Shown here piece after piece: positions 1 through 64,000 of a stretch of 64,000 nt of DNA. How positions within the stretch are numbered: the first letter of the stretch is position 1; every line of letters starts with the position of its first letter. The stretch lies in NCBI GenBank assembly GCA_964438505.1, contig CAYTKN010000013.1, positions 7,626 through 71,625 on the forward strand. The letters run 5' to 3'. Source of the DNA: an uncultured Burkholderiales bacterium (GTDB taxonomy: Bacteria > Actinomycetota > Acidimicrobiia > IMCC26256 > JACPCJ01). The notes below the pieces were generated by a model. It saw only the letters and a list, made by a program, of their open reading frames with translations. It did no database searches and had not been told where the DNA came from. The position numbers were made by a program, and so were the translations under genes.

Positions 1-599
1 GTCTGGCGGGCGAGCTCGGCTCCGGGGAGCACGGCGACGGCGAGACCGGGGAGGATCAGGTGACGGAACCAATCGCCGAGCCCGTCGCCGAGCGCCGCGT
101 ATCCGGTGGCGGGGAACCACCGCAGGTTGATGGCGAGCACGGTGACGAGCAGGAGACCGACGACGAACGACGGCACCGACATGGCCACCGACGATGCCGC
201 GGTGAGGAAGCGGTCGAAGAAGCCGTTGCGTCGGAGGGCGGCGAGGATGCCCGCCGGGATGGCGAAGAGGACGGCGAAGAGCGCACCGACGGTGGCGAGC
301 GAGGCGGTCACGGGCGCCCGCTGCTGGATCGCGTCGACGACCGGCTGGCTGCTGAACTGCGAAGTGCCGAGGTCGCCTCGCACCGCCGAGGAGACGAACC
401 TCCCGTAGCGGACGAAGAACGGGTCGTCGAGGCCCTCGCGGGCGCGCACCTCTTCGATCTCCTCGAGCGAGGCGTTCGGCCCGGCGAGGATGTGGGCCGC
501 GTCGCCGGGGGTGAGGTCGAGGAGGAGGAAGCTGATGAGCGAGACGAGGAAGAGGACCGGCACGAGGGCCAGGAGGCGGCGGACGAGCAGGCTCAGCAT
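1..599 (-). CDS. ABC peptide/nickel transporter permease (DppB/OppB-like); only the 5' part is in the window
   Basis: Absent from the ORF track because it runs off the window edge. My translation from ATG 599 reads MLSLLVRRLLALVPVLFLVSLISFLLLDLTPGDAAHILAGPNASLEEIEEVRAREGLDDPFFVRYGRF..., a typical N-terminus for binding-protein-dependent permeases. It lies directly downstream of the SBP gene. Confidence 0.8.
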   Translation of the reverse strand, partial: MLSLLVRRLLALVPVLFLVSLISFLLLDLTPGDAAHILAGPNASLEEIEEVRAREGLDDPFFVRYGRFVSSAVRGDLGTSQFSSQPVVDAIQQRAPVTASLATVGALFAVLFAIPAGILAALRRNGFFDRFLTAASSVAMSVPSFVVGLLLVTVLAINLRWFPATGYAALGDGLGDWFRHLILPGLAVAVLPGAELARQ

Positions 600-680
600 C
601 GTCGGTCCCGCGTCACCCGGAGACGCCTGCCGGCGCCGGGAGCTGCGTGACCGCTCGTCACCCTCGCCGGTGCACGGCGA

Positions 681-2303
681 TCATTCCGCGGTCACCCCGA
701 GGTACCGCACGTCGAAGACGCCGAACTGCGCGTAGGGGATGTCGTCGAGGCCGACGACGTTCGAGCTGGCCACGACGTCCAGCTCCGGCCGGCACAGCAG
801 CACCTCGACGGCGTCCTCCACGATGGCCTGGTTGGTGGCGGCGAAGATCTCTTCCTGCTCGTCGGCGTCGAGCGACTGGTCGAAGAGGCTGTCCTGCGCG
901 GCGGCGGCGACGGCTTCGGTCGGTCCGCCGGGGTTGATCTCGGGGTCGAGGTAGAGGTCGAGCACGAGTCCCGGGTCGGGAGGCGCGGTCCGGTTGGAGA
1001 CGAAGGCGTCGAAGTCGCCGCGCCGCCATGCGCCGGCTGCCTCCTGGAAGCCCAACGCCTCGATGTTCATGGTGACGCCGACTTCCTCGAGCTGCGCCTG
1101 GAGCACCTCGGCGATGGACTGCTGCGGCTCGACGCCGGCGTAGGTGACCGCGGTGAGCTCGAGGGGTTCGTGGTCCTCGAGGATCTCGCGGGCTGCGTCG
1201 GGGTCGTACTCGAAGGTGTCCTCGAGGTCGGGGTCGTAGCCGGGCTCGCCCTCACGCAGCGGTTGCTGGGTGGGGACGCACGTCCCGTCGAGGAACTGCT
1301 CGGTGATCGCCTCGCGGTCGATCGCCATGTTGAGCGCCTCCCGCACCTCGAGGGAGTCGAGGCCGGGGGTGTCGAGGTTGAACTGGAACATGATGGCGCT
1401 GAGGCGCTCGTAGGTGTGCATGTGGAACTCGTCGCTGTCGGCGAGGTCCTCGGCCTGCGAGCGGGTCTGCGACTTGGAGTTGATGACATCGATCTCGCCT
1501 CGCTCCAGGCCGTTGAAGCGGGCGGAGTCGTCGGGGACGCCCTGGAGGGTGAACTCGGCGACCTTCTGGGCCTCGGGGCCGCCCCAGTAGTCGCCGGGGG
1601 CACGGACGTAGGTGGCGGTCTCGCCGGTCTGGAACCGGTCCTGGTCGAGGACGTAGGGGCCGGTGCCGACGGGGTTGAGGTCGAGCTCGGGGTCGTCGAG
1701 GGCGGCCGGACTCACCATCATGCCGACGGGGCCCGCGAGGTCCAGCGGCAGGGAGCGGGCGCTGTCGTTGACGTGGAACCTCACGGTGTGGTCGTCGACG
1801 ATCTCGACCTCTTCGATGACGGAGAGCTGCCCTTCGGCGGTGGAGCCCTCGACGGTCTGGCCGCGCTCGATGTTGGCTCTCACGGCTTCGGCGTCGAAGG
1901 GTGTCCCGTCGTGGAACTCGACGCCTTCGCGCAGCTCCATCTCGAAGACGGAGCCGTCGTCGGTGAAGCCCCACTCGGTGGCGAGCATGGGCGCGAGGGT
2001 CAGGTCGCTCTGGAGGAGGGTGAGGCGGTCGTAGATGGGGTTCATGAAGGGCAGCTCACCGGTCTGGGTGGGCGCGGTGTGCGGGTCGAACACTGTCGGC
2101 CCGACCGTCCACGCGAGGGTGAAGGAGCCGTCGCGGTCGAGCTCCTCCGAATCATCCGACGCTTCGGTGGTCGTGGTGGCGGAGTCGCCGTCGCCGGCCG
2201 CGCTGTCGTCCGCGTCGTCGTCGCCGTCGCAGGCGGCGAGCAGGCCGCCGAGCAGTACGGCTGCCAGAGCGAACACGAGCGCACTCCGCCTGAATCGCCC
2301 CAT
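681..2303 (-). CDS. ABC transporter substrate-binding lipoprotein, family 5 (peptide/nickel type)
   Basis: The track ORF is 681..2336 with a TTG start. An in-frame ATG at 2303 is preceded by GAGGTGG. The protein has a lipoprotein-like signal (LAAVLLGGLLAAC) followed by a family-5 SBP-sized body of about 500 aa. Confidence 0.85.
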   Translation of the reverse strand: MGRFRRSALVFALAAVLLGGLLAACDGDDDADDSAAGDGDSATTTTEASDDSEELDRDGSFTLAWTVGPTVFDPHTAPTQTGELPFMNPIYDRLTLLQSDLTLAPMLATEWGFTDDGSVFEMELREGVEFHDGTPFDAEAVRANIERGQTVEGSTAEGQLSVIEEVEIVDDHTVRFHVNDSARSLPLDLAGPVGMMVSPAALDDPELDLNPVGTGPYVLDQDRFQTGETATYVRAPGDYWGGPEAQKVAEFTLQGVPDDSARFNGLERGEIDVINSKSQTRSQAEDLADSDEFHMHTYERLSAIMFQFNLDTPGLDSLEVREALNMAIDREAITEQFLDGTCVPTQQPLREGEPGYDPDLEDTFEYDPDAAREILEDHEPLELTAVTYAGVEPQQSIAEVLQAQLEEVGVTMNIEALGFQEAAGAWRRGDFDAFVSNRTAPPDPGLVLDLYLDPEINPGGPTEAVAAAAQDSLFDQSLDADEQEEIFAATNQAIVEDAVEVLLCRPELDVVASSNVVGLDDIPYAQFGVFDVRYLGVTAE

Positions 2304-2462
2304 GAGACCCCACCTCTTCGAATTCAGTAGCAGCAAATGTGAACGAGGTCACGCTACCCGACCGCCAAATTGAGTACAAGGGATTTGGCGGAGGGGCGGA
2401 ACGCCGCGGCCGGGCCGCCGCGATCGGGCCGCCGCGATCGGATCAGCGGTCCCCGGAAGGTC

Positions 2463-2507
2463 CTGTGTGTGCATTTGGTGGCGCTATGCGCCACAATGCA
2501 CACACAG
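2463..2507 (-). terminator. Imperfect hairpin downstream of the 2593..3042 gene
   Basis: CTGTGTGTGCATT-TG-GTGGCGC-TAT-GCGCCAC-AATGCACACACAG gives 13 + 7 bp of stem with a 2-nt bulge and a 3-nt loop. It lies 86 nt past the minus-strand stop. No T/U tract follows. Confidence 0.4.
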
Positions 2508-2512
2508 GGGAG

Positions 2513-2566
2513 CGCTGGACGACCCAGGAGGGCTGGACGACTCAGGAGGGCTGGACGGGTCAGGGC
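2513..2566. repeat. 18-bp tandem repeat x3 (GGCTGGACGACTCAGGAG-like)
   Basis: The units are 2513-2530, 2531-2548 and 2549-2566, with 2-4 mismatches each. The array is intergenic, between the stop at 2593 and the hairpin. Confidence 0.7.
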
Positions 2567-2592
2567 CGGGGGTCGGTGCGGCGAGCCGCGGC

Positions 2593-3042
2593 TCAGGAGT
2601 TCTGGCCGCGGTGCTCGCCGGTGTGGCCGGGTGCGTCGCCGCTGCGGCCGGGCCGGCGGAGCTCGTCGTCACCCCCGTCGTCTCCCCCGTCGCCGTCACC
2701 GTGTCCGGGCAGGCAGCCGGTGCAGTCGGTGCTCCCGGCGATGATGAAGCTGCCGGCGTCGAGGGCGCGCGCGGTGATGAGGTCGGCGCTGCCGGGGAGT
2801 CCCCCGTCGCTGATGATCTCGCCGGGTTCGGTGGTGCCGCTGATGCGGGTGACCTCGTCGCCCTCGACGATCACGACCTCGAAGGAGCCCGAGGCGGTGT
2901 AGGCCCCGTCCTCGGTGGGCTCGTACGAGCAGGGCTGGAGCGGGTGGAACGAGGGACACACCTCGGGTCGCGCCTCGGCGCTCGGTAGGGCCACGCCGAG
3001 CAGCGCCGCCGTCGCCGCCACCAGGATCAACGCTCTGGACAT
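2593..3042 (-). CDS. Small secreted Cys-containing protein of unknown function, with an acidic Gly/Asp tail
   Basis: Track ORF. GGAGGA lies about 5 nt upstream of ATG 3042. The signal peptide is MSRALILVAATAALLGVALPSAEA. A CTGC motif is present, and the C-terminal tail reads GDGDGGDDGGDD...SGDAPGHTGEHRGQNS. Confidence 0.6.
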   Translation of the reverse strand: MSRALILVAATAALLGVALPSAEARPEVCPSFHPLQPCSYEPTEDGAYTASGSFEVVIVEGDEVTRISGTTEPGEIISDGGLPGSADLITARALDAGSFIIAGSTDCTGCLPGHGDGDGGDDGGDDELRRPGRSGDAPGHTGEHRGQNS

Positions 3043-3180
3043 GCCGCTCCTCCTCGGGTCGAGAGCTGCTGGGTCATCTCGCGTGCCTTCGCAGTGCCTT
3101 TGCTGCCTTCGTGATGTCTCGATGCCTCCGGTGGGCGGCGCGACGCCTCGCGGCGTTCCCGTCGTCCTCGCCGGGACGCC

Positions 3181-3807
3181 TCAGCTCTGGTGGCCGGGGG
3201 CGTCCTCGCTCTTGCCGAGCTCCTTGTCGGGGTTGCCGCGCTCGCGGTCCTCCTGGCCTGGGGCGTCGCCGCTGTTGCCGGGCGACTCGTCGCCGCCGTC
3301 GCCACCCTCGCCGACCACCTGGATCTCGCCGGTCATGCCGAGGGTCTGGTGGTGGCGGCACACGTACGGGTAGGTGCCGGGCTCGTCGAAGGTGACGGTG
3401 AAGCTGTCGCCGCCGTCGGGCCGGACGAGCTCGGGTTCGAAGCCGAAGTCGCCGCCCCAGGTGGTGAAGCTGTCGGGGCCGCCGGTGCTGGTGACGCTGT
3501 GGCAGTGGTCGCCGACCCACTGCCAGGTGACGGTGTCCCCGACCTCGACGACGGTGGTCGACGAGACGGTCTCGGTGTCGAGGAAGAGGTTGCCGCTGAC
3601 GATCACGGTGGCGTCGCTCTCGGGAGGTGGCTCCTCGAGCTCCTGGCCGCAGTCGCCGAGCGGGTCGCCGGGGAACAGCGGGAAGAAGTGGACGGCGAGG
3701 GCGCCGCCGGGGAGGAGCAGCGCCCAAGCCGCCACGCTCGCGAGCGAGACCGTGAGCTTCCTGCGCGGAGTGCCCGTCCGCTCGCCATGCCGCCGGAGTC
3801 GCCCCAT
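3181..3807 (-). CDS. Cupredoxin (plastocyanin/amicyanin-like type-1 copper protein), probably exported
   Basis: YPYVCRHHQTLGMTGEI matches the type-1 copper pattern C-x2-H-x4-M, with an upstream His in GDHCHSV. The signal contains RR (TPRRKLTVSLASVAAWALLL). ATG 3807 has GGGAGG upstream; the track ORF extends to 3924. Confidence 0.8.
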   Translation of the reverse strand: MGRLRRHGERTGTPRRKLTVSLASVAAWALLLPGGALAVHFFPLFPGDPLGDCGQELEEPPPESDATVIVSGNLFLDTETVSSTTVVEVGDTVTWQWVGDHCHSVTSTGGPDSFTTWGGDFGFEPELVRPDGGDSFTVTFDEPGTYPYVCRHHQTLGMTGEIQVVGEGGDGGDESPGNSGDAPGQEDRERGNPDKELGKSEDAPGHQS

Positions 3808-3942
3808 GACACCCAACCTCCCCATGATGGAAAAGTATCCTCTATTCGGAGCATGAGAGCACGGCGGCACGAAGCTGTCAACCCTCGTGCATCGGGAACG
3901 CAGCGAGCGCGGCCGGTCGACCACGCGTATCGGCCGGCGCGG

Positions 3943-5436
3943 TCAGTCGAAGGGCACTGGCGGCAGGCGCGCCGGGTCGGCGAAGCGGTTCTCGACACAC
4001 TCCGGCCCGTCCTCGGAACCCGTTCCGGGCACCAGGTCGTAGGTGCGCCGCTCGATCTCGAGGTCGCCGCCGATGCCGCGCACCTTGACGTAGTCGACCG
4101 TCCAGAGGCACCCCCGTGCGAACCGCAGGAGCTGCGCCTCGTACGGCTGGTCCTGCTCGATGGTGAAGTCTTCGAGCCCGCTGGCTCCGCTGGTCCCCAC
4201 CGCGAGGCGCAGCGTCCCGTCCCGCTCCTCGCTGCTGCGCTCGTGCCAGTGGCCGTTGAGGATCAGCGGGACCTCGCCGAAGGACTCGGCGGCGAGGGCC
4301 GGGTTGTGCACGGCGAGCACGTCGGGGTCCTGGGCCCGCACCAGGGAGGCCACCTCGTCGGCGTGGTCCTCGACGATGGCGGCGGCGCGCTGCGGCGCAA
4401 GCTCGTTCGAGGCGGTGAAGGTCGGGTCGCGCACCCCCAGGACGTCGACGCCACCCACGGTGACGGTCCGGCCGTCGACGAGCTCCACGTTGTCGGCCCG
4501 GGCGACGGCGCGGGCGTTGAACACGGAGTCGTGGTTGCCGGGCACGAACAGGTAGCGGGTGTCGATCTCGGCGACCTGGTCGGCGATGCGCGCCTCGACG
4601 GGGAGGCCGAACGAGGTGAGGTCGCCGGTGTCGAGGACGGCGTGGACGTCGAAGCTCTCGGCGAGGCGCCCGACGACCTCCACCCCGAGGGGATTGGAGT
4701 GGATGTCGCTCACGTGGAGGATGCGCGTCTCGAACGCTCCGGGCCGCGGGCCGCGGCTGTCGGCGAACGCGGTGGCGTAGAGCTCGGTCACCTGCCGCCC
4801 GAGCGTCTGGATGCGCTCGCGCACCGCACCGAAGCCCTCGACGTGGCGGCGGACGGCTTCGATGACCGCCGGCGCGCGCTCGACCGCCCCGGTGTAGGTG
4901 GGCTGGGCGAAGGCCTGGGTGTCGAAGGTCCGCCAGGTGAGCCCGAGGAGGCCGCCGACGGCCACGAGCCCCCCGACGGCGGCCACGCCGACCTGCTTCC
5001 AGCGCAGGCGCGACACGAGGGCGCCGGCGAGGGCGCCGCCGGCGAGGCCCGCGAGGACCGAGCGGACGGCGAAGCTGCGAACGAGGTCTCCCACGTCCGA
5101 CTCGGCCTGCTCGAACAACTGCCGCGTGGGGCGCTCGGCGGTGAGGAGGTGTTGCAGCTCGTTGATGTCGACCGACTCCACCCTGGCGTCGACGAGGAGC
5201 GGCGTGGCGTGGGTCGAGGCGCCGACCGAGCCGAGCGGTGGCACGCCGACCTCGGTGCGTCCGTCGAGAGCGCCCTCGGCGCGCAGGGCGATCGTGCCGG
5301 GGCCGACGTCGCCTCGGGTCGGGGGGCTGAGTCCCAGCGCGAGGATCCCGCCGACGGCGCCGACCAGCGCCGTCGCGGCCACGAGGAGGAGCGCCCGCCG
5401 CCGTCCGCCGGCGGGCGCCCACCCGGGTGTCCTCAT
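3943..5436 (-). CDS. Membrane-anchored calcineurin-like metallophosphoesterase
   Basis: Phosphoesterase motifs are present: HVSDIHSN, DTGDLT, VPGNHD and NGHWH. The N-terminal half has hydrophobic segments. ATG 5436 overlaps the dprE2 stop (ATGA); the track ORF extends to 5499. Confidence 0.8.
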   Translation of the reverse strand: MRTPGWAPAGGRRRALLLVAATALVGAVGGILALGLSPPTRGDVGPGTIALRAEGALDGRTEVGVPPLGSVGASTHATPLLVDARVESVDINELQHLLTAERPTRQLFEQAESDVGDLVRSFAVRSVLAGLAGGALAGALVSRLRWKQVGVAAVGGLVAVGGLLGLTWRTFDTQAFAQPTYTGAVERAPAVIEAVRRHVEGFGAVRERIQTLGRQVTELYATAFADSRGPRPGAFETRILHVSDIHSNPLGVEVVGRLAESFDVHAVLDTGDLTSFGLPVEARIADQVAEIDTRYLFVPGNHDSVFNARAVARADNVELVDGRTVTVGGVDVLGVRDPTFTASNELAPQRAAAIVEDHADEVASLVRAQDPDVLAVHNPALAAESFGEVPLILNGHWHERSSEERDGTLRLAVGTSGASGLEDFTIEQDQPYEAQLLRFARGCLWTVDYVKVRGIGGDLEIERRTYDLVPGTGSEDGPECVENRFADPARLPPVPFD

Positions 5437-6200
5437 GCCCGTTCGGAGAGGCGCCGCCACAGCGGGCGCGGCAGCACCCGCAGGAGGGGCGCGACCCACC
5501 GCAGCGCCGGTGGGGCGTGGACGACCGACGAACCGCGGTCGAGGCCGCGGAGCACCTGGGCGGCGACGACCTCCTTGGTGGTGGCGAAGGGCGCGGGTGG
5601 CCTGCCGGCGGTCATCCGGGTGTGAACGAAGCCGGGGCGCACGGTGAGGACGTGGACGGCGCTTCGGGCGAGACGGTCGCCGAGGCCCTGCGAGAGGGCG
5701 TCGAGGCCGGCCTTGGCGGACGCGTAGACGTAGTTGTTCCGTCGGGGACGCACCGCGGCGACCGAGGAGAGCACGACGAGGTGGCCGTGCCCCTGCTCCT
5801 CGAGGTGCCGGGCGAGCGGCGTGCAGATCGAGACGGCCCCGAGGTAGTCGACGGCGGCGATCTCCAGGGCGTGGTCGAGGTTCGCCTCGGCCTCCTCCTG
5901 GTCGCCGAGGATCCCGAAGGCGAGGATCGTCACGTCGCGGTCGCCGTGCTCCTTCCAGATCCGTGCGATCAGGTCCTCGTGGGAGTCGGTGTCGGCGGCG
6001 TCGAGGTCGACGGTGTGGACCTCCGCCCCGGCGGCTTCGAGCTGCGCGGCGGCCGCGGGGCGCCGGGGGGTGTCGCGGGCGGCGAGGACCACGTCGCGGG
6101 CGCCGCGCTCGGTGACCAGCTCGGAGGCGACGGCGAGGCCGATCTCGGAGGTGCCGCCGAGCAGCAGGACGCTGCCGACGCGGCCGAGCCCGTCCCTCAC
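5433..6200 (-). CDS. dprE2: Decaprenylphospho-2'-keto-ribose reductase (DprE2-like SDR)
   Basis: This is the last 255 aa of track ORF 5433..7556. It has GGTSEIG and YVYASAKAG (YxxxK). GTG 6200 overlaps the dprE1 stop (GTGA). The longer upstream ORF part is Arg/Pro-rich off-frame noise. Confidence 0.8.
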   Translation of the reverse strand: MRDGLGRVGSVLLLGGTSEIGLAVASELVTERGARDVVLAARDTPRRPAAAAQLEAAGAEVHTVDLDAADTDSHEDLIARIWKEHGDRDVTILAFGILGDQEEAEANLDHALEIAAVDYLGAVSICTPLARHLEEQGHGHLVVLSSVAAVRPRRNNYVYASAKAGLDALSQGLGDRLARSAVHVLTVRPGFVHTRMTAGRPPAPFATTKEVVAAQVLRGLDRGSSVVHAPPALRWVAPLLRVLPRPLWRRLSERA

Positions 6201-7591
6201 GGTGCCGCCCCTCCGCCTCGGTCGCGCGCGACGCCGTCGGCGACGAGGTCGAGGCGGCGGGCGAGGTCGGTGCGGAGCCTCCGGCGCGGGTCGAGGCGGT
6301 CGCGCGTCCGGCGCCACGTCTCGACTCGGGGGTACATGGAGCGGAAGGCGTCGGGGCGGAGGCACGCGTCCTTGGCGAGGTAGACGCGGCCTCCCGCGGC
6401 GGCGACCTGCTCGTCGAAGCCGGCGAGCAGCGGACGCAGGCGGGGGTGGCCGGCGGGGAGATCGAGGGCGAGGGTCCATCCCTCGATGGGGAACGAGAGG
6501 GGTGCGGCGTCGCCGGCGCCGAAGCGCTTGAGGACGGCGAGCCCGCAGGGGACCCGCTCGCGCTCGAGCGCTTCGAGGACGGCGGCGAGCAGGCCGGTGC
6601 AGGTGGGCGGCACCGCGAGCTGGTACTGGACGAACCCGCGGGGCCCGTAGAGGGCGGGCCAGTCGGCGACGCGGTCGAGGGGGTAGAAGAACGTGTCGAG
6701 GGCGGTGAGGCGCGTGGTCGGACGCCGGGGCGCGGCGCGCCAACGCATCTCGTTGAGCATGCGGACCGATGCGCGGTTGACGAGGCCGACCGGGGAGGGC
6801 GGGACGGCTCGGCGGGTGCGGGACGCGAGGTCGAGGGGGTGGTGACGGAGCGCCTCGGGGAGCTCGTCGAGGGTGGCGTGCTCGGCGGTGGAGACGACGC
6901 CGCGGCCCAGCCGGCTGCCGGTCGCCGTGGTGTCGAGCCAGGCGACGGCGTAGCGGTCGGGGGTGGAGGCGAGCGCGTCGAGGGCGGCGTCGAGGTCGGG
7001 CGCGCGTTGCTCGGTGACCCGCATCGTGGCGGTCTCGACGGGTCGCAACGCCAGGGTGGCGCGGGTGACGACGCCGGTGAGGCCCATCCCGCCGACGGTC
7101 ACCCGGAACGTGTCGGGGTCGTGGCGCTCGTCGACGTCCCGCACGCCCTCGGGGGTGACGAGGCGGAAGCTGTCGACGTGGCGGCCGAAGCTGCCGTCGG
7201 CTGGGTGGTTCTTGCCGTGCACGTCGGCGGCGATCGCCCCGCCGACGGTGACGTGCGCGGTGCCGGGGGTGACGGGCACGAACCAGCCTTCGGGGACGAC
7301 CGCTCGGGCGAGCTCGCTGATCGACGTGCCGGCGCCGACGGCGACCCGTCCGGTGGCGGGATCGAGGGCGAGCGGACCCTTCAGGCCGGTGGTGTCGAGC
7401 ACGTGGCCGCCGGCGTTCAGCGCGGCGTCGCCGTAGCTGCGGCCGAGGCCTCGGGGGGCGACCCCCCGCGCGGCGCCGTCGTCGAGCGCGGCGGCGACGT
7501 CGCCGGTGCAGGCGACGGGGACGACGTCGCTCGCCGATCGGAGAGTCCGGCCCCATCCGCTGAGGACGCGGCGCTCGGCGGGCTCGGGCAT
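6197..7591 (-). CDS. dprE1: FAD-dependent decaprenylphosphoryl-beta-D-ribose 2'-oxidase (DprE1-like)
   Basis: 464 aa counted from ATG 7591. GWGRT, RGLGRSYGD, VTVGGAIAADVHGKNH and SFPIEGW are collinear with mycobacterial DprE1 as I recall it. Confidence 0.85.
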   Translation of the reverse strand: MPEPAERRVLSGWGRTLRSASDVVPVACTGDVAAALDDGAARGVAPRGLGRSYGDAALNAGGHVLDTTGLKGPLALDPATGRVAVGAGTSISELARAVVPEGWFVPVTPGTAHVTVGGAIAADVHGKNHPADGSFGRHVDSFRLVTPEGVRDVDERHDPDTFRVTVGGMGLTGVVTRATLALRPVETATMRVTEQRAPDLDAALDALASTPDRYAVAWLDTTATGSRLGRGVVSTAEHATLDELPEALRHHPLDLASRTRRAVPPSPVGLVNRASVRMLNEMRWRAAPRRPTTRLTALDTFFYPLDRVADWPALYGPRGFVQYQLAVPPTCTGLLAAVLEALERERVPCGLAVLKRFGAGDAAPLSFPIEGWTLALDLPAGHPRLRPLLAGFDEQVAAAGGRVYLAKDACLRPDAFRSMYPRVETWRRTRDRLDPRRRLRTDLARRLDLVADGVARDRGGGAAP

Positions 7592-7593
7592 GG

Positions 7594-8739
7594 TCAGCCG
7601 ACGCCGACGGCGGCGAGGAACACGGCCGCCCACGCGCCGCAGACGACCTGGAGGACGCGGTCGCGGAAGACGATCTCCTCGGGTTCCTCGCCGAGCCCTC
7701 GGTCGACGTCCATGGCGTAGCGGTACATGGCGACGACGAACGGGAGCACCGAGAGCTGGAACAGGACGCCGCCGTCGACGGCGTCGGCGCGTCCGAAGGC
7801 CCACAGGGCGTAGGCGACCATCGTCACCGCCGCGGAGGTGAAGCGCATCTCGCGCAGCAGCTCCAGCGAGTAGCTGCCGAGCGCCGGGCGGGAGCGGTCA
7901 GTGCCGGCGGCGACCAACTCGGCGTGACGCTTGCTGACGACGACGTAGAACGCGCCGAACGACACGACGATGAGGAACCACTCGGAGACGGCGATGCCGG
8001 TCGCCGCGGCTCCGGCGCCGGCGCGCAGCACGAACCCGGAGGCGACGGTGAGGACGTCGAGGAGCGGCTCGCGCTTGGCCCACAGGGTGTACACGGCGGT
8101 GGTGGCGACGTACGCGGCGGCGACCAGCGCGAGCGCGGTGGTGCCGACGGTCCCGGCGAGGGAGATCGCGGCGATCAGCGAGAGCACGCCCGCGCCGGTG
8201 GCGAGGCGGACGGGGACGGCGCCGGAGGCGATCGGGCGGTGCCGCTTGTGGGGGTGGAGGGCGTCCGCGTCGCGGTCGGCGACGTCGTTGAGGAGGTAGG
8301 TGCCGGCGGCGGCGAAGGTGAAGACGACGAAGGCGAGGAACGCCTCGTTGAAGATGCCGGGCCGGGCGAGGCTGCCGGCCGCGACGGGAACGGCGAAGAC
8401 GAGGAGGTTCTTGAGCCACTGGCGGGGCCGGGCGGCGACGAGGAGGCCCTTGGCCACCGATCGGAGGCTCGGTGCGGGCGCCTGCTCGGCGCCACCGGGG
8501 GTCGGGCGCGGCGGGGCGAGGACTCCGGCGACACCGGACCTGCCTGCCGTGCCTCTGGTGTCTGCCATCCCTGTGGTGTCTACCATGCCTGCGGTGTCTG
8601 CCGTGCCTGCGGTGTCTGCCGTGCCAGTGGTGCCGGCGTCCCCGGCGTTGCCTGGGTCGCGCCGGGGACGGTGGAGGCCCTGGGGAGCCGCGCGGAGACG
8701 CTCCACCGCACCGGGCCGGTGGTCCCTCGCACGCTCCAT
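7594..8739 (-). CDS. ubiA: Decaprenyl-phosphate phosphoribosyltransferase (UbiA family, Rv3806c-like); start uncertain
   Basis: YLLNDVADRDADALHPHKRHRPIASG (NDxxDxxxD) plus multiple TM helices. Candidate starts are ATG 8739, 8586 and 8568; the last gives about 325 aa, close to the usual size. The track ORF upstream of 8739 looks like noise. Confidence 0.75.
   Translation of the reverse strand: MERARDHRPGAVERLRAAPQGLHRPRRDPGNAGDAGTTGTADTAGTADTAGMVDTTGMADTRGTAGRSGVAGVLAPPRPTPGGAEQAPAPSLRSVAKGLLVAARPRQWLKNLLVFAVPVAAGSLARPGIFNEAFLAFVVFTFAAAGTYLLNDVADRDADALHPHKRHRPIASGAVPVRLATGAGVLSLIAAISLAGTVGTTALALVAAAYVATTAVYTLWAKREPLLDVLTVASGFVLRAGAGAAATGIAVSEWFLIVVSFGAFYVVVSKRHAELVAAGTDRSRPALGSYSLELLREMRFTSAAVTMVAYALWAFGRADAVDGGVLFQLSVLPFVVAMYRYAMDVDRGLGEEPEEIVFRDRVLQVVCGAWAAVFLAAVGVG
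8548..8640. repeat. 18-bp tandem repeat x5 encoding (T/M)(A/V)DT(A/T/R)G hexapeptides
   Basis: The units follow CGTGCCTGCGGTGTCTGC, and two adjacent units are identical. The array lies in the N-terminal extension or 5' region of the ubiA-like gene and contains two of its candidate ATGs. Confidence 0.8.
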
Positions 8740-8782
8740 CAGCGGGTATGAACCTCGTGTCCGATGGGGTATCGCGTACCCC

Positions 8783-10618
8783 GTGCTCGGTGGGCCCAAT
8801 CGCGCGATCGCACCTTCCCTCCCCCGGTCGCGGCGCTCGGTCGCCGACCGTGACCGCTCCGCGGTCGGCTCGACGGCGGCGTGCCTGGGTGGACGCCTGG
8901 GAGCGCGCCTCGGTGGACTCCTGGGCGGGCCCGCCGGCGACCGGACGGTCGCCTGGCTGCTGTTCGCCGCGTTCGTGGTGGTGCGCCTGCCGTTCCGGGC
9001 GGAGATCCTGGTCAACTGGGACGCGGTCAACTACGCCTTCGGGGTGGAGGGCTTCGATCTCCGCCACCACGAGCCGCACCCGCCCGGCTACCTGGGGTAC
9101 GTGCTGGCGGGTCGGATGTTGGCGCCGTTGGTCGGCGGGCCGAACGCGGCGTTGACGCTGCTGAGCGTGCTGGCGGGCGCGGCGGTCCCGGCGGTGCTCT
9201 ACGTGCTCGCCCGGCGGTTCGTCGCGCGCCGCGAGGCACTGGTCGTGGCGGTGCTGCTCGGCACCGCTCCGCTGCTCTGGTACTACAGCGTCGTCGCGTT
9301 GAGCTACCAGGTCGGGGCGGCGCTGGCGTTGGGGGTGGCGTGGGCGTGCCACGTGGCCCGTGTCGAGGTGTCGGAGCGCCACCTGTTGGCCGCCGCGGCG
9401 CTGCTGGCGGCGTTGGGGGCGGTCCGCCAGACGGACCTGGTGTTCCTGCTGCCGCTGTTCGGGTACGCGGCGCTGGCGCACGGGGCGGCGGCCCGTGTCC
9501 GGGCGGCGGCGGCGTTGGGCGGCCTGTGCGTCGTCTGGCTGGTGCCGTTGCTGTGGTTGTCGGGTGGCCCGGCCGCGTATGTGGACCTCTCGTCGGATCT
9601 GGCCGCGCTTGCGGGCAACCGGACGTGGCTGCTCTCGCTCGACTTGGTGGGCACGGCGCAGAACTTCCTGCTGGTCGGTGCGGGGGTGCTGCTCGGCCTC
9701 TTCGCGGCCGTCCCGCTGCTGGTGTGGACGTGGCGGCGAGGCGTGGGGCGCCGGCTGGTCGGCGCGCAGCGGCGGTTCCTGTGGCTGTGGGCGGGCCCGG
9801 CGCTGGCCGCGTTCCTGCTGGTCCACACGGGCCAGCTCGGCTACGTGCTGCTGGTGCTGCCGCCGCTGTACTTGGTGCTCGCCGTGAGGCTGGCGGCCAC
9901 CCGCGAGGGTCTGCCCGCGGGCGAGGCCCGGCCCGCGGGAGGATCCGGGCGCGAGCAGGCTCGTGGCGGTAGACGACGGCGCCTCGCCGGCGCCGCGGCG
10001 AGCCCGGCGCTGGTCGTGTCGGCGGTGGCGCTCCCGGCGGTGAACGTGGCGGGGTTCGTGGCGCTCCCGGAGGCGTCGAGCGCGTACGCGGAGGCGACGG
10101 AGCGACCGCGGGATCCCTCGCGGGCGGCGATCCTGCGGCGGATCCGCGAGTACGACGTCGGGTTGAACGACGCCTACTGGTCGGCGGTGCGTCGGGGGGT
10201 CGAGCGCTTCGACCCGGACACGACGGTGCTGCTGGCCCGACCGAGCAGCGAGGGGAGCTTCCGGCACCTGGCGTTCTACCTGCGCGACTACCGGGTCGAG
10301 GGCGTGGGCCACGACCGCGAGGGCGACCTCGGGGCGCTGTTCAACGCCCGGGACGGGTCGACCGACTACGAGGTCGACGGGCTCTCCGAGGCGGATCCGG
10401 TGTTGCGTCTGCCGGCGGGGGTGCGCCACGTCCTGACGGTGGAGGGGTTGGTGCAGCGCGACTTCGACACCGACGGGCTGGCGTCGGTGAGCTGGGGGCT
10501 GCCCGGCGGCGGTCGGATGTTGCACGTCGTGGTGCCCGAGGGCGCGACCCTGCGCTTCGACGGGGACCGCTCCGACGGATGGATCACCGTCGAGCCTTCC
10601 CGCTGGCGAGAGGCCTGA
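8783..10618 (+). CDS. Polytopic GT-C-type glycosyltransferase (ArnT/PMT-like); candidate arabinosyltransferase
   Basis: This is the real part of track ORF 8300..10618. It has many TM helices, a first-loop motif NWDAVNYAFGVEGFDLRHHEPHPPGY, and a soluble C-terminal domain of about 190 aa. It is divergent from the DPA operon. The GTG 8783 start is a guess. Confidence 0.7.
   Translation: MLGGPNRAIAPSLPRSRRSVADRDRSAVGSTAACLGGRLGARLGGLLGGPAGDRTVAWLLFAAFVVVRLPFRAEILVNWDAVNYAFGVEGFDLRHHEPHPPGYLGYVLAGRMLAPLVGGPNAALTLLSVLAGAAVPAVLYVLARRFVARREALVVAVLLGTAPLLWYYSVVALSYQVGAALALGVAWACHVARVEVSERHLLAAAALLAALGAVRQTDLVFLLPLFGYAALAHGAAARVRAAAALGGLCVVWLVPLLWLSGGPAAYVDLSSDLAALAGNRTWLLSLDLVGTAQNFLLVGAGVLLGLFAAVPLLVWTWRRGVGRRLVGAQRRFLWLWAGPALAAFLLVHTGQLGYVLLVLPPLYLVLAVRLAATREGLPAGEARPAGGSGREQARGGRRRRLAGAAASPALVVSAVALPAVNVAGFVALPEASSAYAEATERPRDPSRAAILRRIREYDVGLNDAYWSAVRRGVERFDPDTTVLLARPSSEGSFRHLAFYLRDYRVEGVGHDREGDLGALFNARDGSTDYEVDGLSEADPVLRLPAGVRHVLTVEGLVQRDFDTDGLASVSWGLPGGGRMLHVVVPEGATLRFDGDRSDGWITVEPSRWREA
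10132..10213 (+). repeat. 82-bp direct repeat, left copy (inside the GT-C gene)
   Basis: CCTGCGGCGGATCCGCGAGTACGACGTCGGGTTGAACGACGCCTACTGGTCGGCGGTGCGTCGGGGGGTCGAGCGCTTCGAC is identical to 11969-12050. Coordinates were anchored on ORF frames. Confidence 0.9.
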
Positions 10619-10644
10619 CCAACGGCGCTGAGCGTCCGTCCTCG

Positions 10645-10757
10645 TGGTCAACGATGGGCAACGCCTGTCGAGTGGCATGCGCCAATGTTTGTGGGCATGT
10701 GCTTGCAATAGTTGGCATTCACCAATTATCATTGGCACTTGGCCATGATATTGGTCA
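10645..10757 (+). repeat. Iteron-like array of eight TGG(N)CA motifs in a locally AT-rich gap
   Basis: Motifs start at 10645, 10655, 10673, 10692, 10713, 10733, 10740 and 10752, mostly 10 or about 20 bp apart. Line 10681-10740 is 43% GC by hand count. The array lies upstream of the NTase gene. Confidence 0.6.
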
Positions 10758-10847
10758 ATCGCCAGTATCTTGAGCCATCACCAACAACGAGGTCATGGCG
10801 CTCGCCGGGCGATCGGCGCGCCCTCACCGTGAGAGGAGCACCGGAGC

Positions 10848-11483
10848 GTGCTGTTGCAACAACCCCTGGCGACGGTGACCCCGACGGTCGACGGTGACGT
10901 GCTCGCTGCGCTCGCTCATGCGGAGCGGGCCTTCAGTTCCCGAGCGCTGCACCGCGTCATCGGTCGATACTCTCCAGAAGGGGTTCGCCGCTCGCTCAAC
11001 CGACTCGTCGCCCAGGGGATCGTCACGGTGGAGGACGCCCCTCCCGCGAAGCTCTACCGCTTGAACCGCTCGCACCTCGCTGCACCCCACGTGATCGGGC
11101 TCGCGTCGATGCGCGACGAGCTCCTGAGGCGGCTCCGTAATCGGCTCGCCACGTGGGCTCCTGCACCCGTCTACGCTGCGTTGTTCGGTTCAGCAGCGCG
11201 TGGGGACATGAGTGAGGACAGCGACATCGATCTCTTCGTGGTGCGACCTCGAGACGTGGTGTTGGACGACCCGGGCTGGACGGAACAGGTGAACGCGCTC
11301 GCCTCCGATGCTTTCGACTGGACGGGCAACGATCTCCGCACGTTCGAGCTCGGCGACGGTGAGGTCGTCGCCGAGATCGATGCCGGGAGCGGCACGGTTC
11401 GGGCGATCCATGCAGAGGGGATCCCCCTCGCCGGAGATCACCGGTATCTCGACCGTCGGATGAGGCTCGCAGATCATGCCTGA
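10848..11483 (+). CDS. wHTH-nucleotidyltransferase fusion (MntA-like putative antitoxin)
   Basis: FGSAARGDMSEDSDIDLFVV matches the Pol-beta NTase motif GS-x9-DxD. The N-terminus looks like a winged helix (VRRSLNRLVAQGIVTVEDAPPAKLYRLN). The GTG start has GAGAGGAG about 10 nt upstream. Confidence 0.75.
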   Translation: MLLQQPLATVTPTVDGDVLAALAHAERAFSSRALHRVIGRYSPEGVRRSLNRLVAQGIVTVEDAPPAKLYRLNRSHLAAPHVIGLASMRDELLRRLRNRLATWAPAPVYAALFGSAARGDMSEDSDIDLFVVRPRDVVLDDPGWTEQVNALASDAFDWTGNDLRTFELGDGEVVAEIDAGSGTVRAIHAEGIPLAGDHRYLDRRMRLADHA

Positions 11484-11871
11484 GCGCACGTGCGACGCAG
11501 CCACTCGACGCGGACGCGCGAGGAAGGCCGACGAGTTTCGGCTCGCAGCAGAGGTGATCGAGGAGTACGCCGGCTCAGACGACGATTTGAACGATGCGTA
11601 CGTCACCCTTTGCGTCCACGCAGGGATCGCGGCAGCCGACGACGTCTGTTGTGCACGTCTCGGGGTGCATCACGAAGGTCAACGGCATCACGACGCGATC
11701 GCCCTCCTCGCCCGCGCGTCGACGTCGCTGACCCGCGACTTGGAGATGCTGCTCAAGTTGAAGACCCGCAGTGGATACAGCGCTGTTCGCGCTTCATCGA
11801 CCGACCGCAAGCAGGCTCGGCGAGCGATGAATCGGCTGGTGGACGCTGCACGAGAGAGCGCCGCCGGCTGA
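11476..11871 (+). CDS. HEPN-like protein (HepT-like putative toxin)
   Basis: It overlaps the NTase gene by 8 nt (ATGCCTGA). It is an all-helical-looking 131 aa protein with ARLGVHHEG (Rx4H). Gene order and size fit MNT-HEPN pairs, but the motif match is only partial. Confidence 0.55.
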   Translation: MPERTCDAATRRGRARKADEFRLAAEVIEEYAGSDDDLNDAYVTLCVHAGIAAADDVCCARLGVHHEGQRHHDAIALLARASTSLTRDLEMLLKLKTRSGYSAVRASSTDRKQARRAMNRLVDAARESAAG

Positions 11872-11968
11872 CCGGTGTACGAATCCGGCAGCCGGCAGCG
11901 CTTCCCGAGTCGACGAAACCTGCCGGGCCGGCACGGGCGGGCCAGGCGGGAACGGTGGGCGGTGCCGC

Positions 11969-12050
11969 CCTGCGGCGGATCCGCGAGTACGACGTCGGGT
12001 TGAACGACGCCTACTGGTCGGCGGTGCGTCGGGGGGTCGAGCGCTTCGAC
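11969..12050 (+). repeat. 82-bp direct repeat, right copy
   Basis: Identical to 10132-10213. Confidence 0.9.
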
Positions 12051-12098
12051 GGGGACCGCTCCGAGGGCCAGATCCGGGTCGACCCACCCGGGCGGTAG
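11969..12098 (+). pseudogene. Remnant 3' end of the GT-C gene (or of a paralogue), with an internal deletion
   Basis: It encodes LRRIREYDVGLNDAYWSAVRRGVERFD|GDRSEGQIRVDPPGR*. It joins the equivalents of 10132-10213 and 10562-10618 at the shared 10-mer GCGCTTCGAC. After 12064 the tail is only about 65% identical to the intact gene. Confidence 0.7.
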
Positions 12099-12145
12099 GC
12101 CCGCGCTGCGAGCCGGCCAGCCCGCCTCCCGGCGTTCGGACACGG

Positions 12146-13999
12146 ATGCGTTTCCCCTCGTGTGTGTCGGGGCATCAGGGGGAGATGAGCCGAGATCAGG
12201 GGTTCCGACGGTTGCTGCCACGGGCTCCCCTCCCCTCGCGGGGGCCGCCCGAGGCAGGCCGCGCACGTCCGGTGACGATCGGGGCGGTGGCCGCGGCGCT
12301 GACGGCCGCGGCGTTGGGCACGGCGGCGACGACCGGGGTGATCGGCGGCACCGACGACGACGGCGGCGGCGGGGACTCCGCGGACTCGGCGATGTCGGAG
12401 GGCTCCGAGCTCGTGGAGTCGGTCGAGGTCACCCGCGACCCCGACCACCCACTCCGAGGGTCGCTGCGGGTGCGCACGACGGCGCCGGCGGCGGTGACGG
12501 TGGAGGTGCGGACACCGGACGGGCACGGCTTCTCGGTGTCGCCGCCCCGGGCGGCCTCCCGCGACCGGACCGTGCCGCTCCTCGGGCTGCGAGCCGACGA
12601 GGAGTACGCGGTGAGCGTGGAGCTGCTGGCCGAGGGCAGCGACGAGGCCGAGACGGTGGAGGCGGGCACGGTGCGCACCGGTTCGCTCCCCGGGGAGCTC
12701 CCGCCGCTGGAGGTGGCGGCGGCCGGGGGCTCCGAGGCGACCCTCACGCTCTTCGACGTCGCCTACCGGGCGCCCGACGGCGAGGAGGAGGCCCGTGACC
12801 ACGGCTACCTGGTGGTCGTCGACGAGGAGGGCGAGGTGGTCTGGTTCCACGGCGAGGAGCAGTCGATCCAGGACGCCCGCCGAACGGCGGACGGCACGTT
12901 CCTGTTCACCACCAACGAGACGGGCGCCCGCGAGGTGTCGCCGACCGGTGAGCTGGTCGACGAGTGGGTGGGCAGGAGCGGCGCGGAGGTCGCGCCCGAG
13001 GACGACTTCGGCCGCCCGGTGGCGGGAGGAGACGCGGTGCGGGTCGCGACCGACCAGATGCACCACGAGATCGGCGAGCTGCCGAATGGCAACCTCGTCA
13101 CCCTCAGCCGGGAGGTCCGCAGCGTCGAGTACCCGGAGTCGCTCTGCGACGACGAGGAGTTCGACGGCAGCGAGGACGTCGGCGGGGACGTGGTGGTGGA
13201 GTTCGATCCCGACACGGGCGAGGTGGTCCGGGAGATCTCGCTGTTCGACGTGATCGATCCGCTGGACAACCTGGAGCGCACCCGGGCCTCGGAGTTCTGT
13301 AGCACGTACCTCGAGGACGTGTACCCGGAGAGCTGGCCGGTGCGCGACTGGACGCACGCCAACGCGGTGGTGCTCGACGAGGGCCGAAACGCGCTGATCG
13401 TCTCGGCGCGCCACACCGATTCGCTGCTGGCGATCCGCGACGCCGACGACGAGGACGGCCCGGCGGGCGAGCTGCTGTGGGAGCTCGGCGAGGGCGGCGA
13501 CTTCGAGCTCGAGGGCGAGGGCGAGTGGTTCCTCCACCAGCACGCCCCGCAGGTGCTGGCGGACGGCTCGATCCTGCTCTACGACAACGGCAACGAGCGC
13601 CCGGGGACCTCGCTGGAGGGCGGCGGCGAGGCTCCGTACACGCGCGCGGTGCGGTACCGCCTCGACGAGGAGGCGAGCACCGCCGAGCAGGTCTGGGAGC
13701 ACCGGGCGCCGCCGGGCGAGGAGCCGGTCTATGCCCCCTACGTGGGCGACGCCGATCTGACGCCGCAGGGGACGGTGCTGCTCGCCCACGGTGGACTGCT
13801 GGAGCCGCCGGCCCACTCCCCCGCGAAGCCGGACGTGGTGCAGTGGGCGAGGATCCTGGAGGTCGACGAGACGACCGGCGAGCCGATCCTCGACGTGCGC
13901 GTCGGCGACCCCGAGGGGGATGCCGGCTGGCGGGCGTACCGGGCCGAGCGGATCCCGACCCTGTACCCGGCGGGCTACGTGGTCGAGCCGCTCGCCTGA
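12146..13999 (+). CDS. Arylsulfotransferase (ASST) family protein, membrane-anchored or secreted
   Basis: Track ORF. It has an N-terminal hydrophobic anchor, then a beta-propeller-like body with HHEIGELPNGN, WTHANAV and FLHQHAPQVL...YDNGN, which resembles PAPS-independent ASST proteins. An alternative start is ATG 12185. Confidence 0.7.
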   Translation: MRFPSCVSGHQGEMSRDQGFRRLLPRAPLPSRGPPEAGRARPVTIGAVAAALTAAALGTAATTGVIGGTDDDGGGGDSADSAMSEGSELVESVEVTRDPDHPLRGSLRVRTTAPAAVTVEVRTPDGHGFSVSPPRAASRDRTVPLLGLRADEEYAVSVELLAEGSDEAETVEAGTVRTGSLPGELPPLEVAAAGGSEATLTLFDVAYRAPDGEEEARDHGYLVVVDEEGEVVWFHGEEQSIQDARRTADGTFLFTTNETGAREVSPTGELVDEWVGRSGAEVAPEDDFGRPVAGGDAVRVATDQMHHEIGELPNGNLVTLSREVRSVEYPESLCDDEEFDGSEDVGGDVVVEFDPDTGEVVREISLFDVIDPLDNLERTRASEFCSTYLEDVYPESWPVRDWTHANAVVLDEGRNALIVSARHTDSLLAIRDADDEDGPAGELLWELGEGGDFELEGEGEWFLHQHAPQVLADGSILLYDNGNERPGTSLEGGGEAPYTRAVRYRLDEEASTAEQVWEHRAPPGEEPVYAPYVGDADLTPQGTVLLAHGGLLEPPAHSPAKPDVVQWARILEVDETTGEPILDVRVGDPEGDAGWRAYRAERIPTLYPAGYVVEPLA

Positions 14000-14020
14000 C
14001 AGACGGTCCCGAGCGGCGCC

Positions 14021-14046
14021 GTGATCGGCACGGTCGTGCCGATCAC
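14021..14046 (+). terminator. Perfect GC-rich hairpin after the ASST gene
   Basis: GTGATCGGCAC-GGTC-GTGCCGATCAC forms an 11-bp stem with a 4-nt loop, 22 nt after the stop. No T tract follows. It could equally be a hipB operator. Confidence 0.45.
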
Positions 14047-14133
14047 ACACGCGTTCCGGACACGCGGTGACATCCGAACGAGAGATCAGAACGATCGTGC
14101 CGCGGACCTCCTCGATGCGGTAGGATCGTACCG

Positions 14134-14403
14134 ATGACGACACCTCGGCAGCACGATCGTTCCGATCTCGGTGTGCTCGGAGATGCGATCCGCCGGCGTC
14201 GGCGCCGGCTCGGGTTGAGCCAGCAGGAGGTCGCGGACCTGGCGGGCTGCTCCGAGCGGACGGTCCGTGCCGTCGAGCACGGCAAGGCGACAGTGCGCCT
14301 CGACGTGTTGCAGCAGGTCATGGCGACGGTCGGTCTCGCGTTCACCCTGGGCCAGGGCAACGGCGAGATCGTGGTGCCCGATGAGCATCGTGGTGTCCGA
14401 TGA
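14134..14403 (+). CDS. hipB: HipB-like XRE-family HTH antitoxin
   Basis: LGDAIRRRRRRLGLSQQEVADLAGCSERTVRAVEHG reads as an XRE-type HTH. The gene overlaps hipA by ATGA. Confidence 0.8.
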   Translation: MTTPRQHDRSDLGVLGDAIRRRRRRLGLSQQEVADLAGCSERTVRAVEHGKATVRLDVLQQVMATVGLAFTLGQGNGEIVVPDEHRGVR

Positions 14404-15647
14404 GCGCTGAGCGTCCACTCCCCCATGGCGGGGCGAACGTCACGGCGGCCGACGTCTACAAGGGCGAGCGCCTCGCCGGACGCCTGACCCGGGCGGGTGG
14501 CAGCGTCGAGTTCTCGTACCTCGACGGCTACCGCCGCGAGGGAGGCCCGCCGGTGGGGTTCCGCCTGCCCGTCACGAGCGAGCCGGTCGTCGCCACCGGC
14601 GGCAGCGTCCCGCCCTTCTTCGCGAACCTGCTCCCCGAGGGAGCTCGGTTGCACGCCCTGGTGGGGCGGGCCAAGACGTCGGCCGACGACATGTTCACCC
14701 TGCTGCTCGCGGTCGGCGCCGACTGCGTCGGCGACGTGCGAGTCGTGCCGACCGGCGCGGAACCCCCACGCCTCGAGCCCTCGCAGGCGGTCACCTCGTG
14801 GTCGGAGGTGGCCTTCGACGACCTGCTCGAGCGGAGCATCTCACCGGCGGTCGACGACCACGACCCGGCCGCGCTACCGGGCGCCCAGGAGAAGGTGTCC
14901 GACAGCATGATCACGTTCCCGGTGGACGGAGGGATCGGGCCGGCGATCCTGAAGCTCAACCCTCCGAGGTTCCCGAGGATCGTGGAGAACGAGCACTTCT
15001 TCCTCCGGATGGCTCGGGCCTGCGGAATCGAGTCGGCCGCGGCCCATCTGGTCCACGACCGCGACGGTCGCTCGGGGCTGCTCGTCGAGCGCTTCGACCG
15101 CTCGGTGCGCCCGGACGGCACCGTCGAGCGCCTGGCACTTGAGGACGGGTGCCAACTCTGCGACGTCTACCCGGCCGACAAGTACCGCCTGCGTACCCTC
15201 GAGCTCGCCCGGGCGATCGCCGAGCTCGCGACCCCGGCCGTGGTCGCCGTCGCGGGCCTCGTCGAGCTCGTGGCGTTCAGCTTCCTGATCGGCAACGAGG
15301 ACCTCCACGCCAAGAACGTCAGCCTGCTGGTGGAGCGCGACGGGCTGGTCAGGTTCTCCCCCGGCTACGACATCCTCACCACGTTGCCGTATCCGGTCGA
15401 CCATCACATGGCGCTGGAGTTCGAGGGCCGGCAGAACAAGCTGGCGCGGGACGACTTCCTGTCGTTCGCGGAGCGCATGGGGGTGGGGCGGCGGGCCGTC
15501 GAACGCTCCCTCGACCGGATCTGCGACGTCGCTCCGGCGTGGCTGGATCGCCTCCACGAGATCGGCTTCGAGGACGCCACGACCGAGCGCCTCGCCGTGG
15601 AGATGCGCGCCCGCCGCGACCGCCTCGGCGTCTCGGGAGGCCCGTGA
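14400..15647 (+). CDS. hipA: HipA-family serine/threonine kinase toxin
   Basis: LPGAQEKVS and the catalytic-loop motif IGNEDLHAKNVSL are present. Its 415 aa length, with HipA N- and C-terminal regions, fits the family. Confidence 0.9.
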   Translation: MSAERPLPHGGANVTAADVYKGERLAGRLTRAGGSVEFSYLDGYRREGGPPVGFRLPVTSEPVVATGGSVPPFFANLLPEGARLHALVGRAKTSADDMFTLLLAVGADCVGDVRVVPTGAEPPRLEPSQAVTSWSEVAFDDLLERSISPAVDDHDPAALPGAQEKVSDSMITFPVDGGIGPAILKLNPPRFPRIVENEHFFLRMARACGIESAAAHLVHDRDGRSGLLVERFDRSVRPDGTVERLALEDGCQLCDVYPADKYRLRTLELARAIAELATPAVVAVAGLVELVAFSFLIGNEDLHAKNVSLLVERDGLVRFSPGYDILTTLPYPVDHHMALEFEGRQNKLARDDFLSFAERMGVGRRAVERSLDRICDVAPAWLDRLHEIGFEDATTERLAVEMRARRDRLGVSGGP

Positions 15648-15698
15648 CCCTCGAGGCAGGGGAACGTCTCCCGCCGCACCGACGACCCGCCGGACTCC

Positions 15699-15747
15699 AA
15701 TGTGTGAGTGTGGTGCAGTCATATTGACTGCACCACACTCACACATT
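15699..15747. repeat. 49-nt perfect palindrome, copy 1
   Basis: AATGTGTGAGTGTGGTGCAGTCA-TAT-TGACTGCACCACACTCACACATT has 23-bp arms. It starts 52 nt after the hipA stop and ends 55 nt before the MFS start. Confidence 0.95.
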
Positions 15748-15801
15748 CGGAAGCTCGGGTGGCGTGCTGCGGGGGCGCCGGGAGCTCCGCCGTAGCCTGA
15801 C

Positions 15802-17133
15802 GTGATGGCCTCGTCACGACCGGCGTCGCGCGCCGCCGGACGCTTCCTGGGTTGGCGGGTCCTCGCCCTGGCCTCGATCACCTCGGCGTTGAGCGGGCCC
15901 GGTCAGACGATCGGGGTGTCGGTGTTCATCGACCACGTGGTCGCCGACCTCGACCTGAGCCGCTCGGTGGTCTCCAGCGGGTACCTGGTCGGCACCCTCG
16001 TCGGCGCGACGGCGTTGCCGGTGGTGGGCCGCCAGATCGACCGTTTCGGTGTCCGCCGGGCGATGGCGGTCATCGCCGCCGCGTTCTCGCTGGCGCTGGT
16101 GGCGATGGCGGGTGTGCAGGGGATCGTGACGTTGACGGCGGGGTTCGTCGGCATCCGGATGCTGGGGCAGGGGTCGCTGTTCCTCACCAGCACCGTCGCG
16201 GTGCAGCTCTGGTTCGAGCGCCGCCGGGGGTTCGCGATCGGAGTCCTCGCCACGGTCTCGAGCGCGCTGATGGCGCTGGTGCCCGTGGGCCTCGACATGG
16301 TGATCGATGCCGCGGGTTGGCGGGTGGCGTGGCTGGTCGCAGCGGCGGTGGTGGCGGGGGTGGTGGTGCCCATCGCGGTCTTCGGGATCGTCGACCGGCC
16401 CGCGGACGTCGGTCAGCTCCCCGACGGCGACGACCCCACCGACGCCGACGAGCCCGCCGACGGCGACGACCCCACCGAGGGCGTCGAGCCCACGAACGGC
16501 AGCGGCGCGGAAGGCGACGGGCGTGCGCGTGCGGGGCCGTCCGTGCCGTCGCTCACCCGGGCGGAGGCGGTGCGGACGGTCCCGTTCTGGGTGCTGGCGA
16601 TCGTGGCTGCGCTGTCCGCGATGTTCGTCACGGCGCTGAACTTCCACCAGATCTCGTTGCTGGGCCAGGCGGGGCTCTCGAGCACGGCGGCCGCCGCCTT
16701 GTTCCTCCCCCAGATGATCGGCTCGACGGTGGTGGCGGTCGGCCTCGGTGCGCTCAGCGACCGGTTCGGCCGGCGCGGGTTGCCGGCGACGGCGATGGTG
16801 CTGCTGGCGTCGACGTTGCTGGTCGGCGCGAACGTGTCGCCGGGGCCAGTGGTGGTGGCCTACGCGATGCTCATCGGCGCGACGACGGGGGCGATGCGGA
16901 CCACCAGCGGCACGTTGATGCCCGCGTGGTTCGGGGTGGCGCACCTGGGTTCGATCCAGGGCTCGTTGACGCTGGTGCTGGTGGTGGGCTCGTCGGTCGG
17001 CCCGGTCGCGCTCGCGCTCGGCGAGCGCTGGTTGGGTGGCTACGACGCCGCGCTGCTCGCCGCCGTGGTGGTGCCGGTGGTGGCCGCGTGGTTCGCCTGG
17101 AGTGGCGCGGCCCGGGCCCCGCGGGGTCGCTGA
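15802..17133 (+). CDS. MFS transporter
   Basis: Track ORF of 443 aa with about 12 TM segments and an acidic central loop containing the repeat DGDDPTDADEPADGDDPTEG. The start is GTG 15802 or ATG 15805. Confidence 0.85.
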   Translation: MMASSRPASRAAGRFLGWRVLALASITSALSGPGQTIGVSVFIDHVVADLDLSRSVVSSGYLVGTLVGATALPVVGRQIDRFGVRRAMAVIAAAFSLALVAMAGVQGIVTLTAGFVGIRMLGQGSLFLTSTVAVQLWFERRRGFAIGVLATVSSALMALVPVGLDMVIDAAGWRVAWLVAAAVVAGVVVPIAVFGIVDRPADVGQLPDGDDPTDADEPADGDDPTEGVEPTNGSGAEGDGRARAGPSVPSLTRAEAVRTVPFWVLAIVAALSAMFVTALNFHQISLLGQAGLSSTAAAALFLPQMIGSTVVAVGLGALSDRFGRRGLPATAMVLLASTLLVGANVSPGPVVVAYAMLIGATTGAMRTTSGTLMPAWFGVAHLGSIQGSLTLVLVVGSSVGPVALALGERWLGGYDAALLAAVVVPVVAAWFAWSGAARAPRGR

Positions 17134-17168
17134 CGCCGGGCGGTTTCCACCTGCGCCGGGCGCACTCC

Positions 17169-17217
17169 AATGTGTGAGTGTGGTGCAGTCAATACGACTG
17201 CACCACACTCACACATT
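17169..17217. repeat. 49-nt perfect palindrome, copy 2
   Basis: AATGTGTGAGTGTGGTGCAGTC-AATAC-GACTGCACCACACTCACACATT starts 36 nt after the MFS stop. Confidence 0.95.
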
Positions 17218-17286
17218 CGGGAGATGGGTCGCCTCGGGTGGGAGCGGGCTCTCGAAGCTGGAGCAGGATCTCTAAGCTGGCGCCCC

Positions 17287-18036
<750 letters not shown>

Positions 18037-18058
18037 GCCCGCGGGCCGGAGGCGAGCG

Positions 18059-20599
18059 GTGCTGAAGATCGCGGTCCGCGGGATCCGGAACCACAAGGCC
18101 CGCTTCGCGGCGACGACGTTCGCGGTGGTCCTGGGCGTCTCGTTCGTGGTGGCGAGCTTCGTCCTGGCCGACACGATCCGCAGCGCGTTCGACGATCTGT
18201 TCTCCGAGATCACCGAGGGTGTGGAGCTGTCGGTGCGCTCGAGCGACGCGATCGGGTCGTCGGGTCCGGAGGGCTCGCAGCGACGTCCGGTCCGTGAGGA
18301 GCTCCTCGAGGTGGTCCACGGCACCGAGGGTGTGGCGGTCGCCTCCGGCCAGGTGGAGGGGTTCGCTCGGGTGGTCACGCCGGATGGTGAGCCTGTGACC
18401 GCGACGGGCGCGCCGCTGATCGGGGTGGGGTGGGGCCCGCACGAGGAGTTGTCACCGATCACCCTCGAGCGGGGGGCGAAGCCGGACGGGCCCGGGGAGG
18501 TCGCCGTCGACCGGGGGACGGCGGAGGACTTCGACCTCGAGGTGGGCGACCGGGTGACCGTCGAGGTGGCGACGGGTGTGGTGCCGGCGGAGCTCGTCGG
18601 GATCTTCACCTTCGGCGAGACCAACAGCCTGCTCGGCGCGCGGCTCACCGCGTTCGAGCCGGAGGCAGCGCAGGCGGCGTTCGACTCGGAGGGGTTCTTC
18701 CAGTCGATCGCCGTCGCGCTCGAGCCGGACGCGGACGTCGGCGCGGTCGCGCAGCGCCTGGAGGGGGTGCTGCCCGACGGGCTCGAGGTGGTGACCGGCC
18801 AGACGGTCGCCGACGAGAACGCCTCCGAGGTCAACGAGTTCGTCGACGTGTTCGGCAACGTGCTGTTGGGGTTCGCGGCGGTGGCGCTGTTCGTGTCGGC
18901 GTTCTACATCCACAACACGTTCACGATCATCCTCGGGCAGCGGACCCGCGAGTTGGGGTTGCTGCGCGCGGTGGGGGCGTCCCCCGGCCAGGTGACGCGC
19001 TCGGTGCTCGCCGAGGCGGTGGTGATCGGGGTGGTCGCATCGGTGGTCGGGGTGGGCTTCGGTCTCCTCACCGCCCTCGGTCTGGAGGCGCTGCTGGGGA
19101 TGGCGGGCCTCGACTTCCCGGCGACGGGTTTGGAGCTGCGGGCGCGGAGCTGGGTGCTGGCGGTCGTGGTGGGGGTGGGTGTCACGCTGCTGTCGTCGCT
19201 GGCGCCGGCGAGGCGGGCGGGACGGGTGTCCCCGGTCGTGGCCATGGGCGGCGCGGCGGCGGCTGTCGGCGCCGGGTCGCGGCGGTCGGTCGTCGGGGTG
19301 GTCCTGGTGGGTGTGGGCGCGGTGCTGATCGCGCTGGGGTTGGCGGTGGCGCAGGGCGCGCCGGCGGTGCTGGGGTCGCTCGGGGTGGGTGCGGTCGCCG
19401 TGTTCGTGGGGATCGCGCGGTTGGGTCCGCTCTTCGCCGGGCCGGTGGCGGCGGTGTTGGGTGCTCCGCTGCGGCGGGTGTTCGGGATGCCGGGCCGGTT
19501 GGCGACGGAGAACGCGTCGCGGAACCCGGAGCGCACGGCGTCGGCTGCGTCCGCGCTGATGATCGGTCTGGCGTTGGTGACGATGGCGGCGGTCGCGGGC
19601 CGCTCGATGACGGCGACGTTCGCGGACGCCGTGGAGGAGAGCGTCGCCGCCGATCTGGTCGTCTCGGCGAGCGGGTTCGGGTCGTTCAGTCCGGCGTTCG
19701 CGGAGGAGATCGCCGAGCTGGAGGAGGTGGGTGCGGTCACGCCGGTGCGGTTCGGATCGTTCCGCTTCGGCGGCGAGGAACGTTCGGCGGTGGGGGTGGA
19801 TCCCCGCGGCGCGCAGGCGCTCTTCGAGCTGGACGCGCTGGCGGGGTCGCTCGGTGACCTGGACGCGTCGTCGCTCGCCGTCCACGAGGACCCGGCGGAG
19901 GATCTGGGTCTGGGCGTCGGCGACGAGGTGGACGTCGAGTTCACCCGCTCGGGGGAGACGACGCTGCGGGTCGCGGCCGTCTACTCGGACGCGACGCTGG
20001 TGGGCAACTACCTGGTGAGCACCGAGGGGTGGGGTGAGCGCTTCAACGTGGCGACCGACTCGCTGGTGCTGGTGGGGGCGGCCGAGGGTGTGGACGTCGA
20101 GGAGCTCGAGGAGGCGACCACTCGGGTGGCGGAGGCGTATCCGGCGCTCGCCGTCGAGAACCGGGCCGAGTTCCGGGAGAGTCAGCAGGACCAGTTCTCG
20201 CAGATCCTCGTGGCGGTGAACGGCATGTTGGGCCTGGCGGTGCTGATCGCCGGGTTGGGGATCGCGAACACGATGGCGTTGTCGGTGTTCGAGCGGACCC
20301 GCGAGCTGGGCCTGCTGCGCGCGGTCGGGATGACGTCGCGCCAGGCGCGGCGGATGATCCGGTGGGAGTCGGTCGTGGTGGCGGTCTTCGGGGGTGTCCT
20401 CGGCGTGGCGGTGGGGCTCCTCTTCGGGGTGGTCGTGGTGGCGGCGTTGCCGTCTTCGGTGGCGGCGCGGTTGGTGGTGCCGACGACGACGGTGGTGCTC
20501 ACGCTGGTCGCTGCGGGCGTGGTCGGCTTGCTGGCGGCGATCTTCCCGGCGCGGCGCGCGGGTCGGCTGCGGGTGCTGAGCGCCATCGCCCACGAGTAG
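18059..20599 (+). CDS. ABC transporter permease with two FtsX domains (MacB-type)
   Basis: Track ORF of 846 aa. The N-terminus is MLKIAVRGIRNHKARFAATTFAVVLGVSFV. The motif ERTRELGLLRAVG occurs twice. GGAGG lies 8 nt upstream of the GTG start. Confidence 0.85.
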   Translation: MLKIAVRGIRNHKARFAATTFAVVLGVSFVVASFVLADTIRSAFDDLFSEITEGVELSVRSSDAIGSSGPEGSQRRPVREELLEVVHGTEGVAVASGQVEGFARVVTPDGEPVTATGAPLIGVGWGPHEELSPITLERGAKPDGPGEVAVDRGTAEDFDLEVGDRVTVEVATGVVPAELVGIFTFGETNSLLGARLTAFEPEAAQAAFDSEGFFQSIAVALEPDADVGAVAQRLEGVLPDGLEVVTGQTVADENASEVNEFVDVFGNVLLGFAAVALFVSAFYIHNTFTIILGQRTRELGLLRAVGASPGQVTRSVLAEAVVIGVVASVVGVGFGLLTALGLEALLGMAGLDFPATGLELRARSWVLAVVVGVGVTLLSSLAPARRAGRVSPVVAMGGAAAAVGAGSRRSVVGVVLVGVGAVLIALGLAVAQGAPAVLGSLGVGAVAVFVGIARLGPLFAGPVAAVLGAPLRRVFGMPGRLATENASRNPERTASAASALMIGLALVTMAAVAGRSMTATFADAVEESVAADLVVSASGFGSFSPAFAEEIAELEEVGAVTPVRFGSFRFGGEERSAVGVDPRGAQALFELDALAGSLGDLDASSLAVHEDPAEDLGLGVGDEVDVEFTRSGETTLRVAAVYSDATLVGNYLVSTEGWGERFNVATDSLVLVGAAEGVDVEELEEATTRVAEAYPALAVENRAEFRESQQDQFSQILVAVNGMLGLAVLIAGLGIANTMALSVFERTRELGLLRAVGMTSRQARRMIRWESVVVAVFGGVLGVAVGLLFGVVVVAALPSSVAARLVVPTTTVVLTLVAAGVVGLLAAIFPARRAGRLRVLSAIAHE

Positions 20600-20640
20600 C
20601 GCCTCGCCGGACCGGTGACGTTCGGGGCCGGACGAGCTCC

Positions 20641-20689
20641 AATGTGTGAGTGTGGTGCAGTCAATACGACTGCACCACACTCACACATT
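20641..20689. repeat. 49-nt perfect palindrome, copy 3
   Basis: Identical to copy 2. It starts 42 nt after the permease stop and ends 17 nt before the stop codon of the minus-strand vapC remnant. Confidence 0.95.
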
Positions 20690-20706
20690 GGGAAGGGGTT
20701 CGGCCG

Positions 20707-20772
20707 CTACCAGATGGTCCGGAGATCGGGGATGCCGGCGAGGCGGCGGTCGCGGGTCACGAGGACGTTCAC
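20707..20772 (-). pseudogene. C-terminal remnant of a PIN-domain (VapC) toxin
   Basis: My translation is VNVLVTRDRRLAGIPDLRTIW*. LVTRDRRLA is the typical VapC C-terminal motif. It begins 11 nt after the phd stop, where a full toxin gene of about 130 aa would be expected. Confidence 0.45.
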
Positions 20773-20783
20773 CCGAAGGCTTC

Positions 20784-21020
20784 TCACTCGGTAGCGACGG
20801 GCTCGAGCAGCTCGTCGTCGTCGACGAGGTAGGTGATGCTGCCTCGGAGGTCGTCTCGTACCGGGGCGCGCAGCTCCTCCGGCGATTCGACGGGCACCAC
20901 CTTGGCCACGGGCCGGCCACGCTTGGTGACGATCAGCTCGTCGCCGCTCCGAGCGATGTCGTCGAGGAGCTTGAGGCAGGTGGCCCTGAACCGGCTGGCA
21001 GAGATCTCGCGGGTGTCCAT
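20784..21020 (-). CDS. Phd/YefM-family antitoxin
   Basis: This is the last 78 aa of track ORF 20784..22202: MDTREISASRFRATCLKLLDDIARSGDELIVTKRGRPVAKVVPVE..., a typical Phd/YefM N-terminal fold sequence. Confidence 0.75.
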   Translation of the reverse strand: MDTREISASRFRATCLKLLDDIARSGDELIVTKRGRPVAKVVPVESPEELRAPVRDDLRGSITYLVDDDELLEPVATE

Positions 21021-21068
21021 GCCGCCACGGTAGTCATCTGACCAGCAGCACCGATGCGGCCTGTGGGT

Positions 21069-21089
21069 GTCCCCCGCGTCGCGGGGGAC
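21069..21089 (-). terminator. GC hairpin after the alpha/beta hydrolase gene
   Basis: GTCCCCCGCG-T-CGCGGGGGAC is a 21-nt palindrome, giving an effective stem of about 8 bp. It lies 18 nt downstream of the minus-strand stop at 21107. Confidence 0.35.
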
Positions 21090-21106
21090 GCCCACCGGGG
21101 GCGCGA

Positions 21107-22003
21107 TCAGGTCGGGTCCATCGCGGCGCGCAGGGCGTCGAGGAACGCGGCGGGCTGGTCGCGCGGCGGGTCGTCGGCGGAGTCGTCGATGACGTGCAGC
21201 GGCCATCCGTGGCGGCTGCTGGCCCTCTCCGCGATCTTGAGGCGCAGCGCCTTGTCGTGGCGGCCCCAGACGAGGGTGGTGGGCGCCTCGATGCGGTCGA
21301 GGTCCCCGGCGGGGATGCGTGGCACGCCGGCGGCGCGGAAGAGGCGTCCGGCGGCTTTCGCCTTCGGCGATCGGGCGAGCGCGAGGTTGTAGGCCTCGAA
21401 GGCGTCCCAGTCGTCGCCCATGTCGTCGCGCAGCGTGTCGAGATCGAAGGCGCACTGCCGCATGAAGCGCTCGTAGGTCGCCTCGTTGGGCCGGGCCTGG
21501 AAGCCGAGGAAGCGCAGCGCGAAGGCCGGTGAGGGGCGGAAGCGCCCCAGGCCGAGCGAGTCGACGAGCACGAGCCGGCGCAGCCGGTCGCTGTGGTCGA
21601 CGGCGTAGCGCGCGGCGATCGCGCCGCCGAGGACGTGACCGACGAGGGTGGGTGGCGTCTCGCAGGTCCGCTCGAGGAGCTCGCCGAGCCAGGCGACGAC
21701 GCCTGCGGGGTCGAGGGGGGTGTCGCCGGTGTCGGAGGAGCCGTGCGCGGGGAGGTCGGGGGCGACGACGCGGTGGTCCTCGACGAGGTCGGGGATCACC
21801 CACCGCCAGTTCACCGCGGATTCGCCGGGGCCGTGGAGGAGGACGATCGGGTGTCCGGATCCGCCGGTCAGCACGGCGGTGGGGACGCCGGCGAGGGTGT
21901 GGTGCTCCTCGGTGACGGGGACGCCGTCGAGCAGCCGTCGCCGCTCTCGCTGCCCCACGGGGGCGTCTTCGGCGGCGGTGTGGGTGTCGTCTCGGGTGGA
22001 CAT
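21107..22003 (-). CDS. Alpha/beta-fold hydrolase
   Basis: 298 aa counted from ATG 22003, with AGGAGG upstream. Motifs are HPIVLLHGPG, the nucleophile-elbow-like VGHVLGG, and a late His in SRHGWPLHVID. Confidence 0.8.
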   Translation of the reverse strand: MSTRDDTHTAAEDAPVGQRERRRLLDGVPVTEEHHTLAGVPTAVLTGGSGHPIVLLHGPGESAVNWRWVIPDLVEDHRVVAPDLPAHGSSDTGDTPLDPAGVVAWLGELLERTCETPPTLVGHVLGGAIAARYAVDHSDRLRRLVLVDSLGLGRFRPSPAFALRFLGFQARPNEATYERFMRQCAFDLDTLRDDMGDDWDAFEAYNLALARSPKAKAAGRLFRAAGVPRIPAGDLDRIEAPTTLVWGRHDKALRLKIAERASSRHGWPLHVIDDSADDPPRDQPAAFLDALRAAMDPT

Positions 22004-22205
22004 CGGCGACCTCCTGGGGTGCGTCCGTACTGGCGTCGTGTGTCCACCGCAGTGTGCGGGAGGTGCGTCGAGGCGGCATCGCCCGAATCCGCCAATCTTC
22101 GGATCGGGGCGCGTGGTGCGAATGGCCCACGCGTCCCCGGCTGCCCACCCGTGCTCCCACGACACCCGTGGCCGGGTTGACCGGAACCCTTGGTCGGTCC
22201 ACCGG

Positions 22206-22343
22206 CTATGAGGATTCGGGGTGGCGCGCCTCCAACATCGCCGTGAGCAGCTCCCTGAGGGCCGCGAACGCCTCGAGCTCAAAGTGTCTCACCCGTCCGC
22301 GAAGCTCGAACGCGCATGTCGCGAGTGCTGGGGCGAGACGAGG
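22206..22343 (-). pseudogene. C-terminal fragment of a paralogue of the 23498..24049 HTH protein
   Basis: APALATCAFELRGRVRHFELEAFAALRELLTAM aligns with ARVIGAVNAALELRGAREALDPDAFAAVRELLTAT. The DNA core GTGAGCAGCTCCCTGA.GGCCGCGAA is shared between 22244-22283 and 23532-23571. Confidence 0.4.
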
Positions 22344-22392
22344 CCGTGACCACGTCTCTCTGCTGTCGATAGTCAACGGAGACCGATGCGAT

Positions 22393-23211
22393 GTGAAGAG
22401 TGCTCTGAACTTCATCGCTCGTCACGCAGGAAGCGTGTTGCTCGCCTTGACGGGCGTCACCCTTGTCGTGTTCTCGATCGTGACGTATTCAATCGACCGC
22501 GACGGTGCGATTCTCGGCTTCACGTTCCTCGGAGTCGCCGCCGTCGCCCTCGGCGCGTTGCTGCCACGTCTCGTCGAAGGGGAGCTTGCGCCACAGCGCG
22601 TGAGTTTCAAACTCGCCCACGAGCGACGGACATCGGTACGACTCGCGCAGACGCCACGTGTGCGACCGGACCAACTCGACGAGCCAAGCGAGCTGGTGGT
22701 GGGAAGTCGCCATGCGCTCGCGAGTGAAGCTTTGGCCCACATCCTGCAGACCGCGGACCAGGAATCAGTCCTCGCGGGCTGCCACCTGCGCTTGTACCTG
22801 TACGACGAGGATCGCGGACGGCTCGTGCCGGTGCTGCTCCCAGACGAAAGCCGAGATGATGTAGCCGACATCGAGGAATGGGAGGTGGGGACAGGTGCCA
22901 CGGGTACCGCCTACCAGCGAGGGGAGTTCGTCCTCGCTGAGGGCTCGGCGGTCTGGGATACCACCCACGGACTCACGGAAGAGCAGAGCACGAGGTTCCG
23001 GCATCTCACAGCCGTCGCATCGATGCCAGTGACGAACGCCGCTTCGGAGGTACTCGCTGTGATGACGGCTGCTACGTCGGAGCCCGATGGGGGGCACCTC
23101 GGCACCGACGAGGCCTACGACGTCTTGATCGCTCGCTCCCTACTCGTGGCTCGCATCCTGGTGGACCTTCTCGGATGGTTTCCCGACCGCTATGGTGAGA
23201 GCGATGAGTAG
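22393..23211 (+). CDS. Two-TM protein with a C-terminal GAF-like domain, unknown function
   Basis: This is the real part of track ORF 22054..23211, with a GTG start at 22393. Two hydrophobic helices (SVLLALTGVTLVVFSIV and ILGFTFLGVAAVALGALL) are followed by a GAF-like pattern (CHLRLYLYDEDRGRLVPV...GTGATGTAYQRGEFV...AVASMPV...VLAVMTAATSE). GC3 is lower than in neighbouring genes. Confidence 0.6.
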   Translation: MKSALNFIARHAGSVLLALTGVTLVVFSIVTYSIDRDGAILGFTFLGVAAVALGALLPRLVEGELAPQRVSFKLAHERRTSVRLAQTPRVRPDQLDEPSELVVGSRHALASEALAHILQTADQESVLAGCHLRLYLYDEDRGRLVPVLLPDESRDDVADIEEWEVGTGATGTAYQRGEFVLAEGSAVWDTTHGLTEEQSTRFRHLTAVASMPVTNAASEVLAVMTAATSEPDGGHLGTDEAYDVLIARSLLVARILVDLLGWFPDRYGESDE

Positions 23212-23497
23212 CGGCAATGGCTACACGGTTCGCAAGGTGTCGGACGCAGAGCGTTCTCGCGCGCTCACAGGCGCTTTCGCTGGCGGAAGACGGATCCTGA
23301 TCTCCCCAGGTCAGGGAAAGGCGATCCTCCGGGGGGTACACCCTCGTGCTCGGCCTCGACAGCGTCGAGGGAGCACACGAGCGGGCCGAGCGCGCGGTGG
23401 CCGGTCGCGAGCGCGGGCTGGATCGCCTCCGGTGAGTCGTCTCCCCTCGTGAGCTCATCCGACGCCTGAGCTCGTCACGCGCGCCCCATCCGAGCTG

Positions 23498-24049
23498 TCA
23501 GGTTCTCGACGGCCGACCTTCCGGGGTTGCGGTGAGCAGCTCCCTGACGGCCGCGAAGGCGTCGGGGTCGAGGGCTTCTCGGGCGCCGCGCAACTCCAAG
23601 GCGGCATTGACCGCCCCGATCACGCGTGCGTCGGCTGCGGCGTCTTCGTCACCGAGCCAGGCGGCGACGTCGGCCCACCGCCACAGCTTCGATCGCGCCT
23701 CCGCCCGCAACGCCGGTGGCGGGAACCCCTCGCGGATGATCCCCTCGGACCACTGACGGACGGTCTCGCGGGTGCGGCCCGTGCGTTCGGCGATCTCGGC
23801 CAGGGTCACGAGCTGGTCGTCCTCGACCCGGGTCACACGGAGACCGTTGACCGACTCGACCTGCCGGATGGCGGTCAGCACCGCGTCGAGGATGTCGGGG
23901 GCCTCGCGGTCGACGGTGGCCACGGCGACGCCGTGCACCCATCCGACGAGAGCGTCGTCGAGCCCTGCCTCGTAGAGCTGGTCGACGGTGTCGAGGTCGT
24001 CGCGGTCGAGCCCCGCGATGACCAGCTCGAAGGTGTGCTCCGTCGACAT
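23498..24049 (-). CDS. HTH DNA-binding protein (excisionase/MerR-like HTH) with an unknown N-terminal domain
   Basis: Track ORF of 183 aa. LVTLAEIAERTGRTRETVRQW...RLWRWADVAAWL resembles an HTH_17-type motif. Confidence 0.65.
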   Translation of the reverse strand: MSTEHTFELVIAGLDRDDLDTVDQLYEAGLDDALVGWVHGVAVATVDREAPDILDAVLTAIRQVESVNGLRVTRVEDDQLVTLAEIAERTGRTRETVRQWSEGIIREGFPPPALRAEARSKLWRWADVAAWLGDEDAAADARVIGAVNAALELRGAREALDPDAFAAVRELLTATPEGRPSRT

Positions 24050-24095
24050 CGTTTCTCTACCGCCCCACCGCTACCCGGCTTCCCCAGCACTTGAC

Positions 24096-24124
24096 ATTCT
24101 GCAAGTACCCTTGGTCTTTGTCAA
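24096..24124 (-). promoter_or_regulatory. Sigma70-like promoter TTGACA-N17-CAGAAT overlapping an inverted repeat
   Basis: The minus strand reads gcTTGACAaagaccaagggtacttgCAGAATgtcaagtgc. The inverted repeat CTTGACA (24090-24096) / TGTCAAG (24119-24125) brackets it. It lies about 45-75 nt upstream of ATG 24049. Confidence 0.4.
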
Positions 24125-24344
24125 GCACAGGGCTCGGAGCTGGTCGGAGATCTGGCCGCCGTGCAGGATCGCGGTCTTGCTCGAGGATTCGGTCACCCGC
24201 AGATCCTGGCGGGCACATGTGACAGGAATCCCTTCATCGTCGACCGCATCGGCCCTCCCCCATGATCAGCTGCGCCCCACCACGGGCGCGACGAGCAACG
24301 CTGATCCGTCGACGCTGGTGCCCGTGTCGACGGCCCTGGGCTGT

Positions 24345-24755
24345 TCAGGGCGCGGGCGGGGTCAGCTCCACGGCTGTGTGGGCCCGTACTGCCCGTGCGA
24401 GGCGCTCGTCGGCGGTGAGGAGTGTTCCGCCGGTGAGCTCCGCGAGCGCGACATAGCTGGCGTCATAGGGCGAGAAGTTGGAGCGGAGCTCGAACAGCCG
24501 AGCGAGCAACGACTGGTGGCCGTGTCTGGTCACCGGAAGATCCAGGTAGTCCTGGAGCGCTTCGGTCGCGCGACGACTGGACATGAGGTCGCGGCGTAGC
24601 CCACGTCGCAGGCCGGCGGCGATCTCGACGTCGCAGAGCGCCGGGACGTGGACGTCGACATCCGGGTTCCGGAGCACCTCGCGGGCCGGCGGGGCTGCTT
24701 CGGTGCCGAGGAGGTACTCGAGGACCGCCGACGCGTCGGCAACGACGAGCTTCAG
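24345..24755 (-). CDS. vapC: PIN-domain toxin VapC, apparently with a non-canonical CTG start
   Basis: The frame is open upstream of the track start at GTG 24677. It encodes LKLVVADASAVLEYLLG..., which carries the conserved first Asp. CTG 24755 overlaps the antitoxin stop as CTGA. The C-terminus is LLTADERLARA. Confidence 0.75.
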   Translation of the reverse strand: MKLVVADASAVLEYLLGTEAAPPAREVLRNPDVDVHVPALCDVEIAAGLRRGLRRDLMSSRRATEALQDYLDLPVTRHGHQSLLARLFELRSNFSPYDASYVALAELTGGTLLTADERLARAVRAHTAVELTPPAP

Positions 24756-24991
24756 GACGCGTCCCTTTCTCTGCGCTCCTCGGCGATGAGGTCGGCGGCT
24801 CCGCCTCCGAGCGACACGGGGTCTCTGCCCTCGATGCGGTCGAGCACCTCGGACGCTGGAGGTCGGGCAAGCTCTCGTTCGAGCAGACTCTGGATGTAGT
24901 CGGTGAGGGACTGGCCGCGCGCGTTCGCACGCCTCGTGAGCTCGCGGTGCACCTGGTCCGGGACGTTGCGCACCTGGATCATCTTGGACAT
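24752..24991 (-). CDS. vapB: Ribbon-helix-helix antitoxin (VapB/FitA-like)
   Basis: 79 aa counted from ATG 24991: MSKMIQVRNVPDQVHRELTRRANARGQSLTDYIQSLLEREL, a typical RHH antitoxin sequence. Confidence 0.8.
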   Translation of the reverse strand: MSKMIQVRNVPDQVHRELTRRANARGQSLTDYIQSLLERELARPPASEVLDRIEGRDPVSLGGGAADLIAEERRERDAS

Positions 24992-25003
24992 GCGATCAGC
25001 GTG

Positions 25004-25022
25004 CCACATGTGGATCACATGT
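25004..25022 (-). promoter_or_regulatory. Candidate RHH operator
   Basis: The 10-bp perfect palindrome CCACATGTGG (25004-25013) is followed by a second CACATGT (25016-25022). The site lies 13-31 nt upstream of the antitoxin ATG. Confidence 0.3.
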
Positions 25023-25115
25023 TCAACGAGGGTTCGCTGTGTGCCGCTCCCCCATGGCGACTCCGGGGCATCGGACTGGAGTTCCGGTCCAGTGCGGTCC
25101 CGCGCGGTCCGGCGC

Positions 25116-25517
25116 TCAGGCCGGCGGTGGTTCGACGCGCTCGACGGTGTCGACCCGGTCGAGGGATCGGTCGAAGGAGGCGACGGTGCCGACGCCGGTG
25201 CTCTCAGCGCACGCCACGAGGTAGGAGTCGGCGAAGTCGATCCGGTCGGTCTCGTACACCTCGACGGCGCGGAGCAACAGCGCGGGGTCGACGCAGGTGA
25301 TCGGCTCGAAGGCAACGATCGAGCGGAGGGCTTCGGCGACGTCTTCGCGGGCCGCTTCGTAGAACGACTCGAGGACGGACACGGTCTCGGCGGCGACGAG
25401 GTCGGTGAGCAACAGGTCGGGTCCGGCGGCGAGGTACGCGGTCGCGCGTGCGGCGGTCTCCGGCGGGTCGCCGGTGAGGTGCCGGACCAGGATGTTCGTG
25501 TCGACGAACGCGCTCAT
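25116..25517 (-). CDS. vapC: PIN-domain toxin VapC
   Basis: MSAFVDTNILVRHLTGD...DFADSYLVACAE...VASFDRSL over 133 aa. ATG 25517 overlaps the antitoxin stop (ATGA). Confidence 0.85.
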   Translation of the reverse strand: MSAFVDTNILVRHLTGDPPETAARATAYLAAGPDLLLTDLVAAETVSVLESFYEAAREDVAEALRSIVAFEPITCVDPALLLRAVEVYETDRIDFADSYLVACAESTGVGTVASFDRSLDRVDTVERVEPPPA

Positions 25518-25762
25518 CGACGCCGCGCGCCCCGCTCGGCTCGACTGCGCCGGAGGACCTCGTCCCACGCGGCGTTGCGCTTCGCTGCCGGCACGCGGAT
25601 CGTTCCGGCGAGGTCGAGGAGGTCGGGGGTGCGCGCGAGCACGGCCCGGTCGCCTTCGACGCGGAAGACGACGGCGTCGCCCTCTTCGATGCCGAGCGCG
25701 TCGCGAACGGCCTTGGGGACGGTCACCTGCCCCTTCGAGGTCATCTTCGCGGCAGCATCCAT
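25514..25762 (-). CDS. AbrB/MazE/SpoVT-family antitoxin
   Basis: MDAAAKMTSKGQVTVPKAVRDALGIEEGDAVVFRVEGDRAVL is a looped-hinge-helix type sequence. AAGGAG lies 7 nt upstream of the start. The inverted repeat TCCTTAC/GTAAGGA (25770-25795) overlaps the RBS. Confidence 0.8.
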   Translation of the reverse strand: MDAAAKMTSKGQVTVPKAVRDALGIEEGDAVVFRVEGDRAVLARTPDLLDLAGTIRVPAAKRNAAWDEVLRRSRAERGARRR

Positions 25763-26155
25763 CACAATCTCCTTACGAATAATGTCAAGTAAGGATACCC
25801 GGCCTCGACCGCGCTCGCAGCCCCTCACAGCACACATGGTGGCCCCGGGGTCCGACAGGAACCCCTCATCACGAACGAGGGGTGGGAGACCCCACCAATC
25901 GACGGGCCACCTGGTTCCACCACACCACAGGACGCCGACTCCACCACCTCACGGGACGCCGACGTGGCGCCGCTACGACGCGGACGTGGTCGACGCGTGC
26001 CTCCGGGTGGTGCCCGAGATGACCGTCTGAGATGCCTCGGGGTCGGACGGCGCCGATGACCCACGAGCCGTCCGGCGGGACAGACGCAGCGAGGGGCCGG
26101 CGTGCCCGATGTGCACGTCGCCGACCACGACGACGGCCGGGCAGACCAACACGTC

Positions 26156-27655
26156 TCAGCGTTCGCGACCCTGCGCGGGCGGGAACCAGATCCTCGTGGG
26201 ACCTCGGGCTCGCTGTGGGATCAGCACCGGCTCGGTGTTCCAGTCCTCGAGGCACGAGTAGCGGATCGGAGTATCACGCCGGTCGGACTGGGCGGGGGCG
26301 GTGACGAAGATGAGCTGCGGGTCGTCCGTGCAGATCCGCTCATTGAGCTGTTCGGACTTCAGGTCGAGCACCTTGCGGTCCAGGTAGTACCGGAGCTCGT
26401 AGGGGAACGGGTCGTCGGTGATGACCTCGGTGTCGGCGTCTCGCGCTTCGATCGCCGCGGCCGTCTCCTTGAAGGCTTCGCGCGGTTCTCGGACGTGCGC
26501 GAGGACGTGGTCCACGAAGCTGGTCGAGACGCTGACGAGCAGCGCGGCGAGCGCGGCGGCGCCGAGCGCCCGCGTCCAACGCGGGCGTGCCAGCGCGACC
26601 CCGACGCGCGCGAGGCCGATGCCGAAGAGGGTGAGGGTGGGCACGAGGACGGGGCTCGTGTACCGGGCGTACACCGGGATCTCCCGCACGGCGAGGACGG
26701 CGAAGAAGCCGACGATCGGCACCGCCAGGAGTGCCAGCAGCCACCGGTCGTTCCTCGCGAGCCACACGGCTCCGTACACGACCACCGCGCCTCCGACGAC
26801 GACGCCGAGCGCGCCCGCGAGGCTCGGGTGCACGAACTGGAGGACGGGGGTGACGAAGCGTTCGAGCGGTCCCGTGACGACGCCGTGTGGCGGGACGACG
26901 GCGCCGCCGCGGCGTTCGGTGACCGAGCCGCTGACGTCGACAAGCTCTCCGAGGAGTGGCCAGTAGAGGCCGATGGAGGCGACGCCTGCTGCGGCCGTGG
27001 CGACCACTGCTCCAAGGCGCGCCCGGTGGTTCAGCAGGAGCACGCCGGTGTGGAGGAGGAAGGGGACGGCCATGACCGGCAGCGCCCAGATCCCGACCGC
27101 GCCGCTCGCTGCGAGCACCGCGACCCACCGCTTCGGTCCCCCGTCGGACAGCCGGGTGGAGGCCACGATCCACAGCGCTGCCGCGAGGAACGCCAGGCCG
27201 TAGCCGCGGGCGAGTCGCGACTGCACGAAGTGCATGGGGGACACGAGGAACACCGCGGCGATGACGACGGCGGTCCACGGCGTCAGGCGCCTCCAGAGCC
27301 ACGTGCCCAGCACCGCGACGGCCGCGATCGCCGGCAGGGTGCTGCCGAGGCGGTACAGCACCTCGGAGCCACCGACGAGTGATCCGGCGGCCCATGTGAG
27401 CACGCTGTATGCCACGTGGTTGTTGATCTTGTAGATGCTCGGGTCGTAGATGCTGCCGAGGCCGGGGTCGACGTAGTTGACGACCGTCCAGAGCTCGTCT
27501 TCCCAGAAGCTCTGGCCGAGGCCGGGAAGGCGGCTGGCGAGGAACGCGATCGCGAGGGCGATCCCGGCGGCGAGGGCGATCCACCACGACGTGGTGCGCG
27601 ACGGCGCCACGAGGCGGGACCGGCCCGAGCTCAGCAGCTTGGCGACGGTCGCCAT
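26156..27655 (-). CDS. GT-C-type membrane glycosyltransferase (ArnT/PMT_2-like)
   Basis: 499 aa counted from ATG 27655. The first loop reads GQSFWEDELWTVVNY (acidic DE motif). About 11 TM helices precede a soluble C-terminal domain. Confidence 0.75.
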   Translation of the reverse strand: MATVAKLLSSGRSRLVAPSRTTSWWIALAAGIALAIAFLASRLPGLGQSFWEDELWTVVNYVDPGLGSIYDPSIYKINNHVAYSVLTWAAGSLVGGSEVLYRLGSTLPAIAAVAVLGTWLWRRLTPWTAVVIAAVFLVSPMHFVQSRLARGYGLAFLAAALWIVASTRLSDGGPKRWVAVLAASGAVGIWALPVMAVPFLLHTGVLLLNHRARLGAVVATAAAGVASIGLYWPLLGELVDVSGSVTERRGGAVVPPHGVVTGPLERFVTPVLQFVHPSLAGALGVVVGGAVVVYGAVWLARNDRWLLALLAVPIVGFFAVLAVREIPVYARYTSPVLVPTLTLFGIGLARVGVALARPRWTRALGAAALAALLVSVSTSFVDHVLAHVREPREAFKETAAAIEARDADTEVITDDPFPYELRYYLDRKVLDLKSEQLNERICTDDPQLIFVTAPAQSDRRDTPIRYSCLEDWNTEPVLIPQRARGPTRIWFPPAQGRER

Positions 27656-27662
27656 GCGGTTC

Positions 27663-28628
27663 TCAGTACCCGTACCGCCGCCGCAGCGGGGCGGTGAGCA
27701 TCGAGAGGGCGAGGTCGCTGCCGCGGGGTCGCGTCCGGCCGTCTCCCTCGGTGTCGGGCGTGTCGGGCGTCTCGGTGTGGTCGGCACCGATGGTGATGCG
27801 ACCCGATCCGGTTCGGCCGGGGTTGCCTCCGACCATGTGGGTGGCGGCCACCTCCACGGTTCGGTCGTCGACGAAGGGTGTCACCGCGTCGCGCTCCGCG
27901 ACCATCTCGAGGACTCGCGCCACCGATCCCCTGGGTCGTACCGAGAGGTCCTCGTAGCGGAGCAGCATCGATCGTTCGTTGGTGAGGCGCCGCCGGGCGA
28001 TCTCGGCGACGGCGTTGCGAGCCGTCCACGACAGGGCAGTGTGCAGGGAGCCGTAGCGCGGCATCGTGTCCTGGTCCTCGCGGTCGGTCCACGCCTTGGG
28101 CCGCGCCCACGAGCGGGCGACGGCGCGGGGGTCGCGCACGAGTTGGACGGCGTAGGGCGCGACTTCGGGGACGAGGCCGAGCGCGGCGGGGTGGAGGGCG
28201 AGCTTGGACGAGTCGACGACGACGTTCGCTCCCGCCTCCAGAGCGATCGCCCGGTAGAGGCGCCCGGCGATGTCGGTCCACTCGTCGAGGGCGCGCCATC
28301 GTCGTGGTGGCGTCGGTGGCTGGCGGAGCAGCCGGGGTGCGAGGTGCCACCGGATCACTCGCTGCTGGAGCGCGTGGAGTCGCCGGCCTTCGGCGGCGGT
28401 CGGTTCGATCCCGGCGTCGGCGAGGACGTTCCGCCAGAACGGGCACGTGGGGACGGGTTCGCCGCAGGCGCAGCGGTACCCGCGGGCGAGGCCCCAGTCC
28501 CACAGGTAGACGAGCTCGCCGACGCTGGCGAACCCGTCGGTGGCACCGAGGACGTTGTCGAGGAGGGTGCTGCCGCTGCGCCCCTTGCCGACGATGAACA
28601 GGGTCTTGACGGGGTGCTCCACGCTCAT
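27663..28628 (-). CDS. Sulfotransferase-family protein (PAPS-type P-loop)
   Basis: 321 aa counted from ATG 28628. FIVGKGRSGSTLL is a 5'-PSB-like loop. RDPRAVARSW and a CxCGExVxxCPFW motif are present. Confidence 0.8.
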   Translation of the reverse strand: MSVEHPVKTLFIVGKGRSGSTLLDNVLGATDGFASVGELVYLWDWGLARGYRCACGEPVPTCPFWRNVLADAGIEPTAAEGRRLHALQQRVIRWHLAPRLLRQPPTPPRRWRALDEWTDIAGRLYRAIALEAGANVVVDSSKLALHPAALGLVPEVAPYAVQLVRDPRAVARSWARPKAWTDREDQDTMPRYGSLHTALSWTARNAVAEIARRRLTNERSMLLRYEDLSVRPRGSVARVLEMVAERDAVTPFVDDRTVEVAATHMVGGNPGRTGSGRITIGADHTETPDTPDTEGDGRTRPRGSDLALSMLTAPLRRRYGY

Positions 28629-29596
28629 GTGCTCGGGGGATACCTCTCGGTGGTCGTTCGCAGCGGGTAGCCGTAGCGTGCGAGGAGCGGCGCTGCGAGG
28701 GCGGTGGAGACGAGCGCGTCGCGGCGTGGGAGCGAGGCGCGCCATTCGGTGTCCTCGCGGATGGTCACCGAGCGGCGGCCGACGCGGTCGGGGTTGCCGC
28801 CGACGGTGTGGTTCTCGGCGATCTCGAAGTCGGGGCCGGTGGGTGCGAGGTCGGGGTCGAGGTCGACGAGCTCGAGGATCCGGCGCATGGCGCCGGTCGG
28901 GTCGGCGGCGAAGTCCTCGTAGCGCAGCAGCAGGGAGGGGGCGGTGCTGGTCCTGCGGAGGAGCTCGACGACGAGGTTGCGGACCGTCCAGCTCATCGTG
29001 CTGTACGCGGCGCCGTAGGTGGGCATCATGGCCCCGGAGTCCCGGTCGGTGAAGGCCTTCTCCCGCTTCCAGGAGTGGACGACGGCGCGGGGGTCGCGCA
29101 CGAGCTGGAGGAGGCGGGGTCGGATCCCGGGCACGTAGCCGAGCATGGCGGGTTCGAGGGGGATCTTCGAGGCGTCGACGATCACGTCGCTGCCGGTGAC
29201 GTCGCGCACGGCCCGGTAGAGCTGGGCCTTCAGCTCCGACCACTCGCGCAGCGCGCGCCATCGCCGTCGGGTGAGGTCGCGGCTGGCGAGGTGGAGGCGG
29301 GGGGCGTGGTGCCAGCGGATGACGCGGCGTTGGAGCGCGAGGACCTCCTCGTGGCCCCGCGCCGGGGCGCCGGGGAGCCGGGCGAGCACCTCCGACCAGA
29401 TCGGGCAGCGGGCGACGTGCTCGCCGCAGCCACATCGGACGCCCTGCTCGAACCCCCAGTCCCAGAGGTGGACGAGCTCGCCGGCGGTGAACACCCCGTC
29501 GATCTGGCCGAGCAGGTTGTCGAGGATGGTGCTGCCGCTTCGTCCCTTGCCGAGGATGAACAGCACCGTGACGTCGCTGGTGGTGGTGTCGCTCAC
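28625..29596 (-). CDS. Sulfotransferase-family protein, paralogue of 27663..28628
   Basis: 323 aa counted from GTG 29596. FILGKGRSGSTIL, RDPRAVVHSW and CGCGEHVARCPIW are present. Both ends overlap neighbours by 4 nt: its GTG start with the upstream stop (GTGA) and its stop with the downstream ATG (ATGA). Confidence 0.8.
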   Translation of the reverse strand: MSDTTTSDVTVLFILGKGRSGSTILDNLLGQIDGVFTAGELVHLWDWGFEQGVRCGCGEHVARCPIWSEVLARLPGAPARGHEEVLALQRRVIRWHHAPRLHLASRDLTRRRWRALREWSELKAQLYRAVRDVTGSDVIVDASKIPLEPAMLGYVPGIRPRLLQLVRDPRAVVHSWKREKAFTDRDSGAMMPTYGAAYSTMSWTVRNLVVELLRRTSTAPSLLLRYEDFAADPTGAMRRILELVDLDPDLAPTGPDFEIAENHTVGGNPDRVGRRSVTIREDTEWRASLPRRDALVSTALAAPLLARYGYPLRTTTERYPPST

Positions 29597-30591
29597 GGGT
29601 CGGTGGGACCTCCGTCGGTCGTGGAGACGCTGAGGTCGTCCCGGTCGATGTCGGGGGCCGCTTCGTCGGCGACGGCTCCGACACTCCGGGAGGGGCCGCG
29701 CACGGCGAGGCCGAGCGCGACGCTGCCGAGCACGGCGAAGGAGGCGAGGCGGTGGACGACGGTGGCCATGAGTCCGACGGCGACGGGGAGGCCGACGAGG
29801 GGGCTGATGCCCGCGGCGATGGCTTCTCGGAGGCCGAGGCCTCCGGGGAAGATGCCGACGGCGGCCGCCGCGGCGCCGGCGACGGTGAGGGCGACGGCCT
29901 GGGTGGCGTCGACGTCGAAGCCGAGGCCTTCGATGATGAGGAAGAGCCGGAGCCCGTTGACGACCACGAAGGCCACCTCGATGAGGGCGACGCGCACCGC
30001 GAGCGCCGGCGCCCGTTCGGCGCCGACCCGTCGGCTCATCCACGCGTAGGCGATCACGAGGCCCACGAGCGCGACCGCGGTCCAGGCGGCGCCGAGCGCG
30101 GGCGATCCGAGCGCGAGTTGGGCGACGCCGGCGATGAGCACGGTGATGGCCACCCACCCGGCTCCGATGAGGGCGGTGGCGGAGACGGCTTCGCGGTAGC
30201 CGGGGCCGAGCTGGCGGAGGGCCTGGACGCGCACGAGCGCGGCGCCGGGGAGGGGCAGGAGGTTGGCGGCGTTGGCGATGACGGTGACCCGCAGCGCGCG
30301 CGAGGCGGGGACGCGGTGGCCGACCATCAGCGCGGAGGTGTGGAACTCCATGCCGTTGAGGAAGACGGTGGGTGGGACCCCGCCGACGGAGCCGAGCAGC
30401 AGCGGCCACCACTCGAGGCCGCCTTCCACGTCGGGGAAGCGTTGGAAGGCGAAGTATCCGGCGCCGAGGAACACGAGAGCCGAGAGCACGAGCAGCGCGC
30501 GCTCGACTCGCGGCGAGCGTTGCTCGGCGCGGCGGCGGAGCAGGCCGCCGACGGCTGCGCTCCATCGGGCGAGCTGGGGCCGTGAGGCCAC
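29593..30591 (-). CDS. Polytopic membrane protein, flippase-like (LPG-synthase-TM / UPF0104-like)
   Basis: Track ORF of 332 aa with about 8 TM helices. The motif GIFPGGLGLREA is typical of that family as I recall it. Confidence 0.55.
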   Translation of the reverse strand: MASRPQLARWSAAVGGLLRRRAEQRSPRVERALLVLSALVFLGAGYFAFQRFPDVEGGLEWWPLLLGSVGGVPPTVFLNGMEFHTSALMVGHRVPASRALRVTVIANAANLLPLPGAALVRVQALRQLGPGYREAVSATALIGAGWVAITVLIAGVAQLALGSPALGAAWTAVALVGLVIAYAWMSRRVGAERAPALAVRVALIEVAFVVVNGLRLFLIIEGLGFDVDATQAVALTVAGAAAAAVGIFPGGLGLREAIAAGISPLVGLPVAVGLMATVVHRLASFAVLGSVALGLAVRGPSRSVGAVADEAAPDIDRDDLSVSTTDGGPTDP

Positions 30592-30595
30592 GCCG

Positions 30596-31705
30596 TCACT
30601 CCCCTTCGACGAGTCCGAGCACGGCGACGAGCTCGTCGCTGTAGCGCTCGGGTGACGAGCGTGCGGCCGTCTCGGCTTGGAAGCGGGCGGCGATCTCGAG
30701 GCGGTGGTCGCTGTCCGCGCGCAGCTCGAGGATGCGGTCCACGAACTGGTCGGCGGCTTCGGGGTCGCAGAGGTAGCCGGTGGCGCCGTCGGTCATGGCG
30801 TCCTCGATGCCTTCGAGGCGGGAGGCGACGACGGCGGTGCCGGCGACGGCGGCTTCGATGGCGGCGAGGCCGAACCCTTCCATGTCGTCGCGCACGGCGA
30901 TGTTGGGCATGACGAAGCAGTCGGCACCGAGGAGCACGGTGTCGCGGAGGTGGTCGTCGACGTTGCCGAGCAGGTGGACCCGGTGGTCGAGGCCGCCGCT
31001 GTCGACGGCGGCGACGATGGCGTCGGCGTCGTCGCCGGTGCCGGCGACGACGAGGTGCACGTCGTCGGGGAGCTTCGGGAGCACGTCGGTGACGAACCAG
31101 CGCACGCCCTTGCGTCGCACGAGCCGGCCGACGCTGGCGACGACGAAGGTGTCGTCGTCGAGGTCGAGGAGCCGGCGCAGCTCGCGGGCGCGTGCAGCGC
31201 GCTCACCGGTGGGTGGGGGTGCGAGGTCGGTGGCGGGGTTGACGACGTCGGTGCACCCCGCGGGGATCCCCGACGTGTGGGCGACCTGCGCGGTGGCGCT
31301 GCTGTTGGCCACGACGCGGTCAACGCGGCGCAGCACGCGGCTCACGGCGGCGCGGTAGCCGGGGAACGGGAAGGTGAGGTCGAGGCCGTGCACCATCACG
31401 ACGACGCGCACGCCGGGGAGGAGCCGCAGCGGCGACATGACGGCCCCGGTGATGGCGTCGCCGCAGAGGACGATCCGGGAGCGGCGGGTGAGCACGAGCG
31501 CGGCGACGCGCACGAGGGCGACGGGCAGGAACCACACGAGGTGGCGTTGCGAGCGGCCGAGGGCGACGAGCCGTGAGGGCCCGTGGCGGCGGAGCGCTTC
31601 GTGGACCTGCCGGGCGAGGGTCTGCATGCCGCCGACGGTGGGCGGGAACTTGCGGGTGACGAACACGACCTGCTCGGTGGTCGCTGCGTGAGGCGAGGGA
31701 GTCAT
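30596..31705 (-). CDS. GT4-family glycosyltransferase
   Basis: VVFVTRKFPPTVGGMQT is followed by a GT-B C-terminal half with EGFGLAAIEAAVAGTAVV (E-x7-E region). The alternative start GTG 31738 is the track start. Confidence 0.8.
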   Translation of the reverse strand: MTPSPHAATTEQVVFVTRKFPPTVGGMQTLARQVHEALRRHGPSRLVALGRSQRHLVWFLPVALVRVAALVLTRRSRIVLCGDAITGAVMSPLRLLPGVRVVVMVHGLDLTFPFPGYRAAVSRVLRRVDRVVANSSATAQVAHTSGIPAGCTDVVNPATDLAPPPTGERAARARELRRLLDLDDDTFVVASVGRLVRRKGVRWFVTDVLPKLPDDVHLVVAGTGDDADAIVAAVDSGGLDHRVHLLGNVDDHLRDTVLLGADCFVMPNIAVRDDMEGFGLAAIEAAVAGTAVVASRLEGIEDAMTDGATGYLCDPEAADQFVDRILELRADSDHRLEIAARFQAETAARSSPERYSDELVAVLGLVEGE

Positions 31706-31747
31706 GGGGTCGGAGGGGATCGGAGCGCGGGACGGCACGTCCCGAGG

Positions 31748-32641
31748 TCACATCGACGCGGGGTCGACCTGGTCGGACGGTCGGGTGACGCGCACGACCA
31801 GGTCGGCGAGCAGGCCGATCGCGAAGACCTGGAAGGCGGCGAAGAGGATGAGCAGGGTGTTGGTGGCGACGCGGAACTCCTTGTCGAAGGCGTCGAATCC
31901 GAGCTTGCCGAGGCCGATGGCGGTGAGGAGGAAGCCGATGGGCAGGAAGACGCGCAACGGGTTGTAGGAGAGGATCATCCGGATGACCTGGGTGACGTAC
32001 TTCTTGGTGTCGGTCCAGGGGTGGAACTTCGACTCGCCGGCTCGGGCCTTGTAGTCGATCGGCGTGTACTTGATGGAGTAGCCGCCGGAGAGGAACGCCA
32101 TCGTCATGGTGGTGACGCACGAGAACCCGGGCGGCAGGTGGTGGAGGTACTGGGCGGCGACGGCGCGGCGGAAGGCCCGGAACCCGGAGTTGAGGTCGGG
32201 GATCTCGGTCTGGGTGAGGTACTGGGCGAGCTTGCGGATCGTCCACTTGGCGGGCACCCGGAAGAACTTCTTGGTGCCCTGCTCGGAGCTGCGCGCCCCG
32301 ACGACCTGGTCGTGGCCTTCGAGCTCCTTGACGAGCCGGGGGATCTCGTCGTTCGGGTAGGTCATGTCGACGTCGGTCCAGACGACCACCTCGCCGCGCG
32401 CCGCGTGGGTGCCGACGCGGCGCGCGGAGCCCGATCCGCGGTTCCGGCTGAACCGGAAGAGGCGGATGCCGTCGATCTCGCGCAGCTCGTCGGCGGAGCC
32501 GTCGGTGCTGCCGTCGTCGACGACGACGATCTCGAAGCTGTAGGGGGAGGCGTCGAGCGCCGCGCGGATGCGGTCGATCTCCTCGCGGAGGTGTCCGGCC
32601 TCGTTGTAGACGGGTAGGACGACGGAGACGTCGACTCTCAT
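31748..32641 (-). CDS. GT2 polyprenol-phosphate glycosyltransferase (DPM1/GtrB-like) with C-terminal TM helices
   Basis: VSVVLPVYNEAGHL, VVVDDGSTDGS and VWTDVDMTY (DxD) are present, followed by two C-terminal TM helices. Confidence 0.85.
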   Translation of the reverse strand: MRVDVSVVLPVYNEAGHLREEIDRIRAALDASPYSFEIVVVDDGSTDGSADELREIDGIRLFRFSRNRGSGSARRVGTHAARGEVVVWTDVDMTYPNDEIPRLVKELEGHDQVVGARSSEQGTKKFFRVPAKWTIRKLAQYLTQTEIPDLNSGFRAFRRAVAAQYLHHLPPGFSCVTTMTMAFLSGGYSIKYTPIDYKARAGESKFHPWTDTKKYVTQVIRMILSYNPLRVFLPIGFLLTAIGLGKLGFDAFDKEFRVATNTLLILFAAFQVFAIGLLADLVVRVTRPSDQVDPASM

Positions 32642-32726
32642 CGGGAGCTCCTCGTGGACGACACCGTGGGGGCCACCTCCGTGGCTCGGTCACCGAGCCG
32701 CGCGGCGCCACCGCACATCTCCAAGC

Positions 32727-34283
32727 CTACGCACGCTCCGGCGTGGTGAGTCGCTTCAAGGTCTCGCCACGGACGAGGCCGTAGTGGCCCTCGCGGGCGA
32801 CGAGGTGGTCGGTGATCTCCGGATCCACGAAGCCGGGTAGGCGGTCGAGGCGGACGAGGACGAGGTGCTCGTCCCCCACGTCCGGGACTCGTTCCGGATC
32901 CGCCGTCCTCGCCGGGCGGTCCCAGTACCAGGACAGCCACCGCGGTGTCGAGATCCCCCCGGTGAACCAGGCCACGCCTTGCGAGGCCGGTGGGTCGTGT
33001 GCCTCGACGAGCGAGCCGGCGTCGGCCGGGTCGGTGTAGTAGCGGGCCTGTGTGTCGCTCGTCGTGATGCCGACGAATCCGACGCCGGCGATCGCGCCGA
33101 CACCGGCGATGGCCGCGACGGCCGGCAGGCGGGGGGCGTGGGTTCGGAGCAGGTCGAGGAGCGCGGCCGTGCCGACGGCGGCGGGCGCGAGGAGCCAGAA
33201 GTTCCAGTAGTCGTGGATGAAGGCGCCGTTGGGGAGTCCCACGCCCCAGCCCACGGTCACGGCGGTGAGGACGAGCACGGCGATCCGGGTCCGCCGGTGC
33301 CACAGCCCGGCGAGGATCGCGGGGCCGAGCAGCACGAGGTACCAGGACGGGAGGAGGTCGCGCGCGAAGCGGAGTTGGCGCCGCACGAACTCCTCGGTCG
33401 TGAAGCCGCCTCCGGTGGTGCGGAACTCCGCTTGGTTGACCATCGATCCGAGCCCGGAGATGCCGACCACCCACGCGACGCTCAGGAGGAAGCCGAGCAG
33501 CATCCCGGCGCCGACGAGGAGCGTCGGTCGGTCGAAGCGCCTGGCGGCGAAGAGCCAGAGCCCGAGACCGGCCGCGGCGAAGGCGCCCTGCCAGGACCAC
33601 GCGGCGGTGAGCGCGCCGGTCAGCGCCGTGCCCCACACGAGCCAGCGCGGCGGGTCGGGGTGTTCGCGGAGGTAGGCGATCGCGGCGACGAGGAGCAGCA
33701 CCGGTGTGAAGCCCCGCAGGACTCGGGCGTACACCCAGAAGAGGTCGGTGGCGATCATCAGCGCGAGCGCCACCAGGATCGGGGCCCACCGGAGCTTCAG
33801 GCTCCGCATGGCCATCGCGGCGAAGGGGATGGTCGCGAGGCCCGAGAGGTACGGGAAGAGCCGCATCTGCTCCTCGCCTTGGCCGACGACTCCGGTGACC
33901 GCGACGTACGCGAAGTTCGGCAGTGGCGGGTGGTGGGCGTAGTTGCCCATGTAGGGGCCGGTGTCGGCCACCCACGACGACCCGAGGAGGCCGAGCTCCC
34001 AGAAGTTGCGGACCCTGAGCGCCTGGGCGCCGAGCAGGGTGCCGTCGCGGCTGTCACCGAAGGGCAACCAGAACGTCGGCCACCACGTCGCGGCGACCAC
34101 CGCGACCATGAGCGCGACCACGATCCAGGGAAGCCAGGTGCCGGCGGTGCCGCCCCACGGGCGGTCGAGCGGCCACCGGCGCTGCGGGCCCGCCGAGTCG
34201 GCGTGCCGCCGCTCGTCCGAGCCGGTGGAGCCGGTGGGGTCGGGGTCTGCTGGGTGCTCGTGCGTTGCCGAGGGCATCGTCAC
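32727..34283 (-). CDS. GT-C-type membrane glycosyltransferase
   Basis: Track ORF of 518 aa. The first-loop region reads WLPFGDSRDGTLLG...YAHHPPLPNFAY. It has more than 10 TM helices and a soluble tail. An alternative start is ATG 34277. Confidence 0.7.
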   Translation of the reverse strand: MTMPSATHEHPADPDPTGSTGSDERRHADSAGPQRRWPLDRPWGGTAGTWLPWIVVALMVAVVAATWWPTFWLPFGDSRDGTLLGAQALRVRNFWELGLLGSSWVADTGPYMGNYAHHPPLPNFAYVAVTGVVGQGEEQMRLFPYLSGLATIPFAAMAMRSLKLRWAPILVALALMIATDLFWVYARVLRGFTPVLLLVAAIAYLREHPDPPRWLVWGTALTGALTAAWSWQGAFAAAGLGLWLFAARRFDRPTLLVGAGMLLGFLLSVAWVVGISGLGSMVNQAEFRTTGGGFTTEEFVRRQLRFARDLLPSWYLVLLGPAILAGLWHRRTRIAVLVLTAVTVGWGVGLPNGAFIHDYWNFWLLAPAAVGTAALLDLLRTHAPRLPAVAAIAGVGAIAGVGFVGITTSDTQARYYTDPADAGSLVEAHDPPASQGVAWFTGGISTPRWLSWYWDRPARTADPERVPDVGDEHLVLVRLDRLPGFVDPEITDHLVAREGHYGLVRGETLKRLTTPERA

Positions 34284-35213
34284 CTACGACCCGCGACGCA
34301 GGAGGCGCAGGCATCGGCGGGCCACGGCCCGCGGGAGCTTGACCGCCGCGTCGGCGACGCTTCGGCGTGGTGCCGACACGTCGGCCAGCTCGGCTTCGAG
34401 GCGCTCGATGCGCTTCCTCGCGTCGTGGAGCGCTCGTTCGTCCTGGCCGATCCGCTGGGCGCTCCCGGGTGGGAGGTGGAGTCCTCGGCGGTCCAGGTCT
34501 CGCAGGACCGTCTGTCGCGCCAGCGCCCAGCTCTCGGGGTCGACGGCGTCGACGGCGGCCTCTCCGGAGCGCCACCGGTGGTAGACGCCGACCACCTCGC
34601 CGGTGTCGTGGACACCCGCCCGTGTGGCTGCGGCGAGGAGGAACGCCCAGTCCTCGAGGACGGGGACGTCCTCACGGAACCGCAGTCCTTCATCGACGAG
34701 CGATCGCGGGACGGCGTAGGTGAAGAGCGGTGACTGGTTGAGGCCGAGGTGCTCGACGAGGTCGAACCGGGGCGAGTAGGGATGCTCGCGCGCTCCGATG
34801 CGCCGGTGGCCGCCGTCGGGCGTGCGCTCCACCCATTCGACGGCGGCGAGGCCGCGCACGACGGCGCCCGGCGCTGCTCGGGCGCCGTCGGCGAAGGTCG
34901 AGAGCCAGTGCGGGAACGCGACGTCGTCGTCGTCGAGGAAGCACACGTAGTCGGCGTCGAGGCGTTGGAGGGCGGCGTTGAGGGGACGAGCGCGCGAGCC
35001 GGGCTCGACGGTGAACACGTCGAGGCGCGACCGGGTCGGGTCGTCGAGCTCGCGGACGAGTCGGCACACACCTTCGACGGCGGTCTCGTCGTCGGTGTGG
35101 ACGGCGAGCCGTACGGCAGCGGGCGCGTGGGCCTGGGAAGCCACGCTGTCGAGCGCCTCACGGAGGTTCGGGGGCCTGAGGCCCTGGGTCCGCATGACGA
35201 CTTCGAGTTCCAC
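34284..35213 (-). CDS. GT2-like glycosyltransferase
   Basis: VVMRTQGLRPPNLREALDSVASQ and YVCFLDDDDVAFPHW (DxD region) are present. The C-terminus looks coiled-coil-like. Confidence 0.6.
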   Translation of the reverse strand: MELEVVMRTQGLRPPNLREALDSVASQAHAPAAVRLAVHTDDETAVEGVCRLVRELDDPTRSRLDVFTVEPGSRARPLNAALQRLDADYVCFLDDDDVAFPHWLSTFADGARAAPGAVVRGLAAVEWVERTPDGGHRRIGAREHPYSPRFDLVEHLGLNQSPLFTYAVPRSLVDEGLRFREDVPVLEDWAFLLAAATRAGVHDTGEVVGVYHRWRSGEAAVDAVDPESWALARQTVLRDLDRRGLHLPPGSAQRIGQDERALHDARKRIERLEAELADVSAPRRSVADAAVKLPRAVARRCLRLLRRGS

Positions 35214-35260
35214 GCCCTGCTCTCCTCCGCCTCGGCGAGAAGGTAGCAGCCGCGTAACGT

Positions 35261-37279
35261 GTGGCTCGCGCGATGTCGGGACGGGACGGACGGATGGATG
35301 ACGGGGGCGCGCGTGAGCCGGCGTTGTGCCCTGGAGACGACGGCTGGCTCGAGGCGCTGGCGTCCGCTGATGCGTCCCGGCCGGCCGCGCTCGTCCTCCG
35401 GGGCCCGGCCCGTGCCACCTTCGACGAGGTCCGCGGCGCCGTCGGGGACCTGCTCGTTCGGGGCTTCACGGTCGCCGGGGCCGAGCCGGGAGGCGTCACG
35501 TTCCGGCCGGGCCGCCACGAGTTGCTCTACCTCGGACCGTGGGTCAAGCGGGGAGGCTCCGACCGGGGAACGCTCGACTGGCTGCGCACGATCGACCGGG
35601 AGCGGTTCGGCCGCGCGCTGGTGACGACCCAGCCGAGCGACAACCCGTGGTTCGGGGAGGCGGAGCGGCTGGCGGATGCCGCCTGGCACCTCCCCGACCG
35701 GGTGCGGGGCCGTGAGATGCCCGGGTTCGTCGCGAGGGTGGTGCGCGACCGGGGCGTCGCGGCCGTGCACGTCATGAACTCGAAGCTGGGTTTCGACCTG
35801 CTGCCCGATCTCGAGCGCGCCTTCCCGCACGTCGGGGTGGTGGTGCAGTTGCACAACCTCGAGGTCGACGGGCGGGGCCGACCGTGGGGCTACGTCCCCT
35901 ATGTGATCTCGCGCTTCGACCGTCACGTCGACGCCTACTCGGTGATCAGCCGTGACGTCCTCGAGGCGATGGTGGAACGGGGTGTCCCGCGCGAGAAGCT
36001 CCACCTCGTCCCGTTGGGGGTGGACGTCGACGACGAGTTCCGCCCTCGGGCGCCTGGCGCGGGCGGGCGCCGTGAGGGTACCGGCGAGACGTTCCGGGTC
36101 CTGTTCCCGGCGCGCCTCACCGAGCAGAAGGATCCGTTGTTGCTCGTGGAGATCGCCGCGGGCCTGGCGGCACGCGGGTCGGGAGCCGTGGTCGACGTGG
36201 TGGGGGAGGGAGCGTTGGGAGCGGAGTTGGAGCGAGCCGTCTCGCGCCGTGGCCTGGGTGATCGCTTCGTGTTCCACGGAGCCCACGACGACATGGCGGC
36301 CTGGTACGAGCGCTCGGACGTCACCGTGCTGACGAGCCGCTACGAGGGGCTCCCGATGACGGTCCAGGAGAGCCTGGCCTGCGAGGTCCCGGTGGTGGCG
36401 GCGGCGGTCGGCGCGATCCCGGAGCTGGTCGATGCGTCCTGCGGGGTGCTGGTGGAGCCCCGCGACGACGTGGATGCCTACGTGGAGGCGTTGGTGGCGC
36501 TCGAGCGGGATCCCGAGCGTCGGCGCCGCTTGGGGATCGCCGGTCGCGAGCGGTTGCTGCGCGCGGGTTTCACGACCGGGGCGATGGCCCGCGCGCACGA
36601 GGACCTGTACGTGGAGGTCGTCGCCGCGCGTGTGGCTCGGCTGCTCGGCGGCGAGCCGGAGGGACGGCGTGACGGCGAGAGCCGGGCGGTCGGGTTCGAG
36701 GGGTGGACGCCCCCGGGCACGGTCCCGTGCGGGGTGCGCACGTCGAGCGGCGCTGCCGACCTGGTGGTCTCCGAGGAGGTCGTCAAGCCGCTCGCACGGC
36801 TCTACCGGGAGCCGTTCGAGGACACCGCTCCGCTGGTGCGTGTCGACGCCGGCCGCTTCCGTGTGGGTGGTGGGGATCGGCTCGGGCACCCGGACGCGCC
36901 GGGGCGCCCGGACGGGGAGGTCGTCGGTCACGTGCTCCGGCACCACCTGCCGGGTCTCGTCGACCTCTCCCGCGCGGTGAGCGATGCGCTGCGGGAGGCC
37001 GGCTGCGACGCCGACGCGATCGTGGTGGAGGGTCTCGAGGGTTCGGTGGAGGGTCTCGAGGGTTCGGTGGAGGCGGGTGGCACCGACGCCGGTGCCGACA
37101 CGCGGGTGTGGGTGGAGCCGGTCGAGCCTCCCTCCGGCCGGCCGGGAAGCTCTCGTCCGGGCGCGCCGCGCGCGGGGTCCGCCGGGAGCCGGGCGCTGGC
37201 GCGGCTCCGTCCGCGTCGGCTCCGCCGTCTCGTCACCCGCCTGATCGGCCGAGGAGGGAGCCGGGCTCGGGGAGCGTGA
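35261..37279 (+). CDS. GT4-family glycosyltransferase with N- and C-terminal extensions
   Basis: Track ORF of 672 aa. LTSRYEGLPMTVQESLACEVPVV is the GT4 E-x7-E region. About 230 aa of extra C-terminal sequence follow. Confidence 0.75.
   Translation: MARAMSGRDGRMDDGGAREPALCPGDDGWLEALASADASRPAALVLRGPARATFDEVRGAVGDLLVRGFTVAGAEPGGVTFRPGRHELLYLGPWVKRGGSDRGTLDWLRTIDRERFGRALVTTQPSDNPWFGEAERLADAAWHLPDRVRGREMPGFVARVVRDRGVAAVHVMNSKLGFDLLPDLERAFPHVGVVVQLHNLEVDGRGRPWGYVPYVISRFDRHVDAYSVISRDVLEAMVERGVPREKLHLVPLGVDVDDEFRPRAPGAGGRREGTGETFRVLFPARLTEQKDPLLLVEIAAGLAARGSGAVVDVVGEGALGAELERAVSRRGLGDRFVFHGAHDDMAAWYERSDVTVLTSRYEGLPMTVQESLACEVPVVAAAVGAIPELVDASCGVLVEPRDDVDAYVEALVALERDPERRRRLGIAGRERLLRAGFTTGAMARAHEDLYVEVVAARVARLLGGEPEGRRDGESRAVGFEGWTPPGTVPCGVRTSSGAADLVVSEEVVKPLARLYREPFEDTAPLVRVDAGRFRVGGGDRLGHPDAPGRPDGEVVGHVLRHHLPGLVDLSRAVSDALREAGCDADAIVVEGLEGSVEGLEGSVEAGGTDAGADTRVWVEPVEPPSGRPGSSRPGAPRAGSAGSRALARLRPRRLRRLVTRLIGRGGSRARGA
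37025..37066 (+). repeat. 21-bp perfect tandem duplication (VEGLEGS x2) inside the GT4 gene
   Basis: GTGGAGGGTCTCGAGGGTTCG occurs twice; coordinates are anchored on the ORF frame. Confidence 0.85.
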
Positions 37280-39641
37280 GCGGTTCGGGCAGCAACGGTG
37301 CGACGAGGTCGCGGAACCGTGCGGCGCGGACGTCGAACGAGTGGTGCCGGCGCACCAGGTCGGCCGCGTTCGCGGATCGCTCGCGTCGCTCGTCGGGGTG
37401 TTCGAGGTACCGCTCGAGGATGGTCGCGAGCTCGTCCGGGCTCTCGTAGGTGGCCACCGCGTCGCCGAAGAGCTCGGGGATCTCGGGCAGGTGGTCGGAG
37501 ACGACGAGGCTGCCGCAGGCGAGCGCGTCGAAGATCCTGTTGGCGACGAATCCGTGGGTGCGCATGTCGTCCCAGTGGTCGTTGAGCACGATGTCCGCCG
37601 AGCGGTACAGGCGGGGAAGCTCGTGGTTGGGGACGTGGCCTCCCCGGAGCACGGGGGGGTCCACGAAGAGCGTCCAGCCCTCGCCCCACAGGTCGACGTG
37701 CACGCCGGCGTCGAGCGCCCAACGGACGGCGCGGCGGAAGCGGCCGCGGGAGTTGCCGACGAAGAGCACGGCGCTCCTGCCGGTCGGGTCGGGGTCGCCG
37801 GGGGCGAAGAGGCGGGTGTCGGCGGCTTGGAGGAGCACCTCGACGGGCGCGTCGTCCCGGTCGCGGAGCTCGCCGGCGAAGCGCTCGGACGCGACGAGCA
37901 CGAGGTCGTGCTGGTCGCACTCGTCGGGGGTCACGTCGTCGGGGTGGCTCACGATCCAGAGCACGTTGAGGGCACCGGGGACGGGCTCGCTCCGTTCGAG
38001 CCCTCGGAGGTGCACGGCCACGTCGGCGTCGTGGAGGTCGGGGGCGTCCCACCGCTCACCGAGGGCGACCGCCGGCGCGAACCCGTGCCGGTCGAGTGCC
38101 CGGGCGAAGGCGAGGGCGAAGTGTGTGTCTCCCCAGCGCTCGGCCACCGTCGGGGAGGGCGCAGCGATCCTGATGGCGACCCGGGGGCGTCCGAGCCGCT
38201 CCCGGGCGATGTCGAGGAGCTGGTCGAGCGCGGGGTTCGCCGCGTCGGGCGGCTGCTCGTCGAGGCGAGCGATCTCGGAGCGGGGGTCGACGTCGCCGAT
38301 CTCGACGGGGGCGCGGGCCCACACGCGCGCGTCCACGGCCGTCGCGCTGACGAGCGCGTCGTGCTCGCCGAGCCACCCGCCGGTCCACGTGTCGGCGTCG
38401 CGGATCACGCCGACGGTGGGGGCGGGCCGCGGCGGCGGCGCCGGTTCGAGGGCCACGCGGAGGTCGACCGCTCCCCCGGGTCCGTTGCCCCCTTGTCGGT
38501 GGCGAGCTCGGGATCCGCGCTCGGCTGCTTCGTCGGCGGCGGGGGGCGTGTCGGAGGGGTGCATCTCGATGCGGACCGGCGAGGGATGCGACCACGCCGG
38601 GTCGGCGCGGAGGCGTGCGAGTCGGAGCGAGCGAACGAGCCGTGCCCGCGAGCCGGGCACCTCGAGTGGTCGCGCGCGTCCGGGGGTCTCGTGTGCGTCG
38701 GCTGCTCCCACGACGGCGTCTCCGACGGCGACGGTCTCGAGGCCCGCCTCGCGCAGCCACAGCGACAGGCCGGTGCCGAGCGAGGAGCCGTCGACCTGCG
38801 CGAGCTCTTCGAGGGTGGCGGGCTCTGCTCGACGGATCGCGTCGAGCGCTGGGCGGCTCAGGAGCACGCACCGGCTGTCCGCTGCGGCGACCGGGTTCGG
38901 TGCCCGCTCGACGGCCTCGGGGTCGGTCCCGGCGCAGAGGGGCACGGCGACGAGGTGCTCGCCGTGGAGCGCGAGCCCCCAGCCGGCGGCTCCGGTCGTC
39001 GCGTGGTCGAGGTCGAGCACGTGCGGGGTCGCGGCACCGACCGCGGGGTGTGCGGCGACGGCGCGGGCGAGCGCGACGACGAGTCCGGGCGCGCCGAGCT
39101 CGACGACGGGGTCCACCAGGAGGAGGTGGTCGCCGGGAGGGTCGTCGCGGCGGCCGTCGGTGGCGTCGCGGCCGGCGAGAACGGCCGCGAGCCGCTCGGG
39201 GGCGACGGTCTCGGCACGGTCGACGCCGGGCTCGGCTTCCAACGCGCGGGCGAGGCGCTCGGCGCGCTCGCCGGTGCCGACGACCCACGCCGAGGTGGAG
39301 GTGCGCGAGGCGGTCGAGGTGTCGTGGCGCTCGCCGGTGATGCGCGCGAGGCGGGATCGTGCTCGGCGTCGCCGAAGGAGCGCGAGGGCGCGCCCGCCAC
39401 CGCGTGTGACGTTGCTGCCGATCCTGCGGGGGTCGAGGCGGCGCAGGCGCGCCAGTCGCGCTTCGGCCAGGCGTTGGCGGGCGCGGGCGTCCTCGAGCTG
39501 TTCGGTCAGGTCCGCGATGCGGGTTCTGGCTTCGCGGAGCCGCTGCTCCGCGTGGTCGCGCTCGAGGCGTGCGGCTCGGCTGTCGCTGCTCGGGTCTCCG
39601 CCGTCTGCTCCGAGCTCGCCGCGCCCTTCGTCGGCCGCCAT
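37233..39641 (-). CDS. Multidomain protein: N-terminal coiled coil, GT-A-like middle, CgeB/GT1-like C-terminus
   Basis: Track ORF of 802 aa. The N-terminus is LERDHAEQRLREARTRIADLTEQLEDARARQRLAEARLARL. The C-terminal 250 aa (VLFVGNSRGRFRR...NHELPRLYRSADIVLNDHW...NRIFDALACGSLVVSD) resemble DUF3880/Glyco_trans_1_2. Confidence 0.6.
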   Translation of the reverse strand: MAADEGRGELGADGGDPSSDSRAARLERDHAEQRLREARTRIADLTEQLEDARARQRLAEARLARLRRLDPRRIGSNVTRGGGRALALLRRRRARSRLARITGERHDTSTASRTSTSAWVVGTGERAERLARALEAEPGVDRAETVAPERLAAVLAGRDATDGRRDDPPGDHLLLVDPVVELGAPGLVVALARAVAAHPAVGAATPHVLDLDHATTGAAGWGLALHGEHLVAVPLCAGTDPEAVERAPNPVAAADSRCVLLSRPALDAIRRAEPATLEELAQVDGSSLGTGLSLWLREAGLETVAVGDAVVGAADAHETPGRARPLEVPGSRARLVRSLRLARLRADPAWSHPSPVRIEMHPSDTPPAADEAAERGSRARHRQGGNGPGGAVDLRVALEPAPPPRPAPTVGVIRDADTWTGGWLGEHDALVSATAVDARVWARAPVEIGDVDPRSEIARLDEQPPDAANPALDQLLDIARERLGRPRVAIRIAAPSPTVAERWGDTHFALAFARALDRHGFAPAVALGERWDAPDLHDADVAVHLRGLERSEPVPGALNVLWIVSHPDDVTPDECDQHDLVLVASERFAGELRDRDDAPVEVLLQAADTRLFAPGDPDPTGRSAVLFVGNSRGRFRRAVRWALDAGVHVDLWGEGWTLFVDPPVLRGGHVPNHELPRLYRSADIVLNDHWDDMRTHGFVANRIFDALACGSLVVSDHLPEIPELFGDAVATYESPDELATILERYLEHPDERRERSANAADLVRRHHSFDVRAARFRDLVAPLLPEPLTLPEPGSLLGRSGG

Positions 39642-39650
39642 GGCACGCGG

Positions 39651-40469
39651 CTACCCGGTGGCCCGCTCGGCCCGGCCGGCCTCGTCGTCCTGGTCGTGCT
39701 CGCGGGGCCGGTCCTGCTCGTCTGCCTGCTCGGCCTGGTCGTGGACGGCGTCGCGGTATTGGTCGACGACCTCGGCGGAGGGGCCGATCGCGCGCACGCG
39801 TCCGTGGTCGAGCCACAACGCTCGGTCGCAGAAGTCGACGACCTGCTCGAGCGAGTGGGTGACGAACACGATGGTGCCGGAGCGCTCGAGCAGCCGGGTC
39901 ATGGAGGCCATGCTCTTGTCGCGGAACTCCTCGTCGCCGACGGCGAGGACCTCGTCGACGAGGAGGATGTCGGGGTCGATGTGGATGCTGATCGAGAAGG
40001 CGAGGCGGGCGAACATCCCCGACGAGTACGTCTTGATGGGTCGGTGGATGGCGTCCTCGAGGCCCGCGTACTCGACGATGGCGTCGACGCGCTCGTCGAT
40101 CTGGCGTTTGGTGAGGCCGGCGGCGAGGCCTCCGAGGTAGGTGTTCCGGTGCCCAGAGAGCTCGGGGTTGAAGCCGACGCCGAGTTGGAGGAGCGTCGAG
40201 ACGTGGCCACGGATCTCGATGACGCCGGCGTCGGGTTGGAGCGTCCCGGCGATCACCCGGAGGAGCGTGCTCTTGCCGGCGCCGTTCGGCCCGATGACGC
40301 CGAACGCCTCCCCGCGGTGGATCTCGAAGTCGACGTGGTCGAGCGCGACGACCTGTTCGCGTTCCCGGTGGCGGAGCCGCGAGAGGGAGCGGCGGAGGGT
40401 GGGGCTCCGGTCGAGGTACGGACGGAACCACACCCCGAGGTCGCGGGCGGCGATCGACGGCTCGGTCAC
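39651..40469 (-). CDS. Polysaccharide/teichoic-acid-type ABC exporter ATP-binding protein (Wzt/TagH-like)
   Basis: 272 aa counted from GTG 40469. GPNGAGKSTLL, YSSGMFARLAFS and ILLVDEVLAVGD are present. The C-terminus is a short acidic tail with no carbohydrate-binding domain. Confidence 0.85.
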   Translation of the reverse strand: MTEPSIAARDLGVWFRPYLDRSPTLRRSLSRLRHREREQVVALDHVDFEIHRGEAFGVIGPNGAGKSTLLRVIAGTLQPDAGVIEIRGHVSTLLQLGVGFNPELSGHRNTYLGGLAAGLTKRQIDERVDAIVEYAGLEDAIHRPIKTYSSGMFARLAFSISIHIDPDILLVDEVLAVGDEEFRDKSMASMTRLLERSGTIVFVTHSLEQVVDFCDRALWLDHGRVRAIGPSAEVVDQYRDAVHDQAEQADEQDRPREHDQDDEAGRAERATG

Positions 40470-41293
40470 AGGTACCGCACCATCCTGCCTTCGGAGCGCA
40501 CGAACGACACGATCCCGAGGGCTCCGATGCCGAACGCCCAGGCGACGGCCTGGAGCACCGAGCCGGTGGCGAGGGGGGTGTCGAGGAGCGCGGCCCGGTA
40601 GAGCTCGAGGAAGGGCACGAGCGGGTTGATGCGGAGGAAGTCGCGGAGGTGTTCGGGGACCTGCTGGACGGTGTAGACGACCGGCGAGAGGTACAGCCAC
40701 AGCCGCGTGAGGTAGGGGAAGAGGTTGTTGACGTCGCGGAAGGGGATGGCCATGCGCGCCGCGACGGTCGAGAGGCCGAGGTTGAAGAGCGTGTGGAGGA
40801 TGACGGCGGGGAGGAGCCAGAGGATGGCGAGCTGCGGGTACACGCCGTCGATGGTCGCTGCGAGGATGAAGAACGGCACGAGCGAGGCGACGAAGCCGAC
40901 GGCGGCTTCGATCATGCCGGCGATGGGGAGGATCATCCGGGGGAAGCTGAGGTTGGCGAGCAGCTTGGAGTTCCCGAGGATGATGTTGGCTCCCTCGAGC
41001 AGGGACCGCTGCGTGTAGTAGAAGGCGAAGATCCCCGCGAGCAGGTACGACATGTAGTGCTCGACGCTGGCTCGGCTGGCGAAGATCACCCCGAAGACGA
41101 GGAAGTACACCATCGCCAGCAGCAGGGGGTTGAGCACGAACCAGAACAGCCCCATGGTGGTGGAGGCGTTCTGGGATTTGATCTTGCCCGTGGCGAGGTA
41201 GAGCGCGAACTCGCGTCGGTCCCACAGGTCGCGCAGGTACGAGGGGCGGTCGTGCTCGATGCGGGCGGGCGCGGCGCGGGCGGGTGCAGCCAT
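40466..41293 (-). CDS. ABC-2 type polysaccharide exporter permease (Wzm/TagG-like)
   Basis: 275 aa counted from ATG 41293, with 6 TM segments. Sequence runs LWDRREFALYLATGKIKSQNASTTMGLFWFVLNPLL. Its stop overlaps the downstream ATPase GTG start (GTGA). Confidence 0.85.
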   Translation of the reverse strand: MAAPARAAPARIEHDRPSYLRDLWDRREFALYLATGKIKSQNASTTMGLFWFVLNPLLLAMVYFLVFGVIFASRASVEHYMSYLLAGIFAFYYTQRSLLEGANIILGNSKLLANLSFPRMILPIAGMIEAAVGFVASLVPFFILAATIDGVYPQLAILWLLPAVILHTLFNLGLSTVAARMAIPFRDVNNLFPYLTRLWLYLSPVVYTVQQVPEHLRDFLRINPLVPFLELYRAALLDTPLATGSVLQAVAWAFGIGALGIVSFVRSEGRMVRYL

Positions 41294-41306
41294 CGGCGCG
41301 CCGAGC

Positions 41307-44300
41307 CTACTGTCGATCCTCGTCGGGGCCGCGATGGTCGGTGTCGTGTCCGGCCACGCCGGCGAAGGCGAGGTCGAGGCCGTGTCGCCGGGTCTCCGCC
41401 TGGTCGAGGAAGTAGCGGGGCCCCGGCTCCCAGGTGTGGCCGTGGCCGTGGCGGTGGAGGACGTAGCCGAAGCCGTGGGTCCGGTAGGTGGTGCCGCCTG
41501 CGGCGAGGACGTCCTCGATGAGCGCCTGGTCGAGGCGGCGTCGGACGTGCCGCCAGCCACCGAGCGAGCGCAGCGTCTCGCGGCGGAGGGCCAGCGTGCC
41601 TCCGGCGAACGTGCGGCTGCCGAACGACTCGCCGCCTCCGACGAAGCGGCGGAGCGTGACGCCCTCGTCGGCGAGGTAGACGAGCTCGGCGGCTTTGCCG
41701 ACGAGCTCGGCGCCGCTGTACTGGAGCGCGAGGACGACGTCCCAGAGGTGCTCGGCGTCGTACCAGTCGTCGTCGTCGAACTTCGTGACCACGTCACCCG
41801 AGGCGACCTGCGAGCCGAGGTCGGCGGCTTCGCCGAAGGGGCGGTCGGGGGCGACCCGCACCACGGTGGCCGGGCAGCCGGCTTGCCGTTTGATCCGCCG
41901 TCGGGCGCCGTCGTCGAAGGCGTCGCCGTGGAGGACGGCCACGAGCTCTGTGCGGGGGTACGCCTGGTTGGCGATTTGGCGGAGCGCGTGGTCGAGCTGT
42001 TCGGGTCGGTTGGTGGTGAGGAGGATCGAGACGCACGGTGGTGGGGGGAGCGCGAGCGTGACGACGTCGGCGACGCGCCGCCACCACGCCGCGGTGGAGT
42101 GGCCCCGCAGGGCTTCGCGGCGCAGGCGCACGCTGAGGAGCTCGCGAGCGTCGACCTCGTGGGGGACGTCGTCGACGCGTTGCGGCACGAGCGCGTCGAG
42201 ACGTGGCGAGAGGATCGATCGGAGCGGGTCGCCGGTGTCGAGGACGGGGACCGCGCCGGCGGCGGTGAGGCTGGTGAGCCACGCGCCCCGCGCGGTGGCG
42301 TCGGGGTAGTGCTCGGGGGGGAGGGTGACGGCGCGGTGGCTCCGTGCCTGCTCGAGGGCGGGGCGGCACCGCCGGTCGGGCAGCGCGCCGGGCAGGTGGA
42401 GGCCGGAGGTCGCGGGGTTCGTGACGGTGGCCTCGATCGCTCGTGGGTCGACGACGGCGGGGGCGCCGATGGGGTTGGCGGTCGCGGGGTCTGCGGGGAT
42501 CGGGGATCGCACGTCGACCTCGCGCGTGCTCGCGGCGGCGCCCGTCGGTGCGGGTTCGAAGGCGACGCGGGCGTCGGGGGTGATCCCGTCGGTCGGGTCG
42601 GTGGAGCCGACGACCACGATGCGTGCGCCGCGCTGCGCCGCGCGCTGGACGGTGCGCGCCTGCGACGAGCCGCCTGCGACGAGGACGTCGAGGTGCTCGA
42701 GCTGGTCGGCGCTGCTGTCGTCGGCGGCGTCGTCGTCGACGACCCGGACGGCCTGGCCGACCCATTCGGCGGCGGGTGTGGCGGTGAACGCCACCCAGAG
42801 GTTGAGTCGCTCCGCGGGGCTCGGGCGGTGCTGGGCCGGCGGTGGGGGCCGTCGGGTGGGCGATCCACCTCGACGGGTCGACAGCGCGGCCCGTCGGCCG
42901 AGGCGTTGGCGAGTCGAGCGGGTGAGCCATCGGAGCGCACGCAGGGCGTCGCGGGGGCTGCGGACGCTGCGGAGCCGTCGCCACAGCGTCGCCATCGGGG
43001 ACGTGGAGGTGAGGCCGACCCGTGCGCGGGCGACGGCGGTGTCGTGGACGGCGGTCATGCCGAGGAGCCGGTGGTGGAGGGTGTGCTCGCCGAAGAGGCG
43101 TGGCGCTTCGAGCTCGACGTCGTCGGGTCGGGTGGCTGTTCGCTGCGCTCGACGCCGTGCTCTCGTGGTGACGGCCCGCAGGGTGGCTCTGCCTGCTCGC
43201 CTGGGCCCCCGGCAGGTGAGCGTGCCGGCGCCCCGGTCGAGTCGGTCGACGACGCGAGCGAGGGCCTTGGGACCGAGGCGGAGCGTGGGTGGGAGCTCGA
43301 CGGTGGCGGCGGCGAAGCGGAGTCGGTCGGGTGTGTCGGCCCGGTCGCTTGCGACGACGACGCGGGGGTCGTCGCCGAGCTGACGGGAGATCCACGTGGC
43401 TTCGGGGTGCGTGGGGGGCACGCGCAGGACCACGACGAGGTCGTCGAAGCGGCCGGCGAGGACCGCCTCGACGCTCTCGAGCACCCCGGCACCGGAGGCT
43501 GCTTCGCTGTCGACTCGCACGACGAGCGAGGGCACGTGGTAGGAGCGGCCGGGCAGGCGGCGCCGGAAGCTACGTTCGGCGACGAGGTGCGAGATCTTGG
43601 CTCGCTGCTCTTCGAGGGAGCGTTGCTCGTCGGGGTCGGGCACGTTGCCGAGCCCCTGGTGCCAGCAGGCGGCCCGGCGCTCGGGGACGAGGAGGGCACC
43701 GTCGGTGAAGAGCCGGTATCCGAGCTCGATGTCCTCGGCACCCCATTGGATGAACGTCTCGTCGTAGCGGCCGGCGCGTTCGAAGGTGTCGGCTCGCAGC
43801 GCCAGGTTGCCGCCGGTGACGACCCGGAAGAGGTCGGGGTCGTTCGAGGTGAGCGCGGCGGTCCGTTCCATGTGCCACTCGATCCACTCGGGCCGTTCCT
43901 GCCGGCGGTTCGAGAAGAGCGGTGCGAGCGAGCCGCGCGCGGCGGCGGTGGCGATGTCGTCGGGGTCGATGCCGTCGAAGTCGACGTGGCGGCGGAACCC
44001 GAGGGTGACGGCGTCGTCCACGAGGTGGTGCCAGCGGGCGTGGGCTTCGAGCCACTCGGGTTCGGGCACCATGTCGCAGTCGAGGAAGGCGAGGATCTCG
44101 CCCTCGGCGGCGGCGGCTCCGGTGTTGCGTGCCCGGGCGAGGCCGAAGCCCCGCCGTTCCTGGGTGACGACGCGGACGTACATCGGGAGCTGGTCGGGCA
44201 CGTCGGGGGGTCGGGTGGAGCCGTCGTCGGCGACGACGACCTCGAAGAGCTCGGCCGGGTAGGTCTGGTGGGCGAGCGCGGCGAGGGTGGTGGCGAGAGA

Positions 44301-44456
44301 GCGTTCGGCCTCGTAGTGGGGGATCACGACGCTCACGGAGCGGTTCGGGCTCCACGAGCCCGGTTCGGGCGCTTCGAGGTCGGTCCAGCGATTGCCGGGA
44401 ACCCGCGCGGGTGGTGGAGGCGGGAGCGGTTCGTGCGGTGCCACGGAGCTTCTCAC
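41307..44456 (-). CDS. Large dual GT2 glycosyltransferase (two GT-A domains; candidate polymerising enzyme)
   Basis: 1049 aa counted from GTG 44456. Domain 1 has VSVVIPHYEAERSL, VVVADDGSTRP and AFLDCDMVP. Domain 2 has VSILLTTNRPEQL and KFDDDDWYD. Confidence 0.75.
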   Translation of the reverse strand: MRSSVAPHEPLPPPPPARVPGNRWTDLEAPEPGSWSPNRSVSVVIPHYEAERSLATTLAALAHQTYPAELFEVVVADDGSTRPPDVPDQLPMYVRVVTQERRGFGLARARNTGAAAAEGEILAFLDCDMVPEPEWLEAHARWHHLVDDAVTLGFRRHVDFDGIDPDDIATAAARGSLAPLFSNRRQERPEWIEWHMERTAALTSNDPDLFRVVTGGNLALRADTFERAGRYDETFIQWGAEDIELGYRLFTDGALLVPERRAACWHQGLGNVPDPDEQRSLEEQRAKISHLVAERSFRRRLPGRSYHVPSLVVRVDSEAASGAGVLESVEAVLAGRFDDLVVVLRVPPTHPEATWISRQLGDDPRVVVASDRADTPDRLRFAAATVELPPTLRLGPKALARVVDRLDRGAGTLTCRGPRRAGRATLRAVTTRARRRAQRTATRPDDVELEAPRLFGEHTLHHRLLGMTAVHDTAVARARVGLTSTSPMATLWRRLRSVRSPRDALRALRWLTRSTRQRLGRRAALSTRRGGSPTRRPPPPAQHRPSPAERLNLWVAFTATPAAEWVGQAVRVVDDDAADDSSADQLEHLDVLVAGGSSQARTVQRAAQRGARIVVVGSTDPTDGITPDARVAFEPAPTGAAASTREVDVRSPIPADPATANPIGAPAVVDPRAIEATVTNPATSGLHLPGALPDRRCRPALEQARSHRAVTLPPEHYPDATARGAWLTSLTAAGAVPVLDTGDPLRSILSPRLDALVPQRVDDVPHEVDARELLSVRLRREALRGHSTAAWWRRVADVVTLALPPPPCVSILLTTNRPEQLDHALRQIANQAYPRTELVAVLHGDAFDDGARRRIKRQAGCPATVVRVAPDRPFGEAADLGSQVASGDVVTKFDDDDWYDAEHLWDVVLALQYSGAELVGKAAELVYLADEGVTLRRFVGGGESFGSRTFAGGTLALRRETLRSLGGWRHVRRRLDQALIEDVLAAGGTTYRTHGFGYVLHRHGHGHTWEPGPRYFLDQAETRRHGLDLAFAGVAGHDTDHRGPDEDRQ

Positions 44457-45589
44457 CCTACGGCGGTCAGTTTCTGGACGCCTGCTTCGAGGCTGAGGAC
44501 GTAGATCTCGCCGTCGGGCGCTTCGGCGAACGCGGAGAGAGCGTCGGTCTGGACGCCGAGTGGGGCGACCTCGACGCCGTCGTCGGTCTGGCGGAGCGCC
44601 GCGAGCTCGCCGGTGCAGAAGTCGCCGAAGAGGTAGCTGCCGTGGAGCGAGGTGATGGAGGACGATCGGTCGACGTACCCGCCGATGACGGCGCAGCGGC
44701 CGTCTTCGTGCGCGTACTCGTGGACGGGTGGGAGGTGGCCGGGTGGGGGCTCCCCTTCCCATTCGTGCGTGCCTTCGACGAGGTTCCAGCCGAGGTTCGC
44801 GCCGCCCTGCCCGGCCGGGACGCGGTTGATCTCCTCCCACTGGTTCTCTCCGACGTCGGCGACCCACAGGTCGCCGGTCTCGGCGTCGAACGAGAAGCGC
44901 CACGGGTGGCGGAGCCCGTAGAGCCAGATCTCGGGGCGGGCCCCGCCGTCGCCGACGAAGGGGTTGTCGTCGGGGACGGTGTAGGGGAGGTCGCCGTCGG
45001 GGGCGGGGTCGATCCTCAGGATCGATCCGAGCAGGTCGCCGCGGTCTTGTGCGCGGTCGTCGGGGTCTCCTCCGCCTCCGCCGTCGCCGACGCCGACGTA
45101 GAGGTGGCCGTCGGGGCCGAAGAGGAGGTGCCCGCCGTTGTGGTGGACGAAGGGCTGTTCGAGGGTGAGCAGCTCGCGCCCGTCGCTCGGGTCGATCGGG
45201 TCGCCGTCGAAGGGGTACTCGACGACGTGGGTGTCGCCGTCGGGGTCGGTGTAGTCGACGTAGAGGCGGTCGCCGTCCGGGTGGAAGGTGAGGCCGAGGA
45301 GTCCCTGTTCGACGTCGTTCGACACGGCGACTTCGAGCACGGGCGGCCCGTCGATCTCCCCGTCGACGACGGCGTGGATCTCCCCACGCGCCCGGTCGGC
45401 GACGTAGAGCGCGGGATCGCCGTCCCGGTGGGCGAGCGCCACCGCACGTGGGACGTCGGCGACGGGTTCGAGCTCGAGCTGCGGAGGCCACTGGGTCGTG
45501 GGCGTGGAGGCGTCGTCGTCCGACCCCGACTCGGCGCTGCACGCCGTCGCGACGAGGAGGACGGTGAGGAGGGTCAGGAGCGAACGCAT
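44453..45589 (-). CDS. PQQ-dependent sugar dehydrogenase-like (sGDH family) lipoprotein
   Basis: 378 aa counted from ATG 45589. The lipobox is LLVATAC. QGLLGLTFHPD, HNGGHLLFGPDGHLYVGVGDGG and RHPWRFSFD are beta-propeller motifs of that family. Confidence 0.75.
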   Translation of the reverse strand: MRSLLTLLTVLLVATACSAESGSDDDASTPTTQWPPQLELEPVADVPRAVALAHRDGDPALYVADRARGEIHAVVDGEIDGPPVLEVAVSNDVEQGLLGLTFHPDGDRLYVDYTDPDGDTHVVEYPFDGDPIDPSDGRELLTLEQPFVHHNGGHLLFGPDGHLYVGVGDGGGGGDPDDRAQDRGDLLGSILRIDPAPDGDLPYTVPDDNPFVGDGGARPEIWLYGLRHPWRFSFDAETGDLWVADVGENQWEEINRVPAGQGGANLGWNLVEGTHEWEGEPPPGHLPPVHEYAHEDGRCAVIGGYVDRSSSITSLHGSYLFGDFCTGELAALRQTDDGVEVAPLGVQTDALSAFAEAPDGEIYVLSLEAGVQKLTAVG

Positions 45590-45616
45590 CGTGACAGGGT
45601 AGGAAGCCACGTCGGT

Positions 45617-45648
45617 GTCCCGCAGGACAGGACGGGTCCCGCAGGACA
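45617..45648. promoter_or_regulatory. Two 13-bp direct repeats in the divergent promoter region
   Basis: GTCCCGCAGGACA occurs at 45617-45629 and 45636-45648, 19 bp apart, between the divergent starts at 45589 (minus) and 45713 (plus). Confidence 0.3.
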
Positions 45649-45712
45649 TCCAGGATGGGGTCGCCGGCGTGGATCGGTCCGCGCGAGCGCGAATACGCGA
45701 GGATGATGGGCC

Positions 45713-46708
45713 ATGACGCTCGGACTCGACCTCGGAGATCTCGACCTCGACGGTTCCACCATCCTGCTGACGGGTGGCACGGGCTCGTTCGGGAACGCGT
45801 TCGTCTCGTTCGTCTCGAAGCAGTGGCCGGACGCGGTGGTCCGCGTGTTGTCGCGCGACGAGTGGAAGCAGTCGGAGATGAGCGCTCGTCTCGACTTGCC
45901 GCAGGTCCGTTACATGATCGGCGACGTGCGGGACCGTGACCGGCTGGTCCGGGCCGCGCAGGGCGCGGACTTCATCATCCACGCGGCGGCGATGAAGCAG
46001 GTGCCGGCGTGCGAGTACAACCCGTCGGAGGCGATCCGCACGAACGTGAACGGTGCGATGAACGTGGTCGACGCGGCGATCGACACGGGGGTGGAGAAGG
46101 TGGTGGCGCTCTCCACGGACAAGGCGGTGAACCCGGTCAACCTGTACGGGGCCACGAAGCTCTGCGCGGAGAAGACGATCGTCCAGGGGAACGCGTACGC
46201 CGCGGCCCGTGAGACGCGTCTCGCCTGCGTTCGTTACGGCAACGTGGTGGGTTCCCGGGGTTCGGTGGTCCCGCTCTTTCGTGAGCAGGCGAAGCAGGGC
46301 AAGCTCACGATCACCGACGAGCGCATGACCCGGTTCTGGATCACGCTCGATCAGGGCGTCGAGCTCGTGCTGTTCGCGCTGGCGCACCTCGCGGGCGGTG
46401 AGATCTTCGTGCCGCGGATCCCGTCGATGCAGGTGACCGATCTGGCGGACGTCATGGCTCCCGAGGCGGAGCGGGAGGTGATCGGCATCCGACCGGGCGA
46501 GAAGCTCCACGAGCTGCTCGTCACCAGCGACGAGGCGCGCCACACGGTGGTGTTCGACGACGTGTTCGTGATCCAGCCCGATCACCCGTGGTGGAAGCCA
46601 CATCCGCGCTGGATCGAGGGCAAGCCCATCGAGGACGGGTTCGCGTTCACGAGCGACACGAACGATTGGTGGCTGACGCGGGAAGAGTTGGCCGAGATGT
46701 TGCGGTGA
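45713..46708 (+). CDS. pseB: UDP-GlcNAc 4,6-dehydratase (inverting), PseB
   Basis: LLTGGTGSFGNAF and YGATKLCAEK are present in a 331 aa protein. The gene sits alongside pseC, I, G, H and F. Confidence 0.85.
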   Translation: MTLGLDLGDLDLDGSTILLTGGTGSFGNAFVSFVSKQWPDAVVRVLSRDEWKQSEMSARLDLPQVRYMIGDVRDRDRLVRAAQGADFIIHAAAMKQVPACEYNPSEAIRTNVNGAMNVVDAAIDTGVEKVVALSTDKAVNPVNLYGATKLCAEKTIVQGNAYAAARETRLACVRYGNVVGSRGSVVPLFREQAKQGKLTITDERMTRFWITLDQGVELVLFALAHLAGGEIFVPRIPSMQVTDLADVMAPEAEREVIGIRPGEKLHELLVTSDEARHTVVFDDVFVIQPDHPWWKPHPRWIEGKPIEDGFAFTSDTNDWWLTREELAEMLR

Positions 46709-47775
46709 TCCCGTACGGCCGCCAGTCGATCGACGACGACGACATCGCCGCGGTCGTCGAGGTCTTGAAGGGCGACTGGCTGACCCAGGGACCGCACGTC
46801 GAGGAGTTCGAGGCGGCGCTCGCCGCGAGGGTCGAGGCTCGCCACGCGGTGGCGTTCACGAACGGGACCGCGGCGCTGCACGCTGCGGTCGCGGCCGCTG
46901 GTGTCGGCCCCGGTGACGTCGGAGCGACCTCGGATCTCACGTTCGCGGCGAGCGCGAACTGCCTGCTCTACGTCGGCGCGGAGCTGCGCGCGGTCGACGT
47001 CGACCCGACCACGTTGAACCTCGATCCTGCCCGGGTGCCGGACGACGTCGACGTGCTCGTGGCCGTCCACTACGCGGGTCTGCCCTTGGACCTCCGCCGA
47101 CTCCGCACGCGTCCTCGGGTCGTCATCGAGGACGCCGCGCACGCGCTGGGAGCCACGACACCGGACGGCCCGGTCGGCAACTGCGCCCGATCGGATCTGT
47201 GCACCTTCTCGTTCCACCCGGTCAAGCACGTCACGACGGCGGAGGGCGGCGCGGTGACGACGAACTCGGACGAGCTGGCGGAGGCGCTGCGCCGGTTCCG
47301 CAACCACGGGATGGTGCGGATACCCGAAGAGGGAGGCTGGTACTACGAGATCGCGTCGGAGGGCTTCAACTACCGCATCACCGACATCCAGTCGGCGTTG
47401 GGGACGAGCCAGCTCGCGAAGCTCGACGGCTTCGTGGCCCGCCGGCGAGAGCTCGCGGCCCGCTACCGGAGGCTGCTCGCAGACACCGACGTGGTGCTCC
47501 CCCCTGAGGAGCAACCGGGTTTCACCCACGCCTACCACCTCTTCCCCGTGCGGGTGCCGGGCCGTCGCGCCGTGTTCGACCGGATGCGAGCGAAGGGCAT
47601 CGGGGTGCAGGTGCACTACGTCCCTCTCCACCGCCACCCGCGCTTCCGCTTGCCGGGCGACGCCTTTCCGGCGACCGGGGCCGCCTACGAAGAGCTCCTG
47701 TCGATCCCGCTGTTTCCCGACCTGACCGAAGCGGCCCAGGATCAGGTCGTGGAGACCCTCGTCTCGACGGCGTAG
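46705..47775 (+). CDS. pseC: DegT/DnrJ/EryC1-family aminotransferase, PseC
   Basis: GTG 46705 overlaps the pseB stop (GTGA). IPYGRQSIDDDDIAAVVEVLKGDWLTQGP and FSFHPVKHVTTAEGG (PLP lysine) are present. Confidence 0.85.
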   Translation: MIPYGRQSIDDDDIAAVVEVLKGDWLTQGPHVEEFEAALAARVEARHAVAFTNGTAALHAAVAAAGVGPGDVGATSDLTFAASANCLLYVGAELRAVDVDPTTLNLDPARVPDDVDVLVAVHYAGLPLDLRRLRTRPRVVIEDAAHALGATTPDGPVGNCARSDLCTFSFHPVKHVTTAEGGAVTTNSDELAEALRRFRNHGMVRIPEEGGWYYEIASEGFNYRITDIQSALGTSQLAKLDGFVARRRELAARYRRLLADTDVVLPPEEQPGFTHAYHLFPVRVPGRRAVFDRMRAKGIGVQVHYVPLHRHPRFRLPGDAFPATGAAYEELLSIPLFPDLTEAAQDQVVETLVSTA

Positions 47776-47784
47776 GCGAGTGGC

Positions 47785-48846
47785 TCAGCCCCCGACGAGC
47801 TCCCAGCTCAGAGGGGTACCAGCCGGGATCGTGTGCGTGGCTGTTCTGCCGAGAACGTGATCGAGGTAGCGAGGGCCAAGGCCGTCCGCTGGCCGCAAGG
47901 CTCGCACGTTCTCGGTGGTGAACTGCTCGCCCGCCGCCATGTCCTGCACGATCCAGAGGGACCGGCGGAATCGGAGGCTGGGTTGTTCCGCTTGGGAGGG
48001 GCCGAAGCGTACCTCTCCGCGTGAGGCGTGCGCGTCGCGCACGGAGCGGACGAGACCCTCGAACTCGTCGGGTTCGACGGAGAACGTGGAGTCGGGACCG
48101 GCGTGGTCGCGGGAGAGCGTGATGTGCTTCTCGAGGATGGACGCACCGAGGGTCACCGCGACCGTCGCCGCGGTGTGACCCAGCGTGTGATCGGAGAATC
48201 CGACGGGCGCGTGCCAGTTCTCGGCCATCACCGGGATCGCATTGAGGTCGAGCTCTGCGAACGGCGCGGGGTACGCGCTGTTGCAGCGCAGCAGGGCGAC
48301 CCCTCCGGCGCCGTGCTCTCGCGCCACCCGCACCGCATCGTCGATCTCGACGAGTGAGCCCATCCCCGTGGAGATGATGACGGGCTTGCCGGTCTCGGCG
48401 ACCCTGCGGATGAGTGGTAGGTCGACGAGCTCGAACGACGCGATCTTGTACACGGGCGGATCGAGCTTCTCGAGGAACTCCACGGCCGTCTCGTCGAAGG
48501 GCGTCGACAGCCAGTGGATGCCGGACGCGTCCGCGGTCTCCGCGAGCTCTTCGTGCCACTCCCAGGGCGTGAACGCCTCCTGGTACAGGTCGTAGAGCCT
48601 CCGTCCCTCCCACACGGTGCCGGTGGCGACTTGGAAGGGCTCGGCGTCGCTGTCGAGGGTCATGGTGTCGGGGGTGTAGGTCTGGAGCTTGATCGCGTCC
48701 GCCCCCGCGTCGGCTGCGGCCTCGACGATCGCTTTGGCCCGGCCGAGGTCGTGCCCGTGGTTGGCGGACATCTCGGCGACGACGTAGACGGGCTCCTCAC
48801 GAGCGACGCGTCGGTCCGCGATCTCCAACTCCGGATCCGGAGCCAT
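47785..48846 (-). CDS. pseI: Pseudaminic acid synthase (NeuB family), PseI
   Basis: VVAEMSANHGHDL, KLQTY, KIASFEL, FSDHTLG and a C-terminal SAF-like domain are present. The protein is 353 aa counted from ATG 48846; an alternative start is ATG 48864. Confidence 0.85.
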   Translation of the reverse strand: MAPDPELEIADRRVAREEPVYVVAEMSANHGHDLGRAKAIVEAAADAGADAIKLQTYTPDTMTLDSDAEPFQVATGTVWEGRRLYDLYQEAFTPWEWHEELAETADASGIHWLSTPFDETAVEFLEKLDPPVYKIASFELVDLPLIRRVAETGKPVIISTGMGSLVEIDDAVRVAREHGAGGVALLRCNSAYPAPFAELDLNAIPVMAENWHAPVGFSDHTLGHTAATVAVTLGASILEKHITLSRDHAGPDSTFSVEPDEFEGLVRSVRDAHASRGEVRFGPSQAEQPSLRFRRSLWIVQDMAAGEQFTTENVRALRPADGLGPRYLDHVLGRTATHTIPAGTPLSWELVGG

Positions 48847-48851
48847 CCTTC

Positions 48852-50276
48852 TCACATCCTCCATCGAAATCGGAGCGCGTCCACACCGGCCCTCTCCTCG
48901 GGGCCGAGCTCCTCGAGCCCTGCCGTGCGGAAGCTTCGCAACGACGCCTCGTTCGAAACCTTGACGACGGCGTCCACGTGCTCCACAGCGAGCTCTTCGA
49001 TCACCCGAGACGAACCTGCCCGAACGATCGCCACACCGTACCCGTGACCGCGCCACTCGCCGGCCACCGAGATGCTGAGCTCCACTGCGCCCGGATCGTC
49101 GGTCGGTTCGAACCGGATCTGCCCGACGGGGTTCCCGAGATCGTCCTCCGCGATGTAGATGCGACAGTTCGGGTCGGAGAGGCGCCGACGAAACCACTCG
49201 ACGTGCGATTCCCAGGGAATCGGCTCCGGCGTGAAGGAGGCCGCGCGGGTCTCCGGGTCGTTGGCCCACCGCCACACGAGCTCCATGTCCTCCGGTGTGG
49301 CGCCACGGAGACGGATCCGCGAAGCCTGGAGCGCGCGGACGACGCGCGCTGCGCCTCGCCCGTCAACCAACGCCCGCGCGGCGTGGCTCATCTTCGAGCG
49401 CGCTGCGTCGTCGCCAAGCAGTCGACTCACCGCGTCGGCAACTGAGGTGGGATCCAGGTCCTCGTACCATCCGAGGTCGACCGCGGCGCCGGCATCCTGC
49501 ACCTGACGAGCCACTGGCTGCTGGTTGTCGGCGATCGACATCAGGACCGTCGGAACACCCAGGGCGCACAGCTCCCACACCGTGGTCCCGGCAGCGGACA
49601 GGACGACGTCGGCATCACGCATGCGCCTGACCACGTCGTGATCGGAGCCTGTGAGGGCATCGACGTGAACTCCCCGCCGCTCGAGCAGCTCGACGACGGC
49701 ATCACGGAGGTCCCGGGCCTCTGCGGGCGGGGCACCACCGAGCGTCACCAGCACCCGGGATGCGGGGCCCACGACCCCTGGTGAGCTGCGGTCACGGAAC
49801 TCGCTGCGCAGGAGGGCGTAGCGCGGCCCGAGCATCAGCCCGGCCCCGGGAGCGTCTTCCCGATATCGCTGCGCCCGCGCTTCTGCCCCGACGTTCTGGT
49901 CGATGATCCACGCAGCTTCGCACCGACCGACCCGGTTGTGGTCGTCGACCACCACGAGCCGCTCAGCGGGGAGTCTCTGCTGATGCTTGAGGGTGAAGCG
50001 ATAGTCGTCGACCACCACCCACTCGGCGTCCTCGACGACCGGCATCGACGCGAAGCGATCGTCATCCGTGTCGCGAGCAGGAAGTCTCCGGACCTCGACA
50101 CCCCGCTGCTTCGCCTCCCGCTCCAACCAGTCCGGCAGCGAGGCGACAACGAGCACACAATCGCCCCCGGTGGCGCACCATGTCTCACCCAGAGCGATGA
50201 CGCGCATCGCGTGACCCGCCCCGATCTCCGGACTGGCGTCAGCGCGCACCACGAGGAGGCCTTCCATTCGACTCAA
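48852..50276 (-). CDS. pseG: Fused PseG (UDP-sugar hydrolase) and PseH (GNAT N-acetyltransferase)
   Basis: The N-terminus LLVVRADASPEIGAGHAMRVIAL is PseG-like. The C-terminal 170 aa (LVWRWANDPETR...GHGYG) are GNAT-like. Confidence 0.8.
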   Translation of the reverse strand: MSRMEGLLVVRADASPEIGAGHAMRVIALGETWCATGGDCVLVVASLPDWLEREAKQRGVEVRRLPARDTDDDRFASMPVVEDAEWVVVDDYRFTLKHQQRLPAERLVVVDDHNRVGRCEAAWIIDQNVGAEARAQRYREDAPGAGLMLGPRYALLRSEFRDRSSPGVVGPASRVLVTLGGAPPAEARDLRDAVVELLERRGVHVDALTGSDHDVVRRMRDADVVLSAAGTTVWELCALGVPTVLMSIADNQQPVARQVQDAGAAVDLGWYEDLDPTSVADAVSRLLGDDAARSKMSHAARALVDGRGAARVVRALQASRIRLRGATPEDMELVWRWANDPETRAASFTPEPIPWESHVEWFRRRLSDPNCRIYIAEDDLGNPVGQIRFEPTDDPGAVELSISVAGEWRGHGYGVAIVRAGSSRVIEELAVEHVDAVVKVSNEASLRSFRTAGLEELGPEERAGVDALRFRWRM

Positions 50277-51016
50277 CCCTCCTCGAACGTTCTCTGACGC
50301 ACGTCAGCGTTGAGGGCGACCAGGTCTGGACGCGATCGGAGCAGTGCTACGACCTCTCGCCACGACGGTGGCCGATCGCCCAGCTCTGCGACGAGCGCGT
50401 CGAGCAGGGCGGCGTCCTCTTCCGTATCCATCGTGACTCTGAGGTCGTCGGCCGGAGGTTGGTACACCAACGATCCGAGACGAAACTCCGAAGGGAGACG
50501 GTAGAGCGTCGCTGTCACGTGCTCCCGCTCTCGCGACGACGCCAGAGCTGATGCGCGCCGCAAGGCGTCCGCCGAGACGACCTCGACACCAACTCCAGTG
50601 GGGAGGGAGGACGGATGAGTGGAGCTGAGGAGATCGAAGTCGCCGGAGCCGAACGCGCGGGCCGTTGCCACGAGGACCGCGGGGTCGACCAACGGGTTGT
50701 CGGCCGTCAACCGGACCACACCGTCTGCGGGATGTTGCGTCAGCACGCGAAGGAAGCGATCAAGGACATCGTCCTGGGAACCACGCACGCAGGAAACGCC
50801 CTCCGCGACACAAAACCCCTCGATCTGGTCGTCGGCCTCGTCCTCCGTCGTCGCCACGACCACGTCGGAGAGCGCAGCGCTCTCGCGTGCGGCGCGCACC
50901 ACCCATTCCACGACTGGCCGCTCGCCGAGCGAGCGAAGGACCTTGCCGGGGAAGCGACTGGACCCCATGCGGGCCTGGACGACCCCGAGGAGAGATGGGC
51001 CTTCGATCGGGCTCAT
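50273..51016 (-). CDS. pseF: Cytidylyltransferase, CMP-pseudaminic acid synthetase-like (PseF)
   Basis: GVVQARMGSSRFPGKVL and RLTADNPLVD are present in a 247 aa protein. Its stop overlaps the downstream pseG/H ATG start (ATGA). Confidence 0.8.
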   Translation of the reverse strand: MSPIEGPSLLGVVQARMGSSRFPGKVLRSLGERPVVEWVVRAARESAALSDVVVATTEDEADDQIEGFCVAEGVSCVRGSQDDVLDRFLRVLTQHPADGVVRLTADNPLVDPAVLVATARAFGSGDFDLLSSTHPSSLPTGVGVEVVSADALRRASALASSREREHVTATLYRLPSEFRLGSLVYQPPADDLRVTMDTEEDAALLDALVAELGDRPPSWREVVALLRSRPDLVALNADVRQRTFEEG

Positions 51017-51025
51017 CCACTCGGC

Positions 51026-51931
51026 TCAAGTCGGCCAGCGCCAGGGATCGAGAACCTCGTCCTCGAGCGTGGGCAGAGATTCGAGTAGGCCATCGACTGC
51101 GTCTTCGTCCAGCGTCGTCGCGTGCCCCCATCCCTCCAGGAGACGGCGAACCTGGTCGCGTGACTCACATCCGACGACCACGTTCACGGGCAGCGACTGG
51201 CGAGCAACCGCCAAACAGGCATCGTATCGATCGATCCCCCGGTCGGCACTCCAGCGATCGACTCGGTCGAGGACGGCACCGAGCGGCGCGAGGTGTGGCG
51301 GCAGACGCGTGGCGGGCAGGAGCAACGCTCCCTGGAGGAAGACACTCCGCAGGAAGACCTCCTTGCCCGCCTCCGCTGCAACGGTGAAGAAACCGCGGTC
51401 GGCGAGCCTACGGTCGGCAAGGCTACCCGGAACCTGCAGAACGTCGATCGTTGGATCGTCGAGGAACCGTTCGGCGTTCACGACGTCTCGCACCGAGACA
51501 CCGATCCTCCCGACGCGGCCACTGTCCTTCTCGGCTCGCAACTGGTTCCAGACCTCGCCTCCCGCCACCTCGCGATGCTCCTCGCGATGGAGCAACACCG
51601 CATCGAGGAAGTCCCGGCGCAGGGCGGATCGGCTCTCCGCCAAGCTCTTCCGAGCGCTCGCACCTGTGTGCGAACCCGCTGCTCGGCCAAGATCCGGCGA
51701 CAACTTCGTCACCACCCGCCAGCGATCGTCGTCGCCCAGGATCGATCCGATCCTCGCTTCACTCCCCGCGTAGCCGCGCGCGGTGTCGATCGTCGAGATT
51801 CCAACGGCGAACGCGTCGTCGAGGATGCCCAGCAGCTCTTCGTCGTCGGGGGGCCCAGTCGTGTTCGCGACTCCATAGCGGGCCGACCATTGCGCGCTCC
51901 CGAGCGCCAGCCGATGAGCCTCCGCTACCAA
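51026..51931 (-). CDS. Aldo/keto reductase family oxidoreductase
   Basis: LGSAQWSARYG...GISTIDTARGYAGSE is the AKR N-terminal signature. The protein is 301 aa. Confidence 0.75.
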   Translation of the reverse strand: MVAEAHRLALGSAQWSARYGVANTTGPPDDEELLGILDDAFAVGISTIDTARGYAGSEARIGSILGDDDRWRVVTKLSPDLGRAAGSHTGASARKSLAESRSALRRDFLDAVLLHREEHREVAGGEVWNQLRAEKDSGRVGRIGVSVRDVVNAERFLDDPTIDVLQVPGSLADRRLADRGFFTVAAEAGKEVFLRSVFLQGALLLPATRLPPHLAPLGAVLDRVDRWSADRGIDRYDACLAVARQSLPVNVVVGCESRDQVRRLLEGWGHATTLDEDAVDGLLESLPTLEDEVLDPWRWPT

Positions 51932-52707
51932 GCCGTCCAGCCGCCGTCGACGACGAGGTTGTGGCCGGTCACGTAACTGGCCGCGTCGCTGGCGAGGAAC
52001 ACGACCGCCCCTGCGACCTCTTCGGCCTCGCCGACCCGACCCAACGGAACACGGGCTGCCAACCGGTCTACGAACTCCCGCTCGCCTCTCACCTTGTCAC
52101 CGGGAAAGGGCCCCGGAGAGACGGCGTTGACCCGAATCCCATGAGGGGCGAGCGTGCAGGCCGCGATCCGAGTGAAATGGATGACCCCTCCCTTGGCGGC
52201 ACCGTAGGCAGGGTGGCTCTGGAACTGCTCGAACCCCTCGTAGACGGAGGGCACCGGTGACACCATGCCGTACATGGACGCGATGTTGACGATCGCGCCC
52301 CTCTCCCGTTCCGTCATCCGTCGCGCTGCGGCCTGCGTCGAAACCACCACATCGGCAAGACCAGCCTGCACGACGGCAGCAACGTCGTCGGCACTCGTTT
52401 CCATCAGCTCACCAGTCGGGCCGGAGTACGCGTTGTTCACGACGACATCGACCGGGCCCTCCGTTTCCTCGACCTCATCGAGGATCTGCTCGATGTCACT
52501 GCCGACGTCTCCCTCGATCACCGATACGCGCGCTTCAACGCCGGAAGTCTTCGCTCGGCGCTCGAGCGATCGCAGCGGCTCTTCGGATCGTCCGCAGCCC
52601 ACCACCTGTGCGCCTGCCTGGGCCAGGGCGATCACCATCGACTGGCCGAGATGCCCGCCACCCCCCGTCACCACAGCGGTCTGACCGTGCAGATCGAACA
52701 TCTTCAC
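51925..52707 (-). CDS. Short-chain dehydrogenase/reductase (FabG-like)
   Basis: TAVVTGGGGHLGQ, NNAY and YGAAKGG are present in a 260 aa protein. Confidence 0.85.
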   Translation of the reverse strand: MKMFDLHGQTAVVTGGGGHLGQSMVIALAQAGAQVVGCGRSEEPLRSLERRAKTSGVEARVSVIEGDVGSDIEQILDEVEETEGPVDVVVNNAYSGPTGELMETSADDVAAVVQAGLADVVVSTQAAARRMTERERGAIVNIASMYGMVSPVPSVYEGFEQFQSHPAYGAAKGGVIHFTRIAACTLAPHGIRVNAVSPGPFPGDKVRGEREFVDRLAARVPLGRVGEAEEVAGAVVFLASDAASYVTGHNLVVDGGWTAW

Positions 52708-54254
52708 CTCTCCGGATCCGAATCCGACTGGAGCGCATCCGACACCGCCGTCGCGATCCAGTCAACTGCCTCTGGGTGCGCGAGCAAGTCGTCGTATCTC
52801 GAGAACATCTCCTCGTTCGAGGGGTTCACGCACCCTGGAATGCCACATTCGCGCACGAGATCCACCAGAAAGTCACGCACCTGCTTCGCACCATGGTCCG
52901 CAGGTTTGAGGCTCTCCAAGATCGAATCCGCGCCCGAATACGAAGTGACTCCTGGGCATCCTTCGAACCACGGATGCCCGAAGATGACCGCACGCTGACC
53001 GAGGACGGCAGCTTCGAGCGCGATCGTTCCACCGACCGTCGCGACCAGGCTGCTGCCACGTACCAGCGTGATGGGATCGATCTCGTGCGACACCAGCCGC
53101 GTGTTCGGAAGGCCGTCGATGAACTCGTAGAACCCTGGGCTTCGCCCACGATGGCCTTTCATCGATTTCGAGAACTGCGACGGATGCTCACGGACCCAGA
53201 GCTCCATCGAATCCGGAAGCGCCGACCGCAACTCCAGCGCGACATCGTATTGGTTCCAGAAGCGCCCGCCCTCAGGATTCGTCGTCCGCTCCGGCTCATA
53301 GTGCAACGGAAACAACACGTACTCTCCAGATGCATGGGCACTTTCGACGCACCGTCTGTAGGCCGTTTCGAGTGCTCGCGCCGTCCTACGGCGATATGCC
53401 TGCTGTGACAACCAGCTCGCTACCAATGCTCCACTCGACCGCGCACGTTCCGTCATCGCCCACCGTTTCGGACCTTCCGGGGACTGTCCACCCCTGATCG
53501 CCCCAGGCTCACGCCATCCTCGACGCGCCAAGCCCGCACCCATCCTGATCTCCCGTTTGACACGGGACCCCACACCGCCCCCAACGTCAGCGACCGCCTG
53601 GCGCGTCATGTATCGGGGTTTCGCCGCCGCGTAATCACCTTGCTCGAATCCCTCAACGAGCTCGTCGATGTCCGATTCGAAGCGAGCATCTTCGAGCGCC
53701 GGATGGACAGCACCCCGGCACACCGCTCTCCCGTCGATCTCTCGTTTCGGGAAGAGCACCGGCAGGAAATTCGCACTCACGAAGTGGATCCTCGGCAATC
53801 CTGCAGATCTCATGAGCTCATAGATGATGAGCTGTGGCGGCGAGTGCGGCGCCTCCGCAGCTACGAGCACCTCCGGCATTCTTGCACCCAGAACTCCACT
53901 GAAGTACGAGTAGAGTTGGTAGAAGGTCGCCTCTCGCTCGAGGAGTCGCAGGTCACCCTGCAAATCCCGGCGGTCCATCATCTTCAACGCACGCAGCTTC
54001 AGACCCGCCAGGTCTGCTTCCCCGAGCTGGAACGGGCTTCGCGCCGGAGCGGCTGACGATCCGTCAGAGACGCTCACGCCCTCGTTCGAGGCGGCGAAGC
54101 CATACACCGCGCAGTCCGAAAAGCGTTCGCGCGCCCAATCCTGATGTCGGTCATCGCCAAGCCAGATCGTCGGCACCCAGCCGAACCGGTGCTCGAGCAC
54201 AGCCGGCAGCTCTCGCCACAGCTCTCGACCCGTCGGAAAATAGACGTATCTCAT
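52704..54254 (-). CDS. Capsule-biosynthesis (KpsS/KpsC/LpsZ-like) family protein; candidate nonulosonic-acid transferase
   Basis: YVLFPLHYEPERTTNPEGG, LWVREHPSQ and ATVGGTIALEAAVLGQRAVIFGHPWF follow the Capsule_synth-like pattern. This is the first gene of the low-GC block. Confidence 0.55.
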   Translation of the reverse strand: MRYVYFPTGRELWRELPAVLEHRFGWVPTIWLGDDRHQDWARERFSDCAVYGFAASNEGVSVSDGSSAAPARSPFQLGEADLAGLKLRALKMMDRRDLQGDLRLLEREATFYQLYSYFSGVLGARMPEVLVAAEAPHSPPQLIIYELMRSAGLPRIHFVSANFLPVLFPKREIDGRAVCRGAVHPALEDARFESDIDELVEGFEQGDYAAAKPRYMTRQAVADVGGGVGSRVKREIRMGAGLARRGWREPGAIRGGQSPEGPKRWAMTERARSSGALVASWLSQQAYRRRTARALETAYRRCVESAHASGEYVLFPLHYEPERTTNPEGGRFWNQYDVALELRSALPDSMELWVREHPSQFSKSMKGHRGRSPGFYEFIDGLPNTRLVSHEIDPITLVRGSSLVATVGGTIALEAAVLGQRAVIFGHPWFEGCPGVTSYSGADSILESLKPADHGAKQVRDFLVDLVRECGIPGCVNPSNEEMFSRYDDLLAHPEAVDWIATAVSDALQSDSDPER

Positions 54255-54257
54255 CGT

Positions 54258-56123
54258 CTATCCATTTTGCGAAAGCGCTCGAAACCCCGCGCTCTCAGCT
54301 CTCAACTGCTCGAACGTCCCGACTCCCTGGACGCGGCCTCCTTCGAGATAGACGATCTTGTCGCAATCTCTCACCGTCGACAATCGGTGAGCCACCAACA
54401 GTATCGTGTGCTCCCCACGCAGCCTTTCGATCGAACCGATCAGGATCGACTCCGTTACCGAGTCAAGTGCCGAGGTCCCCTCGTCAAAGATCAACACCTC
54501 CGGATGACGGTACAACGCTCGAGCGATCGCAACTCGCTGCCGCTGTCCACCAGACACCCGAACGCCCCGCTCCCCCACCTGCGTCTCCAAGCCGGCTGGC
54601 AACGAAGCGACGAACTCATCAAGTTGCGCGAGGCGCACCGCCTCCCGCACCGCCAGCTCATCGATCGCGTCGTCTGGAACACCAAGCGCGATGTTCCGAC
54701 GGAGTGTGTCATCGATGAGGAAAACCATCTGCGGCACGACTCCAAGTTTCTCGTACCAACGAGGAAGCCTCGTGTGAATGTCGACGCCGTCTACCGTCAC
54801 CTCGCCGTCGGTCGGGGGCAGAATCCCCGTGATGAGGTCCGTGAGAGTCGTCTTGCCGCCCCCAGTGGGGCCGCAAATTCCAACAACTTCTCCCCGTCGG
54901 ATCTCGAGATCGACGTCGGCCACCGCAGGATGGTCCGTTTCGTCATATACGTAGCCAACCCCTGCCAATCGTATTGCCTGCTGAAAACCGAGCGGCTCGA
55001 TATCTCGCTCCAAGCCCTCGACTCGCTCCACCAGCAGCAGATCTTCGTAGACCTGCTCGACAGCCGGCGCTGAGAAACGGATGTTGTTCAGACCTGTCAC
55101 GACCTTCTGAAGCGATGGCATCACGCGAAGACCGACATACGCGAAGAGACCGAGCTTCGAGAGCAGTTCGTCATTACCCACTTCTGTGATCACGCTGAAG
55201 CCGAACAGAAGTAGGATGAACCCCACCAACGCCGTCTCGATCACCAACCGCGGCATCTCAGAGACGACGCCTCGGAAGTAGAGCGATCGAGCAAGTCGAC
55301 GCCGATCCGCATGATACCGGTCACCGAAGTACTTCTCGACGCCCAGTACTTTGACGTCGCGTATTCCATGCAGCGATTGTTGCAAGGTGCCAAGCGTTTG
55401 CTTGCGCATCTCTTGCGCTTCTGCTCCCAACCGTCGTAACCGCGGCTGAACGACCTTGAGGAGCAAGAGTGCGGCGCCACCGACCACTACGATGGCCAGT
55501 GCCGTACCTACCGGAGCGATTCCCAACATGAGTGCCAAGAGACCCAGGACGATGAGTGCCTCTGCCAGAACGTGAATTGTGGGAAGGAAGCTCTGCCCGG
55601 CGAGCATCTCGAGGGTCTGGTGAGCATTCCGTACCAGCTCGGCTGAGCTGCGTCTCAGATGGAATGCATACGGAAGTCTGAGATAGCCCTCCGCGAGGCG
55701 CGAGGATATTCGAGCGGCGGCGTTGTGAGCCATCCGGTGCTTGATATACGCCAGTCCGATTTGCACGATGACTCGAGCGAGGAAGAATGCCCCGAGCACC
55801 GCAGCGACCGTCAAGAGAAACGTCGTCTCATCGACGCCGGTGAAGCGCTCCCGAAGATTCCCGAGAAGCGGTACGTCCAACTCACTTTCACGGTCGGTAA
55901 TGAGCGCCAGCAACAGGAAGACCAGGAGCGCGCCAAGCATCTCGAATCCCGTCGCGACGGCAGCACCGAGAATCACAGCCACCCATCGGCCAGGCTTGTC
56001 ACGACCCACGAGATGGAAGATCTTCCGAAAAGTCTCGACCACAGTTCCCCCGCTGGCTGCGCGCAGCGACTCGTTCGTCAGGAGACGACCACCATACCGG
56101 TGGGTCGGCGACCCGGTTGACAC
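54258..56123 (-). CDS. Type-I ABC exporter, fused TMD-NBD (MsbA/PglK-like)
   Basis: Six N-terminal TM segments precede GPTGGGKTTL, LSGGQRQRVAIARAL and ILIFDEGTSALD. Confidence 0.85.
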   Translation of the reverse strand: MSTGSPTHRYGGRLLTNESLRAASGGTVVETFRKIFHLVGRDKPGRWVAVILGAAVATGFEMLGALLVFLLLALITDRESELDVPLLGNLRERFTGVDETTFLLTVAAVLGAFFLARVIVQIGLAYIKHRMAHNAAARISSRLAEGYLRLPYAFHLRRSSAELVRNAHQTLEMLAGQSFLPTIHVLAEALIVLGLLALMLGIAPVGTALAIVVVGGAALLLLKVVQPRLRRLGAEAQEMRKQTLGTLQQSLHGIRDVKVLGVEKYFGDRYHADRRRLARSLYFRGVVSEMPRLVIETALVGFILLLFGFSVITEVGNDELLSKLGLFAYVGLRVMPSLQKVVTGLNNIRFSAPAVEQVYEDLLLVERVEGLERDIEPLGFQQAIRLAGVGYVYDETDHPAVADVDLEIRRGEVVGICGPTGGGKTTLTDLITGILPPTDGEVTVDGVDIHTRLPRWYEKLGVVPQMVFLIDDTLRRNIALGVPDDAIDELAVREAVRLAQLDEFVASLPAGLETQVGERGVRVSGGQRQRVAIARALYRHPEVLIFDEGTSALDSVTESILIGSIERLRGEHTILLVAHRLSTVRDCDKIVYLEGGRVQGVGTFEQLRAESAGFRALSQNG

Positions 56124-56142
56124 GGGGCGACTCCGCCATATG

Positions 56143-57678
56143 TCATCTCGACCGTTGTCCGTCCCTACGAGCGTCCACCAGTGCCAGCAGGATCTCGAGC
56201 ACTCCCTCCGAGCTGACGCTCCTCGCGGGCTTCCTCGCGCGGCCTTCGTTCATCAGTTCACCGAGCGCTTCGCGAGCCTGCTCCGAATCACGCGCAGCCC
56301 GAACCCAGCCCGAGCGCGTGTACTCCTGGTAACGTCTCGCTGCATTGGTTCCGTACACCACCGACGGTACACCGAACTCGGCTGCCTCCATCACCACGGT
56401 CGAGCTCAGCGTCACGTGCACGTCAACGTGTGGCAAGATCCCATACAAGGGAAGGTCCGCCACCCCACCGATCTCCGCGTTCGCAAGCTTCCCAAACCCT
56501 TCTCGCACGCGATCGATCTCCACCCGTTCCATCATCGGGTGGTTCCGCACGAGCCACCGCCAGTCACCGGTCGCGGCGATCAGATGCCGGAACTGCCGAA
56601 TGACCTCGCTGTCACACATTCCGCGCTGGAGTGTGAGCAAAACTATTTTTCCATCCCAACCTCGGAGACCTTCCCGAACCGCTTCCTCGTACTGTCCGGC
56701 CAACGAGGGTGAGCGCCGCCACTTCTCGAGCCACTGGTTTCCAGCCACCCACGCTTCATGCCTGCCTCCGACACGACCCGCCCAGCGCCGGATCGTCGCG
56801 GCCTCCTGTTCACTCCACACCAGGTAGTCCGATGGCAAGAGCGCATACCCCGAATCGGGAACCTCGCTCCAACGCGCGTACACAGGGTGGAGATCTCCCT
56901 GTACGCCATGTTGGATATCCGCCGAGCGCATGCCGAGTTCGGCGCACGCCAGATTGAAGGCGAGCTCCGCGATTCCGTAACCCACGACCAAGCCAAGGCT
57001 GGCCTCCGCCTGATCGCACTCCCTTTTGAAGAACTCAGCAACCGAGCGCACCAACCTCGCTTGCCGCTGGATCTGTTTGTAGTCCAAGATCCGGAGTGGA
57101 ATTCCGGTTTTTGCGACTTCACGCACCACCTGCTCGTGGCTCGGAAGCGACGGCTCGATGCTGCGGCTCCACGGAGCGCGACTGCGCAGGCGAGCACGAT
57201 CGAGAACAGGTTGAATTCGAATCGACGGTCGGCTTCTCGGCTCCGGACACGCGTCACCCGATTCCAACTGCTTCCACGAGCTACCCACAGATTCAAGCGT
57301 CTCAAGAAATGGCTCGATCACGCGGTCATACCACACGCCTTCTAGCTCGACCCGATATTTGCTGTTGCTCAAGGCGACCACGTCTGCGGGTCGGCCTCGC
57401 GTGCGCCCCCCGCCGCTCCGAGCCAAAGATCGAGAGATTGCTCGGATGCGCGCGGGCAACTGGGCACGAGAAGCTGACCCTACCCTCCCTTGATTCTTCT
57501 TCGCTTCCATCCAGAGGCGAGACCTGATCAAGGGCCAGATCAGAAAGCCGCCGGCCTGCCACTCTTGAACTCTGTATCTGGACTCGAGATCGTTGACGAA
57601 CTCGAGGAATCTTTCGGCATCGAATGATGCCCCAGCGCCAAACACTGACGTGCCCTCCGACAGGCTTGAGTCATCCAT
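56143..57678 (-). CDS. Hypothetical GT-B-like protein (distant KpsS/CDP-glycerol-transferase-like C-terminal half)
   Basis: 511 aa counted from ATG 57678. The C-terminus (KIVLLTLQ...VRNHP...VHVTLSSTVVMEAAEFGVPSVVYG) follows a GT-B pattern. The family assignment is uncertain. Confidence 0.45.
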   Translation of the reverse strand: MDDSSLSEGTSVFGAGASFDAERFLEFVNDLESRYRVQEWQAGGFLIWPLIRSRLWMEAKKNQGRVGSASRAQLPARIRAISRSLARSGGGRTRGRPADVVALSNSKYRVELEGVWYDRVIEPFLETLESVGSSWKQLESGDACPEPRSRPSIRIQPVLDRARLRSRAPWSRSIEPSLPSHEQVVREVAKTGIPLRILDYKQIQRQARLVRSVAEFFKRECDQAEASLGLVVGYGIAELAFNLACAELGMRSADIQHGVQGDLHPVYARWSEVPDSGYALLPSDYLVWSEQEAATIRRWAGRVGGRHEAWVAGNQWLEKWRRSPSLAGQYEEAVREGLRGWDGKIVLLTLQRGMCDSEVIRQFRHLIAATGDWRWLVRNHPMMERVEIDRVREGFGKLANAEIGGVADLPLYGILPHVDVHVTLSSTVVMEAAEFGVPSVVYGTNAARRYQEYTRSGWVRAARDSEQAREALGELMNEGRARKPARSVSSEGVLEILLALVDARRDGQRSR

Positions 57679-58771
57679 CGGACGACGCCAGCGTTTTGTA
57701 CTCCTCCAGCAGACGCCGTCCCCACACATCCGTCGAGAACTGGTGCTCGATTGTCGAACGCGCCGCCCGCGAGAGCTGTTGCCACGCACTCTCGTCGAAG
57801 TTCACGGCGCGCTTCACGCCGTCGAGCCATCCTTCGCGATCGAGGCTGGTGAGGACGCCGTTGACGCCGTCCTGCACGATCTGATCGGATGCGCCATCAA
57901 AGGTGACGATCGGCACCACGCCATAAGACATCGCCTCGAGCAGACCGAAGTTTGCGAAGACCACCTCTGAAGGCAGAAGGAAAAAGCGGGCCCGCTCATA
58001 GTAGGGGCGTGGGTCTGTGTAGTCGCGGCAGTGAACACCTGGAATTCGTGACAGTTTCACGCGCACTCGATCTTCGAGACGAGGATCAGTCCCCGTCGAG
58101 ACGCCGCCTACGGAAAACCCCAGGATCTCGCACCGCAGCGAGCGCTCCTTCGAGAGATCTCGGAGGAGGTCAACCAACCACTCTGGATGGTACTCGGGGA
58201 TGAGTCTGTTGGCCCAAAGTAGGTCGATATCGCGACCCTGGAGAGGGCCCGGCTCCTGATCGGGCACGGGTACAGCGTTAGGGAGAAGAAAGGTCTTCTG
58301 CCCGAGCCCCCACTCATCGAACGCGGACTGCATGTACGGCGCTCGACACCAGATGCGGTCGGCAAGCTGATAACACAGACGCATCGAGAACCTTGTCGAC
58401 CAGTCGTAGGTTCGCTTCTGATATTGCAGCAAGGCGCCGCGCTCGACGACGAGGATCGGGATCTTGAACCAGCGCGACATGAGCGCGTAGACCGCAGCGA
58501 ACCGTCCGGCTGGATAGATCTCGACATGGTTGAGCGTCCTTCGGTTCAAACGCAGGAAGCGCCAAACCTGCCGAACCCTTGCCCAAGGTGAAGATTCCAA
58601 CTGGTGAATCGCAGCACTCGGGTCGGAGACAACCGAGTAGGACTGCCGATGGTTTGTCAGGACGTACACGCTGAACCCGCGTTCGGCCAGCCACCGCGTC
58701 TGCGTCAACGTCTTGTGGCGGACGCTCTCGATTCCGAGGATTGCGATGGAGCGACGGTCCAGCACTGTCAT
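57671..58771 (-). CDS. GT4-family glycosyltransferase
   Basis: Track ORF of 366 aa. FLLPSEVVFANFGLLEAMSYGVVPIV is the E-x7-E-like region. Confidence 0.7.
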   Translation of the reverse strand: MTVLDRRSIAILGIESVRHKTLTQTRWLAERGFSVYVLTNHRQSYSVVSDPSAAIHQLESSPWARVRQVWRFLRLNRRTLNHVEIYPAGRFAAVYALMSRWFKIPILVVERGALLQYQKRTYDWSTRFSMRLCYQLADRIWCRAPYMQSAFDEWGLGQKTFLLPNAVPVPDQEPGPLQGRDIDLLWANRLIPEYHPEWLVDLLRDLSKERSLRCEILGFSVGGVSTGTDPRLEDRVRVKLSRIPGVHCRDYTDPRPYYERARFFLLPSEVVFANFGLLEAMSYGVVPIVTFDGASDQIVQDGVNGVLTSLDREGWLDGVKRAVNFDESAWQQLSRAARSTIEHQFSTDVWGRRLLEEYKTLASSDG

Positions 58772-58934
58772 CCTCTACGGCGCGGGATCACCGTGCATCA
58801 GAAACACCAAGGCTTGATGGTCTTGGTCTACTCGGCGCACCAGCGATCTCGACCCAACGTCTATGCGTGAACAGGTTGGACTCTCGGATAGAATCGTGAC
58901 GGTCCATGGCCTTGCTCCTTGAGGGAAGCTACGA

Positions 58935-60119
58935 GTGCAACCCGGCCGACCGCTGAAGATCACCCACGTCATCACCGACCTCAAGGCCGGAGGGGCGGAA
59001 CTGATGCTCGCGCGGTTGCTCGAGCACTGGGATCGTCAACGGTTCACAGGTACGGTCATCTCGCTCGGCAGTGCCGGCCACGTCGGTGAGCGCATCGCCG
59101 GGTCGGGCATCCGGACCATCGGGCTCGGGTTGTCGAGAGCCTTTCCCAACCCGGTTGGGCTTGCTCGACTCGTGCGCCTGTTGCGACAGGAACAACCAGA
59201 CGTGGTCCAGACCTGGATGTACCATGCCGACGTCGTCGGAGGGATCGCCGCGCGCCTCGCAGGCGTCCCCGCCGTGGCATGGAACATCCGACACAGCGAC
59301 CTCGATCCACACGCGATTCGGCGACGCACCATCTGGATCGCGCGTGCCGCCGCCCGTCTCTCCACACGAATCCCCGACATCATCGTCTGCTGCTCGCGTC
59401 GAGCGATGACGACGCACGCTGGCCTCGGCTACGACGCAGCACGCATGCGCTACATCCCGAACGGGTTCGACACACGAGCTTTTCAGCCTGATCCGGGCGC
59501 GCGGGAGGAGGTGCGAAAAGAGCTGAACATCCACCCGAGCGCCCCCATCGTCGGCCTTGTTGGCCGCTTCGCACCGATGAAGGATCACGCGACCTTCTTC
59601 GCTGCAGCGGGGTCGCTCCAAAGGGAGCTCCCGGACACCCACTTCGTCCTCTGCGGAGGCGAGATCACAGCCGACAACGCCCGTCTCGTGGAGCTCGCAC
59701 GCGGTTCTGGGGTCATCGATCAGTGCCGCTTCCTGGGGGTGCGAGAGGACATGTCGCGTGTCACCAACGCCTTTGACGTCGCGGTCTCGGCCTCGTCGTC
59801 AGGCGAGGGGTTCTCGAACGTGCTCGGTGAGGCAATGGCCTCAGGGGTCCCTTGTGTGACAACTGACGTAGGGGACTCGGCCTCGATCGTTGCCAACACC
59901 GGGATCGTCGTACCTCCTGGCGATCCCACTGCCCTGGCCACGGGCATGGCTGACATCTTGAGTGCTGAGCCACCGCGCCGACACTCGCTCGGCCAAGCCG
60001 CTCGAGCACGGATCATCGACCAATTCGGCCTCGAGGCGACGACCGGTCGCTACGAAGCATTGTACGCGGCGCTCGGTACCCGGGCATCCGACCACTCCGC
60101 CGACGCTGAGCCCTCCTGA
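58935..60119 (+). CDS. GT4-family glycosyltransferase
   Basis: KITHVITDLKAGGAELML and SSSGEGFSNVLGEAMASGVPCV are present in a 394 aa protein with a GTG start. Confidence 0.85.
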   Translation: MQPGRPLKITHVITDLKAGGAELMLARLLEHWDRQRFTGTVISLGSAGHVGERIAGSGIRTIGLGLSRAFPNPVGLARLVRLLRQEQPDVVQTWMYHADVVGGIAARLAGVPAVAWNIRHSDLDPHAIRRRTIWIARAAARLSTRIPDIIVCCSRRAMTTHAGLGYDAARMRYIPNGFDTRAFQPDPGAREEVRKELNIHPSAPIVGLVGRFAPMKDHATFFAAAGSLQRELPDTHFVLCGGEITADNARLVELARGSGVIDQCRFLGVREDMSRVTNAFDVAVSASSSGEGFSNVLGEAMASGVPCVTTDVGDSASIVANTGIVVPPGDPTALATGMADILSAEPPRRHSLGQAARARIIDQFGLEATTGRYEALYAALGTRASDHSADAEPS

Positions 60120-61540
60120 GCGTCCTCACGGGCCGACCCGGGAATCGATCTCGACCGCCTGGCCTGATACCAACGCCACACCGTCCTCGCGCCGAGCGCA
60201 GCCAGCAACGCGACCACGTAGACGAACTCACCTCGGTGCCGGAACGCGGTTCCGAAGTTGCCCTCAGCCAGCGCGAACCCGAGGAGCAGACCTGCACCAG
60301 CGATCACCGGGAACGCCAAGACCGCGATACGACGACGCAACGCCTCGAAGAGACCCACTCCGGCAAGCGCGAGCACCGGATACCAGATGATGGTCTCCAG
60401 CTGGGCGACACCGACATATCTCCCCTCGAACTCCGTCCACGGCAATGGCTCGAGCAACATGACGCGCAATCCGGTGGGGATGTACCCCAAGTCCGAAAGC
60501 GAGAGCAACGGAGTGTCGTCGGTCGGATCCCCTTCGAGATCAGAACCGCTTCTCGATGCGGAGGCCCCTGCCGAGACGGAGTTATCTGCCGAGACGGAGT
60601 CACCTGCTGTGGCATCGGCGGCGCCGCCCCCCTCACCATCCTCGAGCTCGGCTGACTCGTAGATCGCGGTCGCTCCACGAGCTTCAGCGGCCCGAGACTC
60701 GGAAGGAATCTCACGCGGAGGAACATCGCGTCCGAAGAATCCGGCGCCTGTCAGCATCGGAATCAGAGCTGCGATCGCGATCGCCCCAGCGATCCGGAAC
60801 CAGTAACCGGGACGTCGGGCCACGAACATGGCGATTACCAGTGCCCACATCACCACGACCATGGAGGGATCCCGCAGGTTCCCGAGATACACACCCGTCA
60901 GCGCAACCCCCAACCCCAGCGTCAGCAGCCGGAGGCCACGGGCACCGAACGACAACGCCACGAGGAGAGCCATGACGGAGGTACCAGCCCACACCGGAGC
61001 ATCCCTGAGCGCTACCGACGACCAGAGGATCTGTGAGGGCAGGAGCGCCACCAACGTGCCGGCGAGCACCGCCCAGCCCCGCTCCAGGAACCGCAGACCG
61101 ATGGCACACACCGCGGTCGCCGCGACGGCACCAGCCAACGCAGCGAAGAGCTGTCCGAAGACCGCATGAGTCCCGAACACCCTGAACAGCCACGTGAGTG
61201 GCACGACGAACGCTGCGAAGCGGGAATAGCGGGAGTGTTCTCGCACCTCCCACTCCCCGGTGTCGCCCGTCGCTTTCTCGGCAGCGAGACGAATGTACGT
61301 TGCCGCATCCGGCGCGACCTCGTGCATCAAACCGGCGAGCGCGATCAACGCGGCGATCGCGACCCGAACGAAGAGCGCAACCAGGAACACCGACAAGAGC
61401 GGGTGGTGGTTCACCAATCCACCGAGTCGACCAGTCTTCGAGAACCAGCCCCCTGGGAGCCGTGTTCTCCGACTGGCCTTGCTCACACGACCTCCCGTCT
61501 GCGATGAGGCGGGCCGCGCATCGGCATCGAACAACGTCAT
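60050..61540 (-). CDS. Polytopic membrane protein (GT-C-like / polymerase- or ligase-like)
   Basis: Track ORF of 496 aa with more than 10 TM segments. It has a first-loop motif APDAATYIRLA and a large Ser/Asp/Gly-rich loop. Confidence 0.55.
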   Translation of the reverse strand: MTLFDADARPASSQTGGRVSKASRRTRLPGGWFSKTGRLGGLVNHHPLLSVFLVALFVRVAIAALIALAGLMHEVAPDAATYIRLAAEKATGDTGEWEVREHSRYSRFAAFVVPLTWLFRVFGTHAVFGQLFAALAGAVAATAVCAIGLRFLERGWAVLAGTLVALLPSQILWSSVALRDAPVWAGTSVMALLVALSFGARGLRLLTLGLGVALTGVYLGNLRDPSMVVVMWALVIAMFVARRPGYWFRIAGAIAIAALIPMLTGAGFFGRDVPPREIPSESRAAEARGATAIYESAELEDGEGGGAADATAGDSVSADNSVSAGASASRSGSDLEGDPTDDTPLLSLSDLGYIPTGLRVMLLEPLPWTEFEGRYVGVAQLETIIWYPVLALAGVGLFEALRRRIAVLAFPVIAGAGLLLGFALAEGNFGTAFRHRGEFVYVVALLAALGARTVWRWYQARRSRSIPGSAREDAQEGSASAEWSDARVPSAAYNAS

Positions 61541-62655
61541 CGGTCGACTCTCTGGGCAAAGAGCGCTCCGACCTCTGCCTGTCGGTTCCGCTCAGGCACC
61601 TCGGGCCGCGAGGTCTCGGCGGCAACGCCCTCGACCCGGTAGACGGGCACCCGAGCGAGCAACACGGCGAGGAACAACGCCGCTCCCACCACGAGACCGG
61701 CCAGCATGTAGGCCGACGCCTGGTCGATCCGGCTGACGACGAGACCGAGGACGCCGAGGCCCACCGCGGCGCCGTAGAGCAGCGAGACCGCCGCGCGTAC
61801 GGGGATGCCGATGAACACGAGTCGGTGGCTCGGGTGATCGAGGCCACCCTTGAAGGGGCTTCGCCCCACCAACAGCCGGCAGACCGTGACGAGGGTCGTG
61901 TCGAAGATGGCGACGCCGAGGACGAGGATCGGCACGAGGAACGTCACCTCGGTGGGGCCGTCGAAGCGCAGTTTGACGCCGAGGTAGGCGAGCACGAAAC
62001 CCAGGAAGAGACTGCCGGAGTCGCCCATGTAGATCCGCGCCGGATGGAAGTTGTGGCGGAGGAACCCCACGGCGCATCCCGCGAGCGCCACGGCCAGAGC
62101 AGCGACGAGGAACTGCCCGTTCACCCCGGCGATCACGAAGAACCAACCGGCGGCGATCGCCGCCACCCCTGCCGAGAGGCCGTCCATGTTGTCGAGGAGG
62201 TTGAAGGCGTTCGTGATGCCCACCACCCAGAGGACGGTGACGATCGCGTTCGGGAGATCTGCCGAGAACATGTGCACACCGACGCCGAGCTGCCAGACCG
62301 CGACGCCCGCGCCGACCTCGACGGCGAGCCGCACGAGCGGTCGCAGGCTCTTCAGGTCGTCGAACAAGCCCACGATGCTGAGCCCGACCGCGACGAGCAT
62401 CACGAGCTGGATCTCCCGAAGGCCCGAGTTCGGAGGTCGCAGCGTCGCCGCGAGGACCACCACGGCGGAGAACGCGAGGACGATCGCGAGCCCACCGAGG
62501 TAGGGGACGGGTGAGCCGTGGGACTTGTCCTCGCCCGGCTGGTCGAGAATCTGCACGCGCACGGCGAGGCGCAGGGCGAGCGGCGTCAGGACGAGCGACA
62601 GGAAGGCCGTCCCAGCGAAGATCGCACCGTAGTGCCAGCCGCTGAGGTCACTCAT
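61537..62655 (-). CDS. wecA: Polyprenyl-phosphate HexNAc-1-phosphate transferase (WecA/MraY family)
   Basis: GLFDDLKSL, NAFNLLDNMDGLS and MGDSGSLFLGF are present. ATG 62655 is the likely start; the track start is 62694. Confidence 0.8.
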   Translation of the reverse strand: MSDLSGWHYGAIFAGTAFLSLVLTPLALRLAVRVQILDQPGEDKSHGSPVPYLGGLAIVLAFSAVVVLAATLRPPNSGLREIQLVMLVAVGLSIVGLFDDLKSLRPLVRLAVEVGAGVAVWQLGVGVHMFSADLPNAIVTVLWVVGITNAFNLLDNMDGLSAGVAAIAAGWFFVIAGVNGQFLVAALAVALAGCAVGFLRHNFHPARIYMGDSGSLFLGFVLAYLGVKLRFDGPTEVTFLVPILVLGVAIFDTTLVTVCRLLVGRSPFKGGLDHPSHRLVFIGIPVRAAVSLLYGAAVGLGVLGLVVSRIDQASAYMLAGLVVGAALFLAVLLARVPVYRVEGVAAETSRPEVPERNRQAEVGALFAQRVDR

Positions 62656-62922
62656 CGCTCGACCGATCCCGGGCGACGATACCCGCCCGCGCACCCCATG
62701 CTCGTCAGGTGCGCGCGACGAGCTGGCCCGTGACCGGGTTCGCGTTGGAGCGTCGACGTCAAGCGGATGCGGAAGGAGAACATGTGCGGATCCTGTCTCT
62801 CTGTCGAGGATTTCGACCCGCCCGACCCCCGAAGAGTCGAATCGCCCCGATCACTGCAAGGGTAACCAACCGGGGTCGCACGGGGGAGAACCCCCACGCT
62901 CAGAAGACGCCGAGCCCCGGCA

Positions 62923-64000
62923 TCACAGGCGCTCCCGCTGGGAGGCCGGCAGACCCGCCAGCGCGTCGACCGGATCGAACACGGGCACTCCGGCCGCAGC
63001 GATCTCGTCGACCGGCCAGTCCGGGTGCTTGACGAGAGCCACGACGAGGTCGAACGAGCCCCACTCCACGGCGTCGAGGGGGAGCACCTTGCGCTCCCCC
63101 GAGGTGAGGGTGATCTGCGACACGTGGGTGTCGACGAAGTCGACGACCGCGCCCGCGCTCTCGAGCAGCTCCATCACGTGGACGGCACGGGAGTTGCGGG
63201 TGTCGCTCACACCGGCCTTGAACGAAGCGCCGAGGCAGAGCACCCGGGAGCCCTTGAGCACCTGTCCCCGGTCGTTCATGAACGCCAGGATGCGGCTCAC
63301 CACATACGGCGCCATGCGGAGGTTCGTGTCGGCTGCCAGCTCGATGAACTTGGTCTGGAAGTCGAACTCGCGGGCCTTCCACGAGAGGTAGTAGGGATCG
63401 ACGGGGATGCAGTGCCCACCCGGCCCGATGCCCGGATAGAAGGCTTCGAAACCGAACGGCTTGGTGGCCGCGGCGTCGATGACCTCCCAGATGTCGATGC
63501 CCATCTCGTGGGCGAGGATCGCCAGCTCGTTCACCAGAGCGATGTTGACCGCCCGGTAGGTGTTCTCGAGCAGCTTGCACATCTCGGCCGCCTCGGGGGT
63601 GGAGACGACCTCGACGAGCCCCGGCCCGGCCATCACCGCCTCGAGGATCGCCTCGGCGTGCGCGGCGCCCTCGTCGCTCAGGCCACCCACCACCTTCGGG
63701 GTGTTGTGCACCGTCCAGGTGGTGTTGCCGGGGTCGACGCGCTCCGGTGAGAAGGCGAGGTGGAAGTCCTCGCCCGCACGCAGGCCGCTCTCCTCGAGGA
63801 TCGGCTGCACCACCTCCACCGTGGTGCCCGGATAGGTGGTCGACTGGAGGATGACCAGCATGCCCGGGCGCAGCACTCCGGCGACCGTACGGCACGCCTC
63901 GTGCACGAACGAGAGGTCGGGCACCTTCGCCGGGTCGAACGGCGTGGGCACGCAGATGAACACCACGTCGGTGGCACCGATCTCCTCGGCGTCTGCGGTC
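62923..64000 (-). CDS. Nucleotide-sugar dehydrogenase (UDP-glucose/GDP-mannose dehydrogenase family); N-terminus lies outside the window
   Basis: VFICVPTP, NTYRAVNIALVNE and the catalytic-Cys motif GPGGHCIPVDP are present. The frame stays open to position 64000. Confidence 0.85.
   Translation of the reverse strand, partial: TADAEEIGATDVVFICVPTPFDPAKVPDLSFVHEACRTVAGVLRPGMLVILQSTTYPGTTVEVVQPILEESGLRAGEDFHLAFSPERVDPGNTTWTVHNTPKVVGGLSDEGAAHAEAILEAVMAGPGLVEVVSTPEAAEMCKLLENTYRAVNIALVNELAILAHEMGIDIWEVIDAAATKPFGFEAFYPGIGPGGHCIPVDPYYLSWKAREFDFQTKFIELAADTNLRMAPYVVSRILAFMNDRGQVLKGSRVLCLGASFKAGVSDTRNSRAVHVMELLESAGAVVDFVDTHVSQITLTSGERKVLPLDAVEWGSFDLVVALVKHPDWPVDEIAAAGVPVFDPVDALAGLPASQRERL

Follow-up and report, generated by a model that had tools for sequence, protein, structure and literature searches.

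A DPA-type operon, probably for a lipid-linked pentofuranose donor

The window analysed here, a 64,000-nucleotide stretch of one uncultured Acidimicrobiia genome that is 95% complete, carries four consecutive minus-strand genes, as delimited by GC3 frame analysis and translation. The first (7594..8739) encodes a UbiA-type polyprenyl-phosphate 5-phosphoribosyltransferase (DPPR synthase), which matched the decaprenyl-phosphate phosphoribosyltransferase model NF008978 at 321.7 bits (cut-off 207) and PF01040 at 85.2 bits, and shared 41-50% identity with the products of the ubiA genes in 22 relatives' operons. Its start is uncertain, the ATG at 8739 being the longest sensible choice; an 18-bp tandem array occupies the 5' part of the gene (about 8523-8666), and the conserved core starts near 8472. 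The second gene, dprE1 (6197..7591), encodes an FAD-dependent polyprenyl-phospho-ribose 2'-oxidase matching PF01565 and NF053785, the latter with a score of 485.4 bits that is slightly below the cut-off of 500, over a full-length alignment (7-449); homologues with 45-54% identity were found in 26 of 40 relatives. The third, dprE2 (5433..6200), encodes an SDR 2'-keto reductase (NF053786, 295 bits, cut-off 250), the closest database homologue of which is 73% identical (P0122). The fourth (3943..5436) encodes a 497-aa membrane metallophosphoesterase (MPE) of the calcineurin-like type, scoring 43.4 bits against PF00149 (cut-off 21.5) and 35.8 bits, also above the cut-off, against PF12850.

Frames and translation agree with the original prediction that these genes are packed as one minus-strand unit, and the predicted 2-nt gap and two overlaps were read again from the DNA: the dprE1 ATG lies 2 nt past the ubiA stop (TGAccATG), the dprE2 GTG start overlaps the dprE1 stop (GTGA), and the MPE ATG overlaps the dprE2 stop (ATGA). 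The description of the last product as an anchored phosphoesterase also held, with hydrophobic helices found alongside the two domain matches. The UbiA synthase is present and DprE1 and DprE2 are adjacent, and the best explanation of the locus is a DPA-type operon building a lipid-linked pentofuranose donor. The base composition and GC3 of both the operon and the MPE gene are the same as those of the genome, giving no sign of an inserted island, and a scan around the MPE gene detected no flanking terminator or repeat, and no repeat scar at the dprE2/MPE junction. Four genomes from the same family, only 68-92% complete, were compared at the DNA level and revealed neither synteny nor the operon.

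Divergent from this unit on the plus strand is a GT-C-type, PMT_2-like membrane glycosyltransferase gene (8783..10618). The called protein scores 24.2 bits against PF13231 and the open frame 28.5 bits, and the Atlas neighbours are in the PMT_2, ArnT, TMEM260 and GT87 clusters. Among the relatives' loci that were read, only that of G011 has a homologue near the DPA operon. The protein is a plausible candidate user of the lipid-linked pentose.

The phosphatase step and the PAP2 family

The mycobacterial decaprenyl-phospho-arabinose (DPA) pathway, which is the target of anti-tuberculosis DprE1 inhibitors, comprises the UbiA DPPR synthase Rv3806c, the PAP2 DPPR phosphatase Rv3807c, DprE1 (Rv3790), DprE2 (Rv3791), and the Emb and Aft GT-C transferases. 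The synthase, oxidase and reductase all have clear counterparts in the window, and a GT-C gene adjoins the operon, although three genes that are divided between two loci in M. tuberculosis here form a single operon; no Emb-type transferase was found in this genome. In both cases the lipid-linked 5-phosphoribose must lose its 5-phosphate. No other step of the pathway is less settled, and two unrelated families, PAP2 and HAD, have already been linked to this one. Unlike its mycobacterial counterpart, the window operon has no PAP2 partner, and no Rv3807c orthologue was found in the genome.

The position beside ubiA that would hold a PAP2 with the KxxxxxxRP and SRx5Hx3D motifs of the Rv3807c type contains none, and the fourth gene of the unit is an MPE, as originally predicted. 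The whole-genome search proposed with that prediction located PAP2 genes elsewhere, namely a DedA/UptA-PAP2 fusion on contig C1 and a 232-aa PAP2 on contig C27, neither of which behaves as an Rv3807c orthologue. The reference set was defined by synteny, as six Mycobacteriales-like genomes have a PAP2 gene directly upstream of ubiA. No orthologue was identified by reciprocal best hit in the 95%-complete genome, the forward matches having E values of 9e-6 or worse, and the best match of the 232-aa protein was another mycobacterial PAP2 (E 1e-15 to 1e-17), with only 1e-6 to 1e-8 for the ubiA-adjacent type. Three unpublished genomes (G227, G287 and G397) are counted in the tallies for dprE2 presence and the PAP2 search, and no locus or claim is drawn from them.

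A HAD-IB hydrolase is the usual fourth gene

Within the same order, the usual operon is ubiA-dprE1-dprE2-HAD. A HAD-IB hydrolase is encoded at the DPA locus of 23 of the 26 dprE1-bearing relatives, in none of which is a PAP2 gene found near dprE1. Where the DNA of HAD-bearing loci was read, the gene immediately follows dprE2 in 16 of 18 cases, the other two lying 2.4 and about 11 kb away. Among all the relatives' loci read, the order ubiA-dprE1-dprE2 is kept in 20 of 22, the remaining two (G018 and G036) being without an adjacent dprE2. The distance from the dprE2 stop to the HAD start is usually no more than about 30 nt, and in 8 of 41 loci the two genes overlap by 4 nt. These small proteins scored 111-133 bits against PF12710 and 131-138 bits against TIGR01490 (cut-off 98.3), and have neither a TM segment nor a signal peptide, marking them as cytoplasmic by sequence. 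In the Acidimicrobiia, the fourth gene of the DPA operon is thus almost always a HAD-IB gene, a result that is separate from, and firmer than, any conclusion on the MPE. Among 60 further loci of the class, the HAD gene is present in 24 and absent from the 6 kb downstream of dprE2 in the other 36.

The MPE gene stands exactly in the slot held by the HAD-IB gene in relatives. Hence it is the HAD, and not a PAP2 as originally proposed, that was displaced. No orthologue of the operon HAD was found in this 95%-complete genome; the sole HAD-IB relative is a paralogue on contig C36 with 24-34% identity, of a type also carried by most relatives, including those with the operon HAD.

By analogy with characterised systems, the relatives' HAD-IB enzyme most likely removes the 5-phosphate, making it a good candidate DPPR phosphatase of the Acidimicrobiia. 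Three-component extracytoplasmic pentofuranose systems include ORF15 of Citrobacter youngae, a PRP::PPPRS protein in which a HAD-family PRP module is fused to a UbiA-type synthase (Kelly et al., PNAS 2024, PMC11127046). The separate HAD-IB gene of the relatives mirrors this fused PRP, and the window follows the same logic as the C. youngae system, in which a UbiA-type synthase works with a dedicated 5-phosphatase and with a GT-C enzyme. HAD::UbiA fusions also exist, and a single NCBIfam model, NF006088, matched the window UbiA over positions 189-480 and the relatives' HAD over positions 74-168. The search for fused UbiA proteins recovered GT2, DUF218 and HAD partners, and no UbiA::MPE fusion, which is weak evidence.

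Nevertheless, three genomes (G031, which is 98% complete, G018 and G036) have dprE1 and neither the HAD nor the MPE. The operon can therefore do without a gene for the phosphatase step. Behind dprE2 in the HAD-less loci no other phosphatase was seen, the genes there being regulators, CoaE, GT4, an epimerase, a subtilase and MetH.

A membrane-tethered metallophosphoesterase

The MPE comprises a first TM helix (residues 16-34), a beta domain (40-89), two further helices (TM2, 123-143; TM3, 149-167), a linker and the MPE domain (236-465), which in the AF2 model (mean pLDDT 84.7) is followed by a disordered C-terminal tail. No second Pfam domain was detected. The calcineurin-like motifs DxH, GD, GNH(D/E), H and GHxH are all intact, and D244, H246, G271/D272, G300-D303 (including N301 and H302), H377 and G395-H398 (including H396 and H398) are invariant across the family. 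On these features, the enzyme looks catalytically competent and membrane-tethered.

Foldseek aligned the model to many MPEs with a probability of 1.00, including GpdQ, Rv0805, SbcD, purple acid phosphatase, UshA and LpxH, although sequence identity to solved structures was only 11-20%, and a PDB sequence search returned no match. The catalytic domain shares its dimetal alpha/beta sandwich fold and its motifs with UshA, GpdQ, Rv0805 and LpxH, whereas the N-terminal part, made up of three TM helices and a beta domain, is unique to its own family. Most of the closest structural neighbours are diesterases or nucleases (GpdQ, Rv0805, SbcD); being generic MPEs, the neighbours point to no particular substrate. 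E. coli UshA strips the 5'-phosphate from ribose outside the cytoplasm, which is the chemistry proposed for the MPE. The window protein lacks the C-terminal 5'-nucleotidase substrate-binding domain of UshA; hence it may work like a 5'-nucleotidase, yet falls outside the UshA-type family.

In 40 family members the N-terminus has a net charge of +2.5 and the TM2-TM3 loop of +2, while the flanks of the catalytic domain are acidic. The positive-inside rule therefore predicts that this domain lies outside the cell. The window MPE belongs to a distinct subclade with 100% support, apart from the genome's syntenic housekeeping paralogue. Throughout this subclade D378, adjoining the metal ligand H377, is replaced by asparagine (D378N), and a cysteine pair (C443 and C480) is invariant, as would fit a disulfide on the extracytoplasmic side.

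Linkage to DPA genes was seen at this locus only

The original prediction proposed co-occurrence of the MPE with dprE1 and dprE2 as a check, and the association did not recur. Across 168 other MPE-family loci (8 from the genome search, 80 from GTDB species and 80 from metagenome contigs), there was no case of ubiA, dprE1 or dprE2 in the surrounding DNA, taken to distances of up to 10 kb, and the 82 other DPA loci all lack this MPE. The family occurs in 5 of the 40 relatives, compared with 26 for dprE1, and where MPE and DPA genes coexist in other genomes, they are on different contigs. The idea that MPE-bearing genomes lack the HAD was rejected, as G011 and G022 carry the operon HAD plus an unlinked MPE. 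Therefore the general job of the family is something other than this step. It is also found in genomes without dprE2 (G043, G053, G065 and G206), and similar MPEs form an actinobacterial cluster of 5638 members. Judged by the lengths of the longest contigs, the six closest homologues (P0002-P0008, Logan) gave no sign of sharing a contig with the best 120 of 3324 DprE2 matches, although this is weak evidence, and our literature search found no paper naming both DprE2 and a metallophosphoesterase.

What the metallophosphoesterase may do

The reading we tentatively prefer, without holding it to be probable, is that the MPE has taken over the 5-phosphatase step in place of the HAD. The HAD gene is gone from this genome, and an MPE paralogue is translationally coupled to dprE2 in the same slot. 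Its two-metal centre would then hydrolyse the C5 phosphomonoester of a lipid-linked 5-phosphopentose, just as 5'-nucleotidases of the MPE fold cleave ribose-5'-phosphate esters, before DprE1 and DprE2 epimerised C2' to give an arabinofuranosyl donor, to be used by the GT-C transferase outside the membrane. The MPE gene is in the operon, on the same strand, with ATGA coupling and neither a terminator nor a repeat scar, and it occupies the slot of a HAD that is missing here. By analogy with the PRP fusion (PMC11127046), the NF006088 matches and the HAD::UbiA fusions, a phosphatase partner would be expected, and the intact, invariant metal motifs and separate, fully supported subclade also speak for this reading. 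Of the original replacement proposal, the coupled fourth gene of a genuine DPA operon, the missing Rv3807c orthologue and the phosphatase slot therefore stand, whereas co-occurrence and the outward topology speak against it. The MPE-DPA linkage was seen once only, the nearest folds of the model are mostly diesterases or nucleases, and an integral membrane protein of unrelated fold, predicted to face outward, does not fit as a simple swap for a cytoplasmic HAD; the PRP of C. youngae is likewise cytoplasmic. DprE2 needs NADH, which counts with topology against the replacement. Given the outward orientation predicted for the catalytic domain, dephosphorylation would occur on the outer side of the membrane; that the 5-phosphorylated lipid-linked pentose is exported before an outward-facing MPE acts as the DPA 5-phosphatase seems rather unlikely.

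Nearly as likely is that the MPE is a passenger, a housekeeping envelope ecto-phosphoesterase that came to lie behind dprE2 after loss of the HAD and is merely co-transcribed, while an unlinked or promiscuous phosphatase, for which the 232-aa PAP2, the other HAD-IB paralogue and another enzyme are candidates, performs the step, as has to be the case in DPA genomes without the operon HAD. This would account for the unlinked family members at 168 loci, their presence in genomes without dprE2 and absence from most with dprE1, the joint occurrence of HAD and MPE in two genomes, the large actinobacterial cluster, and the mismatch in predicted sidedness. It also accords with the three relatives that run ubiA and dprE1 with neither enzyme, the 36 class-level loci with no nearby HAD, and the reported dispensability of Rv3807c in mycobacteria. 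Yet the chance landing of a phosphohydrolase in a phosphatase slot with a clean ATGA junction would be a notable coincidence, the usual HAD is absent from a 95%-complete genome, and the operon MPE is not the syntenic housekeeping copy but a member of a conserved subclade of its own. The coincidence weighs less than it seems, because the finding was picked for having a phosphoesterase as the neighbour. A further possibility, which we consider improbable, is that the MPE is a true operon member acting at the outer face on another phosphorylated intermediate or product, and not a replacement for the HAD. Its target could be a phosphate or phosphodiester carried by an arabinosylated envelope polymer, which it would trim, or it could process the released lipid carrier on behalf of the neighbouring GT-C enzyme. 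The coupling to dprE2, a catalytic domain predicted to be extracytoplasmic like the active site of the GT-C enzyme, the putative C443-C480 disulfide, and nearest folds that include the phosphodiesterases GpdQ and Rv0805 and the lipid pyrophosphatase LpxH are all compatible with such a role. However, by established chemistry, GT-C transfer from a polyprenyl-monophosphate sugar frees polyprenyl phosphate, for which no phosphatase is required, no such partner occurs at the 82 other DPA loci, and the missing 5-phosphatase would be left unexplained. Its place in the HAD slot makes the MPE a reasonable, though unproven, substitute for the pathway phosphatase.

The locus is a natural experiment, in which the lineage's usual HAD gene has been swapped for a membrane MPE in the same slot. 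Should the MPE perform the step, it would be a third enzyme family, structurally unrelated to PAP2 and HAD, and would bear on the membrane side at which dephosphorylation, and perhaps epimerisation, takes place; an outward-facing enzyme would be a case from nature in favour of the disputed view that late steps of DPA synthesis can occur outside the cytoplasm. If it does not, the locus illustrates how the step can fall to unlinked enzymes.

Downstream of the MPE gene on the same strand is a gene for a secreted cupredoxin (3181..3924; PF00127, 37.3 bits), which is probably outside the pathway; in relatives' loci no such gene was seen behind the operon. There is no terminator-like site between the two genes, and the cupredoxin gene may be co-transcribed with the operon.

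A metallophosphoesterase gene closes the DPA operon of the window

Four consecutive minus-strand genes, recognised by GC3 periodicity and translation, form a decaprenyl-phospho-arabinose (DPA) operon in the window (G000:C13:7626-71625, within a genome, G000, of 3.04 Mb, 95.4% completeness and 72% GC). They encode a UbiA-type enzyme (7594-8739; NF008978, 321.7 bits, cut-off 207), DprE1 (6197-7591; NF053785, 485.4 bits, below the cut-off of 500), DprE2 (5433-6200; NF053786, 295 bits, cut-off 250) and a metallophosphoesterase (MPE) of 497 aa (3943-5436; PF00149, 43.4 bits, cut-off 21.5). Periodicity, translation and curated models thus confirm the proposed unit, and the junctions were as claimed, being TGAccATG between ubiA and dprE1, GTGA between dprE1 and dprE2, and ATGA between dprE2 and the MPE gene. 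A DprE2 protein from Logan assemblies shares 73% identity with the one encoded here. The gene for a PMT_2-like GT-C protein (8783-10618) is divergent from the operon. An 18-bp tandem array with a 9-bp sub-period (8523-8666) occupies the 5' part of the ubiA frame and leaves in doubt where ubiA truly starts, and with it the extent of the divergent promoter region that ubiA and the GT-C gene share.

The usual fourth gene encodes a HAD-IB hydrolase

The relatives compared were deposited Acidimicrobiia metagenome-assembled genomes. In those of the same taxonomic order, the fourth gene of the operon encodes a HAD-IB hydrolase that is soluble, about 200-240 aa long and devoid of transmembrane segments (PF12710, 111-133 bits; TIGR01490, 131-138 bits, cut-off 98.3), as at L023:11680-12405 (genome G020), L013:11221-11874 (G011) and 45 other loci. 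Such a gene was present at the DPA locus in 23 of the 26 dprE1-bearing relatives, and in 24 of 60 further DPA loci sampled across the class. Of the 18 HAD-bearing loci at which the DNA was read, 16 had it immediately after dprE2. The gap from the dprE2 stop codon to its start was usually no more than about 30 nt, and 8 of 41 loci showed a 4-nt overlap. The TIGR01490-type HAD-IB hydrolase is a near-constant component of the Acidimicrobiia ubiA-dprE1-dprE2 operon, and a good candidate for the phosphatase removing the 5-phosphate of the lipid-linked 5-phosphoribose (DPPR). In Citrobacter youngae this phosphate is removed by a HAD "PRP" domain, which is fused to the UbiA-type synthase in ORF15 and inactivated in a D18A mutant (PMC11127046), whereas the HAD-IB of the relatives is a separate operon gene. 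The partnership of a HAD phosphatase with a UbiA-type synthase agrees with the matches to NF006088, a HAD::UbiA fusion profile, which aligned with the UbiA of the window (positions 189-480) and, weakly, through its HAD half with the relatives' HAD (positions 74-168), as well as with the HAD::UbiA fusions found among longer homologues.

No orthologue of the operon HAD was found in G000, at its 95.4% completeness. The one HAD match in this genome is a paralogue on contig C36, 24-34% identical, of a type additionally present in most relatives, including those bearing the operon HAD. Hence the MPE occupies exactly the phosphatase slot of the DPA operon.

The original prediction treated the MPE as a candidate substitute for Rv3807c, the PAP2-type phosphatase of M. 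tuberculosis, which belongs to a different structural family from the HAD PRP (PMC11127046). A genome-wide search of G000 found no Rv3807c orthologue: Rv3807c-type PAP2s, defined by synteny as those directly upstream of ubiA in six Mycobacteriales-like genomes, gave only weak matches (E of 9e-6 or worse). The PAP2 genes of G000 encode a DedA/UptA-PAP2 fusion and a 232-aa protein, the best match of the latter being another mycobacterial PAP2 not of the Rv3807c type. As PAP2 genes were near dprE1 in none of the 26 dprE1-bearing relatives, the relevant comparison in this lineage is with the HAD rather than with PAP2. The fusion (G000:C1:170957-172390; L001:511-1944; 477 aa), which combines a DedA/UptA-like polyprenyl-phosphate transporter domain (PF09335) with a PAP2 domain, probably serves to recycle the carrier lipid; in G002, G003 and G004, which belong to the same family, the best PAP2 match likewise lay in open frames of 476-523 aa.

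The MPE family and its genomic contexts

The MPE belongs to a large set of Acidimicrobiia and Actinomycetota membrane MPEs of about 470 aa. A second copy in G000 (C7:93261-94616; L005:9223-10692), 55% identical to the operon copy, is syntenic with one in the same-family genome G001 (contig C10, L006). Upstream, the shared block encodes a pair of uncharacterised membrane proteins as well as an SPW-repeat protein; a PAP2 gene lies about 1 kb downstream of the MPE in G001, but not in G000. In trees, the operon MPE joined six proteins, all of them recorded solely in Logan assemblies, in a subclade with 100% support, sister to the clade of the syntenic paralogue. This subclade has N at residue 378, adjoining the metal ligand H377, where all 33 other aligned members have D; the paired cysteines C443 and C480 are invariant within it but not conserved family-wide. 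MPE-family genes at three unrelated loci have as a neighbour a gene for a HAD-IB-like protein with 29-40% identity to the operon HAD (L208:46-789, L041:13003-13584 and L050:5538-5945).

The expected co-occurrence of this family with dprE1 and dprE2 was not borne out. Neither these genes nor ubiA were found near MPE homologues at any of 8 loci from the genome search, 80 loci of GTDB species (up to 10 kb of flank per side) or 80 metagenome-contig loci (of which 49 had 800 nt or more of upstream sequence), and an MPE of this family was present at none of 82 other DPA loci. The linkage is consequently unique to G000 among all loci read. Across the 40 relatives, an MPE homologue was found in five and dprE1 in 26; three (G011, G022 and G040) had both, each time with the MPE and dprE1 on separate contigs. 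Of the nine genomes with an MPE homologue at class level, four lacked a dprE2 match. The dprE2 counts, like those of the Rv3807c-type PAP2 survey, include the unpublished genomes G227, G287 and G397, none of which supplied a locus.

In the AF2 model of the MPE (mean pLDDT 84.7), an N-terminal transmembrane helix (11-36) precedes a small beta domain (40-89); TM2 (123-143) forms the end of a long helix and is followed by TM3 (146-169), a helical linker modelled with less certainty and a compact MPE domain (236-465). Its metal-binding motifs are all invariant in 40 homologues. Foldseek recovered only the general MPE fold (GpdQ, Rv0805, SbcD/Mre11, purple acid phosphatases, Vps29, E. coli 5'-nucleotidase and LpxH), and sequence comparison with the PDB gave no match. 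Across 40 family members the net charge is +2.5 at the N-terminus and +2 in the five-residue TM2-TM3 loop, with the beta domain and the stretch following TM3 being acidic; by the positive-inside rule, this distribution predicts that the beta and catalytic domains lie outside the cytoplasm.

Possible roles of the operon MPE

Functional replacement of the HAD 5-phosphatase by the MPE is the reading we tentatively prefer, though we hold it with less than even confidence. In its favour, an ATGA-coupled phosphohydrolase fills the one slot normally encoding a phosphatase, in a genome missing the usual enzyme; the operon copy comes from a distinct, conserved subclade; and the proposed chemistry is that already performed by MPE-fold 5'-nucleotidases. 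The original prediction is supported in part: a phosphohydrolase gene does lie in the phosphatase slot of the operon, but the enzyme displaced would be a HAD, not a PAP2. Against replacement, the association with DPA genes is a single occurrence, G011 and G022 carry HAD and MPE together, G031, G018 and G036 have dprE1 with neither, the finding was itself selected because the neighbouring gene encodes a phosphoesterase, and the catalytic domain is predicted to face outward while the HAD is cytoplasmic. This orientation means that the MPE would not be a like-for-like substitute. It is not fatal to replacement, however: where the late DPA steps take place is disputed, and spheroplast and probe data cited in PMC11127046 suggest that DprE1 is extracytoplasmic.

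That the MPE is a passenger gene in the operon is almost as probable; the solitary linkage is set against the coupled junction and the missing HAD. A different function in this pathway, at the outer face of the membrane, is an unlikely explanation; the predicted orientation favours it, and the single occurrence speaks against it.

Variation among other DPA loci

Genus g19 (G018, L105; G036, L107) has ubiA-dprE1 without dprE2 or HAD, dprE2 being on another contig. The dprE1 matches of G036 (L107), G030 (L112) and G038 (contig C11) fall in two pieces, which suggests frameshifts or decay. Other families of the class arrange the genes as dprE2-ubiA-dprE1 and lack a HAD within 6 kb (L116, L117, L123, L128, L132, L133, L136, L147 and L154-L157); some of these loci have a GAF histidine kinase/LuxR pair or CoaE after them.

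Follow-up and report, generated by a model that had tools for sequence, protein, structure and literature searches.

At one locus of a 64-kb stretch of DNA (64,000 nucleotides, hereafter the window), two perfect direct repeats of 82 bp bracket a 1.84-kb unit with a toxin-antitoxin (TA) pair, the first copy lying within a membrane glycosyltransferase gene. This raises the question whether the unit is an element that integrates into the 3′ end of this gene and restores it, as proposed in a first-pass annotation, or whether the repeat stems from another kind of recombination. In this study, we analyzed both junctions and compared the locus with relatives, which are represented by short k-mer unitigs from metagenomic runs. 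The first interpretation holds in part, and events of this kind are known. All features given below with window coordinates are located on the forward strand.

Repeat copies and alternative ends of the GT-C gene

The gene in question (8783-10618) encodes an intact GT-C-type (PMT_2/GT39-like) membrane glycosyltransferase of 611 aa with a Pfam match to PMT_2; the NCBI call (P0293) likewise comprises 611 aa with a GTG start at 8783. It is divergent from UbiA, DprE1-like and DprE2-like cell-wall genes, and distant GT-C homologues also sit with UbiA, DprE1 and DprE2. The homologues (n = 81) show full-length coverage including the C-terminal domain. Repeat copy 1 (R; 10132-10213, encoding LRRIREYDVGLNDAYWSAVRRGVERFD) is located within this gene and is identical to copy 2 at 11969-12050 (82/82, no mismatches), as first annotated. 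These are the two copies in the window, and none of 100 shuffled controls yielded a match. A self-comparison of 9.5-12.5 kb, as the first-pass annotation had proposed, gave as direct off-diagonal matches only this repeat and a second one of 24 nt (10552-10575 and 12041-12064), which overlaps the end of copy 2. Also, the k=31 assembly graph of run SRR9010616 shows the repeat independently, with breaks of the unitigs L001 (10184-11998) and L009 (from 12021) exactly 30 nt into the repeat copies.

Downstream of copy 2, the sequence continues with GGGGACCGCTCCGA and GGGCCAGATCC up to a TAG codon, the translation ending in VERFDGDRSEGQIRVDPPGR and a stop. The annotated junction of this copy with the far end of the gene at a shared 10-mer was confirmed, the 10-mer GCGCTTCGAC being found at 10204-10213 and 10552-10561. 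The stretch skipped between them, initially put at about 340 bp, is real and comprises exactly 348 nt (10214-10561). As this equals 116 codons, the gap is in frame. All homologues and the intact gene contain this segment of the C-terminal domain (M), which is bounded by the two 10-mers; the downstream copy lacks it. In the intact genes of both the window and the relative L005, the two 10-mers are present with the missing 116 codons exactly between them.

L005 (96.5% nt identity) represents an empty site with the gene order DprE1-UbiA-GT-C-HipBA-MFS, in which the GT-C gene is of full length and is followed directly by HipBA, with no TA pair, scar or arylsulfotransferase gene. The window follows this relative closely through R (one mismatch in copy 1, at 10189) and M (three mismatches, at 10344, 10396 and 10544), so that 10138-10575 differ at four positions (0.9%), and it diverges abruptly from 10576 onwards. 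The first copy of the 24-nt repeat (10552-10575; the 10-mer plus a segment S, together GGGGACCGCTCCGA) is the final stretch common to L005 before the tails diverge. Since the match extends up to 10575, only the last 14 codons of the GT-C gene are replaced. Thus, the functional replacement 3′ end described in the first-pass annotation holds insofar as the TA pair is physically linked to an alternative end that keeps the gene intact, the part replaced being just these 14 codons. The end in use (Tx; 10576-10618, DGWITVEPSRWREA and a stop) is identical in the relative L006 and occurs as a related variant in L017; its sequence points to an allelic or foreign end linked to the TA cassette.

The far side of the interval bears the other tail. 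S and the tail Tn (together 12051-12098, GDRSEGQIRVDPPGR and a stop) are joined to R across the 348-nt deletion, and positions 12041-12099 match L005 4403-4461 with 96.6% identity (2 mismatches in 59 nt). The L005 gene itself ends in LRFDGDRSEGQIRVDPSGR and a stop, a tail of the remnant type (GDRSEGQIRVDPSGR). Because of this, the remnant, which had been regarded as decayed, is the native end of the GT-C gene, and Tx the foreign or allelic one. The gene body thereby occurs with alternative 3′ tips, namely Tn (L005, scar), Tx (window, L006) and a third variant (L017).

Weak in-register similarity extends past both ends of the perfect repeat. On the right, identity to the current gene end drops past 12064 as annotated, to a value lower than the roughly 65% given at first: Tx and Tn agree in register at 18/34 positions (53%; p ~0.004 vs window controls). 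On the left, copy 1 is preceded by a variable GT-C linker (linker1; 10061-10131, ALPEASSAYAEATERPRDPSRAAI; three mismatches vs L005), whose in-register counterpart is 11898-11968. This counterpart belongs to the sequence with which the displaced gene fragment starts (linker2; 11896-11968, ending in ALPESTKPAGPARAGQAGTVGGAA). Linker2 and 10061-10131 agree at 36/71 positions in register (null 22.8 ± 3.9; p ~9e-4), and the peptides align colinearly, with ALPE, 20 aa and LRR in both. Linker2 is thus probably a strongly diverged GT-C linker fragment; at 51% nt identity the homology is weak and could be a chance match. Linker2, R, S and Tn together make up the scar (11896-12098).

The toxin-antitoxin operon and its downstream neighbors

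Between the repeats, an AT-rich region (10640-10800; 46-50% GC) with TTGGCA/TGCCAA-like half-sites precedes two overlapping genes. It contains a sigma-70-like promoter at 10703-10732 as well as inverted repeats, and a homologous repeat-bearing region is located 5′ of related NTase genes in L010, L011, L007, L008 and L017. The array noted in the first-pass annotation is the TA operon's own promoter/operator. The first gene (10848-11483) codes for a 211-aa wHTH-nucleotidyltransferase of the MNT-like type (Pfam NTP_transf_2 2e-8, Polbeta 9e-7; PADLOC PDC-M05A 1.5e-14, with a weak match to MntA), with a weak MarR_2 match (Pfam) at the N-terminus; it is presumed to act as antitoxin and autoregulator. 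The second (11476-11871; 131 aa) overlaps it by 8 nt and had no sequence-family match. Its AF2 model (pLDDT 95.6) matched HEPN 2hsb in Foldseek (E 3e-4, TM 0.75) and HepT-MntA chains with a probability of 0.98-1.0 (TM ~0.6). The earlier assignment of an NTase/HEPN pair is thus borne out, the HEPN fold being predicted from structure, and the protein is presumably the toxin. In an alignment of 51 sequences of this HEPN-fold family there is no conserved R…H pair corresponding to the Rx4-6H RNase motif; D55, H71, L89 and K96 are invariant and Y101 is nearly so. The GC3 values are 0.94 for the GT-C gene, 0.97 for its R-M-S part (10138-10575), 0.76 for the NTase gene and 0.73 for the HEPN-fold gene.

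The pair resembles the type VII TA system MntA-HepT (PDB 5yep, 6m6w, 7bxo, 7ae9) in the order of an NTase gene and an overlapping HEPN-fold gene, in the GS…DxD motif of the NTase (GSAARGDMSEDSDIDL, read from the sequence) and in the fold similarity to HepT. It differs by the additional N-terminal wHTH domain of the NTase and by a HEPN-fold family without the conserved Rx4-6H motif, and no sequence-level match to the HepT and MntA profile models reached the cut-off.

The operon is followed by a spacer (11872-11895), the scar and an arylsulfotransferase (ASST) gene (12146-13999; Pfam match), which starts 47 nt past the stop codon of the remnant at 12098, as annotated. ASST is absent from L005, where 26 nt stand in for the window interval 12100-14010, with its nearest other homologues reaching no more than 65% identity. 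Further downstream, HipB (Xre-HTH) and HipA (14134-15647; Pfam matches) are common to the window and L005, with 96.6% identity for 14011-15693; they are the alternative TA cassette of the same islet. An ancestral order of GT-C and ASST, as suggested before, was found in no relative: the L005 gene does end with the remnant-type tail that this idea predicted, followed by HipBA instead of ASST.

Strain variants and the proposed crossover

A second strain, L006 (98.4% identity), has the same architecture as the window. Its HEPN-fold gene is frameshifted while its NTase gene is intact, consistent with the toxin being dispensable. In L016, the TA pair is followed by 41 nt and an MFS gene, with neither scar nor repeat, and this strain departs from the window exactly at 11895/11896, the spacer being the final common sequence. 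L017 shows the 3′ end of the GT-C gene with the third tail variant, followed by operator and NTase gene. The first of these contigs covers the MFS side and the second the tail side of the TA pair; neither spans both. Since the same architecture recurs in L006 and other junctions occur in L016 and L017, the arrangement has been inherited and the locus is variable. The interval between GT-C and MFS is therefore a strain-variable, recombining TA islet rather than a place where a discrete mobile element has newly inserted.

The 82-bp repeat is most likely the scar of a TA cassette that was recombined in, together with an alternative GT-C end, by ordinary homology. More specifically, we infer mechanism, polarity and order of events as follows and give this reading a probability of roughly 0.55: the window would be a recombinant of two alleles, produced by a single homologous crossover and a subsequent microhomology deletion. 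Of the two types found among relatives, the A-type has HipBA following a GT-C gene that ends in the native tail Tn (L005), and the B-type has the wHTH-NTase/HEPN pair, behind a tail of the Tx kind in L017 and directly beside MFS in L016. A B-type piece spanning GT-C linker, C-terminal domain, Tx, operator, NTase and HEPN genes would have undergone one crossover with an A-type chromosome within the near-identical R-M-S part, either in a Campbell-like manner after circularization of the fragment or by duplicative insertion with homology at one end. The immediate product would be GT-C(linker1…R-M-S-Tx), the TA pair, linker2-R-M-S-Tn, ASST and HipBA. Thereby, the upstream copy would stay a complete gene with its last 14 codons swapped, and the downstream copy would become a 5′-truncated dead fragment. 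From the latter, 348 nt would later have been deleted through slippage or recombination at the two GCGCTTCGAC 10-mers, so that the perfect 82-bp repeat now runs in frame into the native tail.

The observed combinations are reciprocal, with linker1 and Tn in L005, linker1 and Tx in the window gene, and linker2 and Tn in the scar, as predicted for a single crossover of an L005-like gene with a linker2-Tx allele. That parental allele is itself deduced, as no B-type contig covers the GT-C linker. That the repeat is perfect may reflect the near identity of the parental alleles in this part (about 99%), or else gene conversion at a later time; for a divergence of 0.9%, a calculation puts the chance of 96 identical nt at about 40%. 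A perfect repeat need not be an attachment site. Further points speak against the crossover. To combine a fully identical R with a linker of 51% identity, the parental allele would have to be sharply mosaic or gene conversion must have followed, and the ASST gene is not accounted for, no A-type relative with ASST having been found.

Alternative explanations and known parallels

The exchange may also have run in the opposite direction, which we consider possible but clearly less probable. Here, a B-type chromosome (GT-C with Tx, TA pair, MFS) would have imported an A-type fragment with R-M-S-Tn, ASST and HipBA, starting inside the A-type GT-C linker, with the homology anchor in or near MFS and an illegitimate join at 11895/11896; the apparent repeat would merely mark where the imported fragment ends, with the 348-nt deletion as a separate event. 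This fits the B-type right side of L016 (TA pair, 41 nt, MFS), from which the window departs exactly at that join, as well as the window's MFS gene, which shares 97.6% identity with A-type L005 and 93.9% with B-type L016. Neither a circular intermediate nor a duplication step is required, and homology-facilitated illegitimate recombination (HFIR) is documented (PMC3240628; PMC5361080). However, two unobserved combinations are needed (linker1 with Tx, linker2 with Tn), the sole A-type relative having linker1 with Tn, and the R-M-S part of the window (10426-10566) is nearer to A-type L005 (0.7%) than to B-type L017 (4.3%).

A discrete integrative unit with an 82-bp attachment site, moved by a recombinase encoded elsewhere and supplying a restoring GT-C 3′ end, is improbable. 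The perfect direct repeats at its ends, the intact gene end and the selfish TA pair that it carries would suit such a unit, and the graph topology of SRR9010616 also fits a circle plus an empty site. However, as already annotated, no integrase is present: neither integrase, transposase nor resolvase was found by Pfam among the NTase, the HEPN-fold gene and 26 other window ORFs, that is, in the unit or its scanned neighbors. If the 1837-bp unit were removed by way of its 82-bp repeats, the product would be a gene without 116 codons and not the empty site of L005, which the 24-nt repeats alone would regenerate. It is the 24-bp repeats that match the empty site, or a longer duplication from which 348 bp were subsequently lost. 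The supposedly restoring segment 10214-10575 is native-like (0.9% from L005, GC3 0.97), and the TA pair of L016 has another right junction without a repeat. No further copy of the 1.84-kb unit, for which a search had been suggested, was found at other window loci, in plasmid or phage collections or in JGI metagenomes, and the in-register similarity outside the repeat is unlike an att core. No sign of a self-mobile element was found at the locus.

Prophage-like elements such as e14 and phage 21 insert at the 3′ end of E. coli icd and bring a substitute end with them; their integration relies on a tyrosine integrase and a defined att core. The locus shares with them a gene kept intact by an alternative end, a pseudo-fragment of the original end beyond the insert, and direct repeats flanking the latter; it differs in having no integrase, in an 82-bp excision that would not restore the empty site, and in the differing junctions of other strains.

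An assembly artefact, in which strain variants or a small circle and the chromosome were wrongly joined, is very improbable: the window seems to come from a metagenomic contig and the k=31 graph cannot tell an integrated form from circle plus chromosome, but ordinary reads are longer than 82 bp and normally resolve such a repeat, the k-mers of both junctions recur in an independent run from a 1.6%-diverged strain (L006), and the structure is coherent, with reading frames kept and a reciprocal allele pattern.

The closest known systems are rhs, CDI and T6SS effector-immunity loci, with C-terminal (3′-end) displacement and orphan fragments, for which an origin by HFIR has been proposed (PMC5361080, citing Jackson 2009, Poole 2011 and Koskiniemi 2014; see also PMC3240628). 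As in these loci, a conserved 5′ body has alternative 3′ tips linked to downstream cassettes, an incoming cassette would bring its own tip and recombine in the conserved part, the old tip has been pushed downstream with a short repeated conserved piece (the scar at 11896-12098), and no integrase is involved. Unlike in these loci, the displaced gene is a housekeeping-type cell-wall glycosyltransferase and not a polymorphic toxin, the swapped tip is short (11-14 residues), poorly conserved and of no evident function, the cassette is made up of two free-standing genes, an NTase/HEPN pair, instead of a toxin tip with an immunity gene, and there is one scar rather than an array.

Insertion by one-sided homology has been described as HFIR (PMC3240628; de Vries & Wackernagel 2002 and Prudhomme 2002, as cited in PMC5361080). 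Likewise, homologous sequence is found at one end of the present event, and a novel junction without detectable homology (11895/11896) at the other. By contrast, the event here is read from sequence, and the anchor region is duplicated in the product. Because of this duplication, a circularized fragment with a single crossover fits better than the insertion-deletion of classical HFIR.

Gene content and the direct repeat

Upstream of the glycosyltransferase gene, a UbiA prenyltransferase gene and a DprE1-like FAD oxidase gene are located on the minus strand, as is the gene for a probable DprE2-type short-chain dehydrogenase, which was assigned by ORF reading and synteny with the sequence L012 and not by a direct scan. 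The plus-strand gene for the GT-C/PMT_2-type glycosyltransferase (GT-C, 611 aa; 8783-10618) is followed by a low-GC stretch (10640-10800; 46-50% GC in a region of ~75% GC), a wHTH-nucleotidyltransferase (NTase) gene (10848-11483), and the gene of a 131-aa protein overlapping it (11476-11871). These two genes form the toxin-antitoxin (TA) pair. Downstream, a remnant of a GT-C gene end (11896-12098) precedes the arylsulfotransferase (ASST) gene (12146-13999), the HipB/HipA genes (14134-15647), and an MFS transporter gene 3' of these. The TA pair is compositionally foreign, since its genes have GC3 values of 0.76 and 0.73 versus 0.93-0.97 for GT-C, ASST, HipA, and MFS.

The 82 nt at 10132-10213 are found again, with 0 mismatches, at 11969-12050, as the first-pass annotation had described; there is no further copy in the 64-kb window, and a match was obtained in 0/100 shuffles. 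Copy 2 is followed by GGGGACCGCTCCGA and then by GGGCCAGATCC, leading to TAG, and the reading frame ends with LRRIREYDVGLNDAYWSAVRRGVERFDGDRSEGQIRVDPPGR and a stop. The join lies at the 10-mer GCGCTTCGAC, which the intact gene carries at 10204-10213 and at 10552-10561. The skip of about 340 bp reported earlier at this 10-mer corresponds to 10214-10561 and measures exactly 348 nt, equal to 116 codons. The join at the shared 10-mer creates a further direct repeat, 24 nt long (10552-10575 and 12041-12064), and a self-comparison of 9.5-12.5 kb showed that direct matches are limited to these two repeats. In run SRR9010616, which comes from the same strain, unitigs L001 (10184-11998) and L009 (from 12021) match the window without a difference and end exactly 30 nt inside each repeat copy. 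Every k=31 graph produces such ends at a repeat, and the 1815-bp L001 was therefore dropped as evidence for a circle.

Similarity also extends beyond the perfect repeat. In the repeat register, 36 of 71 nt agree between the linkers at 10061-10131 and 11898-11968 (22.8±3.9 in control windows; p about 9e-4), and both linkers translate to ALPE, 20 residues, and LRR. On the 3' side, the tail of the present gene (Tx, 10576-10618) and that of the remnant (Tn) share 18 of 34 nt (p about 4e-3). Given this in-register similarity on both sides, the downstream fragment would best be described as a diverged linker 2, the identical repeat (R), the missing 348 nt (M in the intact gene), a short shared segment (S), and the native Tn.

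The native gene end and the locus in other strains

Among GT-C homologues, P0001 is the closest (96% aa identity); it is encoded on L005, a relative's 6.9-kb contig from run SRR34348006 with 96.5% DNA identity. L005 aligns with 1-4426 to window 6138-10575, with 4403-4461 to the remnant tail at 12041-12099 (2 mismatches), and with 4488-6170 to 14011-15693. Its GT-C gene is full length, contains both 10-mers as well as the 348-nt segment, and ends with LRFDGDRSEGQIRVDPSGR and a stop; HipBA follows after 26 nt, and the TA pair, the scar, and ASST are absent from this locus. Since the full-length gene ends in this way, the remnant is the native tail of GT-C, and Tx (DGWITVEPSRWREA and a stop), which the gene uses today, is a replacement. 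Divergence between the window and L005 is 0.9% over 10138-10575 and sets in abruptly from 10576. A functional replacement 3' end had been proposed for the interval between the repeats; at 0.9% from L005, however, 10214-10575 is native-like and not imported, and the exchange is limited to the last 14 codons. Linker 1 is thus combined with Tn in L005 and with Tx in the window gene, and linker 2 with Tn in the scar. The last 11-14 residues of GT-C and the 20-residue linker seem to tolerate wholesale replacement.

L006, a unitig from a second run, SRR26668003 (98.4% identity, window 10165-11998), has the same architecture as the window. Its left end lies 30 nt before a SNP at 10195 and its right end 30 nt inside copy 2; the repeat is therefore present there too, with a single-base difference between its two copies or between co-occurring strains. 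L016, from run SRR26668057 (96.5% over 11205-11895), departs from the window exactly at 11895/11896, where the linker similarity sets in, and continues with 41 unrelated nt and the MFS upstream region (window 15766-16625, 93.9%); its TA pair adjoins MFS without scar, ASST, or HipBA. In L017, from run SRR26668047 (94.1% over 10426-11577), the GT-C gene has a third tail variant at its 3' end (GDRGGGRITVVGLPADERPDQRR and a stop), followed by the operator and the NTase gene. Distant GT-C homologues sit with UbiA/DprE1/DprE2 and never have ASST on their 3' side. From these arrangements and that of L005 it follows that the GT-C to MFS interval is a variable islet in which the TA cassettes alternate and the GT-C tail is specific to the allele. 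GT-C followed by ASST had been regarded as probably ancestral. The predicted remnant-type tail was indeed found in L005, but HipBA and not ASST comes directly after it, and the distant homologues never precede ASST; ancestry of this order is therefore not supported.

A contig search with the GT-C protein returned just Desulfobacterota loci of 36-39% identity and no orthologous locus. Exact-pattern scans of JGI metagenome contigs with the HEPN 3' end and the repeat core gave no match, nor did BLAST of the unit against plasmids and phages at the DNA level. The search for the 1.84-kb unit suggested by the first-pass annotation thereby yielded no copy in the rest of the window, plasmids, phages, or JGI metagenomes.

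Proposed recombination and alternatives

The repeat-flanked structure is most likely the scar of a recombination event within a variable TA islet, and at least one other strain shares it. Of the interpretation originally given, displacement of the native end and linkage of the alternative end to the TA pair stand; a newly inserted, self-mobile 1.84-kb element does not. One crossover in R-M-S would give the observed linker/tail combinations as its reciprocal products. Of the two partners, the resident gene would be L005-like, and the other would be an incoming piece of the type with the TA pair in the islet, consisting of linker2-R-M-S-Tx-operator-NTase-HEPN and 24 nt. A circularised fragment may have integrated Campbell-fashion, or an equivalent duplicative one-sided-homology insertion may have occurred, giving GT-C(…Tx)-TA-[linker2-R-M-S-Tn], and a later deletion between the two 10-mers would have taken M out of the dead downstream copy. 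The perfect 82-bp identity requires no special explanation, because at the 0.9% window-L005 divergence 96 identical nt are expected ~40% of the time; gene conversion is also possible.

Events of this kind are known, and the locus adds a new case. In rhs, CDI, and T6SS effector-immunity loci, an incoming cassette equipped with a gene tip of its own recombines within the conserved gene body, the former tip stays behind as an orphan that retains a short repeated piece of the core, and the proposed route is homology-facilitated illegitimate recombination (PMC5361080; PMC3240628). The event at our locus works like this 3'-end displacement, but the locus does not belong to that family, as its tip is no toxin and its cassette is an independent NTase/HEPN pair. 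An integrase and site-restoring excision are two defining features of e14 and phage 21 in icd; both fail here, and the likeness is one of outcome alone. The locus provides a base-pair-resolved example of small TA cassettes spreading without a mobility gene: the cassette moves with the end of a conserved neighbour gene, enters via host recombination, and leaves a displaced gene-end scar.

The main rival is the opposite polarity, in which a chromosome already carrying the TA pair took in a fragment that started in another strain's GT-C linker, carried ASST-HipBA, and was anchored in MFS; this polarity calls for two allele combinations that were not observed, versus one in the single-crossover model. 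Perfect direct repeats that enclose a selfish cassette can look like attachment sites, and telling a scar from a mobile element needs a relative's empty site and other strains' junctions. The evidence speaks against a site-specific element that employs the 82 bp, since no recombinase was found in the unit or among its scanned neighbours, excision of the 1837 bp between the repeats would give a gene minus 116 codons and not the empty site, the 'restoring' segment is native-like, the L016 junction is different, and the unit is absent from the sequences searched. We consider it improbable that the NTase/HEPN pair and a portable GT-C 3' region form a recombinase-free homing cassette, spreading from strain to strain as a RecA-generated circle, re-inserting by single crossover, and locked in by the 348-bp deletion. 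Such a circle of ~1.8-2.2 kb would be looped out by RecA between flanking gene-fragment repeats and re-enter the conserved C-terminal-domain sequence of GT-C, always leaving the gene intact and coupling the TA pair to a cell-wall gene; lock-in would result because loss via the 82-bp repeats now removes 116 codons from GT-C. An assembly artefact is unlikely, as an independent strain, diverged by 1.6%, has the same junction k-mers.

The TA pair and further features of the region

For the 131-aa protein, neither sequence nor profile searches in PDB, Pfam, NCBIfam, and PADLOC gave a family match. A single-sequence AF2 model (pLDDT 65; meaningless fold matches) was rejected in favour of a model based on an alignment of 51 homologues (pLDDT 95.6), which matches HEPN structures (2hsb, E 3e-4, TM 0.75) and HepT of MntA-HepT complexes. 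The family comprises 576 representative clusters at E<=1e-3. Alignment A1 of the 51 homologues contains no conserved Rx4-6H motif; D55, H71, L89, and K96 are invariant and Y101 nearly so. In our own reading, a K-x4-Y element occupies the place of the HepT RX4HXY motif and its AMPylated tyrosine. In L006, a 1-nt deletion (window ~11667) shortens the HEPN-fold protein to 84 aa with the NTase gene intact; the toxin may be inactivated in this lineage. L017 is 94% identical up to 11577, a stretch that takes in the NTase gene and the initial ~100 nt of its partner, and beyond this point within the partner gene diverges completely, which points to another toxin allele or to recombination with a breakpoint in the TA operon.

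The AT-rich array contains several inverted half-sites of TTGGCA/TGCCAA type as well as a sigma-70-like promoter at 10703-10732 (TTGCAA-18-TATCAT). An equivalent repeat-bearing stretch (consensus AATAGTTGGCAATTACCGACTATCATCGGCA) lies directly 5' of related NTase genes in L007, L008, L010, and L011, in quite different contexts. We read the array as the putative promoter/operator of the TA operon, to which the wHTH domain presumably binds. Replication iterons were rejected in view of the position directly 5' of the NTase gene, the promoter-like site, and conservation of position and motif in unrelated contexts. These four more distant TA homologues (67-75% aa identity) have other or no visible context and no GT-C fragment, and hence give no donor information; NTase relatives of 40-50% identity on actinobacterial megaplasmids say nothing about the window unit.

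The ASST gene (GC3 0.94, host-like) shows a presence/absence polymorphism, with 12100-14010 opposed to 26 unrelated nt in L005 (4462-4487). A short similar motif, GCGTTC(C)GGACACG, occurs at 12131 and 14051 on either side of it. An ASST homologue search returned the window's own sequence, with the next at <=65% identity, and no ASST-bearing empty site. The region is rich in TA genes: HipB/HipA has palindromic operator-like sequences (14024-14045), and at 24345-25837 a MazE/AbrB-type antitoxin gene and two PIN-domain genes flank tRNA-Ser(GGA) at 25040-25136. The divergent UbiA/GT-C upstream region contains a 9/18-nt periodic repeat (TGCCTGCGGTGTCTGCCG; 8523-8666), and 8338-8937 is the most diverged part of the L005 alignment (57 mismatches in 600 nt). 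The lower-GC block at ~45700-60100 (59-68% versus 70-77% GC) encodes a nonulosonic-acid/polysaccharide pathway with Polysacc_synt_2 dehydratase, DegT aminotransferase, NeuB, cytidylyltransferase, GNAT, and GT4 glycosyltransferases, and is probably a horizontally exchanged surface-glycan cluster. Three near-perfect palindromes of ~43 bp (GTGTGAGTGTGGTGCAGTCA tat TGACTGCACCACACTCACAC; 15702-15744, 17172-17214, and 20644-20686; chance expectation 0.01 matches) lie intergenically around MFS and ABC-transporter genes and look like a REP/MITE-like repeat; the first copy is missing in L005, which has a 36-nt indel at that spot.

Follow-up and report, generated by a model that had tools for sequence, protein, structure and literature searches.

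Three copies of a perfect palindrome behind the hipBA, MFS and ABC/FtsX genes of an uncultured actinobacterium

Described palindromic repeats and the present locus

Classical REP elements carry a conserved 5' GTAG tetranucleotide, and examples of bacterial MITEs are Correia/NEMIS, RUP and ERIC. Mobilisation of REP and REPIN elements by RAYT transposases of the HUH Y1 type is the subject of two reports (PMC3116915, PMC3337134). The palindrome described here, found in three copies in a 64-kb stretch of DNA (the window), resembles REP/REPIN elements in being short and extragenic, in lying typically just 3' of genes where it would form hairpins in mRNA 3' ends, in the lack of target-site duplication, in its lineage-restricted, vertical distribution, and in a short conserved motif 5' of the hairpin. 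That motif, however, is CTCC rather than GTAG, and the palindrome is perfect rather than short and imperfect, with arms of 22-23 nt of which a single one is not itself a hairpin. REP/REPIN elements number tens to hundreds of copies per genome, whereas the window holds three copies and one related palindrome; a RAYT gene is usually flanked by REPs, but no RAYT was found in the window ORFs scanned; and the hosts here are high-GC actinobacteria, unlike the Proteobacteria of the classical REPs. In the literature searched, no REP-like elements were described for this uncultured actinobacterial lineage.

Like MITEs, the palindrome is small, codes for nothing, has terminal inverted repeats, lies in intergenic DNA, is present or absent between close strains and may alter transcript ends. 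It differs from them in the lack of target-site duplication at all three junctions, with the empty site of a relative (L028, below) showing a clean 52-nt insertion, and in having nothing internal beyond a 5-nt spacer. No parent insertion sequence with matching ends was found in plasmids, phages, viral contigs, GTDB representatives or JGI metagenomes.

Among transcript ends, the closest counterparts are the "I-shaped" 3' hairpins of high-GC actinobacteria, which have no U tract; in Streptomyces clavuligerus this holds for 353 of 535 structured transcript 3' ends (PMC8269248). Like these, our copies are stable stem-loops soon after a stop codon and between transcription units; unlike them, they have a far longer stem, a GC content lower than that of the window's native hairpins, an identical sequence at three sites, and the appearance of an insertion when set against relatives. 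Whether U-tract-less hairpins terminate transcription or merely protect 3' ends is disputed (PMC8269248 versus PMC3993855), the mycobacterial RNA polymerase having shown no termination at such hairpins in vitro (PMC3993855).

Template switching is known to homogenise the arms of inverted repeats and to invert their spacers (PMC8604942), and a further report concerns the same process at quasipalindromes (PMC8794818). The perfect arms and the exact inversion of a 5-nt spacer (AATAC versus GTATT) resemble such quasipalindrome correction, which explains the upkeep of a palindrome but not, alone, the same 52-nt unit at three sites.

The three copies and their surroundings

An earlier note on this DNA had reported a perfect 49-nt palindrome at three positions, and direct reading of the sequence bore this out (Table 1). 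The arm AATGTGTGAGTGTGGTGCAGTC begins on the plus strand at 15699, 17169 and 20641; the matching reverse-complement arms start at 15726, 17196 and 20668. Copy 1 has 23-nt arms around the loop TAT (equivalently, 22-nt arms around ATATT), whereas the cores of copies 2 and 3 are identical, as had been noted, with 22-nt arms around AATAC; pairing in copy 3 reaches 24 nt (CCAATG..CATTGG). A search of the 64 kb for the arm with up to 3 mismatches returned 6 matches against 0.00 expected (100 shuffles) and no diverged copies outside the three sites, in agreement with the earlier statement that no other copy exists there. In an inverted-repeat scan the three copies were the longest inverted repeats of the window and the sole long perfect ones, and they are 55% GC in a region of 72% GC. 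The palindrome is no assembly artefact, being present in Logan assemblies made independently from three sequencing runs. The Logan contigs that carry it break in the loop, which is the expectation for a repeated perfect palindrome. Copy 2 is also conserved in the 99.7% identical sequence of another sample (L024).

Table 1. Positions of the palindromes, native hairpins and predicted promoters in the window
Feature	Position	Strand	Description
Copy 1	15689..15753	+	GCCGGA, CTCC (15695-15698), 49-nt core 15699-15747, CGGAAG
Copy 2	17155..17223	+	GCCGGGCGCA, CTCC, core 17169-17217, CGGGAG
Copy 3	20627..20695	+	GCCGGACGAG, CTCC, core 20641-20689, GGGAAG
Type B1 imperfect palindrome	2462..2508	-	CCTGTGTGTGCATTTGGTGGCGC-TAT-GCGCCACAATGCACACACAGG
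Native 3' hairpin	14006..14061		short, GC-rich, imperfect
Native 3' hairpin	21060..21098		short, GC-rich, imperfect
Predicted leaderless MFS promoter	15793..15807	+	-10 TAGCCT (15793-15798), 6 nt, ATG at 15805
Predicted leaderless ABC ATPase promoter	17273..17289	+	-10 TAAGCT (17273-17278), 8 nt, GTG at 17287

The gene assignments made earlier hold at the level of Pfam domains, with an HTH at the hipB position and HipA, MFS_1, ABC_tran, and MacB_PCD plus FtsX. The CTCC directly before each core and the 3' flanks likewise read as described, and the stop-to-core distances once given as 52, 36 and 42 agree with the 51, 35 and 41 nt that lie between the core and the stops of hipA (15647), the MFS gene (17133) and FtsX (20599), respectively. 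All three copies stand in a near-identical GC-rich sequence, GCCGGRCGNRC^(C)GGRAG, and their asymmetric flanks have the same orientation relative to the upstream gene. Likeness between copies does not extend past some 14 nt of left flank and 6 nt of right flank, more distant sequence being at shuffle level, and no direct repeats were found at any junction of copies 1-3, and thus no target-site duplication. Between core and predicted -10 box there are 45 nt for copy 1 (MFS) and 55 nt for copy 2 (ABC ATPase), while copy 3 lies between the convergent stops of FtsX and a vapC remnant (20707). The earlier view that the copies delimit modules was right as to position, the copies lying between three separate transcription units, but this is not evidence of cassette exchange. 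Their intergenic placement is where short insertions are tolerated.

Folding of 81-nt RNA windows gave -53.5 to -60.5 kcal/mol (z = -8.8 to -10.7), and in a transcript the palindrome hairpin itself amounts to -47 kcal/mol or stronger. As stated earlier, no T tract follows any copy. A canonical intrinsic terminator (a GC-rich hairpin with a 7-9-nt U tract) was rejected, since CGGAAG, CGGGAG or GGGAAG follows and a terminator scan flagged none of the three. The missing U tract, together with the in vitro result for the mycobacterial enzyme, makes true termination at the copies doubtful; a shared RNA 3'-end or stability hairpin is plausible from their position and stability.

Two further candidates were set aside. 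With respect to a CRP/FNR-type operator (TGTGA-N6-TCACA), the palindrome has TGTGA as well as TCACA, but separated by 31 nt and not by 6. An integron attC has R''/L''/L'/R' boxes with a GTTRRRY core, an imperfect stem with extrahelical bases and a neighbouring intI gene; here the stem is perfect and has no extrahelical bases, the right end CACACATT lacks the GTT core, and the scanned ORFs yielded no integrase domain.

Empty, variant and decayed sites in relatives

In two relatives whose FtsX protein is 77-78% identical to that of the window (L028 and L030), ATPase and FtsX are kept, both sides are free of palindromes and the copy-3 site lacks a hairpin; L028, the 78% relative, also keeps the downstream hydrolase and hence the ABC-FtsX-hydrolase order. 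When TCC and the core were removed from copy 3, the joined flanks matched the spacer downstream of FtsX in L028 at 17 of 19 positions, a match as good as this arising in 0 of 5000 shuffles and being the sole one of at least 15/19 in the locus. Judged from this alignment, copy 3 is a 52-nt insertion (TCC plus core) without target-site duplication.

The copy-1 site is more variable. In a relative of about 94% (L019) it reads AATGCGTG..., with the arm variant T5C and the loop GTATT, the exact inverse of AATAC. In a relative of about 96% (L027) it consists of only CTCC-ACG-CACACATT, with 38 nt of the core gone, both flanks kept and the right arm reduced to 11 nt; the loss falls at a 2-nt CA microhomology, and this site has exactly the same 14-nt left flank as copy 2. 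Tree sites from the hipBA region placed the window and L027 together with L019 outside (62 versus 36 versus 18 supporting sites), and on this grouping, in which there are conflicting sites, the L027 state would be more parsimonious as a deletion than as the ancestral condition. Despite this loss L027 still has hipBA and MFS joined, with the predicted MFS promoter, and so shows that the hipA-MFS interval can do without the core.

A related imperfect palindrome, B1 (Table 1), lies between two minus-strand ORFs that are judged coding from their codon-position GC. Like copies 1-3, it follows GCGC-TCC when read on the transcribed strand. Its arm is identical at 17 of 18 positions to the arm of a perfect 54-nt palindrome in L028. 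The arm motif TGTGTG..TGGTG is common to the copies, B1 and the L028 palindrome, and the motif CGCNNTCCNNTGTGTG is enriched (5 matches, 0.62 expected); type A and type B arms resemble each other in two short motifs only. Under covariance model R1, a score that is partly earned by any long hairpin, window positions 2452-2512 received 28.1 bits (E about 1e-4), L028 positions 6155-6218 received 45 bits (E about 7e-9), and a perfect 23-5-23 palindrome right behind a hipBA-methyltransferase operon in L020, of little sequence similarity, received 21.6 bits. In two species, related palindromes occupy sites that are not orthologous. The six palindromes of this class observed here are each found directly 3' of a gene and never between divergent genes, a pattern that is not significant at n=6.

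No Rfam 15 match at gathering score was found in the whole window, a relaxed threshold giving only sub-threshold generic hairpins (miRNA precursor). Matches to the 18-nt arm core in GTDB representatives and JGI metagenomes were single chance ones that lacked a palindromic partner, and the arm had no matches in viral contigs, plasmids or phages. The palindrome is lineage-restricted in every collection searched.

Proposed origin and spread of the palindrome

The reading that we favour, with a probability of roughly 0.55, is that of a young, lineage-restricted palindromic unit of about 52 nt that was recently inserted and forms 3'-end hairpins. The unit would consist of TCC plus the perfect 49-nt palindrome, inserted without target-site duplication into three very similar GCCGGRCGNRC^(C)GGRAG sequences behind the consecutive, independently promoted hipBA, MFS and ABC/FtsX units, and would belong to a small clade-specific set of palindromes of about 50 nt with GC below that of the genome and the arm motif TGTGTG-N4-6-TGGTG. 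Copying may have been the work of a hairpin-specific enzyme acting in trans; alternatively, a nearby copy may have been the source for microhomology-guided template switching. Clustering within 5 kb would fit the latter route, the chemistry of which would keep the arms perfectly complementary and flip the 5-nt spacer. When transcribed, the element would close each unit with an extremely stable hairpin, which may define or protect the mRNA 3' end and insulate the next leaderless promoter from read-through. Three copies confined to 5 kb of the window, with the remaining 59 kb free of them, could also reflect a purely local event and not a mobile family. The dispersed REP/MITE-like element proposed in the earlier note is supported as to behaviour (insertion of copy 3; copy 1 present, variant or partly deleted; related palindromes at sites that are not orthologous, in two species); no target-site duplication was found, nor a cognate transposase in the window ORFs scanned. 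It is rather doubtful, and we raise it tentatively, that there exists an undescribed family of site-specific, perfect TGTGTG..TGGTG palindromes of about 50 nt in uncultured high-GC actinobacteria (best-named relatives Acidimicrobiia-type MAGs), inserted without target duplication by a putative hairpin-recognising enzyme, HUH/RAYT-like or other, into a GC-rich target of about 17-19 nt behind genes, as portable 3'-end or insulator modules.

If the favoured reading is true, the locus would be a clear example of a short palindromic repeat early in its spread in a poorly studied uncultured actinobacterial lineage, with empty, occupied, variant and decayed sites all visible among close relatives. 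It would be a natural case for the origin and upkeep of perfect hairpins and for the supply of 3'-end structure in genomes without U-tract terminators.

The palindrome may instead be selfish or neutral DNA without function, spread by replication template switching or repair and tolerated only because it landed in non-coding spacers. The dispensable core in L027, the absence from the 78% relatives, the perfect arms and inverted spacer as signatures of template switching, the palindrome instability seen in the 38-nt loss at CA, and the lack of a protein partner among the nearby ORFs scanned all agree with this. We nevertheless consider it unlikely, given the position of all six palindromes 3' of genes (subject to the small sample noted above), the shared flank orientation of the three copies, and a hairpin stable enough to affect the transcript 3' end, selected or not.

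Quite unlikely, in our view, are ordinary hairpin terminators made identical by local duplication or gene conversion, with no mobility and no wider family. Such an origin would suit copies that are all 35-51 nt past a stop, between separate units or convergent genes, and clustered with none elsewhere in the window, as well as the many structured 3' ends without U tracts in high-GC actinobacteria. The native hairpins of the window, however, bear little resemblance to the copies in length, perfection or GC content, and related palindromes occur elsewhere and in another species. The flanking likeness of some 14 nt (left) and 6 nt (right) falls short of the homology that ordinary RecA-dependent gene conversion requires, and at the copy-3 site, where the relatives carry no hairpin, conversion would have had nothing to act on.

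An operator for a dimeric regulator of both the MFS and ABC exporters, or an attC/pdif-like recombinase site moving these units as cassettes, is very improbable: perfect two-fold symmetry, the centring of copies 1 and 2 about 82 and 94 nt upstream of the predicted MFS and ABC starts, and the L025 MFS gene, which sits in a quite different neighbourhood beside integrases with homology ending near the palindromes, speak for it, but no gene lies downstream of copy 3 for it to regulate, the hipA-MFS junction and the predicted MFS promoter persist in L027 although the core is lost, ABC-FtsX-hydrolase is an ancestral synteny free of palindromes and not a cassette, no palindrome was found in L025, the window ORFs scanned with Pfam contain no integrase, transposase, RAYT (Y1_Tnp) or recombinase domain, and recent copying accounts better than selection on contact bases for arms that are identical at all 22 positions. 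The earlier suggestion of a recombinase site at module boundaries is likewise not supported. The palindrome is no evidence for a new cassette-exchange system, and knowledge of hipBA, MFS and MacB-type transporters is unchanged by it.

For the -10 boxes of the MFS and ABC ATPase genes, promoter function is inferred from sequence. The 249-aa ATPase orthologue of L028 fits a start at 17287 and carries TATATT-N7-ATG, and TAGCCT-N6-ATG is kept both in L027 and, next to quite different genes upstream, in L025, where the MFS orthologue is 81% identical.

Three palindromes at the ends of genes

Direct reading of the sequence showed that the positions given in the earlier note for the three copies of the 49-nt palindrome were exact, and it confirmed the CTCC before and the (C)GGRAG after each core as well as the absence of a T tract after every copy. 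The loop is AATAC in copies 2 and 3, which do not differ from each other, and the loop ATATT of copy 1 gives one extra base pair. When the arm AATGTGTGAGTGTGGTGCAGTC was searched for in the 64-kb window at up to three mismatches, six matches were found (three sites on both strands) versus zero expected, bearing out the claim that the window holds no other copy; diverged copies are absent too. In an inverted-repeat search the three copies were the longest inverted repeats of the window and its sole long perfect ones, and their GC content is about 55% versus 70-75% in the surrounding region. The folding proposed as a check gave very stable RNA hairpins, with about -54 to -60 kcal/mol and z about -9 to -11 in 81-nt windows, and a scan of 13.9-21.2 kb flagged neither a canonical terminator nor a sigma-70-type promoter. 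The palindrome finding is real and statistically secure. Because every arm starts with ATG, an ORF, MCECGAV..., begins on each strand of the palindrome, which we took to be spurious; one of these ORFs (17170-18036) continues in frame into the ABC ATPase and could lead gene callers to a wrong start for that gene.

The -10-like boxes TAGCCT and TAAGCT lie 6-8 nt ahead of the start codons of the MFS and ATPase genes, respectively (15793-15807 and 17273-17289). The MFS box is kept in an 81% identical orthologue with different neighbours (related locus L025, 9988-10003), and the ATPase orthologue in related locus L028 reads TATATT-N7-ATG (about 396-412), so that orthologues of both genes keep a TANNNT box 6-8 nt ahead of the start codon despite different upstream DNA. 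This arrangement suggests that the MFS and ATPase transcripts are leaderless, and the boxes near both starts would place the palindromes between three separate transcription units.

Features of the window and of related loci (window positions unless a locus is named)
Feature	Position	Strand	Remark
Type B1 imperfect palindrome	2462-2508	-	28 bits; preceded by GCGC-TCC on transcribed strand
Tandem repeat	2402-2441		14 nt x2.9
Tandem repeat	2509-2557		18 nt x2.7 (GGAGGGCTGGACGACTCA)
Tandem repeat	2603-2652		21 nt x2.4
Tandem repeat	2664-2692		12 nt x2.4
Arylsulfotransferase	12146-13999	+	upstream of hipBA
HTH gene in hipB position	14134-14403	+
hipA	14400-15647	+	copy 1 next
Copy 1 core	15699-15747
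MFS	15805-17133	+	ATG start; copy 2 next
Copy 2 core	17169-17217
ABC ATPase	17287-18036	+	probably GTG start
MacB-type FtsX permease	18059-20599	+	copy 3 next
Copy 3 core	20641-20689
PIN/VapC-like remnant	20707-20787	-	26 codons; our reading of the sequence
phd	20784-21020	-
Alpha/beta hydrolase	beyond phd	-
MCECGAV... ORF starts	15700, 17170, 20642	+	arm ATG
MCECGAV... ORF starts	15746, 17216, 20688	-	arm ATG
Occupied site, copy 1			GCCGGGCGCAC^CGGAAG; taken from L027
Occupied site, copy 2			GCCGGGCGCAC^CGGGAG
Occupied site, copy 3			GCCGGACGAGC^GGGAAG
Perfect 54-nt palindrome	L028 6164-6217		27-nt arms, no spacer; 45 bits; a few nt past stop codon
Perfect 23-5-23 palindrome	L020 3086-3136		22 bits; 9 nt past hipBA-methyltransferase operon

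The neighbourhood of hipBA/phd is dense in toxin-antitoxin genes, with two more pairs, MazE-PIN and FitA-like RHH-PIN, at 24345-25762 on the minus strand, 4-5 kb from hipBA/phd. Within 20707-21020 (minus strand), phd itself is followed only by the fragment MRSLRVNVLVTRDRRLAGIPDLRTIW. We take this fragment for the C-terminus of a PIN/VapC toxin whose gene therefore looks degraded; an intact phd-PIN pair occurs in L025. The block upstream of hipBA is variable (10578-14011), with DNA on either side 92-96% identical in related loci L027 and L019; the arylsulfotransferase gene is missing in the former, a relative at about 96%, and the latter has a DUF4185 gene in its place. Further along, a surface-glycan cluster (45700-62700) holds nonulosonic-acid genes (NeuB/SAF, cytidylyltransferase, DegT aminotransferase, Polysacc_synt_2 dehydratase) along with a capsule-synthesis protein, an ABC exporter and glycosyltransferases, and its low GC of 0.59-0.63, lowest at 52-59 kb, versus about 0.72 elsewhere suggests that it was horizontally acquired.

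Occupied and empty sites in relatives

L019 is about 94% identical to the window in hipBA and has this element, too, at the copy-1 site, reading ...GGCCGGGCACACTCC-AATGCGTGAGTGTGGTGCAGTC-GTATT-GACTGCAC before its contig ends. It differs from copy 1 by one arm substitution (T5C) and lies 30 nt closer to the hipA stop, and its loop GTATT is the exact inverse of AATAC. Look-ups of the locus context turned up no other haplotype. The contig ends in the loop; a right arm of CACGCATT would be one compensating T5C and CACACATT one in which the mismatch remained. L027, about 96% identical in hipBA and 95.5% by blastn over the wider hipBA-MFS stretch, is syntenic with the window through hipBA into the MFS gene and reads ...GCCGGGCGCACTCC-ACG-CACACATT-CGGAAG..., with both flanks present and 38 nt of the core missing. 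Informative hipBA sites placed the window and L027 together with L019 outside (62 vs 36 vs 18), as did sites polarised with the related locus L020 (18 vs 11 vs 5), and the conflicting sites indicate recombination. With this grouping, loss of the core in L027 appears more parsimonious. The junction has only a 2-nt CA microhomology, which would fit an unstable palindrome that broke, as expected, and was repaired by end-joining; the core is inessential, as L027 shows.

L028 (FtsX 77% identical at the protein level) retains the ATPase-FtsX pair and, further downstream, the same alpha/beta hydrolase, and related locus L030 retains FtsX (78%); neither locus has a palindrome before the ATPase or after FtsX. 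This gene order without palindromes identifies ABC-FtsX-hydrolase as ancestral synteny and not an inserted cassette. As the differing downstream genes made global alignment of the copy-3 region to the L028 and L030 loci uninformative, we used an anchored junction probe. Joined without TCC and core, the copy 3 flanks, GCCGGACGAGC|GGGAAGGG, match the L028 spacer GCCGGGCGGGC|GGGAAGGG at 17/19 positions, the only match of at least 15/19 in that locus and one reached by none of 5000 shuffles, which makes copy 3 a clean 52-nt insertion lacking a target-site duplication. The three occupied sites are closely alike, and we propose the target GCCGGRCGNRC^(C)GGRAG, which would reflect either site-selective insertion or copying steered by short flank homology; no unoccupied target-like site was found within the window.

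The flanks of the copies resemble one another for about 14 nt to the left and 6 nt to the right of the core; farther out, their likeness is at shuffle level. Fifteen comparisons of longer flanks, between copies or of a left flank with the reverse-complemented right flank, were no better than shuffles, with the one marginal exception of the left flank of copy 3 against its own reverse-complemented right flank (p about 0.02). We rejected a reading in which longer hairpins were there first and took up the cores in their loops, because extra outer-flank pairing was not significant (with p = 0.035 for copy 3 at 20 nt as the sole exception) and the empty sites of L027 and L028 fold no better than shuffles.

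The earlier note had also raised the possibility of recombinase sites that mark module boundaries. This reading was not supported, given the ancestral ABC-FtsX-hydrolase order in relatives without a palindrome and the lack of an integrase domain in the scanned window ORFs. In L025, where DNA homology is limited to 15772-17120, the neighbours of the MFS gene are phd-PIN, integrases and sulfatases. Gene order around it has thus changed, but L025 lacks the palindrome and gives no evidence that palindromes brought the change about.

Proposed spread, persistence and role of the hairpin

A library adapter or assembly artefact can be ruled out. De Bruijn assemblies break at a repeated perfect palindrome, and short Logan contigs from SRR9010616 and SRR26668061 that encode exact window proteins start or stop inside the palindrome loops; a diverged copy is present in a third sequencing run. 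Independent runs show the palindrome at one and the same genomic position, and in a diverged relative it has a SNP. It has inserted recently, is polymorphic and decays, and it occupies similar targets without target-site duplication within a restricted lineage.

Spread might be due to a hairpin-specific enzyme working in trans, with no transposase, RAYT or integrase domains in the scanned window ORFs, or to microhomology-guided template switching from a nearby copy, which would account for the three copies lying within 5 kb. When the template switch is between the arms of an inverted repeat, it homogenises the arms and inverts spacers (PMC8604942; PMC8794818), and such a process may keep the arms perfect here, matching the AATAC/GTATT flip.

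Functionally, the palindrome would form a very stable hairpin at the 3' end of each transcript, and a perfect 22-26 bp stem would be a plausible RNase III substrate. In Streptomyces clavuligerus, U tracts are absent at 353 of 535 structured 3' ends (PMC8269248). Since mycobacterial RNA polymerase failed to terminate in vitro where a U tract was lacking (PMC3993855), a predicted role in 3'-end protection or processing is more defensible than true termination.

Distribution and related palindromes

The window host is an uncultured high-GC actinobacterium whose proteins have Acidimicrobiia/Acidimicrobiales MAGs as their best-named relatives. As a palindrome, the 18-nt arm core was absent from 185,579 GTDB representative genomes, JGI metagenomes, IMG/VR, PLSDB plasmids and GenBank phages; chance single-strand matches (5 hits in GTDB representatives, 11 in JGI metagenomes, none in viral contigs) all lacked a partner arm. 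Blastn of both palindrome types, type A (copies 1-3) and the related type B, matched no plasmid or phage, and Rfam gave nothing at gathering score and only generic hairpin matches at a relaxed threshold. These searches of plasmids, phages, viral contigs, GTDB representatives and JGI metagenomes thus did not reveal the arm as the end of a known IS or MITE. Two hairpins from a motif scan of viral contigs were unrelated and not family members.

A covariance model built from copies 1-3 and run without filters on the window and the relatives' loci found further long palindromes of lower GC than the genome, with none in the 20-kb L025 locus. B1 has a minus-strand ORF on either side, and codon-position GC marks both ORFs as coding. 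The L028 and L020 palindromes differ in sequence and are alike in geometry (about 50 nt, perfect, directly after stop codons). B1 and the L028 palindrome share TGTGTG[T/C]GCATTTGGTGG at 17/18 identity at non-orthologous sites in different species, and TGTGTG-N4-6-TGGTG is common to both and type A. These likenesses support a clade-level class of palindromes of about 50 nt that lie at the 3' ends of genes, with type A as one of its sequence types; a link between type A and type B is suggested by them but falls short of proof.

In behaviour, REP/REPIN elements and small MITEs are the closest known elements, and in position the U-tract-less 3' hairpins of actinobacteria. The REP/MITE-like dispersed element suggested earlier is upheld as regards insertion and polymorphism, but the target-site duplication of a MITE is absent. 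For each of the REP/RAYT, MITE, attC, CRP-operator and canonical-terminator classes, membership either fails on a defining feature or is not established, and the palindrome is best placed, as a new and lineage-restricted member, in the known kind "intergenic palindromic repeat element". The spacer that holds B1 (2402-2692) is crowded with short tandem repeats.
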